This document shows, piece after piece, positions 1-64,000 of a stretch of DNA of 64,000 bases (positions within the stretch are counted from its first letter, which is position 1; each line of letters starts with the position of its first letter). The notes beneath the pieces are model-generated. The model did not search any database, was not told the origin of the DNA, and was given only the letters and a program-made list of their open reading frames with translations. The DNA lies in assembly GCA_015680685.1 (NCBI GenBank), contig MNCI01000535.1:93844-157843 (forward strand). The letters are read 5' to 3'. Origin of the DNA: Gnetum montanum. Its lineage: Eukaryota; Plantae; Gnetophyta. The translations under genes and the position numbers were made by a program.

Positions 1-231
1 AGTAAAAAAAAAGAACTATATATAGCCATGAAACTTAAGCTAATTTCTATTCATTTTTCTCACTCTGTGAAGGGAGTTTTTGTGGTCTAGAGAGCCTAGA
101 CATTCCAAGTGTGATATCTCACAAACTAGACATCTAATCTGAGCCATTCAAAAACTTGTGAGGTCCCATATTTGAGCTCTACATCGTGGGGGCATGAAAC
201 CTATGATTTCAAATACTTCAAGAACCCTAGT

Positions 232-1907
232 TGTGATGACCAAAAATGTTGATGGCTGGAACATCGAGGGGTTTGCGGGTGCACAACCTAACCCTACCTC
301 TACATGAGGGCTTTGTTGGGAAACGAAGGTAAAGTGCCCTAGATGGTCTTGTTAGTCGAATAGGGACTTTGTTGGTTACAACCAAGGTATCCGGAGTAAC
401 CAGGGGGTGGCGTGGTTAGCCGAAAATGCCAGCACTTACGGTGTTCTCGGCAGTACCGAGGCCAACTAGACCTAAGCATAGCAGGGTCTTTCGGAATAAG
501 AATGGCAATGCAAGTGTGAAAAAAGCATGTAAAATAACGAAAAAGTGCAAATGTGGTGTTGAACATTAAAGAAAATGCTTAAAATGCAAAGGAGTTTGGG
601 AGAAAGAAAGGATGATACCACCTTAGATGGGGAGCATAGCAATTACAAATGAGTTTTACAGAGGTATACAATGATATAGATAGGCATAGTAGTAGCATAG
701 CCAGAGTCTTTGGGGTGTCTTAGGGTGGAGACTGATGTCCACTGCAAGGTCCGTGCCTACTAAGTTGGTTGCCATGGTGTCTTGCGAGCTTGCAGTGCAC
801 TATAGTGCTAAGTGGGACACAAAGGGGTTGCCAAGATGTTGATACACTCTAATGTATAGGGTGCTCACAGTGCTTTAAGTGCCAAATGATGCTATGAGAT
901 GCTAATGCCCATTACTAAAATGAAATGCCAACCCCTAGAGTGTGGAATGCGGGAGTATTTATAGGCTTGGAGTTAGTGTGAAGTGTGGACTGAGTGCCAT
1001 GTGGCAAAGGGATAGGTGGGGAGACGTTGACCTTTGCTATGCTCCTAGTGGGACAATTGGTGCTACACTTTTGTATGCCCTACTGGACCTTGAGGGACTA
1101 CCAAACTGGCAATGCTACTAAGATTGCATGTGCCAAGACCACAATGTACCTGCAAATAGTGGAAAATAATGCAATTTAGAGGCTACGCACTAGGACTACA
1201 TTCTCCCCTCTTTCAAGTCGGATCGAGTGTAGGTGCAATTTTGGAACATAGGGGAAGGTAGAAAAAGAGTATGAGCTGTTGATCCTACTTACTGGAGGAG
1301 TGCTAAAGCTAGAATAAAGGCCTATGCTAAGCTCTGGAAGTTTTTGAAGATAGGTTTTTATTGCTATGCTGGCTACACTCTAGAGTGTAGCACAGTAGTT
1401 AGGCAATTCTTGCAAATATTGAAGTCCAATGCTACTACGTTTTCCATGCTCATGAGCGTAGCAAGATGAGATAGAGCATAGCATGGACACATAGAGAAAT
1501 CTGGCAACAATTGCAATCCTTGTTCTTTCTATGCTAGCTATGCTTAAGAGTGTAGTAGAAAGGGTAGCTTTAAGAGTTAGATTTGTCAAACGCTTCTTTC
1601 ATGCTAAGCCAGCTTGGCAACTTCTGGCTTGACACTAATGTAGATTGGCCACTGGAGTGCTGCTACGCTAGAGAGCATAGTAAGAGGGATGCAAGTGTAA
1701 CAAGACACCTAGAAAAATTTTTGCAATTGCTATTCGACACTTAGAAAACTTTCCAATTCTAGTTGTGTTATATGCTACGCTAGCTACACTCTAGAGCATG
1801 GCCCCAGTAGTGGGATCATGGAATAAACACTTAAAAAATTTGCCTTGAGTTGTCACTTAGACAAATTCGCCATTGCAGTCTTGCTACCCAAATTTGGTGG
1901 TGTTTCA
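232..1907 (-). repeat. 3' LTR of the Tat-clade element (~1.68 kb)
   Basis: Aligns by eye along its length with 26847-28505; TG...CA termini. Confidence 0.88.
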
Positions 1908-1921
1908 CTGGCCCCTCTTTA
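1908..1921 (-). other. Polypurine tract of the Tat element
   Basis: Minus strand reads TAAAGAGGGGCCAG immediately before the 3' LTR. Confidence 0.65.
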
Positions 1922-3529
1922 TCGACATTTGGAGGAGTGGCCCGAGAGATGTCAACAAAGAACCTGAAACACCACAACAAACACAACACCAACATTACTT
2001 GTCAATACCCAATTGGATGGTGTTTCGTTGGGCTTAAGAGTGCTAAGGGGGATGGTATGTCATAGGTAATGGATGTAGGGAATTGGCTTGGGGATAGCAA
2101 GGGAGGGATGAGATGCAAATAATATATCATGCTGTAATATGTAGAGTCAACATGACTAACTATTATCATGGCACCAGGATGGCTTGTTGCCAAATGATGG
2201 CCTCTCATTGGAATGTTTTTGAGAGATCCATCACCCATGGCACCAAACTAGCTTACCCTTGACATGTTGGCTTCTCATTGGAGTGCTTATGAAAAGGTCA
2301 TTGCAAATTCAGGGTTGGACTAGTTGCAAAATTGCAACTTTGCTAGATTTTGCTTAGGGATATGTTTTATCCCACTTTTACTTCTTTTTTTTTTTTTTTT
2401 GTGAAATGCTATTAGCAAGATGCTTTGCCACTTTATGGGCTCTGCTTAGAGGCAACCACATCACATCTGTAGGACAAGTGTTTCCTCCCTAGGATGAGTT
2501 GCATTACATTTGCTTGGGCTTTGATTAGCCCATAGAGGCTCCCCATGGGACAAGTTGCATTACGTTCATTATGAGTTTTGCAGTTGACTGAAAGAAGGGT
2601 GTCATATGCATCAAAGAAGCTTGCAGGGAAGGCAGGGAAAGTGTAAGGTAAAAGGGAAAATGTGAGTGGGGTATAGTAAGGTAATAAGAATGTGCACTAT
2701 CAATCAGCTTGGCGAGTCCAACTAAGCATGTTGGAGCAATGTGGTGCCTTGCCACTGTGATGAATTATGCCTTTGAATGATTGCCTTCAGGGCTTCGTCC
2801 TGCAAACACAATGTAGAGGAAGCAAGAAAACCACCACATAACATGAGAGATAAAAGCAAATGACTAGTTGTAAATGCGTTTTAAGTGTTGTGAGTGTTGT
2901 ACTAGTTATAAGAGCTTGTAGTGCCAAAGTAGGAAGGCCAATGCATATGCTGGAGCCAAAAAGTTACAAAAGCTCTGGCAGCCACACTTGAAGCGAGCAC
3001 CCAAGGGAGGCTGACAAGGTGGTCTAAGGCAATGACAATGTAGGTACTTGAGACTCCACACCAAAGACAAGAGCTTAGAAATCTAGCAGGATGGTGGGGA
3101 GTCATGCTGCTAGATGCACTTCCAAGCCCAGGCAATGGTGAGGGCTAGAGGATGGCAGTGCTATGGTTGGGCCACAATACTACTGTGACTCTAGCAGGTG
3201 GTGTTGATGGTGAGAGCCCTAACCACTGATGAAACACCCAAGGCACGTAATGTCGTCGGCATAGCTTAGGGGTGGTATGATTAGCGATGGTGGTGGTAGC
3301 TCCGAAAGGTCAGAAAAATGCCCAAGAACATCTTCAAAGGATCAGCAAAATGTTGAGGGTGGTGATGTTGCAAATGTTTCAAAGGTATTTTCTTGATGAC
3401 ATGAACTCCATTCTAGAATTGCAACATCCCACCCCACCTAGCCCATCGAGATGTGGGTAGATGATGGAGAATGAAAAGTATTCATGCTTTCTTGTCCATA
3501 AAACTATGGATGTTGAGCCATGCATGCTG

Positions 3530-3925
3530 AACTAAAAACCCAATTTAAGGTCCTAGTAAACTATGATGTGCTAGTTTATAGTCCTAGAAAATTTTTGTGC
3601 ACTAGTTTAATGTTGTAGCAGATGGTGGATGTTATGCCAATTTAACGTCATGAAACAAGGACAAGCTATGCTAGTTTTATAGTCATAGTGGACTATGTTG
3701 TGGATGCTAGTTTAACATCATAGCCCAAGGATGAGCTGTGCTAGTTTAAAGTCATAGCGGACTTGATGTGCCAGTTTAGTGTCATACTGAACATGTGTGC
3801 TGTGGATGCTAGTTTAACATCATAGACCAATGATGTGTTGTGCTATTTTAACATTGTAGTAGATGCTATATGCTAGTTTATAGTCATAACAGACTATCTA
3901 TGTCAGTTTATAGTCATAGTGGACT
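3530..3925. repeat. Degenerate tandem array in the 3' UTR of the Tat element (core GCTAGTTTA..GTCATAG)
   Basis: About a dozen ~30-40 bp units sharing (GT)GCTAGTTTA(A/T)(A/C)(G/A)TCATAG. Confidence 0.8.
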
Positions 3926-3964
3926 CTTGCTTACCTTGCTTTGTCGTTGATGCAGCATTATGTG

Positions 3965-6900
3965 TTAGGTGTAATATGGCTTCAGGTACGAATGATTTGT
4001 TGGATTGGAAAACTCATTGTTGTCTAGATCAGTGAGCTTGAACGCTCTATTGTTATAGGCCTTAGTGACCAAGAAAGGCCCTTCCCAATTGGTTGAGAAT
4101 TTGTTCACGAGTTCACGATCAGCCTTGAGGACTAGATCCCCTTTCTTGATCTAGCACTGGTGCTAATTGTGGTGGTGCTTTTGTTGTTACTTCTCTTAGT
4201 ACTATTCAATGTGATCAACCATCTGCATGCATGCCTCCTATATAGAGTTGAGGTCAATGGCTTTCAACTCATCATTTTGAGCCTTGTTGATGAAGCTCGA
4301 GAGGATCACATGGAGCGATGGAACCTGTAATTCAAGAGGCAAAATCACTTCAGATCCATATACAAGGCTATATGGCATCTTACCCATTACTATTCTACAT
4401 GTTATGTGGTAGGTCCATAGTGCGTAGACCAGCTGCTAATTCCATTGTCATTTATTGCTACTAAGGATCTTCTTTAGAATGTTGACAATGACCTTGTTTA
4501 TGGACTTTGCTTGGACATTCGTCTATGGGTAGTATGGCAATGAAAAGAAATGCTTGATGCCAAGGTATTCATAGAAGGCTTTGGTTTCTACACTGCTAAA
4601 CTATGGCCTATTGTCTATGACTATGGTCATGGGTAGACCAAATCAAGTCATTATATTGTCAAGGATGAACTTGCAAACCTACTATGATGTGGTCCTCCTA
4701 AGAGGAATGGCTTGAACCCACTTAGTAAAATATTTGGTTGTGGTTATGATGAAGCTATGTCCTATTGAGGACTTAGGTATGATGGGCCTTATGATATCCA
4801 ACATCCAATGTTGGAATGGCCATGTGATTTGTGTGGTATGCAGTTCGGTGGGTGGCACGTGTATTAAGTTGCCATGCCATTGACACACATTACACATCTT
4901 GATATTAGAAATACAATCATGCTTCATATAAGGCCAATAGTAGCCTAAGTGTATGATTTTTTATGCCAGTGCCCTGGGTGCTATGTGGCCTCCATACAAT
5001 CCCTCATAGACTTGATCAATGATCATTTGCGTTTCATTGTTGCTAACATAGTTTAGCAGTATGCCATTGTAGGATCTACAACATGGTGTTCTATCACCTA
5101 CAATGACGTACTACCATGATCATTTTTGCACTGCATCCTTTTGGGCAATGGTTAGATGGTGTGAAGGCTTACCATGTTGAAGGTATGACTTGATGTCATC
5201 ATACCACTCTTGCACATGAGCCATGCTTGTTGTGGCTATGGATGCAATGTCAATTACTTGTGTGATAGGTTTGGTGCAATCTGTTACTGAGGTGGGCAAG
5301 GCACGAAACATGTTAGGTGCAATGCTTAAAGATAATGTGGCTAATGCATTGGCAATGACATTCTCATTGCAGGAAATGTGTTGGATATCTACAATTGTAA
5401 AACATCCAAGCAAGGGCTTTTCCAAGTCACAATAAAGTTGTAAATGTTGTGCTTTGCAAGCGTAAACCTCTATAACTTGGTTGATGACTAGCTGCAAATT
5501 GCTTTGGATCGCTAAGTTTCAAATTCCTAGGTCACAAGCTACTATAAGACATCTAAGGAGGCCTTCGTACTTTGCTACATTGTTAGTGCAAGGAAATGTA
5601 AAGTGATAAGTGAAGGCTAGATCTCCTTAGAGGGAAATGCGATTAATATAGCAACACTACCCCCTTGAGAGGTTAAAGCACCATCGAAGTGTAGAATTGC
5701 CTCAAAGTTGGCAGGTACTTTGCTTATATTGTTGACATGCTCATCTAGAAATTCTAGATCTATAGTTGTTTAATCGTTTATTGGTGAAGCTATGAGTTAT
5801 GTAGCTATTACTTGACCTTTGGTTGATGCTTGTGCTATGTAGTGTAGATCAAACTCTATAGTCATTACTTTCCATCATGCAATTCGACTACTTTCTTAAA
5901 TGTTTGTTGTGATTACCCCGAGTACATTACTCTTGCAAATGATGTTTACCTAGCTATGGAAAAGATAGTGCCTTCACTTCTTAAGTGCAAAGACTAAGGT
6001 GAGGTAGTTCTCCAAATCATTATATTTTTCTTTATGGGCCACTAATGCATGGCTTAGGTAGTATACAAAAAATTCTTAGCCATCGTCTCACTTTTGGCAA
6101 AGCAAAGAAGCAATGACATGTCAGAAGTTGCAAGGTAGATGTAAAAAGACTTATCTCCTTGTGGAGGGTAGACTATTGGAAGCTAAGCTAGCTCTTGTTT
6201 GAGTTTGTTAAATGCCTCTTGGCATTGAGATGTCCACTCAAAGTGGACCACCTTTTTGAGAAAATGTTGCATTAGCTATAGCTTATCAATCTATCATGCA
6301 ATGAATTGATGTATGAATTGCAATTTGCCTTGTAACCCATGTAGCTCCTTAAGGTTAGTTTGTAGTGCTAAGTTGATGATGTCCTCAACCTTATCAAGGT
6401 CTACCTGTATGCCTATTTTTGATATCATGAAATATAGTATGCAATGCATCTTGACACCAAAGACACACTTCCTAGGATTCAGCCTAAGGTCATGTCTAAC
6501 GTAGTGTTTGAGTGTATGGTCTAAGTCATTTGTGTGATCGTTTGCCATTTTGGACTTCATGGCTATGTCATCAATGTAGTCGTTAAGCAAGTTTAACAAG
6601 TAATCACTAAAGATGTATGTCATAGCACATTGGTAGGTTGCTCCTACATTATTTAGTTCGAAAGGCATCATTGTATAGCAAAACATATCCTAGGGGGTCA
6701 TGATGGTGGTACTAAGCTAGTGCTCTAGGTTGATCCAAATCTAGTTGTAACTAGAGAACTTGTCCATAAAGGATAACAAAGCATGAACAGTTGTGGTATT
6801 TGATTAATTAATCGATAATAGGCAATGAAAAATTGTGTTTGATGATCGCCTTATTCAAGTCCCAAAAGTCTATGCAAATGCATATGCTTTCATTTTTCTT

Positions 6901-7464
6901 AGGTACAACTACAATGTTGGAGACCCAGTTTGCATAGTCAATAGCTTGGATGAAACCAACCTTATAGAGCTTTATGATTTCATTATAGACTGCTAATGCC
7001 ACCTTAGGCCTAATGTTACAGGCTTTTGGTTTAACTGGGTTTACGCGAGTGTTGAGGATGATATTGTGTTGCACTATGTAAGGATTTAAGCCTAACCTGT
7101 TCTTATAGGACCATGCAAATGCCTTGGTGTTGTCATTGAGTGTCTTTGAGATGCTTTGGGCATGTTGAGGCTCTAACAAGAAACTAAGTTTCAATGTTTT
7201 CACCTTGCCATTAAGTGTTGCTACAAGGACTTTGACAATGGAATCCTCAGTGACATTGCCTGCCTCTAGATTGAGAGCCCTAACTAGATGGTTAGGCCAA
7301 TCTAGTGGTGCTTCTACAAATGTTACGTAGTCATCATGAGCTGTGGGCTTAAGATCTAGGCATTGGGCATCGATGCATTAGATGAGGTCACCATGAGGTC
7401 TTGTGAGGACTAGAGGTGGATGAAGAGACTCATATGTGCTCATGCTATAGTCCTGCAACATATC
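3965..7464 (-). pseudogene. Tat pol remnant: reverse transcriptase, RNase H, archaeal-type RNase H, integrase
   Basis: RT: WVSNIVVVPKK..ICIDFWDLNKA, MPFELNNVGATYQ, YIDDI, LNPRKCVFGV. aRH: LHFDGA (~5690) and QHISCNENVIANALA. INT: CNVCQWHG, WPFQHWMLDII, YFTKWVQAIP, NWEGPF, ending LKPYYT* at 3965. Many stops and frameshifts. Confidence 0.9.
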
Positions 7465-7604
7465 CTACAAAAAAAAACCAAAAAGAATGTCAAGTTGCAC
7501 TTGTTTTAATAGGGTTAAAATGAAAAACATGAGAAAAGAAATGTAATTAATAATTGCCTATACATGCAAAAGTGGACATTAGAAAGGTAAGCATGTGAGT
7601 CGGT

Positions 7605-7775
7605 TTTAGGCCTCAACAGGTCATGGATTGCCAATTTAAGGTCTAGGTAGATCATGAATCATCAGTTTAAGGTCTTAGTAGACCATGATTCACCAATTTA
7701 AGATCTTAGTGAACTGTGATTTTCTAGTTTAAGGTCTTAGTGGACCATGATTTGCCAGTTTAAGGTCTTAGCAGA
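7605..7775. repeat. ~31-bp tandem array (5-6 units) in the protease-RT spacer
   Basis: Repeated GATT..CCA(A/G)TTTAAGGTCTTAGT(A/G)GACCAT. Confidence 0.8.
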
Positions 7776-9619
7776 TTGTGATTTATGCAAAATGCATTTG
7801 TTCAAGCTAGACAAAGAGTGTCTGGATCATGGCATTAAGCTAGGTGTTCATTGGAAAACAAAAAAAAATTAAAAAATTTTCTACGTCTAGGATTGTTAGA
7901 GGAAAGTCAGAAATTTTTCTAACTCTAGCTGCTACACTCACCCTTTCCTATGCTCACCCCCTCTTGCTACACTCCATAAGAAACTTGGAAAAATTTGCCG
8001 AAGTGTGAGAGCACTGATGTGGTAGGTAACACATTTAATTACCTTAGGAGGGGTATATATGCATGATTTACCAAGGTAAACTGCCACTTTTCAACGTGTA
8101 AATGAGGATTTAGAGAGCATAGTGCATTTTTGAAGTGATAGCCAAAGCATAGTAAGTGAAGTGTAGTGACCAGAGTGTAGCACCAAGATGATGCACAGTA
8201 GCGACTGTCAACACCTTGGACTTGCCAATGTGAAAGAGGGAAAGTGAGGCCTAGAACACTTGCCATAGGTGCAGGTGGAGGAGAGGAGAGTGCTGCTGAC
8301 TACCAGGTATGCTAGCTACGCTTGTCCCTTTTGTACCATTTTTTCTTGTGTTGTCTTTTCTTTCTTGCATTGGGGTTTGGGTCATGGGGTGGCCTACCTT
8401 GGCAAGGACTGTTGCCACCTTGGCCACCTTGATAATAGTGACCAAGAAGAGAAAATGCATATATGAGTTATGAGTCTGCAATTTTTTTTCTTTTCTTTTG
8501 GTTAACCACATCTAAGGACAATACGTGATTGATGAGATTTGAGAGGGTTTTAGTGCATAGGACGAGGGAGCAAGGAGAGAATGGGGATTTTATTCCCCCA
8601 TTTTCATGGACACAACTACTTTGTGCATAGCTCCATAGGGCGAGGGACCCTGGGGCTTGGGTAATGACTATTGGCGGTATGGGCTAGGCACAACGATGTG
8701 TGTGGAAAAGGGTCCATTCTTTGTCATGATTCTATTTGTGTAGTTGAGTGTAGCATGTGAATGGGTGAAGCAACAAGGGGATTGGGGCAAGGCATTGCAA
8801 GGGACAGAGATTCATGAGGGTCGTGGTGCATACAAGAAATGCATAGGGATAGCTACTAGAGTGGGGAGAGGGCCAATGGTGTAGCCATGGGGATGGTGGC
8901 CACAACAAGAGGGTAGATGGGGCTAAGGGGAACACTAAGGCCATGGCCTTAGCACATGCCTTGGCATGTGCCATCAACACATGATGGCATGGCAAAAAGG
9001 GACAAAATGACGTCTTACTCTTTGCAAAATTGTGCCTTGGATGTTATGCTTTGTAGGAAGTGTAGCCAACACTTTGGCCGATTCGAGTGCATTGAGGTGC
9101 TACTCTCTCAACAATTGGTTTTTTTTTTTTTTTGCATGGATCATGTTTTTGGAACAACCCAAAGTTAGAATTATTTCAAGCATTAAGGACCACCTCACCC
9201 AAAGTTAGAGAAATTCAAAGGTTCTACTAAATGCAAAAGGTAAAACAAATGCCAAGTTGTAACAAAATGCTAAATGCTAATATGCCATATGAAACAAAAA
9301 TGGAAAATGTACCAAAGCTTGCCAAAATGCCAAATTTGCAAATTGATGGTGCAGAACCATCAAAACATGCAAAACAGGACAAAGTTAATCATGCAAGTGT
9401 AAACTGAAACATAGTACTATACCCCAATGAGCACCAGGCACGTTTAATAGGTATTGACATCCTATGCTAATGGGGCCCCATGGGGGGCCCTAAGGATATA
9501 TTTCTAAGTTACGTTATTGTAAGCTTGATTTGCTAATTTTGCTAAGCAAATATTTTATGTCAAAATGTAATCTATTATGTGCTAACACTACATTCATTTG
9601 TTGTTTTGTGGTTGCAAGG

Positions 9620-11750
9620 TGCTCCTGAAACCTATCTTAGTGGTTGTGGAGCTCATCGACATCCTATCTTACATCAGCTAGCCCATATCCAACACGCCTA
9701 CACTTGACATGAGGTTGGACCATTAGGCAGTGTGGTTTCGGCTAGGAGTAAGTGAATTCCTAGCTTAACTACTACAACACTTTAGTGTGATCATGTGGTC
9801 ACACTTGGCAGTGGAAGCTATAAGTGCCATCACTGAGACATTGTTGACTAGGAAAAATTAGGACATCATACGATTCATCTTCGATGACCCCATGATTAGT
9901 GGTGATCAAGCAAGTGGCCTAAGACTAGGCCCTAGGAGCATTCATCCCTTAGCCAAGATCTGGAGCATGCTGGAGTTCTCTTGTTATAACAAGAGCAATA
10001 CCCTTTTCATTACCATGCACATGCATACAGTCTTCTAGAATCCACCTAAGATTATATATTTTGCTGGGGGCAAGTTCTATTGATTTTTGTTATATCTCAC
10101 TCTCATTAGCCATGCTAGATTTGCTAACTGCTAACTACAGATGCCTAATGCCAAATTTAAAGTTGATGATGAAGGACTCCATAATGAAATAAGGGCTCTT
10201 ACTTTGATCCATACCATGCTAGAGGTATTTTCCTTTAGTCCAAGCTTTTGGAAGGTAGTTATTGAATAGGTGGAAGAGGACTTAGAGAACTACCCCACCC
10301 AATACTTGAAGGCATTCGAGTGATGCCAAATCTACAATTGGCTCGATGAGGGATGGGCTAGTGGGAAGCCCATCTTCTGAGGGCTTATTATGCCATCACT
10401 TGCAGCACACATGTCATTTATTCCATGTGATTATTTTTTTATGTTGGATTGGCTCTTATTACTTGTTCTCATGCATGGGTTGATTGCATAGTGCGAACAT
10501 TGCATTTGCCTATGTTATAGTTATCATTGCTTTAGGAGAAGTAACACTGGTTGCCATTAGTCGTAATGAGGCCACCCTCATTATGAAGTATGGTGAGGTA
10601 GAGGGGGCATAGGAGTGGTTGTGCTATCAAGTCTCAGAGGCTTTGACTGGTCAGCTTACGCATGTTGGGTTGATGGACCTTTTCCTAGCCCTTAGCCCAA
10701 GCACACTAGTGGTTGAGATGGTGAACATTGTTGACTCCTTTAGCCATGATGCTTGCTGCTTTGTTACTCACATGCATGGAGTGAGGGTAGTCTTGGACCT
10801 CAACGATGCCTTCTCTGTTGACTTCTTTGGTCTTTCCTCTAAGGGCCCATCAATCATTAACAAGCCCAGCCGAGAGATGGACCATAAAGAGAAGATTGAG
10901 GAGTGGCTGGGGACCACTCGCTCTCATAAAGGCATCATGGTTGGGAACATGCATGTGCCTAAGGTTTGAAGGCTTTACCCTCTTTTTTGTGTTTGTGTCT
11001 TTCCTAAGTTGCTCTCCAAAGGAAAGGTCCTTGGAATGGAGCAAGTGTGAGTGATGCGGGAGGTTATGGAGGAGGGAACTAGGTTTAACTAGGCCTCTTC
11101 TATCACTACTAAGTTACAAGTAGAGATCATCAAGCTTCACCACAACATTCATGCAAGATCTCACTTTCACTTCACATTTTTTGTATCCTATCTACAAAGG
11201 CTAGCAGAGTTCTTGGTGATCAAGGATAGTGGATGTTGGATTATGCAGGATCATGAGCAGTTGTCCAAGCCATCAAGCATTTATTTGCTACCACTCATGT
11301 GCAAGACCCTCTAGAGGGGATTGAGGAGTCATATTTAGTTATGAAAAAGGCACATCTGGGGAGGTCACAATCACCATATTCCTATGATAGTATAGGCAAG
11401 TGTCCACCAACTGTGAATGAGGACAAGATCCTTGCAGATGTTGAATTTGGCCACAAGGACTGGACACCGTTATCAGAGGTTGAGATCCTCTTATGCTTGG
11501 AGAAGGGCCTTGATAGATTACCTCAAAAGTTCAATGTAGGACCCTCTTGATTTAGTTTCACTTTTTTCTTTTATGCTTTTTTATGTGTCAGCTTTACATG
11601 TTACTCTTGTATTGTAGTTTTACACTTTCTGATTAATTTGTTATTTTGCATTATTTTGAGATAGGCACTAGGCAAAAGCGTAGGCCCTAGTGGAGTAGCA
11701 GAGGAGGAGGAGGAGGAACCTCAACTCCCACTAGAAACCACTAGCTGAGC
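9620..11750 (+). pseudogene. Antisense extra ORF of the Tat element, resembling the 'putative plant transposon protein' (PF20167/Athila-ORF1-like) domain; probably multi-exon
   Basis: The frame of ORF 10619 reads through isolated stops to ~11310: LTHVGLMDLF..FVTHMHGVRVVLDLNDAFSVDFFGLSSKG..RLYPLFCVCVFPK..MREVMEEGTRFN*ASSITTKLQVEI..HFTFFVSYL. A weaker similar stretch lies at 9650-10200. T-rich intron-like segments at ~9510-9620, 10410-10535 and 11550-11660. Confidence 0.5.
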
Positions 11751-11954
11751 TAAATCAATGTAGCCCTATTGTTGGGTAATTTTGCACTTCAACCATTTTT
11801 GTTACATGGTCATGCTATGTACTCTTACTAATAGAGATATAATAAGCTTTTTGTTTTCTGTGATGAGAATTGTAGGTGAAAATTTGTGTTATTTTGCTAA
11901 CTATTTAATGTAGATAATGTAATAGCTCATGTGAATAGGCCCCTTGTGGGCCTC

Positions 11955-12480
11955 ATGCTAGTTTAAGGCCATGGCAAAAGGGCCATTGCTAGTTTAAGGT
12001 CATTTCAAGCTATGGCGATTACTAGTTTAAGGCCATTTTGGGCTATGATTAAAAGGAAACAATTGCTAATTTTGGGCCATGGTGGACCACGAGGTGCCAA
12101 TTTTAGGCCATGGTGAGCTATATGCTAGTTTAAGGCCTTTTTGGGCCATAGCGATGTGAGACAAATTGCAAATTTTACGTCATGGTGGGCTATGCACTAG
12201 TTCTAGGCCTTTGTGGGCCATAGTGGTGCAAGATGGGTTACCAATTTTAGGCTATGGTGGGCCATGCACTAGTTTAAGGCCTTTGCGGGCCATGGGCTAG
12301 TTTAAGGTCTATTTGGGCCATGCATTAGTTTAAGGCCTTTCTAGGCCATGGGCTATTTTAAGGCCTTTTTGTGTCATGCATTAGTTTAAGGCCTTTTTGG
12401 GCCATGGGCTAGTTTGAGGCCTTTTTAGGCCATGCATTAGTTTAAGGCTTTTTTAGGCTGCCTGCTAGCTTAAGGCCTTC
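11955..12480. repeat. ~29-31 bp tandem array (GCTAGTTTAAGGCCTTTTTGGGCCATG core), ~15 units
   Basis: Directly visible reiteration of CTAGTTTAAGGCC / GGGCCATG. Confidence 0.9.
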
Positions 12481-12751
12481 TTGAGTGCCACACGCCCTCC
12501 TCCCCCCCTCATTTTTTTTTTGCAATTTTAGTTTTATAATTTTTATGTGTTTTTAATGTTTTGTTAATGCATAAAAGACTAAATGAAAATGTGTAAGTAA
12601 ATGAGATAAATGCATAATAAAGTGAATAATGCAAACCATAAGCAATGATGCAGAACATAACTATGAAAGCAACAAAATAATGGGACTAATGGAGCATGTA
12701 AAAAATTGAGGGCAAGAAAGCACCTAACACATGTTATGCTAAGGGAGTAGC

Positions 12752-13270
12752 TTAGCCATGTAGTTGCTTCCTGACCTGATGTGGGTTAGGAAGTGCATAG
12801 GGCCTAGGTAACATGAGGCGGTATTCATCTATACCTTCATCATTGATGCTAAAGGGCAATTCTACCCATAAAGCCTCCTTGGGGAGGGTACTAGCCTCTT
12901 TTGGCTCTTTAGGTGGATCTACTAGACAAGGTTGACTCTTGTCCTCCACGGGTAGTATATCATCAAGGAACTTTACCTTTGACCCTTGGTTTGCATCAAC
13001 GTTGTTGATGGTTGGTGGGATCAAGTTGTCACCATATATGATCACTTCTCCACCCTTGTATGGAAGGTGGATTTTTTGATGAATGGGTGAGGAGATGGCT
13101 GACAATTGGGCTAGCCAAGGACTTCCAAAAATCAAGTTAAATTTAGACATCTCCTTGATGATAATGAATTCGGTCGTATTGGGGAATCGATACCCTATCA
13201 CAAAGGCTATTATGACTATTCCCTTCATGAAAATGCATGACCCATTAATGGACTTGAGGCATGTTGTCTT
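12752..13270 (-). pseudogene. C-terminal half of the Tat aspartic protease plus downstream linker
   Basis: TEFIIIKEMSKFNLIFGSPWLAQLSAISSPIHQKIHLPYKGGEVIIYGD matches the typical Tat protease C-terminal motif. The N-terminal half lies at 23195-23300, on the other side of the nested insertion. Confidence 0.85.
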
Positions 13271-14115
13271 TGATGAGCTACAATATTGGGACTGCAATAT
13301 CACATCTGTGATATTAGGTCCATGATATTGGATCTTGCCAAGCGATATTGGACATCCGATATTGGGACCTATCTCGTTGCCTATAAATAAGAGGCGGGTG
13401 CACTTGGTTTGGAAATTGGTTCTTAATCCCTTACCCAAACTCTTGTAGTTTCTCCCTCTTAGAGTTAGAATTATTTCTAAGTTCCCACAGTAGGAGTCAT
13501 AAAGCAAACAAATCTTTATTCAAGCATTGTGTACTTGAGCACACCTTGTGTTCAAAAATAAAGACGAACTTTGTGATAAATCTTACAACATTCAGAATAG
13601 CTTATCTCTCACCCTTAATGATATTTATAGTTCTTTAATGCTTTCATTAGTTAATTAATGTTGCTTTTATTGATTTTTAAATTTTCACAAGTAAGCACAC
13701 TCAGTACGACCACTTCAAGCATGCATGGAACACTTGGTAACCTTGTAATGATTAACATTTGGTAATCCTAGTAGTGTTGCACTAGTTCAAGATGTGTACA
13801 GAAAGTGGGAAAAAATGTTGGTGTTAGGAATAGTTAGGACCTAGCTAATTAGTTAATTTAAATTAGTTATTCAATTAATTCGCTTCTCCCCTCTTTAGCA
13901 CCAAGACATAAAACATAAAAAGCATATAAATCATATACCTCAAGTTTACTTAACCATACAATCGTGCTATACGATTAAGCTTGGGAAGACAACAATCACC
14001 TAATCCATCTTTGTTCTATGAAGGCACATAAGCACTTAGTCCTTGGAGTTCAACCAAATCACATGTAACACTCATATTCATATGGTTGAGTGTAGGGGTA
14101 CCTTACCACTCATCA
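13271..14115 (+). repeat. 5' LTR of the Athila element
   Basis: High by-eye identity to 22378-23194; contains TATAAATA at ~13382. Confidence 0.92.
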
Positions 14116-14116
14116 T

Positions 14117-14134
14117 TGGTGTCGTTGCTAGGGA
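14117..14134 (+). other. Primer binding site (tRNA-Asp type) of the Athila element
   Basis: TGGTGTCGTTGCTAGGGA versus canonical TGGCGCCGTTGCCGGGGA; all differences are transitions. Confidence 0.85.
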
Positions 14135-14259
14135 ATTTATTGTTTGTGTGCTAATTAGAACTTAGGAATATTCCCATCATTGGAAAGAACCCTTAGGGTT
14201 GGTTATCTTAAAATTATAAGAAAAGAGAAGAGAAAAGTGTCATACATTGAATATTAGTC

Positions 14260-17200
14260 ATGTCTCCTTCTTCTTATGAGAGTGTTTCACTGCCTAGGTT
14301 TGACACAATGAACAATCGGAGGCATAGTCCACATGATGATGATCCACCAGTGCCCCAATAGTTTCACTTGGTATATGCTCATATCAATGAGTATGTACCA
14401 GAATTTACCTTTATTCTCCATTAGGATGAACAATTGCAATGGCATGATTTAGAGGGTAACATAATGTTACCACCCAATCACTCAATCCCAAGCATGCTTC
14501 TTTGTGCTCTCACACGAATTGGTATGTAGCACTTACAGTCGAAGTACATTGTGCATGAACAAGATTCAAGAGATTATCAACCCATGGAGGCACAATGTCA
14601 AAGGGACTTACAATAGGAGAGACATCATAAATCTATGAAGGAGAAGTGGTCTCATGACATCTTGTATGTCCTAAGTGAAAATAAGGGTGGTGAACCTACC
14701 TCGGGAGGTTTTCCGCATAACGATGTTCGTCTCATTGACTTCGGTCAAGGAGTTGTGTATCAGAATTTTCACTCAACCATTCATAACTTAGGTTTTGATA
14801 CAAATGGACACAAAGAGTCTGAGAAAGGAACACAAACACATGACAAAGATGGACATTATAATCATAACCGTGATCAAGGCCATGACCATTGAAGAGAAGG
14901 TAGGAGGCACCATCATGGTGATGATCCTCCTTCCTCTTCACCTTCATCATCTCCTTCCTCCTCTTCTTTGAGATTTGAATGTAGTCATAGAGGGAAAGAC
15001 CCTGAGGAGAATGGTAGGCGAAATAGGAATAATAGATAAAACAGTCAAGAAAGGGAATGAGGGCATTCTAGAGAAACACATAGCAAAAGGAGGGAGATTA
15101 GGGAACAACATAGGCATCATAGATGCCATAGAAAACACGATCACAATGAACCCCTACTCGCTACCTAAAGTATGCTAGATATAACTGAGGCTATTAAAAG
15201 CCCTACAAGGCACCAAAAAGATAGCAGGATTAAGAGATTAGACATGAAAAATATCCAAAAATTTGAAGGGGGATATAATGTTGATCCTTAAAATCATTTG
15301 CAAGAATTTCATGATGCATGTGCCTTGCAAAACATAGAAAATGAGTGGCAAAAACTCAAGTTGTTTTCATGGACACTGATCAAGGAAGCAGAAAGCTGGT
15401 ATCGATCCTTAGAAATGGAATCCATTTGCCAATGAAGTACCATGTTAGAACTATTTAATGATAAGTATCAAACATACTTCCAATTGTCCAACCTATGAAA
15501 GCAAATCCAAGGATGGAAACAAGGAGGACATGAACCCTTGGATGCTAAAATGGGCTAATAGTATGCATTATTACATCGTTTCCCTAGCCATTGTTACTTG
15601 CAGAGGAAACAAATACGTCATCTTGTAGATGGACTTAGGCACAAAACACAAAGAACCCTTGGGGCTTATGCCTGAGGAAGACTATCCAAGCTTAGAGCCC
15701 ATCAAGTACAAATATTGTTGGAGAAAGTTGCCAAGGAGGAAGGAGAGTTAAGGAAAAGAGAGAGTGCAGAGGAATACAATAGAGATCCTTCCCTTTGAAA
15801 GAAGGGAATTAGATTTTGTGAGGATGAAGAAGAGTCACCAATTAAAGAGATGGTGAATAGGAAAACTTTGCCCATTCAAAAACTTGCATCAAAAGTATCG
15901 ACAAAGCTAGACCAAATGTGGGACTCCCTAGATAATAAATTTTAAATTATTCTCAAAATAGTAGAGGAGTCTAGGGAACTAGGTAGTGACCAAGAAAGGA
16001 GAAAAAGGAAAGAAATTGAATATGCACATAACAAAGGTAAGGGAAAAGCTGCCATCATTAAAGAGGTTGTGTATTCATATATAGATAATGATGGTGAATG
16101 TGAGATATGTCAATATGACTATCCTAAGGGATGTTGCCCAGTAATCTCACATCTGTAGGAGTTTAGGGTGTATGCACTAAACCCATGATTAAACAGATGG
16201 CAAACACCCTGAAGGTTACCTTATCATCAAGGTAGCCCAAGATAGTTCCACCAACCCTTGATGTATTATCCAAGTGGAACTCCACCACAACCAAATGAAC
16301 AGTATCAACAGTGGAAACACCCACAATCATGGGGAATGCCACCACCATGTCAACAATACCCTTACCATCAACCTGACCCATATGGATACTACATGTAGTA
16401 GCCAATATTTCCACGTGATTCTACTAGTTACATTACTTCTTAGTCTTACTACCAAACCCATGAGTACTATAGAACTCCTTCTCCTACAGGATAGGTTCCA
16501 CAAATGTAGTATCCTTCTTAGCTGACTACACCTCTTCCACCCTTAGCTCCATTACCACCTACTCCAGCTATGCAGGGTGTGTTCCTTGCCTAGCCATAGC
16601 AACGTAATGCTATAAGGGTTGTCAACACTCAACCTACTATTGGTTCAGACAATCGCATAAAGAAGAGACCTTTCTTTAGAGCCAATAGTCCAACTAAGTC
16701 CTTGCAACCACAAGAGGAAAATTATCCAAACGCCTCACCACCATTTGAATCTTTGAAGCTTCCTTCAAACCAAATACTGCACTTAACACACATGGTCATG
16801 TTGACTCATGCAATTACTAATTCGATTAAAGCTGGCTATCTTCTTAGGAAATTATTTGATCCTAAAAGTCCTCTTATATATTTGCAAATCACTGGGAACA
16901 AATCTTGCAAAGCTCTTTTGGATTCAGGTTCTGGTGTTAACTTAATCTTTCAAGAAATGTCCAAAGCCTGGAAGCTGCCTCCACTAAAAAGGAGTAACAT
17001 ACGTTTAGAGTTGGTCGACTAGTCCATCGTTGTCCCATTATGAATAGTGGAGGACATTGTTACCACTGTTTGTGGATGGTCATATCTAGCTGATTTCCTA
17101 ATGATTCAAGTTAACAACTATAAGGGGGACTTTTCAATCATAATGAGAAGAGCATGGCTAAGCACAATTGACACACGCCTAGGAATACATGATCTTTTCC

Positions 17201-20200
17201 TAGAAATATGAAAGGAAAATACATTTGGAAAGATTAAGAAGAAAAAAGTTCCATGCATTGCATATGGTGACATGAGGTGTAATTGCGTGCAGAAGTCCTG
17301 GTTTGTACAACATTTAACATTGCCTACATGCAACCAGTGTGCACTAATAACTAACATACAAAGATGCCTATATGCAGCAGCCACAAGATAGGAAGGCACC
17401 TAGTGGCTGTCAGTTAACCTAGAGAATGATTTAGCTATATGCATGGAACCAATTGAGAGCTTGCCTTGCACCTACATTGATAGCATAGATACATTAGAGC
17501 AAGTCCATCACCAACTTCCAAGTCTTGACATTGAAAATATCAACTAGGGGAAGTTGGAAATCCCTGATGAGTTCAAGAAAAAGACCCTCGAGTTAAAAAT
17601 GTTGCCCACTAGTATGAAGTATACATTTCTCAAAAATGAAAAATTGGTAATCATTAATGCTAAGCTCACCCCTCAACAAAATGAAAGATTGTTGAAAATG
17701 GTAAACAAATGGTTGAAGGCCTTTGCTTGGTCATATCCCAAATTAACTGGAATACATCCTAGGATATGCCAACATAGAATTTACACTGACCCCTCCATGA
17801 AACCTCAATGACAACCATAGAGGTGACTGAACCCAAAGCTTAAGTAAGTGGTTAAAGAAGAAATTGAACAACTTCTAAAAGTTGGGTTCATCTATCCCAT
17901 TACTGATAGTGAATGGGTTAGTCCATTAGTCATTGTGCCTAAAAAAAGAGGTAAATGGAGGATGTGTATAGACTTTAGGCTACTAAACATGGAAACATTC
18001 GAAGACCACTTCCCATTGTCATTCGTTGACCAAGTCTTAGATACCATTGCAGGTTATTACTACTATAGTTTTCTAGATGGCTACAGTGGATACAATCAAA
18101 TCCAAATAGCACTAGAAGACCAAGTCAATATTATGTTCACAAGTCCTTGGGGAACATTTGCATATAAGTAGATGCCATTTGGCTTGTGCAATGCCCCAGA
18201 AAAATTTCAATGTTTGGTTCTAAGTATCTTTCAGTAGCAAATATGAAATGGTGTGGAGGTCTTTATGGACGATTTCTCCACCTATGGAGCAAACTTCGAA
18301 CAAGCATTGGACCAGTTAGAGCAAGTACTGAAATGATGCGTAGAAATCAACTTAAGGCTCAACTGGCAAAAAATCCATATAATGGTCCTAGAAGGCATTG
18401 TATTAGGGCACAATATTTCACAAACATGGATAAAAGTAGATCCTAAAAAGATTAAGGTCATCCAAGGAATCACTTAGTAACCTGAAACTTTAAAAGACAT
18501 TTGATCATTCCTTGGACATACTAGCTATTATAGATGCTTCATTGAGAACTTTTCAAGGATAGAAAAACCTTTGGTAGCACTAACAAAGAAGGACGTACCT
18601 TTTGAATGGACCAAGGAATGTGAGCTAGCCTTCCAAACCTTAAAATAGAAGCTTCTAGAAACACCTATTTTACAAGCTCCTAACTGGTCCAAACAATTCC
18701 ACATAATGAATGATGCGTCCAACTTTACCTTAGGAGCTGTACTTACACAGTTAGATGACAAAAAATGACCCTATTACATCCACTATGCAAGTCAAAGTAT
18801 CGTTGGTGCACAACTCAATTATACCATAACGGAAAAAGAGTTAATGGCTATGTTGTTTACACTAGAAAAATTTAGTCACTATGTATTGGGCTATAAGATA
18901 TTTGTACATATGGATCATAGTGCAATTCAGTTCCTAATGAATAAACCAATGGTAAGCCCTCACATCATACGATGGCTCATGATCTTACAAGAGTTCGATC
19001 TTACGATGATCGATCGTAAAGGCATCGAGAATGTTGTTGCTGATCATTTATCTCGGTTACAATGGGACAACAAAGAGGATGAATATCCAATTTTTGACCA
19101 TTTCTTTGATGAACTTATCTTTGTAGGTGTGATAAACAATCACTTACCCACTCATACAAATTGGTATAGTAGCATTCTCACTTATCTGCTGACACAAGAA
19201 ACACCACATGGGTTAGACGTTAAAAAGAAACAATAGTTTCTTCACTGAGCCAAATATTTCATGGAAATCAATGGGCACCTTTATAAGGTGTGTTCTAATG
19301 GTTTGGTCCGATGGTGTGTTCCCAATGTAGATCAATTTTGAGTTCTCCAAGAAACTCATGAGGGTCCTTATGGGGGTCATTACGCTAGGAGAAGAATAGC
19401 CATGAAAATATTTCTTGTAGGATATTATTGGCCTACATTGTTCTAGGATGCTCATCATTTTGTCCAATCTTGTGAGCGTTGCCAACGTAATGGGAGAATG
19501 ACTGCTAAAATGGAGGGTCTACAACAATGGATTCAACGTTTAGAACCCTTTGACATATGGGGTATTGATTTTATGAGGCCTATTACACCGATGTCTAATG
19601 GAAAATCCCACATTATTGTTGTTTTTGACTATTTTATCAAGTGGAAAAAGCAACCACTGTTACAAACTATACATCATCTACCACTACACTATTTGTTCAA
19701 CAAAAAATCATAAACAAATTTGGCATGCCTCGTGCACTTATTTCTAACAATGGTACACATTTCACAGGTGTGACTTTTCGAAAGTTAATGCAACACTTAG
19801 GAGTTGAGCATAAACTAACTACATCATATCATCCTCAAGCGAATGGTCAAGCCGAGGTCACCAATAGGGAGATCACAAAAATATTGACATGAACCATTAG
19901 CAAGTATAGGTGAGACTGGAGCACCAAACTAAATGATGATATCTAGGCATACCGCTCCACATGGAAACTCTCTATAGGATACTCTCCATATGAGTTAGTG
20001 TACAGTAAAATTTTGATGCTTCCTATTCAAGCTGAGCTCCATATAGTATCCAAGCCATGTGACCTTAACCTTGACCTCAATCTAGCACAAAAAGAACGGT
20101 TAATGAACCTTAAGTTGCTAGATGAGAATTAACTAGCCACCCTATCGTCTAATGAATTGCACAAGTCCTTTAACAAACAATGTCATGACCTAAGGATTAG

Positions 20201-20400
20201 GAATTCAAATACCAATTGGGAGATAAGGTTCTTTATTGGAATCCCACACATGTACCACAACGAACTAAATTCAAACGCTATGGGAAGGACCTTATATCAT
20301 TCATGAAACTTTTTCTTTAGGGGCCATGATGATCTACAAATCTTAAAGCCCAAATAAGGAGTTATTGGTTAACATCCAACAAACCAAACCCTTCCATGAG
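14260..20400 (+). pseudogene. Athila gag-pol remnant
   Basis: PR: KALLDSGSGVNLI. RT: VKEEIEQLLKVGFIYPITDSEWVSPLVIVPKK, YSFLDGYSGYNQI, VFMDDFS. RH: DHSAIQFLM..RWLMILQEFD..ENVVADHLSRL. INT: PFDIWGIDFM, FGMPRALISNNGTHF, YHPQANGQAEVTNREI. Start coordinate is approximate. Confidence 0.92.
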
Positions 20401-22135
20401 CCTAAAAAAACTAGTACTAATACTACCTTTGTTGGTGAACAACCTTGCCCATTATTTTGGAACTCTTTCCAATTTAGTCATGGGGGAGATGGCCACCAAT
20501 GCTAACCATTCTAAGCCCTCAGTTCCTTTGCCTTTTTTTGTTTTTTTTTACACATTTTTCATCTTTACTTATTTTTGTTTTACACCATCATTAACATTTT
20601 TACTATTTCTTTGTTTGATTTATTCTTATTCGTCACATAACAACTGCTCACAATGGTGGGTTGTATTATAATAAGTGTTAATTGCTAATGTTTGATTTTT
20701 ACCTTTGACTTTCAATGTTGATGCTAAGATATGGTTTCTTTTGATAAAATAGGCAATGATTCTATGGTCTTCCTTGTTTTGGAAATGTACTATCCCTTTT
20801 CTAAGTAAAATTATTAATGAATTGATGCCTTAGTACTTTTCAAACCAAGAAAAGATTCAAATGGATAGAAAAGGATGTGACCTCAAGGGGATTTGATGCA
20901 TTTGTTCTAGCTATTCTCTTAGGTACTTAGATTTTTTTCATAGGTTTTCCGCCATCCCACTCTTGATCAAATATCAAGGAGCTGACTAAATTAAATAAGT
21001 CTTTGCATGTTGTGGTTCTCACATTAAAAAAAATAAAAGAAAAAAAAAACTATTGAGAATCCAAAGCACACCCCTTAGACATAATAATAAAGAAACATAG
21101 GGTACAAGCACTGGTTATGGCATTGGAAAGACATGTTACCCATGCCTGAAGGTTCCCTCTAACTAAGGTCCTTTCTCACTTCTTGCTTCTTATCTTGTTG
21201 GGATGGTGAAAGCTTTGTGGATGCATTCTTGTTACTTTAGAAGATGCGTTGGTCAAGTGTGTTGATGCATGGTCATTGGATGTGGATAGTTGAATCTAGA
21301 TTTGGACAGAATTTTATTAAGTCACCTTAACCACATATTACACAAGGGACTTTACACCACCTTAATTTTGAGACTCCATCCCATTCTCTCCTCTCTTTCC
21401 ATATTGCTTTCCACATTCCACCTCATTGCCATTTTTATGACGAGTCTATATCTTGGGTGATGCATTATTAGTCTTCGGTAAAACTCTTGTGGGTAAGTCC
21501 TTAACCTTTGTTTTCATATGTCATTCCAAGAGCCTATGGACTCTTCAGTTTGTAGGTTTGTTAGGGAATTCAGGGCATGAGCCTACTTTGGGGAGGATCC
21601 ACTGGCATTCCTTTTTGGTGCAATTGTTAAGATCTTTTCCTTCAACATTTCTCACAATCAACTATTTCTCAATCACCCCATCAATAACATCCATTTTTGC
21701 TTTTGTTTTATTGGCTTCACTATTGTTATTTCTCTTTCTTATTCTTTAAATATTTCCACCCTATTGCTACCAAAGGTTTGCTCTTAGTCATGGGGGCCCT
21801 ATCATAAAGTTTTCCATTACATAATTATCTTACCCCTACACCTTGGGTAGTTATCAGTCATAAACCTCTAACCGAGTATCTGCCATACCCACAACCTAGC
21901 CAATGTGCTTTATATTGAGGCAGGGTATTAGTTGCATTAGGTTTTATCTACCCTTGCTAATCCATGAGTGTGTTGTGTGTGTAGATGGTGATTACATGAA
22001 TAATGGATTGGGATAAGAGGAAGCACTCATGATGGACTGGAGCTAGAGCATTTACACAAGGAACAAGTTTGGACATGTGGCTATGGATGAACAATAGTGT
22101 GCATAGTTTCAACATCGGTAGCAATGCACCTCATT

Positions 22136-22158
22136 TTCTCTCTCTCTCTCTCTCTCTC
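22136..22158. repeat. (CT)n microsatellite
   Basis: Direct observation. Confidence 0.9.
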
Positions 22159-22377
22159 TTCAAGTTGTCAAATGAGAGTTTGGATGTCATCTATGTACAT
22201 TGTTCACCACAATGGACATGAAAAACCAATGCTATAATATATTTGTTGATTCATTCCCCGGGCACTTTGAGTCTATCATCCCATGTCATCGTCAGTTTTA
22301 ATTCAGTCAATAATCCCATACCTTTCCAATATTTTGTAAGGAAATCAAGGATGAGTTTTCATTCAATTGTGGGGGTA

Positions 22378-23194
22378 TGATGAGCTATGATATTAGGGCC
22401 ATGATATCACATCTTGCCAAGTGATATCAGACATCCAATATCGGGACCTATCTCATTGCCTATAAATAAGAGGTGGGTGCACTTGGTTTTGTAATTAGTT
22501 CTTAGTCCCTTACCCAAACTCTTGCAGTTTCTCCCTCTTAGAGTTAGAATTATTTATGAGTGCCCAAAGTAGGAGTCATAAAGCGAACAAATCTTTATTT
22601 GAGCATTATGTACCTAAGCATTCCTTATGTCCAGAAATAAAAACAAACTTTGTGATAAACCTTGCATCATTCAAAATAGCTTATCTCTCACCCTTAATGC
22701 TATTTACAGTTATTTAATGCTTTCATTAGTTAATTAATGTTATTTTTATTGATTTGTTAATTTTCACAAGTAAGAACACTTAGTGCGACCACTTTGAGCA
22801 TGCGTGGAACACTTGGTAACCTAGTAATGATTAGCGTTTGGTAATCCCAGTAGTGTTGCACTCATTTAGGATGTGTACAGAAAGTGGAAATGGATGCTAG
22901 TGTTAGGACTAGTTAGGACCTAGCTGATTAGTTAATTTAAATTAGTTATTTAATTAATTCACTTCTCCCCTCTTTAGCACCAGGACATAAAACATAAAAA
23001 GCATAAAAATCATATACTTCAAGTTTACGTAACCATACAATTGTGCCATATGAATAAGCTTGGAAAGATAATGATCACCTAACCCATTCTTATTTTGTGA
23101 AAGTGCATAAGAACTTAGTCCTTGGAGTTTGATTGGATCATGCATAATGCTCATATTCATATGGTTGAGCGTAGGGATACCTTGCTGCTCATCA
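22378..23194 (+). repeat. 3' LTR of the Athila element
   Basis: Matches 13271-14115; preceded by the PPT-like tract. Confidence 0.92.
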
Positions 23195-26100
23195 ATCTTT
23201 ATGGCCTGGATCTAGTCAGCTAGACCGAGTTTGTTAATGACTAGGAATGGGATGAAGTTGGTCATCATCTTGTCATCAACATGTATCCTACAAATCTTGC
23301 ATTACCCTACATGGATAGTTATAAACATTGATGAAATGGTAACTTGGCCCTTTTCAGGGTCTACCTTGATTGCCTCATCATGAAACACTAGATGTGTTGG
23401 ACTTGATTCCTGAGGCGAAGGAGGATGCATCATAGCATGGATGGCTTGTTCATCTACTGGGATGTCCTCCTTGATAGGAATGAAGGCCAACATGAAAACT
23501 AGTGCTTTGCAATGAGAGGAGGAGGTCATCATCAAGTTGTATAGGCTCAAGGTTGTATTTGTTTGTTTAAGAGCCTACTTGACTTGTGCCAACACGTCTA
23601 GAAAATTCATGCCATCGTCAATTTCCTTGTTAGCCTTCATATCCTTCATGAGGTCCAAAAGATGAATCTCTTGGGAAGGAGATTTAGGATTGTTTTGTTT
23701 TGCTTGCCTATGAGCCTCAATGCTTGATTGTTGATTGCTTGTTGTAGTGGCTTCGGCTGATGTGGCCATAGGAATAGCAAACAAGGGGACAAGCTTATGT
23801 GAACCTAATTCCATACATTCCCTCATCGTTTGGTTAATGAGGTGCTCATTTGGCCTCCTAGGCTACCACCTCGACTACCTACTGTTGTATGCAGGATGAG
23901 GCCTTGGGAAAGTAGGGCTTATTGCAGTCCCCACCATTGGAATTAACGAGGGGTCCATACATTGCAGCATCCTTTCAAAAAAGGGTGTTTGGGTTGTAGT
24001 TGCTACAACATGCTATGGGGTCCTAACCACAAAGGCTGTCATGGGTGCCCAAGGTGGTGCTTTAATGATAAAAGGGATCCTTGGATTGGTTGACACCAAA
24101 GAGGCCCCAATGTTATCAGAGGGGACACGACCCACAAATGGCTCTTCTGATAATCCTACATTGTCATTAATGCTGATGCCATTGATGACATAGGCTGTAC
24201 CACTTGCATTGAGAGGGTCTTTTTAGACCTTCATTGATTGATTTTTTGGTCAAACTAGGTTTGTTGAATTAAGAACCACTTGGCCTTAGTCAATCATCCA
24301 TTGTATTTCATCCCATAAGGCCATGTAGAAGTCCATGTCATGGCCAAGCAATTGATGATAATGGCAGAACTGGTCCAACTTGAAGTGTTTTGGGATTGGA
24401 GGCTTATTTGGTGTGGCTACTAATGGGTTTCCGAGGAGCTCACAGTAGTGATCATGGATCATGATGCTTGCAAGCATCTTCAGACATTTGCTTATACTAG
24501 ATGCGCCCAGCATTAAGCAGTTGACCCAATAGTTCCAATGGTTTGATGGGAAAAAATGTATACATTGAGTAGTCCTTATGCTCAAAGTTTGGCCTTGGGG
24601 TAGCTTGCCCCATGGCCACTAATGATGCAGGTTAGTTGGTCACCATCGTGCTAGAGCCAGTTTCCTTGTTGTTGGCTAGGAACTTGGTTGCCTTGGCCCT
24701 TGGTTTGGTATTGTTCGACTTGGCCTCATTATCCACTACTACAAGGGTTATTGTTGCCTTGCCCTTATCCTTGTCTTTTTTCACATGTGCATTTTTGTAG
24801 GCCACATAGGCTAGATCCTTACTAGCTTCCACTACATCCTAAATTCTCTTCATTTGAGAAAATGCTTGGCTCAAGGAGTATAGGGAAAGATAGTACAATT
24901 TTGAATTAATGAAGTCATTTACTAAACCTTTGAAAATGGCCAATAGGTGAGCTTTCGCTATAGGCTCACGGATTTCATTAAGTGTAGTGCTCCATTGTTG
25001 GATAAACTTTTGAATGGGATCTAAGTGGCCCTACTTGATCTGCATGAGTTAGTCTAGGGTTGCCTCAGGCTTCAAGTTTTACTTGAAGTAAGTGATAAAT
25101 TGGCTAAGTAAATCCTCCAACGAAGATATGGAGGTCCTAGGGAGCATGCGATACTAGTCTAGCACCTTACCAATTAGGGACATGTCAAACACATGAATGA
25201 TTGCATATGGTCATGCTTGCAACAAAAGGCACTTAGATTGGAGGGTCACTAGATTGGTATGGGGGTTCCCTTCACCATCATATTTGGTGAACTGGGGAAG
25301 TTGAATACTAGAAGGTAAGGTCAACGATGGGACAATGGGACTAATGGGATCATCTTAGTAGAAGTTCATCACCTAGACCATATTAGAAGAGGTGGCCTTA
25401 AGCTATTTGACCTCTTCAGTGAGTGTCTAAATGAGTTGGAATGCTTGATCTAGGCTTAGTGTGGGTGTGGTTGGCTATGTTGGTTGTGCAACCTGTTGTG
25501 TTGTTGGTGTGGTCCATGGACCTATCATAGGCTATGCAAACATGTAGGATGCTTCTTGAGTGTAGTGCTATAAAGGCTATTATGCATGCTACTATTTTTT
25601 GTGTTGTGCCCAGGCACAGAGGTAGGCCGCCACCACATGGTTATGGCTTGGGCTATCATAGGGGGTGCCATAGAGATAAGTGGAACATACGACACCTAAC
25701 CTACATAGGGCTAGGAAGTTGGCACTGTATACACGTAGGGTTGAGTTGGCATCATGAATGTTGGCATAGAGGATCACACAGACTATGCCAAAACCACAAA
25801 GGGTAAGGTAATAAATGGTCTTGCATCCTATTGTGTATGCACTTGATGGATTGCCACAATGGGCATTAGTCTAGGTGGTGATAATGGAGATGTTTCTGCC
25901 TTAAAGAAGGTAGACGATTGAGGCTACAAAGGAACAACATTAGAGGTTGACATTAGGAAAGAAACATAAAAGGTATTCTCATTTTCTAGGTGAGCCTTAA
26001 ATTCCTCTTGCCCATCTTATAGAGGTTTCTCATAGTCAATTGTTGCATTGTGTTCATTCAACCCACTCAATCAAATAAGTTGGTTGAGCATCCACTGAAA
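23195..26100 (-). pseudogene. Tat gag and N-terminal protease remnant
   Basis: PQFTKYDGEGNP (~25270), retrotransposon-gag-like helices, and the Tat-type knuckle CHYHQLLGHDMDFYMALWDEIQWMID (24286-24400). Upstream boundary is approximate. Confidence 0.8.
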
Positions 26101-26822
26101 GGTCTTGATGAGGGGGATTAGATCATTAGGGGTAGGGAAGTACTCCCTCTAGTTTTTATGTATGAGATCATAACCTTACTTTGCCTCTAACTCTTGGTGG
26201 TATAAGGGAATGCCTACTTGGACCTTCACACAATGAAAGTTATATTTTTCTTTGTCGAGAATCATGTGCTCAAGAGATTGGTTACAAAGCCTGAGGGATT
26301 GCCTTCCCACAAAGATGGACCCCCTGGTTCGAAGGATGTTGATTGTGAATTCTTGCTAGACAAGTCAAACAACAACTGTGCCTAAGGTAGAGGTTCAAGG
26401 CTCTTCAGGATTCATGTTGCTATGGAAAGATGCAAAAGGTGCAACATAGGAAAAGAAGTGATTAAGTATAATGAATGCTAAAAATGTCTAAGTATAGAAA
26501 TGCAAAAATGATAACCAAGTATGAGAACACTACTAGAAAAAGTGTCGAACTCTGGTGCTACACTTGCTATGCTATAGCTTTCTACGCTCCTATGTTGAGG
26601 GCAAGCTATGCTCTTTCTAGCACATAGAGTTTAGGGCCCAAGTGCGAGGGATATACTTTAGGTTTTGTCCTTCAGGGTTCTAGAGGAACTGACAACTAGG
26701 AACAATCTACACCAACTGGATCATAGATAACCATAGGGATGTCACATCTATGCTAGTTCAAACCTAGTAACGGAGGTGCAGAGAGAATGTGGGACTACCA
26801 CTGAATGCATAAGGAGATGGTA

Positions 26823-26841
26823 GGTCCTCCATCTAGCACCA
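26823..26841 (-). other. Primer binding site of the Tat element, complementary to the 3' end of plant tRNA-Asn
   Basis: Minus strand TGGTGCTAGATGGAGGACC versus TGGCGCTAGAAGGAGGG; 5 nt from the LTR. Confidence 0.7.
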
Positions 26842-26846
26842 AAAAC

Positions 26847-28505
26847 TATGATGACCAAAAACATTCGTGGTTGGAACACCAAGGGATTCATGGATGCATA
26901 GCCTAACCTCGCCTCTGCACAAGGGCCTTGCTAGGGAATGGAGGTGAACCACCCTAGATGATCTTGTTGATTAGATAGGGACTTTGCTAGTTGCAATTGT
27001 GGTATCAAGAAAAACTAGGGGCTAGCATGGTTACCCAAAAATGTGAGCATTGATGGTATTCTTAGCAATACCAAGGCTAAATAGGCCTGAGTGTAGCAAG
27101 ATCTCACAACATGAGAATGATGGTGCAAGTGTGCAAAAAGCATGTAAAATAATGAAAAAATTGCAAATACGATGTTGAACGTTAAAGAAAATGCTTAAAA
27201 TCAAAAGGAGTTTGGGAGAAAGAAAGGATGATACCACCCCAAATGGGGGCATAGCAATTACAAATGAGATTTGCAGAGGTATGTAGTGGTATAGATAGCT
27301 ATAGTAGTAGCATAGCCAGAGTCTTCATGGTGTCCCAAGGTGGATACTAACATCCACTGCAAGGTCCATGCCTATTAGGTTGGCTACCATGGTGTCCTGT
27401 AGGCTTGTGATGTGCTGTAGTGCTAAGTGGGCTGTAAAGGGGTTGCCAAGATGTTGATATGCTATAGTGTATGAGGTTCTTAAGGTGCTTCAAGTGCCAA
27501 ATGATGCTCTGCGATGCTAATGTCTACTACTAGAATGAAATGCCAACCCCTAGAGTGTGGAATGGAGGGGTATTTATAGGCTTAGATTTAGCATGAAGTG
27601 TGGATTTAGTGCCATGTGGCAAAGGGGTAGGTGCGGTTACACTAACCTTTGGTACATTCCTCATGGGACAATTGGTGCTATGCTTTAGTACACTCCACTA
27701 GACCCCAAGGGACTACCAAACTAGCTACACTACTAAGACTGCATGTGCCAAGACCATAATGTACCTAAAAATAGTGCAAAATAATGCAATTTGGAGGCTA
27801 TGCTCTAGGACTACGTTCTCCCCTCTTTCGAGTGGAATCAAGCATAGATACAATTTTGGGACATAGTGGGAGGTACAAAAAGAGTGCAAGTTTTTTATCC
27901 TTCTTGCTAAAGGAGTGATAAAGTTGGAATGAAGGCCTGTGCTAAGCTCTAGAAGATTTTGAAGGTAGTTTCTTGTTCCTACGCTAGCTACGCTTTGGAT
28001 CATAGCACAATAGTTAGGTAATTCTTGCAAAAATTGAAGTCTAGTGCTACTATGTTTGCTACGCTCATGAGCTTAGTAGGATGGGACAAAGCGTAGCACA
28101 AACACTTAGAGAAATTTGGCAAAAATTGTATTCCTTGTTCTTGCTATGTCAACTATGCTCTAGAGTGGGATAAAGGGTAGCTTCAGGAGTTAGATCTACC
28201 AAACACTTCTTCCATGCTAAGCTAGCTTGACACTAGTGTAAACTGGCCATCGAAGTGTTGCTACACTAGAGAGCATAGCAAGAGGGATGCGAGCGTAACA
28301 AGACTCTTAGAAAAATTTTTGCATCTGCTATTTGAGACTTGGAAAATTTTGCAAATTTGGTTGTGTTCCATGCTACGTTGGCTACACTCTAGAGCATAGC
28401 CCTAGTAGTGGGATCATCGGCCAAACACTTACAAAATTTGCCTTGAGTTGTCACTTAGACAAATTTTCCGTTATAGTGCTGTTGCCTAAATTTGGTGGTG
28501 TTTCA
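26847..28505 (-). repeat. 5' LTR of the Tat-clade element
   Basis: Matches 232-1907. Confidence 0.88.
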
Positions 28506-29585
28506 CCAATTTCTTGAATGACCAAGGTAGTTAACACTAAGTAATGATTAAAATAATGATAAATTAGCTACACTAGGACATCTAGAATAATAGATTGTGA
28601 TTACTTAAGAGTGTTAAAGCCAAAATTTTTCAAAATTAGACCAAAATCCAAGGATTGTTAAGGATAACAATGTCTAAAGATAATGATTAAGACTAATGAT
28701 CAATTATTCATTTGACTACAAAGGACACCTACAAGAGGTTCACATGTAAGTGATCCATCCAAAAAAAGAGAAAATTGACTAAGAGGAGGATGTGGATAAG
28801 GGTGTGAATAACCATAATAAGAACCAAAGGTTACACATGCAATCGAATCCCTCAAGGAAGAGCCCTAAGTAGAATCTATTAGGAAAATTCCTACTATAGA
28901 AATAGGATAATATAGGTAGGATGAAGTGCTTAGGCCTAGGCCAAGTCTTGAAGTCACATTGACTCAGGCTAGCCTAGAAAAGATCAGAACCAAGGAAATC
29001 CAAAGTTCTATCCTAGAAGAACTTAGCTTTGGGCCTTTCTTAGAGTTCACTTCTTAGGAGATCCTTTAAAAACTACAAGCATCATCAATGTAGCCCACCA
29101 TTTCTACCAATGAAAAATGGTACCTTGGTGAGATGTATCTCCTCTGAAATAATTGTTAGGAATATGTAACTATTAAGATTAAGGATATCATTATTTCTTA
29201 TTTGGTGGAGGCCATTGCAAGGGCTTTGGTACTCCCAAATATGGGACCTAAGCTTACAAAAGTGTCTATGTAATTTAATGCTAAAAGTAAAAAGGAGTGG
29301 ACCCAAAGGTGTTATGGAGTTTATCAAAAGTAGTATAGTGTGCTCACCTAGGGGAAAATGATCGATTTCAAGATCACAATGTACCACCTATGTGGAAATG
29401 ATACAAAAATTTAAAAAATCATTTAATAAATAGATTGTATCCACTTATATAAAGCAATAATTTAATTATATTATATAAATCATAAAATAAAAAATCATTT
29501 ATTGATACACATGAAAACTTTAAATAAATAATTAAATGTATGCAAAATATTAGGTCATGACACCTAGTCATTGCTTACCAAGATA

Positions 29586-29672
29586 ATAATGAGGTGTTAG
29601 CTGAATGGTAAGATTCTTGATTTAAAAACCCCAAGGTACATATTCAATTCTAATTGGTAGTGTAAAGTTATA
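29586..29672 (+). repeat. tRNA-derived short repeat (SINE-head-like), copy 1
   Basis: ATGAGGTGTTAGCTGAATGGTAAG (box A-like) ... TATTCAATTC (degenerate box B); related to copies 2-4. Confidence 0.55.
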
Positions 29673-30587
29673 AAGTTTACTTAAGTTATACAAAAGTTTC
29701 ATGTTGACTATATCTTTGGGGTACATCTGATTCTCTTGTTTTATAGTTATATTACCTATAATTCTTTTAATGTATTATGTTGGCTATATCTATTAAAATA
29801 TGCCTATAGCCATTACTAACAAATATTAATTACTTGCACACTAATCTAAGACAAAATACCACTAGCTTAAAACAAAAATAGATGAAATATTTGCTATCAT
29901 TATACACTAGGACCTCCTTGCTAATCAACCTATTCTTATCATAAGGTCTCAAGGTTAATTTCATTAAGTAAGAAATGATATAGATTAACATTAAAAATTA
30001 ATCATAAAGCATGAAATATATTAACAATTTATATCTACGCTTGTCTTACTTATCACCTAGTAATTGCAAATAGCTATTTTAAAAAAAGGTAGAATATTGA
30101 ATCACATATAAAAGTGGTATGTATAAAATAAAAATTGATTATTTCTTGTAGTGTAAAAGAAATTGGACCATTTGTAAAGACTTCAAGTCATACTTAAATA
30201 GAGCATTACAACTAAAGATAAATTAATAGCCATAGATTTAGCTATATAAAGCTTCAAAGGTAGCGTAATAAAAAAAATTAAATGCATAAAATAGTGGAAT
30301 ATAAAGGAAGAAAACATCATCTTATTCAGAGAAGGATTATTTAAAGAAGAGACTTAGAATCTAAACTATTTTGCAAATTTAATTTAAAGCTACATGAAAG
30401 GCTACATTTAAAAAATTGGAAATGCCATTTTTAGTGAATCAAAAAGCAAAAAATACATCATAAAGGAGATATGTGATGGAGTGATGAAGTACAACATGCT
30501 ATCCAAGAGAAGAAAATGTACTTTAAAGAATGGGGTGTTGGAACCTGAAATAAATGAAACATAGGAATACCCAAGATTTATAAAAGT

Positions 30588-30677
30588 TTATAACTTAGTG
30601 CTACATAGTAGAATCAAACTTATGACCTAAGGTTACTAGACCAACACCTAAAACACTAGGCTAACACCTCATTGTTA
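30588..30677 (-). repeat. tRNA-derived short repeat, copy 2
   Basis: Reverse complement AACAATGAGGTGTTAGCCTAGTG...TAAGTTTGATTC. Confidence 0.6.
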
Positions 30678-31240
30678 TATACTTTAAGAAATGACAACAA
30701 AGTGATAACCAAGAAAATAGGTTGATGTACAAAATGACAAAGAAAGAGTCAAAAGTAGGATGAGGGAGAGGGAGGGGGTGTTAGAACCTTGAAATAATTT
30801 TATCCAAGAGGCCATCTAGCCTTGTCCTAGAGAGTACTTCTTGTCAAATAATTTTATTATCATAATGGTAAGGGGAAACTCTCTTGGTCACATTTTTTTT
30901 TCTCTCATCATAATAGTTAAACAGGAGCTTTATGTCCAAGAGGTAAGCTACCAAGTTGCTGAACTTTGCCATGGTAAATAAATAATTATCATCATAAATT
31001 TAGGATAAGAGATAAACATTTTCAAGGAAACTATTATTTTGGCTAGGAGTTTTGTTGAGAGGCCAACTACTTTGTAAGACTTTATCCTTGGAAAATCAAT
31101 TATGAGTGAATCAATTTGAGAGTTTTTAATTTGAAATATATAAAATATTTTCTCATCCAAATAATAGATATATATCATAAATATATAGATAAACTAGTTG
31201 TAATATAGCTACACCCCAAGATAAATAATTCAATTCAAAC

Positions 31241-31330
31241 TTGATAACTTATCATTACCCAACAGAATCAAACCTATGACTTGGAGATTTCAAATTAAGA
31301 GTCTTACCACTAGGATGACATATCATTGTT
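31241..31330 (-). repeat. tRNA-derived short repeat, copy 3
   Basis: Reverse complement AACAATGATATGTCATCCTAGTGGTAAG...CAAGTCATAGGTTTGATTC. Confidence 0.55.
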
Positions 31331-32767
31331 TGAAAATGGTAATATTAGAGAGGGTATTAAACCATAAAATAGGAAATAGTAGTAACAAAATTCAAACATA
31401 ATTCCTTAGATGATTTCTTTAAGAAATTAGGAACAAATGAAGGAGAAAAAAATATATGCAAACTAGAAAAATAAAAAGTGTAAAAACATTGGTCATGTCA
31501 AATATATTAAGGAGAAAGATGAAATAATTTTGGTAAAATATAATGAAATTATGGATATGTGAGAAAATGAATAATTTTCAAGAGAGGACATTTAAGGCAA
31601 CATGGGTCATTGGCCAATTAGTTAGCTTGCACTATGATGCATTAATAGGCATTAGGTTTAAATCCTAGTACTAGCATCTTACACTAGCCTAGGGATGTTG
31701 TTCCAAGCATATTCCTAATTATTACACTATCCTTTAAAAATGGACATTTAAGAAAAAGATCCTAATTTTGGTTTGGTTAATAAATTTTCTTTCTTTGCGA
31801 TGAAGACAACCTTATCTATGATGAAAAATGAAAAAGTTGATAAATCAAATAACATTCTTATAAAAGCTTGCAAAGAATTAATATATACATGAGTTTCATG
31901 GCTACCATAATTATTTAAAACAAAATTTTTGAATTATAAAAATGTCTAAAATATATTGAAAAAATATTGGTATTTCCATCTCCAATAATATAAACTAACA
32001 AGGAATAAAGCTAACAAGTCATCCAAACTATAAAGAAATTAAGCTAACAAGTCATCCATGCTTTAACATGTCATCACTATTGATGGAAATTGCTCCAATT
32101 CTTAGTTTGAGCTCATGCATGAATCATTTTCAATTTCTACACCACCAACCTTTCTGATGGTGTTTTCATGTTAGTCTCCTAGTAATATCTTGCCATCCAA
32201 CCTACTCAAAAACTTGTGAAGGTTTTGATTTTTGGTTGTTTTTTCATCTAAATGTGCCCTCTAAAATATTTTAGAGGTGGTGTAAGACTTATTTTGTATG
32301 AATCTACCATAGCACTATAATCCTCAAAATACCATTAGTGGCTAAGTGGGAAATCTTATCCTTATGCCCTTTCATTGGCTCAAGCAACACACATTGGTAG
32401 TATAATTATGATAAAGAACCAGTTGTTGCTTCTACCAAGTTAGTGGCTAACCATGTTTTTGTGTTTTTAATTTTAATGAAAGGCCTTTTTATTATCTTTT
32501 TGGTCTTTCAAGTCATTTGTAAATTATTTTCCTAGTCTATTGGGATCCTCTTACTATAATGCTAGCCTAATATAATGTTGTTATAATACTATGACTTTAC
32601 TAGTTTTTAAATATAATTATATTACTATCTTGTTTCTAAAAAATCATTTTTGATTTTGATGCTCCTCCTTGTCTAGTTGTGGTTTCAACAACCTCTGAAA
32701 AAACAATGGAAAAGAAAAAGAAATTTTACTTACAAAGATGGTGTTAATAATTTAATATATATAGTGT

Positions 32768-32857
32768 AACAATGAGGTGTTAGCCTAGTGGTATGGATCT
32801 TGGCTTGGTAACCCCAAGTCACAGGTTTAATCCTAATAGGTTGTATTAAGTTATGAT
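32768..32857 (+). repeat. tRNA-derived short repeat, copy 4
   Basis: AACAATGAGGTGTTAGCCTAGTGG (box A) ... CAAGTCACAGGTTTAATCC (box B). Confidence 0.6.
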
Positions 32858-32959
32858 AAGGATTATAATGAAGAAGAATGAAATACACTAATACAAATCA
32901 AAATTTCATATGCTTACACTAATTCTTACTATTCTGACTTCACATTTTTTTTCACTAGG

Positions 32960-35900
32960 ATAAAAAACTCATATGGATAGATTTACCAGGAAATATCTTC
33001 TTGTCACCAAAATGTTCAACATCATCAATGCTTCAAGCAACCCTTATGAGGTCAAACCTTGGCTATGCACAAGAAGGCTATCACATCACCAAACATATGA
33101 CTAGGCCATACCAACTAATGGAGGCTTAGGCAAGAAGGGATGCCATCATGGAGACAAGACATGAGCATGACAAGGGAAAGAAAGCACCTTAAATCATTAT
33201 CCTAGAAGAAAGAGAAGATGTCATATTCCAAAATAAGAAGCTTTATCAAACTCATGGGTACCATTCTCAAACACCAATCATCCACATTAAAGATCCCATT
33301 AAGATCAAGTTGCATTCAGCTCTTGCATAAACTTCTATAAGAGATAAGGAAGGCTCTAGACATAGGAGGAATTCAAGGCCTAAGACCTCCAATGAATTCA
33401 AAAGAAATGAATCAAGAAGTCATAGAAGGAGGACTAGTTAACACTATTCTCTAACTCCTTCATCTTCTTCCTTACATTCATCTACAAATTTGGACAAGAG
33501 AAAATAAAGATTGATGGATAATGATGGGGAAATATGAAGGGATCTTAAGAGATATGCATATAAAAGAAGGCATTCTAATAAAAAGGAAGATGATTGTGGT
33601 GAATGAAGAGAAAGGATTAGACATGAGGAATAGAGTATCATGAACATCATAGGGTTCACTACCACAATAGAGCTTTTGAACCTAAGACTATAAAGGACCC
33701 CTACTAGCCACTTAAAATATGATTAACATTAGGGAAGCCATGTACATTTCTACCAAGCACACAAGGGATAGTCACATCAAGCAACTAGATATGAATAACA
33801 TTCCAAAATGTGAAGGCAAATATAACATATATCCAAAACATAACCTCAAAGCCTTCCACAATGCTTGTACCCTACAAAACGTCAAAAATGATTAGTAGAA
33901 GTTGAAGTTGTTTCTTTGAATAATCATAAAGGAAGCAAAGAGTTGGTATAGATCCTTAGAGCTAGAATCAATTTAGAGATGAAGTACCATGCTAAAAATC
34001 TTCAAAAACAAGTACCAAACATAATCTAGAGTTTCTAACTTGAGAAAATAGATCCAAGGATAGAAGTAAGGAATACATGAATCCCTTGATGTGGTAATGG
34101 GTAGATATTATTCCTTATTTCATATGTGATGAGGCCATGGATTTTCTCAAAGGTAACAACTTAGACATATCATTGATGAACTAAAAAAAAAGACTAGATA
34201 AACTCTTAGGGTATATGCCTAAGGTAGGTTGTCTGAAATGATAGCTCATTGAATTTAAAGATTCATTGTCCAATTGGTAAAAGAAGAAGGAAAGCTAAGA
34301 AAAATAGAATCAACAAACGGATACAACAAAGGCCTAGCATTAAGAAAAATGAATTTAAGGATATGTGAGTCACAAGTAGAAGAAACTTCAAAAGATACAA
34401 TCCAATAGAAGACTACTAATTTAGAAATTGATTATTGACATTGCAACAAAGGTAGAGAAAATGTGGGATTTTGTAGATGAAAAATTTTCTATAGCTGGAA
34501 AGATGGTAGAAGAAAATACTAAAAAATATTTAAGAAGAGGAAAAGAAAAAGAAAAGAAAAGAAGAGATAATGGATGTGAAAACTACAAGCACAAAGGAAA
34601 AGCTTCTCTTGTAGAGGAATTAATAGACTCTAGTTCAGAAGATGACGAAGGATGCAAAGTGTGCTAGTATGAACATCCTAAGGGATGTTTCGTTGTTATG
34701 GTCCACTTGCAAGAGTTTAGGACATATCTACTTAATCCAAAATATGTCAAGAAAAAAATTCCTAGATAGTTACTTTATCCACAAGGTAATTTCTGATAGC
34801 CCTACCAACAATCATACTATCCAAATGGGGCTTATTCTCAATTGCAAGAGCAATATTAGTAGCTGGTTACAACAACAAATATGGGAAATGCCACTACCAA
34901 GAAAACAGTATCCATATAGGTAACCTGAACCCTATGGATACTATGTCCAACATTTGATCTCTGCTGGAAACACTTTTGTTCATGCTTCCTCACCCTACTA
35001 TCCACTAGAGTATCATAGATCGACTACCTTCCTCATGGATCCAAACTAGTAACTGGCTCTTCAATCCTAACCTCCCAACACTTTACCACTAGTACTACCA
35101 GCAATCATGCAAGGAGAACTACCAACATAACCACAATAAAAGACTGCTACCATGGTAGTCACTACACAAGATGTTGCGGTAACAAGTGAACCAAGAGCTA
35201 AAAAACATCCCTTCTTTAGGGAAAATCTAGAAAAGGTTCAAAGTATAGGGACTTCATCTAACTTTATCCCATCCACACATACACCTTAGGGAAACACTAT
35301 GCTTCCAACATTAGTGGAGAAGAATCTAATAACTATCATGCTCACTCAAATAGTAACACATTGGATCAAAGCACAAGCACTTCCCAAGAAAAGAATAGAT
35401 CCTGGAAGTCACTTAGTCTACCTCCAAATAATAGGACACAAACTATGCAAGGGTCTATTATATTCTAGGTCAAAAGTGAATATTATTTCACAAGATATGT
35501 ACAAGGCCTAGAATCTTCCCCTACTAAATAAGAGTAACATTTAATTAAAGCTTATAGATTAGTTGATTGCTATTCCGCTTGGATTAGTGAAGGATATAAT
35601 CACCCCCATAAGTGGTTGGTATTATCCTTTTGATTTTCTAGTCATACACATGGGAAAGAATAAAGGGAAATTTCCTATAATTATGGGAAGATCATGGCTT
35701 AGTACAGTGGATGCTAAGCTTGGAATTAGATACATATCCTTAGAAATCTTCAAGGAATATGAAACCAAAATTATCCAAAGATGCAAAGTTTCACCTATTG
35801 AATATAGCAATAATAGGTGCAATTGCGTGCTGAAAATTTGGACCAAAAAACATGATGCCATCACAGCATGCAATAGATGTATAGAATACATGTGTATATA

Positions 35901-38830
35901 ACACTGTTTGTATGCACTAGCCACTAGACAAGAAGACACCCAATGGTTTATCACTGAAAAAGAAGTAGAATCTAATAGATGCACAAAAACTTTAAACAAA
36001 ATTACAAGTGCCTATGTCAAATAAATAGATAAGAGAGATTAATTAAGAAGAAAACCTTCCTACATGAAATCATAATAGAAGGAAGACATTGAATGGAGAT
36101 ACTTATATACATCAAAGAAGTACAATCCAGAACCTCTAGAATTAAAGGCCCTATCAAATGCAATAGAATATGCTTTTATGAACAATAAAAAACTAGTAAT
36201 CATAAATGTGAATCTGAATAAAGAGAAAAAGAGAAAATTATTGGAAGTGGTGAATAAATGGCTGACTATATTTGCATGGTATTATGATGAAATCACTACC
36301 ATTGATCCACTTATCTATCAACAAAAAGTATATACCAATCCAACTATTAAACCACATTGCCAACCTCAAAGAAGAATGAACCCAAAACTTAAAGAAGTTG
36401 TCAAATAGGAGTTGGAAAAACTACTGAAAGTTGGCTTCATCTATCCCATAGTAGATAGTGAATGGATTAGCTCATTAGTCATTGTCCTAACAAAAGGTGG
36501 TAAGTGGAAGGTCTACATTGATTTTTAATTGTTTAACATTACGGACCATTTTAATGGTCAACATTGTAATGTTTAACATGAGCACTATAGTTTCTTAGAC
36601 AAATATAGTAAATACAACCAAATCCACATTGCACTTGAAGATCAAGAGAAGACCATGTTCATTAGTCCATGGAAAACAATTGCATATAAGCAAATAACCT
36701 TTGACTTATGCAACTCTTCCTCTACTTTCCAATAACTTGTACTAAGTATCTTCTAGAAGCATATTGACAATGGAGTTAAACTATTCATGGTTGATTTTTC
36801 CACATATGGGCTAGACTTCAAACAAGCCTTGGACCATATAGAGAAAGTTTGAAAAAGATGTATTTAAGCTAATCTAAAGCTTAATTGGCAAAAAATCCAC
36901 TTAATGATTTAAGATGTTAGATCATTCCTTAGCCATATAGAATATTATAGGAAAGTTATTTAAAACTTTTCAAAGATTGTAAAATCACTAGTGGAATTAA
37001 CAAAGAAAGATGCACCATTTTAGTGGATAAAATAGTATGAGAAAGCATTCAAGATCATAAAATAGAAATTGATCAAGACACCAATCCTCTAAGCTTTAGA
37101 TTAATCCAAGCCTTTTCACGTTATGATAAATGCTTCAAATTATGCACTAGGAGTAGTATTAACTCAACTTGATGATAAAAAAAGACCTTATTATATATAC
37201 TACACTAGTTGAAGCATAACTGAGGCACAACTCAATTACACCATCATAGAAAATGAGCTTATGACTATAGTATATGTACTTGAGAAATTCTAGCACTATG
37301 TGCTTAGGTATCCTAATCATGTCCATACTGATCATAGTGCTATTAGGTTTTTTATGAATAAATTAGTAGTAGGTCCAAGATTGATAAGATGGCTTGTTAT
37401 CTTGCAAACATTTGACATCACAATGATTGATAAAAAAGGAAAAGAGAACTTTGTAACAAATCACCTATCAAGGTTAAGATGGGAACCTCATAAAAATGAT
37501 GAACTAATATCAAATCAATTTCCCAATAAACATTTATTCATAAAGATAGCAATGGTTGTAGATTCAATAGTGAAGTTATGAATTACTATTTACATGACAA
37601 ATCTTACTACATACGACCTTTCTATTGAATAGGATAAGAAAAAAAATAAAATACTTTCTCCATAGGGTAAAGAGATATATGAAAATTAATGGAAACCTTT
37701 ACAACATATGTGCTAATGGGTTGATAAGATGGTGTGTTTTAGAAGAAAGTCAACAAAGAGTCCTATAAAATGCACATGAAGAACTATGTAGTGGTCATTA
37801 TGAAAAATGAAGGAAAACACTAAAATTAATGATGAAAGGCTATTTATGGCCTATCATATTTATGGTTGCACATTGATTTGCACAATCTTGTAAGAGATGC
37901 CAAAGAGATGGAGAACTAATGGCCAAAAATGATGGGTCATAATAGTGGATATAACCATTAGAACCTTTTGACATTTAGGGAATTGACTTTATGAACCCGT
38001 TACACTAATGTCAAATGGAATGTCCTATGTCATAATAATCATTGATTATTATACACAGTGGGCAATAGTAGCTATAGTTAAAGATTACATAGCCACAACA
38101 ACTACCAAATTCTTTTAGCAACATGTGGTGAACAAATTCAAAGTATCACACATGCTAATATCAAATAACAAGACTCACTTTATAGGAGCTACATTTAAAA
38201 AGCTAATGCAATGACCTGGGGTTAACCACAAATTAACTACACTTTATCACCCCTAAGTGAATGGTCAAGCTAAAGTGACTAATAGAGAAATCACAATAAT
38301 ATGAACTAGAATTGTTAGTTGATATAGGAAGGACTCAAGCACTAAACTTAATGATGCTTTATGGGCATATAGATCAACTTGAAATCTTCCTATAGGGTAT
38401 TCATCATATGAGTTAGTTTATGGTAAAAAAACCTACTTTACCAATCCAAGAATAATTAAATACTCATACAACTACTAGTACTCTTTACCTAGATCTAAGC
38501 TTAGCTCAATCTCTTAGATTAAAACTGACTATTAGCTCAAATGAGTAATGAAGTTCATGAAAAGTATTCCAAATGTCAGCATGATGCTAAAATAAGACAA
38601 GTATCCATTACGCCTAGCAATAAAGTCCTTTACTATAATCCCAATCATGTTCCACAAAATGCTAAGCTACAAACTCTATGGGAGGGACCTTATATCTTTC
38701 GTGCTACAGACCAATTTTGCACCATGAAAATTTACCATGCAACAAATTCAAGCCACTTCTTAGAAATTTCAAGGTTTCTTAGACTCACATTGGTTATGGG
38801 GCTAGAAAGACATGTTACCCATGCTTGCAA
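32960..38830 (+). mobile_element. Older, LTR-less internal fragment of an Athila element related to 13271-23194
   Basis: Collinear gag-PR-RT-RH-INT similarity (QPQRRMNPKLKEVVK, HTDHSAIRFFMNK..RWLVILQTFD, LWEGPY). The 3' stretch GAAAGACATGTTACCCATGC is shared with 21126-21145. Boundaries are approximate. Confidence 0.85.
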
Positions 38831-40199
38831 GCACTTTTGTATCCAATGGCCAAGTCTCCTTTTAAAAATAAATAAAATCAACTTTACTTAACTAATCTTA
38901 TATGACATGTGACATGTTCAAGTTGTCATTACTAAGCTTGCATGATCATTCATGTTTAACCAAGTTGGTGTACTCATTGTGAAGTAGCCAGGTTGGTGTG
39001 ATCAAGTTGGCTAAACTAGGCTAGCAAGAAAGAATACAAAAAAAATATTGAATGAAAGAAATCTTAACTAAGATATAAAGAAATCTAGTGAAAATATTGG
39101 GAGAAATAAAATATAAAGACAAAATTATAGAAGAATATGTTGGGAACAAGCAACAATCACACAGAGGAAGGGAAAAGAAAAGAAGAAAAAACAAAAATGC
39201 TAAAAAGTAAATAAGATTATGATATTATTTACTGGTACTTAAGTATGACTGTTAGCTATCCTCTTAACCAAAATTATTTATCTCTATGATCCACATCAAA
39301 AAGGCTTACCTAAACAATAATATTTCAATTTCAATTTCATATATATCTATATGTAGCATTATCATTGACTCGATCTAACATGGTGACCCTTTTAACCAAA
39401 TAGGTTATTTGAATGTAATGTTTAACATGTCTACTATGATGCTTGAAACTTATGTTCTATATATAAAACTTGTATATACTACATCTATTAATACTTTCTA
39501 AGGTAGAGAGCACCAAGAATCATACAAGAGAGTCATGTACATGAACAAAAAATCCAAGAAGTGTAGAAAAGTTAAATTCATCCTCAAGATACTTTTTATT
39601 ATTGAATATGATTTTTGGATATATTTTCCATAATGAATTATATCTTACATGTAGCAACTATCTATAAATTGCACCAAATTTGGCAAATCTTGGACCAAAT
39701 TGCTCAAAGTATGAAAGGTTTGAATTGACATTTTATAGGACCCTAGAGGTAGCAATCTTAAATGTCCATCTTGATATAATTACAAACAAATTAGTACGAC
39801 AGATATATCATTCTATCAATTCTATGTGATTACATATTAATGAGAACTTGAGAGAGCTATCCATGGTTAGTTTAATGATGAGTGATAGTACAATGCGAGT
39901 TTTAGCAACTACTCGCAAAGTTCCAGGTTTTCAAAAGAAAATGGCTCACCTGCAACCCACAAGAACCGAGATGAAATTTTGACTATTTTAAAGGGTTGTA
40001 AATGGTGAATATTTGAAATGACACAGGTTGACCTAAGTTTTGACTAAGTCTTTCACTAAATCCCAATTCATTTTCTAAAAAGATAGTGACTTATAAAGTC
40101 CAAGTCTCATAAATACAAAAGACTAAAAACACTTAGAGATTAGCCTAAAGAAAATGCTTGAGCCTTGTTGCAAGTGTGATCCAAAATGAGAGACCAATT

Positions 40200-40507
40200 G
40201 TAGATTCCTATAGTTGATCTAGCATTAGTTGCCACAACTGCTACATTTGACATCATGGGCAACATTGGCACATATGCCTTTGCAATAGTCAGTTGCAAAC
40301 TTGCACTTATTATCACACATTTTGCAATTCTTGTTATTTGAAAAAATGTCTATGTACTTGTCATGGTAGGTTTCTTTTTTCTTTACTTCATTTTCTTGAA
40401 AGATTATGGCATTGAGGAGGACAAAAGAGGTAACTTCTTGCATGTACCATAAAAACCACATCTAGCATTGAGGCCATTGTTACCACAAACATGATTCTTT
40501 GCAACAT
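40200..40507 (-). pseudogene. STIG1-family cysteine-rich protein pseudogene (copy A)
   Basis: ATG at 40507 starts MLQRIMFVVTMASML (signal-like). After a stop and frameshift comes DIFSNNKNCKMCDNKCKFATDYCKGICANVAHDVKCSSCGN*, which aligns with the intact gene. Confidence 0.8.
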
Positions 40508-41296
40508 TTTAAGTAGCTATGGTGTACCAATTTTTTGTTGGATAGAAAAGTCAAAAAATCATGTATTAATCTAACAATACAAATATACAACAAAAATTTT
40601 CACATCCCCAAAAATTGTATTTAGAAAATTAGTTGTAATTGAACTATTCAAGGTGCATGATACATAAAATTTAATCACTTAGAGAAAATGTTTATGTCCA
40701 TTAACACTTATAAATATAACCATATAAAAAGACCACTTGAAACTTAGTAATGTAAATTACTTGATAAATCCACATTAGCACATTTATACCCACTTAGGTC
40801 TCATTACAACATATCATCAAAGTTTAATAAAAAAATCTATATTTATGTCCAAAAAATTACATAATCTATTAAATAGCCAAAAACATAAAATGAAATATAA
40901 AAAAAATTAATCTTAAGCTAATCTTAATCCTTCATACAACTTCTCTTTGTCCACCTCGAAAGCTTCTTGCTAAATGTGCATACAGTACATGTAAGAATAG
41001 TAAGAACACATTCACGGTAACTAAAATCCACCTTGAAACTTCTTAGAAGAAGACTGAAAGTTAGGGATATTGTTGCAAGGTACATTGTTAAATGCAATAA
41101 CAATTACAAATTAATGTATTTTTTAATTAATACCATTAACAATATTGTTAATATCTATAATTAACCCATGAATTACCATAGGATCCCCTAGTATTCCTAT
41201 AAGGTTTACAACATCAAATGTTTAGAGTAACTATAACATTGATACTATTTTAACTAGATATAAATGACTCTTTGATGTAATATCTCACTTATTTAA

Positions 41297-44200
41297 GCTT
41301 TATTCTTGGTCAAATGGAGAATTTACATATGAAAGGAAGCATACATTCCCAAGGATAGATAAGGGATTTAAACAAACTCTCACACACTAAAACAAAGAAA
41401 TCACACAAACAAGGATGATGATCAAGGCACCTTGCCTAGACTCTATCTCTTGTTTTACTCTTCTCTCAACTCCCTAGATTGTCTCTTGACCGAAATGAAG
41501 GTCCAAGAGGTCTATTTATATCCTTCTCCCCTATCTCTTCATCTTCCTTCCTTAAATTCAAGATTTGAATCTTTAAAAACTCATAGAAAATTATCTCATG
41601 TCCATATGAGACATCTCAGAGGAGAATGTGAAGTCTCACCTTGGTGTAGGGACACCTCTTTTGATCCCCTTGTTCTACGCTACATTCTATGTGTTTTTCT
41701 TGTTGATATTGTTTGGAGGTGTTTTTGACTTAGTTTGATGAGTTTAGGAGGTTCCAGGATGTATGGGGACTTGTTGGGAGGCATCTAGAGGCTCTCGACA
41801 TCAAAAGGAGCACTTTTATTTTTGGCACCTTTGGAAGAGACGTCTGCCTAGAAAGATAGACGTCTTCCCAAAGACATCTCCCATAAAGACTAGACATCTA
41901 CAAAAAATAGTAGACGTCTTTCCTGAAAGCAAGGATTTCATAGTAGACATCCTAGCAAAGACAGAGATGACCTAGACATATGGGAAAACTTCCAAAAACA
42001 CCATTCCAATTTAGAAAATAACCAATGAAAGATAAAAACAATTGAGGAGAAGGTGAGAAGAATTGGGAAACAGTTGGAGAACCTCAAGCTAAGTTGAGGA
42101 AAGGTTTCAAGGATTTTTACCTTGTGATTGCTTATAAATATTAATGTAATCCATAGTGCCAAGTACTGTAGTGCCAAGTGATGAAGTGGAAACAATGAAG
42201 GCCAAATATCCCAATAGAGGGTAAGAGAGAGAGCTCTTAAGGGAAGAGAGCTTGCGCAAGGAAGTTGAGTGAGAGGCAAGGAAGAGTACATGAGAGAGAT
42301 TAGGAGAATATCTTATAAGATTCTTATCCTGAGCTTGTGCTCAATTGCAAGTAATTAAGGATTAAAAGAGGACAAGTGTGTCCTCTAAGATCCTTGGGAG
42401 AGTTATGAGTTGAGCTTGGCTCCTCATCCTTGATGTATTTTGAGAATTATCTTAATATAAAGGAGTTTTTCTCTATTTTATTATGTTATTCTTATTTTCT
42501 AAGCTAGATCTGCTTGGAGTTTTGGATTGGATCCTATTGGGATATATTGAGGTGCAACCCTTGCACAACACTAGAAGATGATCGTTAATAGCTAGGATGT
42601 CTTGAAATCATGTGGGATGTCTTGACTAGGATGTATCAAGTCTAGCTAGGACATTCTAAATGTAGTTGGGATATCTCACCTACAACTGGGATGTCTCACC
42701 TTCTAGGACAAAACACAAAAATCCTCATTTTAATGCATGAAATATTTGAACATCTCCAAACAAGTCCCCATAGCCCCTAGAACCTCCTCAACTCATTAAA
42801 ATAATTCCAAAACACTACCAAACAAGCTAAAACTCTAGGAAAATATCCCATCATTTGAGAGATGTTACATTAGCTTGTTTGATGTCCACATCAACACCTT
42901 CACTTTCAAAAGAATCTTGATTTTCACACAATAGGCCTTTACACTTTGGGTAGATATTTCCCCCTCATGCAGGCCATAATTTACATGCAAGACAAAGCAC
43001 AACACACATGGAATGGTTACAAATCATAACATTTTGTCACTACCATTTAAAACATATTTCTCAAACACATATAAACATACAACATAATGTATGCATGACA
43101 CACATAAAAACACAAATACATAGATACACATATTAGCATATTTTTGTTCTTACATCCCAATGAAGAAATTCATGAAAGAAGAGTGGATATGATCTTTTCC
43201 CTCAAAGGCTATACCGTACTTCCATCTTGAGAGCACCAAATTCCATGTGTCTCTTTCATGACCTATAATAAAAGAAGAGTAAGGACATGCAAACGGATTA
43301 GGTCTTCTAAAACCAATCTCTCTTCTTCCATCCTATTTTCTCTTCTTTACCTTCTTCTTCTTGGTGTTTGGAAGGCTACAACTTAGCTTTCTTTCACCAT
43401 TAGCATCACAAGGTGGATTGCCTTCATGCTGCGCATCCATTTCATATCCAAGACAATCAAGGTCATCAGTGCAATAAGAGATGCTTGAAAGTGCATTTTA
43501 TCATTGATCTTTCCTTCATCAAACCTTTCATCTTCTTCCTTTCCTGGAAGGAATGAAGATATTCTCTCAATTATTCTTAAAATATCTTTCAAGTTAGTCT
43601 TTAATTCCTCCATATCTCTTGACAAATACTGAACTATCTTCTTCTTTGTAGACATAATGGAAAATAACCTAAAAGGTAATTCTCACAAAATTCTATAAGG
43701 AAAAGTGAATTTTTTAAGATTTCTCAAAGAATGAGCTAAGAAATACTCAAATCTTAAGAGAAATGAGCAGAAGATCTTGAAGCGCTAGCGAGTATAAGCT
43801 AGTGGGTATACAATTCCATAATTATCTTCTAATTCTTGAAAGGTATGACAAACTTAGGAATTAAAGGGAAGTTTTCAAACCCTAGGATGAGTTCAACAAG
43901 TAGAAATAGAGAATGCATCCAAGCTTGAGAATTTCAAGTGATTCTTTGCAATTGAGATGAGAATTTTCCACTTAAATGATGTTGCCTTCAATTTCAAGCT
44001 GCTGCAATACCAATTTGATGACGAGCTCCCATGGATTCCACAATCCAAGCTCTCTCAAGTTCACAAAATAGAAAATTTGAATAAGAAAAGGAAAATGAAA
44101 GCTTTATTCTTGCTCAAATAGAGAATTTATATATGAAAGAAAGCATAAATTTCGAAAGATAGACAAGACATTTAGTTAAACTCTCACATACTCAATCAAG

Positions 44201-44663
44201 GCAATCACACACACATGAGGATGATGGTCAAGATACCTTTCCAATACTTTATCTTTGCTTTTACATTTTTCTCAACTCCCTAGACTCTCTCTTGACCTAA
44301 ATGAAGGCTCAAGAAGTCTATTTATATCCTTTCCTTTTGTCTCTTCATCTTCCATATTTAAATTTAAAATTAAGAGCTTGTAGAAAATTATCTAACGTCC
44401 ATATGGGATGCCTCCAACAAGAATGGGACATCTTACCCGAAAGTGGTTATTATGGTTGGGACATCTCACCTGTCAAGGAAAAATAAAAAGACGCTCATTT
44501 TGAGGCATGGAAACTTTGGCAACCTCCAAACAAGTCCCCATAGCCCCTGGAGCCTCTTAAACTCATCAAAATAGTCCCAAAACACTCCCAAACATGCCAA
44601 AACTCCAGGGAAAGATCACATTATTGGAAAGATGTTTCATTAGCCTATTTGATATGCACATCA
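41297..44663 (-). mobile_element. Small non-autonomous LTR retroelement (left LTR truncated and interrupted by a solo LTR; ~1.1 kb internal region lacking pol)
   Basis: Right LTR 44016-44663 (TGATG...CATCA) preceded by a degenerate PBS (minus TGGTATTGCAGC, tRNA-Met-like). Left LTR ends CACATCA at 42893; its missing start is preserved in copy B at 62310. TSD GAGTT (62305-62309) / GAGTG (44664-44668). Confidence 0.75.
41645..42570 (+). mobile_element. Solo LTR (copy A)
   Basis: TGTAGG...CAACA termini flanked by CTTGG / CTAGA; in copy B the flanks are CTTGG / CTTGA. Confidence 0.75.
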
Positions 44664-46639
44664 GAGTGCTACTCTTAGTATGCTTTCTACACATCTAATA
44701 CATATGAGAGATTGCCAAGGGGCTTTAAATATCTTGGATCCAAACAACTGAACTTACTAATATATTCTAGCTTGTTTTGAACCTCTAGAATTATGCAAGT
44801 AATAATGAGGTGGAGTTTATGACTCGCATCTGCTTGAACAACCCCATTGTCAAACATCCCTTGTGCATCCACCAATTCCCTATCCACTTCTTCACAAGGA
44901 ACCCTAAGTCTCTTCTATCATGATTCCTATAGTTCTATATCCATACTTTCTATAGATAGGTGTAAATAGAACTCTCTAAAGGGGGAGTGAAGATAAATGT
45001 TTCTGCAAGGTTATGCTTTCCCTTTACCAATGGAACATCTACCTAGAACACTAGGGAAGGGGGATCTAGAGGGAGGGAGGGGAGGAAGGAGGAAAGATGA
45101 GTTATGTTGGATCTTGTATGTTGTCATCTCTTATCTAGATGTAGCTTGTTGCGATGAGATGAAGACTTACTATGGTTGTTTAAGTGATGGCGAGGCCAAA
45201 ACTTACTGTGACTACTCAAGTGGTTTGACAGTAATCCTAAGGGTCAGATTTGGATTTCTTGTTTCACATCCTGAAGCGAATTTCTATAAATCCCCCTCTC
45301 TCTCATCACATACTATTGGTTATATTGCTTCAATTACATCTAGGCATTAATGACCAATGTAGTCTTGCTTAAGGCCATGACAACGCTCGTTTGGAAAATT
45401 CTCATAGATTATTTTCTATTATATGATTTTGTGTGAGCTTTCAAGCAAGGTTTTCTTCCATCCAAAGACATAGAAACTTAGATTTTTGCATCAACAAGAC
45501 ATGATTTGGAGGTCGTGGTATTTTCCATAGCAATCATCTCTTCAAATAATTTGTTGATGCAAAGGAATGCTTCCTTATCCCATATATCTACATGAGAAAA
45601 AACCAACTAAAGTATGAGAATATCTTTGAGTTTGCCATTGCTAGATCTACTTGGGGATCATAATTTGCACTTGATTATCACCTTCCTCAATGACAAGGTT
45701 TCTCCCCACATTGAGAGTGATACCTTCTTCCAAGAATTCCTTTGCATGTTACATGCAAGCACCACCCTTGAAACCAGATGAGCCAATGAGAGTTTCAAGG
45801 TATTAGTAAGCTTAGAGTTACTGATCATAAAGAACATGAATCATGTCTAGACACACACCTAGCCATTTGTATTTTCCTTATTAAATCACTAAGTTCAAAT
45901 GCCTCCTAACTACCTAGCCTCTGATAATGTGTTGTAGTGATCCCCTTCATCATATCCTAGGCCTTCCTGCCTCTTGTCTACTTTGAACTCACTTGAAACC
46001 TACTACTTTCAAAAGCTTCCATCATCTTTCTTGCCCTTTAATTTATGCAGCTTTTCTATTTAATTTCTCTTGCATTCTCCTCACATTTTATGCATTTTTT
46101 CTTTCTATTAATTATGTAGCACTTTTCTTATTTGATTAGCTCTAAATTGTGATGGTGGTTGAAGCGGGATTGTTGAAACCAGAAAATAGATGATTGAACA
46201 GAGAACGTTGCTTAACCTTTATAACTTAGCACCCATTGCACATTAGAATTATACCCAAAACTTAATGTTTATGGGAATGAAGTTAACCTCTATATATATA
46301 TTGGTGATATGAGACTATGGTCCAACTTCTACCCACCACTTAGTGGGTCGAAATAACAACGAACATAGTTGAAAGCTTCCAACAGTAAAATTTTGGATCT
46401 CTTGGAAAAAAGATTGCACACAAAGTTGCCTAAACCTTTTGCTATCTCCTATGACTTTACTCATAGAATATCTTACCTGCTGCTTTGCTTAGCTTCTATG
46501 CTCACTACTTTACTAGTTTCATTTGATAGCCTTTTCTATATTGCTTTTACAACATATTAGTTTATGCTTCTTTTCTTCTAAGCTAGTTCTATTTCACAAC
46601 TAGTTTATTTATTTCTATTATGATTATTAGCCAAATTTT

Positions 46640-47340
46640 ATGCATAAATAAATAAAATGAAAAAGAGAATGAAAACCATGCCAATTTCATCAAAGATGAA
46701 AAGAATGAGCATATGATGAATAAAATGCAAACAATGGCAGACAAAGGTGAACAACCCTAAGTTGGCAAAGATCAAAATTAAATAAACCAAGATGAAAAAT
46801 GAATGGCCCAATAATGAAAAGAAAATAATAAAAAAAATAAGTAAAAATAAAATAGAAAACACAGATAGAGATGAAGAAGAACAATAATGAAATGTAAAGG
46901 AAAATAAAGACAACAAAATAAAATGACAAAGAGGAATATAAATTCCCTGCATAGAAACCATGAAGATAAATAAATATAATAAAATGGTGACATAGATGAA
47001 TGTGCATGGAAACCATACGAATTTCATTCACAGAGGAATATGAAAATAAAAACAATGGCAAAGAAAAGAGGCATAGGCAAAAATAAACAAATAAAGAAGA
47101 AAAAATGGCAAAGAGGAAACAGTGATGAAGAAGAAAAATAATGAAATAAAAATGAAGACAAAAAAGTAAAATAGAAAAGAGGTAGACTAATTTGCTGCAT
47201 GGAGATAATGAATAAAAATAAATCAAATAAGATAGTAAAAATTGCATACAAATTCGCTACATAGAAAAGATAAGGAAAAATAAATAAACCAAATGCAAGC
47301 ATCGAATAAACATGTATTAAAGCTACCAATAACATGATCT
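46640..47340. repeat. A/purine-rich low-complexity tract
   Basis: AAAT/GAA-rich sequence; source of several spurious Phe/Leu/Ile-rich minus-strand ORFs. Confidence 0.7.
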
Positions 47341-48830
47341 AACGAAAACATCTAAAACATGAAATATCACAAGCTTAAATATACAATTTATTTTTAACAT
47401 CCATCCAATATGAAACATCCATAATCTTAAATAACATATATTCTAATACAATGCATTACCAACAATGAAAATAATCATATTTAGCATTTAACAAACCATC
47501 GTATCATCTAATTCTTAGCAGCAAGAAATAAGCCTACTATAGCACAGCAAGTACATAAAGGTCCATAGTACACGCATCATGAATCATGACAAAAGTCATA
47601 AATGAAAGCATAGATCTGAAGCATGATAGAAAATAGTCTATGCATAGGGTGCACCAACTACACTAGGAATATCAAGACCTGAAATAAGAAGAGGAGTTAG
47701 TATAAAACTAAGTGAGATCCCTTGGCATCTTACCCACAATTATGAATTTCAAGGGTCTTGTTTCAGAGTTTTTTCTTTCACTAGCTTGTTGCAAAATGTT
47801 TTTCTTTTAGAAACTTTTCTTTTTTACACCTTATTTAATTCCTTGGCACCCTACATCTATTCAACTATATTTCTATTACCAAGTTTCTATTTAAGTAATT
47901 TTATCTCATTTTTGCTCACATTCAAGATATTTCTAGGTTGCGACAACGCTAGCATGTTGATGAATATATATTTCTCGATTTTATTGTTATTAGGTTGTAG
48001 GTAATTTTGATTTTTAACACTATTTTCCTTTCATACGATATGTAGATAGCTACAAATAGATTCTCATGAATATGATAATCTTACATACATGGATGAAAAA
48101 GACTCTATTTTGCACTTGTAGGGAATGAATGAGTTTGTTATTGGAATGTATTAGCAAGTGTGCTATGCTTAAATCTCTTTAGCTACAGTATTCTTACGGT
48201 TTTTATATCTATCAATTTGGGCCTATTTGTTGATTGTTGTCCATCTTCTATGTTAATCTTATAGAAATATGAGTTTGTTTAGCCATTATGTTCCATAGAA
48301 AGTTCTAACATTTTGAGATAGCTTGTTTCCTTTTTTATTTTAAAAAATGTAGCACAATGTGACTTGCCATGTGAACTACAATAGTAGATTATAAGGTTTC
48401 CAAGAAGGGAACAATATTTGGTCTTTTTGGCAAGGATGTTGCAACAACTTTTGAATTAACTCCATGTATGTGTAGTACAAGGCTGGAATATCTACACCTC
48501 TTTAACTCCAAACTTTGACATATGTACAACTCCAAATTATTCATTATTGCTTTCAATATTAATTAATTTGCGTACGTTAATTACCAAATATCAAAGAAAA
48601 ATAGGGACATGAGTAAGGGTTGAACTTTTGTGACTGAAACTTCTGACACACTCATAGCATTTTTTCAAAAAATTTGAATGATTTAATACAAACATAGTTG
48701 CTACTTTAGCACATATTAATTCTTATTTTTGATAATAAGTTTGGAATATACTAATCTAAATTTTTTTTTGAGAGAATGTTCAGGTTTGTATTACTAAAAG
48801 TTATGGTACACAAGTAAACAATTACAATGG

Positions 48831-48874
48831 NNNNNNNNNNNNNNNNNNNNNNNNNNNNNNNNNNNNNNNNNNNN
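48831..48874. other. Assembly gap hiding the LINE 3' end
   Basis: 44 N. Confidence 0.99.
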
Positions 48875-48921
48875 GGCAGAAGGCGACAGGCACACCGAGG
48901 CCGTTCCAGCTCATGAAGCAG

Positions 48922-49119
48922 GTCCAGTGTGGCGCGATGTTCCTCGGTGTCCATGAAGTTCGCGACTTGTTGGATGCCCTGCATAGTAGCCTCCCTCCTG
49001 CTTCGGTCAGTCGACGAGTCCCCTGCATCAGGGTGGAATCTAGCGGACGTGCGTCTGATGTGTCGTCTGAGCTCCCCCTAGGAGCTCTCACAACTAATGC
49101 CCAAAATGCTATATGGGCA
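48922..49119 (-). pseudogene. DnaJ/Hsp40 J-domain at the end of the LINE coding region
   Basis: Manual translation: CPYSILGISCESS*GELRRHIRRTSARFHPDAGDSSTDRSRREATMQGIQQVANFMDTEEHRATLD. HPD at 49035-49027; single TAG (likely from CAG) at 49080-49078. Confidence 0.8.
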
Positions 49120-49134
49120 ACGCCCCCCCCCCCC

Positions 49135-49490
49135 TGAGCCACTGATGGGCACTGTGTACATGTGCCTGGTCAAGTTGTCGTTGTCATTGCTCCTCCTCCT
49201 CCCTCAGGCGCTCCTGCTCCTTCCGGGCCACCGCCTCCTGGGCTTGACGAGCCGCCTCTTACTGGCGCAGCTCCTCCCTGATTCGGTCCTGGAGCTCATC
49301 AATGAGCTGGGCCCACGAGGTCTCCATCATGAGCGTGTGCTGCTGGCTCAGCTGTTGTGCCTATTCATGAAGCTGGGCATCGTGATCGGCGCGCCACTGA
49401 GCCAGGGTCTCGGTCCACTTTGCCTCCGAAATATGTCGCTCGGCCTCCCGAGCAGCAGCAACCACCTATTGCATTTTCACCTCCCAATTT
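49135..49490 (-). pseudogene. Coiled-coil segment of the LINE extension
   Basis: NWEVKMQ*VVAAAREAERHISEAKWTETLAQWRADHDAQLHE*AQQLSQQHTLMMETSWAQLIDELQDRIREELRQ*EAARQAQEAVARKEQERLREEEEQ*QRQLDQAH; every stop is one C>T away from Gln or Arg. Confidence 0.75.
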
Positions 49491-49679
49491 GGGGGGGCGC
49501 TGGGGGGGTTAGGCGAGGGGGGGGGGGGTTTTTGACGAGAGCGGCTTCCCCGGGTGAGATTCAAAGTGGTCTACCGCTGTTGAGTGGCCGGGGCGAGGGA
49601 AATCGGGGTGGTGGGGGGGCATCAGTGAGGCGACCCCCAGGGGGGGCAGAGGATGGGCCAGGAGCCCCCTGCCCCTTCG

Positions 49680-50229
49680 CCCCCCTCCACAAAGCCAAAA
49701 TTAACCCTGAGTGGTGCCCATGCCGTTTATGGCAGAGGGCCTCAAGGAAGAACTGTGGCAGGTTAACCTGGGTGCCATCCTTCAAGCACCTCAAGAAGGT
49801 GAAATGCAACCCCTGGAGCTTGGACACGTTGCCCGACTGGACGAAAAAACGTTCCACCAAGGCAGCCGCGCAAGCCTAGAGGCGCGGGAGGGAAGACCAA
49901 GGGACTTGGCAGCTCTGCATTCTCAGGGTTAACCCCTCGAAAAAGGTTGCAGAGTTTTGGAGGCCGCGGGACGTCGGCAGGATGACCTCACCAGTGGTCG
50001 GGACTCCCAAATAGCTGGCCAGGGCGGCTTCCGTGAGCCGAATTGCACGGCCACGAAAGAAATTTTGATCACCGTGCCAGTTAGTAAAGAACGTGTTGTC
50101 AGGAAGGTCAGGGTCCCCGACCAGCCTCTGCAGCAGGTCGGCCCAGCCGCACTGGCAGACCATCTTCCAGAATTCTGCGTCATCCTGGTAGACGACGCAG
50201 TTAGGTTCATACGTCGGCGTCGTTCCCAT
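49680..50229 (-). pseudogene. 'Putative plant transposon protein' (PF20167/Athila-ORF1-like) domain in the LINE extension
   Basis: FWKMVCQCGWADLL..TFFTNW..FRGRAIRLTEAALASYLGVPTTGE..LPRL*ACAAALVERFFVQSGNVSKLQGLHFTFLRCLKDGTQVNLPQFFLEAL..HSGLILALW. Track ORFs 49876..50343 and 49561..49860 are the same frame, split by one TAG. Confidence 0.65.
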
Positions 50230-53200
50230 GGTGTCCGCAAGCTTGTGCCACGCTCTGCAGGTCTGCAGGATAAGTCGCTTGGGGGGGGGGGGGTTGTTGC
50301 CTGCGCAAGGACCGTGCAATTCCGCACCTTCCAGGCGTGCCATAACGGCAACGCCGACCAGGAGTCACCATTAAATCGTCGCGGGGGGCATCCTGCACGC
50401 GTACCAAGTGGCGATCATGCAAGGGTAGTCGTAAATGAAGTGGGTGAGCGTTTCGGAGCTAGTTCCGCAGCGCGAACACGTGGTGTCATGTGTGATGTCA
50501 CGTTGCTATAGTACGGCGCGTACGGGGAGCGCCGCAGACTTTATCTGCCAGAGGAACATTTTGACTTTCTCGGGAAGTTGCCCACGCCAGATCTCCTGCC
50601 AGCCGTCCTCCGGGGAAAATTTTTACGTCAGGATGGCCCGCGGCTTGAGGTGGATCCAGCCTAGGCACACCATCTCCCGCACTTGCCGACAGATGGTCTG
50701 CCAAGGGCGCGAAGCGTGCAGTCCAGGCTGCCAAGGCGTGTATTTCCGGCAGGCGATGCAGGCCCACTAGCTGCGCTCCCCCATCGCACGTGTCAGTCGG
50801 TGGACGAGCCGTTGTTATCCCATCGTGCATTCATCTTCGAAAGTTGTGACCCCCAAGCCCCCCACCTGACAAGGACGGGCGACGCGGTGCCAGTTTACAA
50901 GGTGAAGCTTGCTCCCCCCTTTGCCCCCCCACCAAATGAAGCCATGGATCATGGCATTGATTTGGTGAATTATGGCCGAGGGGGGCACGGCGACCGCCGC
51001 CACAAAGTGTGCAGTGGCCGCGAGGATCCCGGTAGCCACGAGGAGGTGGCCCTTGCGGGTAAGAAAACGATTTGCCCAGTGGTATATGCGCTTCTCGAGT
51101 TTGGCCAGGAGGGGAGTCCAAGTATTGTTCCGTCCCCATTGGAGCAGCGGGATACCAAGGTAGGTATCGATGAGTTTGCCAGATTGAATGTTCAGGATTT
51201 GTGTAACCCAGTGCTGCACCTGCGGGTCCACATTGATGAAGTACGCCGCCGACTTTGTGCGGTTGATTTCCAATCCTAATTCGACGGCCAATCTGGTCAG
51301 GGCCAGGTTGATACACCGTGCCTGAGGGGCCACCGCTGGGCTGAGAAGCATGGTATCGTCGGCGTAGTGTTCAACACGGTAAGCCACCCCCACAATGTCC
51401 AGGCCCTCCACCCCCGAGGTATGAGGTCCATGGCAATGATGAACAGCAAGGGGGACAGGGGGTCGCCTTGCCTCAGTCCACGACTAGGGGAGGAAAAGCC
51501 CCACAACCGCCCACCCACGTCAAAGGAGAACCTTGCGAAGGACTGGATATGCAGACATAATTGGATAAAACCAGGGTCAAAGCCTTTCTTATGCATGATG
51601 TCATGTAAGGCGTTCCAACTAAGCGTATCGTATGCCTTAGCTATGTCTAGCTTGAGACATAGACCAGGAAACCCCGTAGTACAGAGGGAATGAAGGACCT
51701 CTTGCATAAGAAGAACCTGATCCTAAAGGGTCCTACCATGAACAAAGCCCACCTGATTACGTCCAACCAACTTAGGCAAGAGGGGTCCCAGACGATTGAC
51801 CAGGAGTTTGGAGAAGACGCGAATGAGAACATTGCATACACCAATGGGACAAAAGTGCTATGGGTGGTGTGCATTCAACTATTTTGGGATGCAGATGATG
51901 CACGAGCAGTTGAGTTCGCGCTGTACCTATCGTCTGGCCAGCATGACGTTGAAAGCATCCAAAATATTGGGCCCCACAACATTCAAGAAAGCTCTGAAGA
52001 ACTCCAGTGACCAACCGTCCGGCCCAGGCGCTTTACTACCTGGCATGTTGTTGCTGGTGTTAGTCAATTCTGTCACCGAGAAGGGGGCCAGTAGAAGTTG
52101 ATTGTCCGCAGCAGTGAGCACCTTGGCCACATGGACGGAGATGGGCTGGGTGGGGTGCTTGGTCAAAATGCACCTCCAATAATGTGAGAGCTCGTTGGCA
52201 ATCCCCTATGGGTCTTCAACCACCACCCCAGCCTAAGTACAGAGGCCACGGATGTGGGTTTCACCACACGTCTTAGCCATGCCGAAGAAGAATTTCATAT
52301 GTCGGTCCCCCTCGCGGAGCCATCTAATCCGGGATCGCTGCCACCAATAGGTCTCCTCCTCGTGATCAAGACTCTGGAGTTGATGGAGAAGAAGCATCTC
52401 CTCTGAGTGCAGGTCCTCCTCAGTCTCTTGTCGCGCCTGGATGTGTCCGAGCCGCTCCTGAACCGTCTTGTGGCCAGTACAAAACAAAAACTTCTCCCCC
52501 ACCGGGAGGGCCCGGATGACCCACTTGAGCCGAAGGAGAGCATCTTTGAGGAAGCTCCGAGGGTCCATCCGACCTGGCTGGTAATCAGCTCAAATGTCCT
52601 CCACCAAAGGGAGAAGCCACGGTTTGGTCAGCCATGTGGTCTCGAACCAAAATGGGTGTGGGGCCCGGGGTTGAGGTGGGCCAATGGACACGACCAGCGA
52701 GCGGTGGTCAGAAGCAACCCGCTCCTGCCCAGTCACGTTGATGGCGGTGCCGAGGAGGAGAGTAGAGCTAACGCAAACTTGATCAATGCGGGAGAGGACA
52801 CGGTGCACCCCTTTCCACCGGTTGCTCCAGGTGAAACAACAATTCACAATGGGCAGATCAACAAGAGAAGAGCGCTCAAGGAACTCCATGAAATCTGGCA
52901 TGCCTGGAGGGGGGGGCGGCCCCCCAGATTTCTCCCAAGGGTACACACACTGGTTGAAGTCACCAACAACCACCCAGGAGCCGTGATCAGGCACCAGCAA
53001 GGCCACTCGATTCAACTCGTGAAGCCGTGATTCCCAAGCCTGCGCCCCATAGAAGTTGGTCAGCCAAAAACCATGGGCAGGAACGTGGACCGTGATGGTC
53101 CACGGGGAGGCATCCACCAGAGTGGTGGTGGGGCATGCAAGAATGGCTAGGCCTCCAGCCCGGCCCTGGCTGGGGTGTAGGTGGGTGGTCCAGCCCGTCC

Positions 53201-53344
53201 ACTGGAGGTGACTAGATTCCACGGCCTGTAGCTTGGTTTCCTGAAGGTAGACCATATCACAATTCTCCTCTCTGACAATACGGCGCAGGGTATTTCGTTT
53301 ATAGGGGGTACTCTGCCCCTGCAGTTTCAACTGAAAATCTTCAT
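50230..53344 (-). pseudogene. LINE ORF2 core: APE endonuclease, reverse transcriptase, zf-RVT
   Basis: Starts MKIFS*NCRG at 53344. EN: LQETK, WVVVGDFN, FTWSN, SRIDQV, SDH, PFWFETTW. RT: KAPGPDG, KLDIAKAYDTLSW, GLRQGDPLSPLLF, YADD, YLGIP, GGLGV. zf-RVT: WQEIWRGQLPEKVKMFLW..CSRCGTSSETLTH, followed by LWHAWKVRN. Confidence 0.96.
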
Positions 53345-55033
53345 GCGCAACCAGAGGTGTGGCGTTGGTAGACCTCCCGTAAGGTTTGTTGTTGACCCAA
53401 GTCGATGTGTCGTTGGGCTTGTCGACTTCTAGACTGGGACTCCGTCGGGCGGCCTGGGCGCCCCTCCCCCTCGCGGACCACAGGAGTGCAGCCAGCTACC
53501 TCAGCTGGGGACTGCGACGCCTTGTGCTGTCGGGTCCGGGTGCTCCTCCGAATGACGTTGACCCATTCTCCCAGCGGGGGAAGCACTGGTTCTGGTTCGG
53601 GTGGGTGTGGTTGGTGAGTGGTGGCTGGTGATTGGGAGCGGTGGGGAGTCTTGGCGGGGGACCTGTGGGTGGTAGTNNNNNNNNNNNNNNNNNNNNNNNN
53701 NNNNNNNNNNNNNNNNNNNNNNNNNNNNNNNNNNNNNNNNNNNNNNNNNNNNNNNNNNNNNNNNNNNNNNNNNNNNNNNNNNNNNNNNNNNNNNNNNNNN
53801 NNNNNNNNNNNNNNNNNNNNNNNNNNNNNNNNNNNNNNNNNNNNNNNNNNNNNNNNNNNNNNNNNNNNNNNNNNNNNNNNNNNNNNNNNNNNNNNNNNNN
53901 NNNNNNNNNNNNNNNNNNNNNNNNNNNNNNNNNNNNNNNNNNNNNNNNNNNNNNNNNNNNNNNNNNNNNNNNNNNNNNNNNNNNNNNNNNNNNNNNNNNN
54001 NNNNNNNNNNNNNNNNNNNNNNNNNGAGGGGGCCTTGGGGGGCGTGGGTGTGTGTGCGGGGGCATGGGGGGGATGGGTGGTTGGGTGGGGGGCGCAGGCG
54101 TCCCTTACGGCCCCTGGTGACATAGTTTCCCTCCTCGAAAAGCTGGCGGGCCAGGTTATTCGATCGGGGCCTGCGAAATCGACAATTTGCCTTGCGATGG
54201 CTCGGCTTACCATAGCACCCGCAGCCATCAAGCTGGTCCGTCCGGGGGGCCGCGCCATGCAGCGTATGATCCGTAGTGTCCATGTTTTCATAGGTAATTT
54301 GGAGGGATTCCTCCCCCCCTGGGAGTTCCAAGAAGACCTCCCGGACGAAGTCGGTCGCCGCCAGGGTTCGCCAGACACAGAAACGGGAAAAGCCCATCTG
54401 TTCCAGCGACCTTGTGACCCTGTCGAAGGCGATGAACTCACCGAAGTGTCCCGTCACCTCCTGCAAGAACTCAAGACTCCATAGCTCCCACGGGATGTCG
54501 GCCACCTGGATCCAGACTGGGGCACGGGTAAACAGATCGGGTTCTCTGTGGGCACCGGGGTGCCAGGGGGTCAAAGCGAGGCCACGGGCCCCATAGAACC
54601 AAGGCCCGCCGAGAAGAAAGGAGTTGCAAGCCTGCAAGGAGGGGAGGACAAAGAGGAGCAGATCCTCCGAGAGGCTCCGGACAGTAACGTCCTCGATTTT
54701 CCACTGCTCCTTAACCCAACGGCAAATCAGGTCAAGCCGAGGACGACTCCCCCAGGAGATGAAGCGGCCGATGAGGCTTCGTTCCATGGTATGAACGCCT
54801 TCGGTAGGGGGGTGGCAGATGCGAAGGCGTAGGGTGTTCTCGGAATAGGAATGAGCTGCGATGGTTCCTCCAGTGGCTGCGGCCGCCATGGCATCCGTCG
54901 CCGCGGTCGTGGTCTCAGGGGGCACTATCCCAGTGGTCGCTATCGCCGTAGTCGCTACCGTGGTTGCTACATCCGCCGAGGTTGCCACTGCCGTGGTTGC
55001 TGCAACGGTTGCCACTGCCGTGGTTGCTGCCAC
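53341..55033 (-). pseudogene. LINE ORF1 (DUF4283/RRM-like region plus degenerate zinc knuckle), interrupted by a gap
   Basis: SLIGRF..WVKEQW..LLFVL..GGPWFY..LTPWHP..PVWIQVADIPWELWS..FSRFCV..ITYEN; knuckle CGCYGKPSHRKANC (second Cys changed to Tyr). The C-terminal part (EWVNVIRR..SGCA*) ends at TGA 53343-53341. True start uncertain. Confidence 0.92.
53677..54025. other. Assembly gap in the low-complexity Pro/His-rich part of ORF1
   Basis: Run of N. Confidence 0.99.
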
Positions 55034-55085
55034 CGTGGTTGCGGCCGCCGTGGTTGCTGCCGTGGTTGCTGCCGCCGTGGTTGCT
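54940..55085 (-). repeat. 12-15 bp tandem units (GCCGTGGTTGCT) at the LINE 5' end
   Basis: About 8-10 variants of (GCC)GCCGTGGTTGCT, most regular at the terminus. Confidence 0.85.
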
Positions 55086-56041
55086 CACATCATACGTTTA
55101 CAAAAGTGATGATCACTAATCTAAAATTTTACTTTACATTCACTAAAATGATTTTCTGTTTATGGCACTCATTTTAGAATTATTTTTACATAATTTCTTC
55201 AAATCGTATCCATTAGAATTGAACCTGTGACTTCAGCATATACCAAAATTAGAGAGGTAGGCAAGAATTTTTATATTCTGTGGATTTAAACTATTTTATC
55301 TTATCTTGATAGACTTCAATCGGGAGCTTAGTCATTCTCACTGTCTGGTCGAAAGAAATCATTTGTAAATGTAACTTTTTAAAAGGTATTCATGCATCCT
55401 TGAAAACAACAATATGTCATTGTTCATAATTTAAAAGCTAGCAGACAATAAAAAATTTTAAATTATGGGTTATTGATACAGCATTATAGTTATAACACTA
55501 GAAGCATATGAGGTAAAAGGTATTACATGCATTAAATATGCAGATGATGAAGGACTTGCTGAAGATATTATTCTATTTGAAATTACTTATCTAAAACCAA
55601 GTGAAAAACATGTACCTGAGTTCTCTCTTGATGTAATTGATTTGCAGTTATCAAGGAGTGCTATATAAAACATATTTCTCGGAGGTGGAGGCTTTTCTTG
55701 CGTTTCCTCGAGTGAAATTGTATCACAAAGGGTTAATAACATCTATGTAAGAACATGCTTGTTTCTCGGTTGAAATTTCATATTGATGTGACGCTTATAT
55801 ATCCACCCCATGTTCCTTAGGACCAAGATAATTGCTATAGCTGATTAATTCATTGCATAAAAAAGTACATGCTTGTTGGACTTGGTAATAATAGAACATA
55901 TGTGGGAGGAAGTGCTATACACAACGAGGTAATAGGGTCAGTGAATGATATGTTTTTAGTAAGGAAAACATATATATTTCATTTAGATTTTTAAAGTTTA
56001 AAAGCATGTACTTATTAAATATATTGATTGCAACTCTTTCA

Positions 56042-56062
56042 ATATATATATATATATATATA
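56042..56062. repeat. (AT)n microsatellite
   Basis: Direct observation. Confidence 0.9.
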
Positions 56063-56591
56063 TTCACAGCAATTATAAATTTTATAATTTTTTTCTTTTA
56101 TGCATGTATCCTAAGGCTTTTCAATCTCAATTTCAGAGACAACCTTTTACTTTCTTGTATTCCTCATTTAACGAAACTGAGGCTTAAAGTTATCTTTTTA
56201 TCGGAAAAACACCGTGATTGAGTTGCAAGTAGCAATTTTCTTGGCTTATATATGGTAATCTTCGTGCAGGTAAATTTTCTTAGAGATCAACCTAAATCAC
56301 AAATTTTGGATGTTAATAAATTTCTATGAATTTGGAGGAAGCAATCATTAATTCAGAATCCATGCATTAATACCAAAAAAAATAAATTACATTATATCTT
56401 CCCCTCAACGCTCAACATTAGTTGGCAGGTGTAAGACATTGCCGGGCATAATTTATTGACTACATAATACCATATCCTCCTTATTTTGGGCCTATTGATG
56501 GTAATGCTGAAATATGATTCAAACATGATAGCATGGGCTACATTAACAATGATATGGATGATATCCCATGAGCACAGTTGCCTGATCATAA

Positions 56592-56963
56592 TCAGGCATA
56601 GGAGCACATGCCATAGACACAGAGAGATCCGCTGCTGCAGCGATTGCTGCAGTGGCCGCAGTTGTTGATGTCATCGGCAAGGTTGGTGCAGATGCCGTTG
56701 CAGCAGGTGGTTGGAAACTTGCACTTCTCACCGCACATTCCACAATTCTTATTATCGGAGAGAAGGTCCACGCACTTGTTGTGGCAGCATGAGTCGGGGG
56801 CGCACACGCTAGGATTCCTGTTGCATTTCAAATTCTTCGTGGAAGCATATTCCCCAAGCAATCCGCTCAGAGAGGGCGAGGATGATGGATTGGGATCAGG
56901 ATTGGCCATTGAAGACACTATTGCTACCAAAAATGCAACCACAACAATCATCTTTGGCAGCAT
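56592..56963 (-). CDS. Stigma-specific STIG1-family secreted cysteine-rich protein (123 aa, single exon, intact)
   Basis: Hydrophobic signal peptide (MIVVVAFLVAIVSSMA) followed by the STIG1 Cys pattern CC.NKCVDLLSD.KNCG.CG.KC....CC.G.C.NL..D..NCG.C...C..G..C.YGMCSYA*. No disruptions, CpGs retained, upstream TATA box. Confidence 0.93.
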   Translation of the reverse strand: MLPKMIVVVAFLVAIVSSMANPDPNPSSSPSLSGLLGEYASTKNLKCNRNPSVCAPDSCCHNKCVDLLSDNKNCGMCGEKCKFPTTCCNGICTNLADDINNCGHCSNRCSSGSLCVYGMCSYA

Positions 56964-57088
56964 TTTGGGAGTTGATGATCTTGAACGTGGATTGGTCTTG
57001 TGGATTCCGAGACGGTTTATGGGAAGTTGGGAATACAGAAATCTGGGAGCAGGGAAGAAATGCCAATGCAGAGATGGTGAATTTCAGC

Positions 57089-57098
57089 TTTATATATA
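57089..57098 (-). promoter_or_regulatory. Probable TATA box of the STIG1-like gene
   Basis: Minus strand TATATATAAA about 125 nt upstream of the ATG. Confidence 0.6.
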
Positions 57099-58079
57099 GA
57101 TGATGTAGTCTGTTTTGCTCAAGGTACAGGAAAATAACGTTTGAAATATGGTTGGGACGTCTGCTGCTACCACCACATGGCATCGTTGAACTAGGAAACC
57201 TTTCATAACAAGGAAACCCGTTTAGGGAATAAAGAAACGAGAATATGCAGCGCCAGGGAGGTGCATGGGCGATAATGTGAACCTACGAAGCTTCTTGCCT
57301 GTGTGCACACGGAAAATGTGTTCAGTGCACCAGCACTGTCTGCATCTGAAGAAAACTACTAAGAGAAGCTTGCTACATGAGCACATGAGCAAAGAGACGA
57401 CATGCAGCGATGTGGAAAGAAAAAGCCCAAATCAGTGTAATTTCAGCAACATTTTGACAATGATCGCACCCCATGGGCAGATAGCATGCATTGTTAAAAA
57501 TGTCAACATCCACCAAACAGATGATTTCATTTTATGTTATCATTTGTAGAGTCTGCTGTCTGCAGGAACAGTTAACCAAAAATGGTGGTTGAACTGGTTG
57601 GTTTCGTGACGTCTGAGAAGTTAGTTAACGGTAACGTTACGATGAAAATATGATTTTTTTTATTTAAATTGTTTTTCCTTACTTCTTTTATCTTTAAATC
57701 AATTTATAGATGGGGCCGATGAAACATTAATCTTTTAAAATATTGCATTTGCTTTGTTAAAATGTGGATTACAGTGTACTTCTAACATTCATGAATCTCA
57801 AGCATTTATCCATCGTAAAGATTTATGCCATTTTGCAGATGAAATAGTTTATTTTCAGGGTATGAAAAGCTTTTCAAGCTTCAGCATTTCAGAACAATTA
57901 TGAATAATCAAAGAACCCATCTGCACAGTTGCATTTGCAAGGTCACAAACAAGTAAAAGCAGCAAAATCAATGTTCTACTCTGATCTGCTGGTGCTTGTC
58001 CTCCATGCAACAGTAGCTTTTGTGAAACTAACACAAAATCAGCAATGTCTTCCCTGTAAAACAGGATTGGGCGCTGAGA

Positions 58080-58179
58080 CGGATCCAGCTTCCTTGGCAG
58101 GAAAAGAACAATAATGTCAACTCTGAAGCGGATCCAGCTTCCTTGGCAGGAAAAGAACAATAATGTCAACTCTGAAGCG
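58080..58179. repeat. Perfect 49-bp tandem duplication
   Basis: GGATCCAGCTTCCTTGGCAGGAAAAGAACAATAATGTCAACTCTGAAGC twice. Confidence 0.95.
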
Positions 58180-60799
58180 TCAAGCATTTGCAAAATGAAG
58201 AATACCTGCATCAATGTCTGATTGCAGAAATGTAGGCATGGAAAGTTGTGACAAGGGCACATGAACAAAGACTTTCGTGCACCATCATGGAAAAGAACCG
58301 TAATAATGAAGCAATGCAAAAATTTAATTATGATAGAATTAGCTGTACAATGTTTAAAAATTGTATTTCTAATAATGGTATTCATGCTGAATTACAGCTA
58401 TTTCACGGTGGATCATATTCATTTGAGATGTTAATCTACAAATGCCTTATCCATGTTGTTTCTCTTTTACTAGAACATGTTTGCCACAATTTTTCTTCCA
58501 TTGTTTAACTCAACATTGCGCATGAATGAGTCTCTTGACATTGGTTTAACTCTAGAATTTTTTTGAGTTTACAGTCTAATTGTTGGTTAGCTCATGATGG
58601 AATGAGAATTTAATATCATTCCAAACAAAATGATGTATGACTTTTAANATTCCTATATTTTTTTTTCTCTTGCCTTGGAATTCTTTTATTATATGCTACA
58701 GTCAGTTTTAGTGCTTTTGTAGCTATGTATTAAGGTTCTCATTGTCGATTTATCTTTGTACGATTCATTTTAAAGTAATTATCATAGAGCCTTTTGGTGT
58801 TTTCCTATCTATTCAGTTCTTTGATTATGTCTGTGGTTTTATCAGGCAAAGGCCATGGATATACCTTGGAATGTTTGTAACATCTACCAAAATTGATAAG
58901 AAGGAAGATATAACTACAACTATAGAAGATGAGGATGCTCGTCCATCAGCATACCCATCGTAATTGCTAGATAATGTCCTGATAGCGACAAAGCATGAGA
59001 AGGAGGAAATATTGTTAAGAGACATTTCTCAAGTGGGAAGAGAAGCAAAGATTAATATTCATAATTTTTCCTAAAACATAGTGATGCCTTGAGTATGTCT
59101 GGAATCAACAATATCCTACATACAAACCCAAACAATGAGCTCACCACTTTAGCTACTTTTTAGAAGCACTTTAACTTCCTCTAACAACCATTCAAACTAC
59201 TTCTAACAACCATTGTTATATCAATCTCTTTTTAGAAGTTTGTTTGTTTGTTTGTTTTTTACTTTGTCTTTGGCCTTCTTTGATTTGTTTCTCCTTGTTT
59301 ATTTTTTTCATTTTTTTTGTGATCTTGTTTTCTATTTTTATAGCTTTTAGAACATTTCCCTAGCATGATTCAGAAGACTTACGCTAGCTATCCTAATCAA
59401 CTTACTATAGTTAACATGACATACTCATACTAATGTGATCAACTTAGCCTAACTAGGTTAACATGATTAAGGAAGCCTAACTAGGTTGACATGATTAAGA
59501 TAGCATAATCAAGATGACATAATCAACTTTACTTAACCAAGATTGTATGACATGTGACATGTTCAAGTTGTCTTTGCTAAGCTTGCATGATCATTCAAGT
59601 TTAACCAAGTTGGTGTACTCATTGTCAAGCAACCAGGTTGGTGTGATCAAGTTGGCTAAACTAGGCTAGCTAGAAAGAATACAAAAAAAATATTGAACAA
59701 AAGAAATCTTAACTAGAACATAAAAAAATATAGCAAAAATATTGGGAGAAATAAAATATAAAGAAAACATTATAGAAGAATACGTTGGGAACAAGCTAGA
59801 GTCGCAAGGAGGAAGGGAAAAGAAAAGAAGCAAAAACAAAAATGCTAAAAAGTAAAGAAGATTATGATATTATTTATTGGTACTTAAGTACGACTGTTAG
59901 CTAGCCTCTTAACCAAAATTATTTATCTCTACGATCCACATTGAAAAGGCTGACCTAAGCAATAAGATTTCAATTTCAATTTCATCTATATCTATATATT
60001 AATTCATGGTGACCCTTTTAACCAAATAGGTGACTTGAGAACGTAATGTTTACCATGCCTACTATCATGCCTGAAACTTACATTCTATAACTCTTATCTA
60101 CTACATCTATTAATACTTTCTAAGGTAGAGAGCACCAGGAATCCTACAAGAGACTCATGTATATGAACAACAAATCCAAGAAGTGTAGAAACATTAAATG
60201 AATCCTCAAGTTACTTTTTATTATTGAATATGATTTTTGGATATATTTCCCATAATGGAGGTTATATCTTACATGCAGCAACTATCTATAAACTGCCGCC
60301 AATTTGGCAAATCTTGGACCAAATTGCTCAAAGTATGAATGGCCTGAATCGAACTTTTATACGATCCTAGAGGTAGCAATCCTAAATGCCCATCTTGATA
60401 TAATTACAAACGAGTTAGTACAGTAGATATATCATTCTATCAATTCTATGTGATTACATATTGATGAGAACCAGAGAGAGATAGCCATGGTTACTTTAAT
60501 GATGAGTGATAGTGCAATGCGAGGTTTTCAAAAGAAAATGGCTCACTTGCAAACCACAAGAGCCGAGATGAAATTTCAAATATTTTAAAGGGTTGTAAAT
60601 GGTGAAAATTTAAAATGACACAGGTTGACCCGTTGACTGAGTCGTTCACTGAATCCCAATTCATTTTCAGAAAAGCTAGTGACTTGCAAAGTCTAAGTCT
60701 CCTAAATACGCAAGACTGAAAACTCTCAGAGATCAGCCCAAAGAAAATGCTTGAGCCTTGTTGCAAGTGTGATTCAAAATGAGATACCAATAGTAGAGT

Positions 60800-61097
60800 C
60801 CTGCAGTTGATCTGACATCGGTTGCCACAGCTACTACATTTGACGTCATGGGAAACAATGGCACAGATGCCTTTGCAACAGTGGGTTGCAAACTTGCACT
60901 TATTACCACACCTTCTACAATTCTTGTTATTTGAAAAGAGGTCCGTGTATTTGTCATGGTAGGTTTTTTTTTTCACTTCTTTTTCTTCAAAGAGTATGGC
61001 ATTTAGGAAGACAAAAGAGGTAACTTCTTGCATGTCCCATAAAAGTGGCATCCAGCATTGAGGCCATTGCTACCACAAACATGATTCTTTGCAACAT
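60800..61097 (-). pseudogene. STIG1-family pseudogene (copy B)
   Basis: ATG at 61097 starts MLQRIMFVVAMASML; stop and frameshift around an A-run; then DLFSNNKNCRRCGNKCKFATHCCKGICAIVSHDVKCSSCGNRC. Lacks the YGMC.YA ending. Confidence 0.8.
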
Positions 61098-62309
61098 TTT
61101 AAGTAGCTATGGTTCAACAATTTTTTGTTGGATAGAAAAGCCAGAAAAACATGTATTAATCTAACAATACAAATATACAAAAAAAATTGTCACATCCCCA
61201 AAAATCGTATTTAGAAAATTAGTTGTAACTAAACTATTCATGGTGCATGATAAATAAAATTTAATCACTTGGAAAATGTTTATGTTTGTTAACACTTATA
61301 AATATAGCCATATAAAAAGACCACTTGAAACTTAGTAATGTAAAATTACTTGAGAAATCCACATCAGCACATTTATACCCAAATAGGTCTCATTACAACG
61401 TATCATCAAAATTTAATAAAAAATCTAAATTTATGTCCAAAAAATTACATAATCTATTGAATAGCCAAAAACATAAAATGAAATATAACAAAAATTAATC
61501 TTAAGCTAATGTTAATCCTTCATCCAACTTCTCTTTGTCCACCTCCAAAGCTTCTTGCTAAATGTGCATACAACACATGTAAGAACAGTAAGAACACATT
61601 CACAGTAACTAAAATCCACCTTGAAACTTCTTGAAGAAGATTGAAAGTTAGGGATATTGTTGCAAGGTACACTGTTAAAAGCAATAACAATTACAAATTA
61701 ACGTATTTGTTAATTAATACCATTAACACTACTATTAATATCTATAATTAACCCATGAATTACCATAGGATCCCCTAGTATTCCTATAAGGTTTACAACA
61801 TCAAATGTTTAGAATGACTATAACGTTGATACTATTTTAACTAGATACCAATGACTGTGTGATGTAATATCTCACTTATGTAAGCTAACCTCATGTATGA
61901 AAATGTTCAACTACTGGATACAACCCCCAAGCAATGTCGATTTTTAACTGTTGGATTACATTATGACTAATGTCAACCCTATGATTATCCTACATCCTAG
62001 TTCCTCACTACCTTCCTAAATAAGGTCTATTATTACCTACAACATTATTAAATTAATCAATTACTCTGAAATCAACCTAAATGACCAACCAACCATTTCC
62101 ATACTAGTTTTCGTCTTCCATTAGGTTGAAAGGAAACTCAATCTAAATGACTAATCAAACTAATATCAATACTCCATAGCCTAAGAAAGATCCATCCATG
62201 GATTTGCCTATAATCAAACATACTAATGCTTGACCTATCTTCTTGAAGTTGTGATATGGAAGATCGTTGCATTCAAGTTGCCCTTCCAAAGTTATATGAT
62301 GTAGGAGTT

Positions 62310-64000
62310 TGATGAGGAGCTCCTATGGATTCCACAATTCAAGCACTCTGAAAGTTACGAAATAGAAAATTTGAAAAAGAAAAGGAAAATGAAAGCTTTA
62401 TTCTTGGTCAAATGGAGAATTTACATATGAAAGGAAGCATACATTCCCAAGGATAGATAAGGGATTTAAACAAACTCTTACACACTAAAACAAAGTAATC
62501 ACACACAGACAAGGATGATGATCAAGGCACCTTTTCGAGACTCTATCTCTTGTTTTACTCTTCTCTCAACTCCCTAGATTGTCTCTTGACTGAAATGAAG
62601 GTCCAAGGGCTCTATTTATATCCTTCTCCCCTATCTCTTCATCTTTCCTCTTTAACTTCAAGATTTAACTCTTTAAAAACTCATATAAAATCATCTCATG
62701 TCTATATGGGACATCTCAGAGGAGAATGTGAAGTCTCACCTTGGTGTAGGGACACCTCTTTCGATCCCCTTGTTCTACCCTACATTCTATGTGTTTTTTT
62801 GTTGATTTTTTTGAGGATGATTCTTGGGTATTTTGGCATGTTTGGAAGTGTTTCTGGCTTTGTTTGATACGTTTAGGAGGTTCCAGGATGTATGGGGACT
62901 TGTTGGGAGGTGTCTAGAGGCTCCCAGCATCAAAAGGAGCACTTTTATTTTTGGAACCTTCAAAAGAGACGTCTGCCTAGAAAGATAGATGTCTTCCCAA
63001 AGACATCTCCCATAAAGACTGGACATCTACAAAAAATAGTACACATCTTTCCTGAAAGCATGGATTTCACAGTAGACATCCTAGCAAAGATAGAGATGAC
63101 CTAGACATATGGGAAAACTTCCAAAAACATTGTTCCAATTCAAGAAATAGCCAATGAATTATAAAAATAATTGAGGAGAAGGTGAGACGAATTGGGAAAG
63201 AGTTGCAGAACCTCAAGCTTAGTTGAGGAAAGGTTTCTAGGGTTTTTACCTTCTAGTTGCTTATAAATATTAATGTAATCTATAGTGCCAAGTACCATAG
63301 TGCCAAGTGACGAAGTGCAAACAATGAAGGCCAAATATCCCAATAGAGGGTAAGAGAGAGAGAGCTCTTAAGGGAAGAGAGATTGTGCAAGGAAGTTAAG
63401 TGAGAGGCAAGGAAGAGCACTTGAGAGAGATTAGGAGAATCTCTTATAAGAGTCTTATCTTGACCTTGGGCTCCATTGTGAGTAATTAAGGATTGAAAGA
63501 GGACAAGTGTCGCCTCTAAGATCCTTGGGAGAGTTATGCGTTGAGCTTGGCTCCTCATCTTTGATGTAGTTTCTATGTATTTTAAGAATTATCTTAATAT
63601 AAAGGAGGCTTTCTCTATTTTATTGTGTTATTCTTATTTTCGAAGCTAGATCTGCTTAGAGTTGTGGATTGGGTCCTATTGGGGTATATTGAGGTGCAAC
63701 CCTTGCACCACACTTGAAGGCGGTCGTTAATAGCTGGGATGTCCTAAAATCATGTGGGATGTCTTAACTAGGATGTCTCAAGTCTAGCTGGGACATTCTA
63801 AATGTAGTTGGAATATCTCACCTACGATTGCGATATCTCACTTGCAACTGGGATGTCTCACCTTCCAAGACAAAACACAAAAATTCTCATTTTAATGTTT
63901 GAAATCTTTGAACATCTCCAAACAAGTTGTCATAGCCCCTGGAACCCCCTAAACACATTAAAATAATTCCAAAACACTACCAAACAAGCTAAAACTCTAC
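62310..64000 (-). mobile_element. Left LTR of the non-autonomous LTR element in duplication copy B (incomplete in window)
   Basis: Starts TGATGAGGAGCTCCTATGGATTCCACAAT, matching TGATGACGAGCTCCCATGGATTCCACAAT at 44016. Confidence 0.78.
62745..63712 (+). mobile_element. Solo LTR (copy B)
   Basis: TGTAGG...CCACA with TSD CTTGG / CTTGA. Confidence 0.78.

Follow-up and report, generated by a model that had tools for sequence, protein, structure and literature searches.

The 64,000-nucleotide window of Gnetum montanum DNA analysed here (contig MNCI01000535.1, positions 93,844 to 157,843) contains a full-length LINE of the plant L1 type in which an additional domain of about 185 residues lies behind the reverse transcriptase (RT), in the position where other plant L1s carry RNase H. 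The add-on is real, selected and present across the LINE family, and it is followed by what is likely a helical third ORF. A cross-class origin of the domain, from LTR elements, is plausible, though unproven.

Organization of the LINE

The window is in general AT-rich plant repeat DNA (GC 26-46%). Over 48875-55100 the GC content is 52-61%, with a lower reading in the 53-54 kb bin because of an N gap, and it is even across the LINE (Table 1) against 30-38% outside. The 11-mer of the target-site duplication (TSD) has two matches in the window versus 0.09 expected, and two were seen in 1 of 100 shuffles. Since the TSD pair and the A9 run mark its two ends, we take the element to extend over 48761-55114 and to be full length. 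They also enclose the domain, which is thus inside the LINE as an earlier reading of the sequence alone had claimed.

The ORF2 domains recognised by Pfam are in the order AP endonuclease, RT and zf-RVT, as in plant L1-type LINEs, and the closest of 21 loci fetched with the RT is the plant-L1-type element L001 (33% over 350 aa). As a control we used L001 (219-5412 of a metagenome contig), an RNase H-bearing plant L1 that is nearly intact. The copy in the window is dead, with many stops and with frameshifts, several of them at G/C runs. One of the frame changes is in the RT between QGDPLSP and YADD (51400-51430, minus) and is apparently due to a short deletion in this copy. The distance from the GGLG motif of the thumb to zf-RVT (50640-50820, minus) is about 75 codons versus well over 150 in L001, which either characterises the family or reflects a deletion in the window copy.

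Table 1. Features of the LINE and its flanks, in window coordinates
Feature	Coordinates	Strand	Remarks
TSD, 3'-end copy	48750-48760		11 bp; exact match to 55115-55125
LINE, full-length, plant L1-type	48761-55114	minus	6354 bp including 393 N; DUF4283, endonuclease, RT, zf-RVT
Poly(A) tail, A9	48761-48769	minus	directly abuts TSD; read from sequence
3' UTR, AT-rich	48770-48830	minus	read from sequence
Assembly gap (N)	48831-48874		between 3' UTR and coding part
3' tail, frame ambiguous	48875-49110	minus	behind C12 run 49123-49134; may continue helical frame
Helical frame, E/Q/R/A-rich	49112-49474	minus	about 110-120 aa; four stops in window copy; likely third ORF
Pro-rich stretch	49480-49680	minus	31% Pro in domain frame; G/C runs; stop at 49561-49563
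Extra domain	49681-50229	minus	183 aa (about 185); one stop at 49876-49878; no membrane helix
Predicted terminal helix of ORF2	50230-50274	minus	frame of domain, no stop between; by eye like the helix after WHVRN in L001
G13 run	50281-50293		frame switch in window copy
WxxWKxRN motif (WHAWKVRN)	50319-50342	minus	from translation; other frame than domain in window copy
zf-RVT	50404-50613	minus	PF13966, E 4.8e-13
RT core	51238-51851	minus	PF00078, E 2.3e-18; YADD piece E 0.017; two frames, stops
AP-type endonuclease	52704-53318	minus	PF03372, E 1.2e-9
Assembly gap (N)	53677-54025		hides 3' part of ORF1
ORF1, DUF4283	54374-54739	minus	PF14111, E 3.2e-21
15-bp tandem repeat, GC-rich	54973-55085		7.9 copies; 5' end of element; TRF
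TSD, 5'-end copy	55115-55125		11 bp; identical to 48750-48760

The extra domain and its junction with ORF2

All six of the motifs that had been attributed to the domain are present, in the order given and in a single minus-strand frame interrupted by one stop: GWADLL, FFTN, RGRAIRLTEAALASYLGVPTTG, SGNVSKL, LRCLKDGTQVNLPQFFLEAL and GLILALW. GC at codon positions 1, 2 and 3 is 0.56, 0.45 and 0.72 in the domain and 0.60, 0.43 and 0.68 in the thumb. The contrast seen in the domain was reached in none of 5000 shuffles, the same is true for each of its halves separately, and the frame is of the coding type. The domain had also been called globular-looking, which its single-sequence AlphaFold model does not bear out (pLDDT only 35). 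The highest 19-residue Kyte-Doolittle mean is 1.02, and this lack of a transmembrane helix sets the domain apart from env-like membrane proteins.

Other copies of the element differ from the window at 49734 and 49721, where the majority base makes the end of the domain more basic; this would suit a nuclear signal. Seventeen differences with a share of at least 50%, among 40 of the 216 difference rows, were scored for silent changes, of which there are 6 in the domain frame and 7 and 5 in the other two. Such a lack of codon bias is as expected for decay and is no evidence for the frame. The 40 rows do not include the stops at 49876-49878 and 49561-49563, either of which may be private to the window copy.

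The placement of the domain directly behind the zf-RVT and WxxWKxRN end of ORF2 stands, but needs correcting as to frame: zf-RVT is upstream and, like the thumb, in the frame of the domain, but WHAWKVRN, which sits between a G6 run at 50383-50388 and the G13 run, is in a different one. Among the contigs listed, five cross the G13 run, and they are 2, 2, 3, 4 and 7 nt shorter than the window; the positions of these gaps are not stated, and long G runs slip in decayed copies. A net gap of 2, as in two of the five (one with only 20 letters on one side), opens the frame from WxxWKxRN into the domain. From these frames, an in-frame fusion of the domain to ORF2 appears moderately likely.

The position of RNase H

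In L001 the RVT_3/RNase H domain (E 2.7e-23) follows zf-RVT, WHVRN and a helix, and the extra domain occupies the corresponding slot in the window element. The absence of RNase H from the LINE, remarked on earlier, is borne out: there is no RVT_3 or RNase_H Pfam match in the element, and a DG-type RNase H motif has no match in any of the three frames of 48875-50400. The domain itself has no likeness to the RNase H of L001 (best blastp E 1.0). That the domain takes the place of RNase H is supported.

RVT_3/RNH is listed as an add-on of plant L1s in Table S10 of PMC5203782, where it is sometimes in a separate third ORF and where species with RVT_1 only, and neither add-on, also appear. The RNase H-bearing plant L1s of that table, and L001, resemble the window LINE in having an ORF1 with DUF4283, an ORF2 with EN, RT, zf-RVT and WxxWxxRN, and an add-on behind the terminal helix. 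The window LINE departs from them in carrying an add-on other than RNase H, behind which come a Pro-rich stretch and a long helical frame.

The domain in other copies and in transcribed relatives

Contigs from four DNA runs (four organism labels, three studies; 7,749-14,165 contigs each) were mapped to 48875-53676, and each run covers 30 of 30 bins of this region. At least six contigs span position 50250 with at least 31 letters on each side, with examples in all four runs; these were counted among the 32 pieces listed, beyond which there are 48,603 further pieces. The six differ from the window by 23-37 letters and therefore represent other copies. Of the contig joints, none of the five in one set and none of the 15 listed of 27 in another falls at 50200-50300, and none of the 20 direct and 25 inverted repeat families listed places a long repeat inside 48761-55114. 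An independent LTR-element fragment, with a break near 50230, had been named as the finding that would speak against a domain within the LINE; it was looked for and not found, as contigs bridge the junction and show no joint there. On the same grounds an LTR-element fragment nested in the LINE is largely refuted, its supposed junction being bridged by other copies in four of four runs.

Two poly(A) RNA runs yielded 271 and 153 mapped reads, of which 268 and all 153 align only partly, most at less than 90% likeness. Near-identical transcripts (at least 95%) account for 2 of 271 and 0 of 153 reads; the 75 reads of a third run (X14) consist mostly of poly-G ends and are uninformative. The reads stack on the two strongest motifs, at about 49800-49860 and 50105-50155. 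Three loose-end cells of the partial reads were translated by hand in the domain frame. The one at 49811 has 7 of 9 residues identical. The one at 49859 has 6 of 9, with a sense codon at the stop of the window copy and 8 of its 12 letter differences at third positions, and the one at 50155 has conservative changes only. Because these loose ends read as the same or similar residues, we conclude that diverged relatives, which may be LINEs or LTR elements, carry the domain, retain its residues and are transcribed, and that the domain is under constraint in them. Taken with the TSD and A9, the coding frame and the bridging copies, these relatives make the domain a feature of the LINE family and not an abutting LTR fragment.

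The helical frame

Behind the domain and the Pro-rich stretch is a frame that had escaped the sequence-only reading. Its GC contrast (0.78, 0.37 and 0.71) was reached in none of 5000 shuffles, its AF2 model is all helix (mean pLDDT 90.6) with breaks at X residues, and where it has a stop at 49261 the other copies have a sense codon, in all four runs. It is likely a third ORF. Its frame differs from that of the domain, and its ATG at 49474 lies 2 nt behind the TGA of the domain frame (49477-49479), an arrangement that makes 49474-49479 a candidate termination-reinitiation site. At least four of the contigs listed cross the G runs at 49491-49528 with net gaps of 0, 3, 6 and 9, and one crosses 49553-49761 with a net gap of 0, so the frame offset is likely ancestral. 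Large hydrophobic residues make up at most 26% of heptad positions a and d, and given this weak enrichment 'long helix' is a safer description than 'coiled coil'. The 48875-49110 segment has no Pfam match, and its translations and GC contrast are equivocal.

Identity of the domain

A PF20167-like identity had been proposed for the domain, with PF03078 and PF10536 as further profiles to compare, and hmmscan returned no match to these three or to PF04195, either for the whole domain or for its parts (E up to 1, and up to 10 with filters that drop most matches above 0.1; the query is one decayed copy). A DA_N match (E 0.05-0.3) is far below the cut-off and was discarded. Protein homologue searches were empty, as was the same search with the ordinary thumb region, so these blanks are weak; a PDB sequence search gave a best E of 1.6. 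The domain was found in none of 179 candidate stretches from metagenomes and none of 30 from viruses, none of the 21 loci fetched with the RT has a domain match at E up to 1, and Athila-type elements with reference extra ORFs were found in 0 of 12 viral contigs. The order and rough spacing of the motifs (GW, FF.N, RG..I.L....LG.P, GN.S, L.CL..G..VNLP, GLI) nonetheless agree with what we take to be the pattern of PF20167-type extra ORFs, and from this likeness we regard homology to them as probable.

The ORF at 10613-11311 (+), whose segment 10619-11310 had been suggested as a comparator, did not serve as one: blastp to the domain gives E 1.0, and it is absent from the tblastn and phmmer matches. 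It is coding-like (0 of 5000 shuffles) with no meaningful Pfam match. We note that it lies antisense to a minus-strand gypsy pol (5120-7377) and is neighboured by an array of 28-bp tandem repeats (12080-12496). On inspection by eye it resembles the PMD-type extra ORFs that Tat elements carry in antisense, and its place between protease-like and RT pieces suggests nesting or rearrangement.

The extra ORFs of Athila and Tat elements are described as carrying PF20167 (Transposase_32), PF03078, PMD-CC or Tr28 (PMC11728184, PMC4408406, PMC7264820), with a domain-plus-coiled-coil layout in those of Tat (PMC4408406). They have no known function, and an envelope-like role for them has long been debated (PMC7264820, PMC4408406). 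They resemble the window domain in having a soluble domain of about 180 aa, flanking helices or a coiled coil, and membership in a high-copy family that retains it. The window domain differs in that it is part of a non-LTR element, is in sense and likely fused to the polymerase, and has no profile match. The plant mobile domain (PMD, PF10536), common to Gypsy, MULE and host MAIN/MAIL1 (PMC5418596), is a precedent for an accessory domain that moves between element classes and is tied to silencing, but the window domain has no PF10536 match, and the element carriers named in PMC5418596 are Gypsy and MULE, not LINEs. A foreign domain fixed at the end of ORF2 is also described for the insect R1/TRAS LINEs, in which a viral SF1 helicase at the C-terminus is proposed to counter silencing (PMC4686597); there, unlike in the window LINE, the add-on is a recognisable viral enzyme, and both clade and host are different.

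Proposed origin and possible role

That a high-copy plant LINE lineage with diverged, transcribed relatives took a PF20167-type domain and a long helix from LTR elements, and fused the domain to its RT in place of RNase H, is in our view about evenly balanced. A progenitor would have acquired the domain and helical frame from LTR-element RNA by template switching during reverse transcription, after which they became fixed. The fuller interpretation that we prefer, still tentatively, is of a full-length plant L1-type LINE from a family whose add-on of about 185 aa, in the RNase H position and likely fused to ORF2, would be a PF20167-type, nuclear and non-enzymatic module acting on chromatin or against silencing. 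LINEs have no virus-like particle, capsid, envelope or integrase, so the role of the domain has to be sought in the RNP, at chromatin or in countering silencing. As part of ORF2 it would be brought into the nucleus in the RNP of the element and would be at hand at the target site, as a chromatin or anti-silencing accessory carried in cis, and the helical product could be an oligomerising partner. This nuclear reading draws on analogy with a sunflower Athila 14 ORF that bears PF20167 and is predicted to be nuclear (PMC11728184), and with PMD, a different family from that of the window domain: PMD proteins of the host take part in silencing, and an anti-silencing role has been proposed for the PMD that TEs carry (PMC5418596).

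A competing possibility, to which we give a minor but real share of belief, is that the domain is a selected LINE module unrelated to the PF20167 proteins, either a new family or a captured host domain, and that the motif likeness is pattern-matching. The lack of a Pfam match up to E 10 with filters, the poor PDB score and the failure to retrieve a homologue are what it would predict, but the motif blocks, six in all, follow the order that we take to be typical of PF20167-type proteins, the thumb control is equally blank, and a decayed copy lowers sensitivity. Slightly less probable is that the domain is a separate third ORF that starts from the ATG at 50229 by re-initiation or C-run slip and yields a free accessory like those of LTR elements. 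The domain does begin with an ATG, some plant RVT_3 domains have a third ORF to themselves (PMC5203782 Table S10), and the net gaps of 3, 4 and 7 in three of the five contigs over the G13 run give no fusion frame; against this, the stretch resembling a terminal helix is in the frame of the domain with no stop, this frame is common to thumb and zf-RVT, and G runs of such length are prone to change in copies that have decayed.

It is improbable that the domain replaces RNase H in function, by binding or processing the RNA-DNA hybrid during target-primed reverse transcription. It does lie in the slot held by RVT_3 in L001, but it has neither profile nor motif of RNase H and no likeness to that of L001, and many plant L1s in PMC5203782 Table S10 have neither add-on. 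Least probable by far is that an LTR-element fragment inserted into or next to a single LINE copy, or that the domain is a neutral passenger of 3' transduction. The gap at 48831-48874 separates the domain from the 3' end, and it is the scaffold that connects domain and tail, but the TSD pairs across this gap and GC is even over the element. Moreover, other copies bridge the junction in all four runs, diverged relatives retain the residues, and the repeat families listed include no long repeat.

If the module was indeed taken over from LTR elements, it would meet a requirement that LTR and non-LTR elements share, with roles in capsid, envelope or integrase excluded and chromatin or silencing indicated. 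Selective retention of this domain by a LINE, as a part tethered to its ORF2, would narrow the old question of its function to roles that the two classes have in common, of which entry into the nucleus, contact with chromatin and avoidance of silencing are examples. Should the homology not hold, a selected add-on to ORF2 and a likely third ORF such as these have no counterpart for a plant L1 family in the literature surveyed; no published report of a LINE with such a domain was found in the literature searched, whose coverage lacks most subscription journals and Repbase reports.

Other features of the window

A gypsy element that is Athila-like by eye lies at 13306-22684 (+) between direct repeats 13306-13605 and 22385-22684 (87%), and by eye there is no readable or usable extra ORF behind its pol. 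It appears to be nested in a minus-strand element bounded by repeats at 234-1908 and 26849-28506. At 1.5 kb from the 5' end of the LINE there is an intact-looking STIG1-like gene (56592-57002, minus; PF04885 E 9.3e-24). A Cys-rich remnant that looks similar to it is present at 40140-40461, inside a block of about 4 kb that is repeated at 59521-63999 (about 90%).
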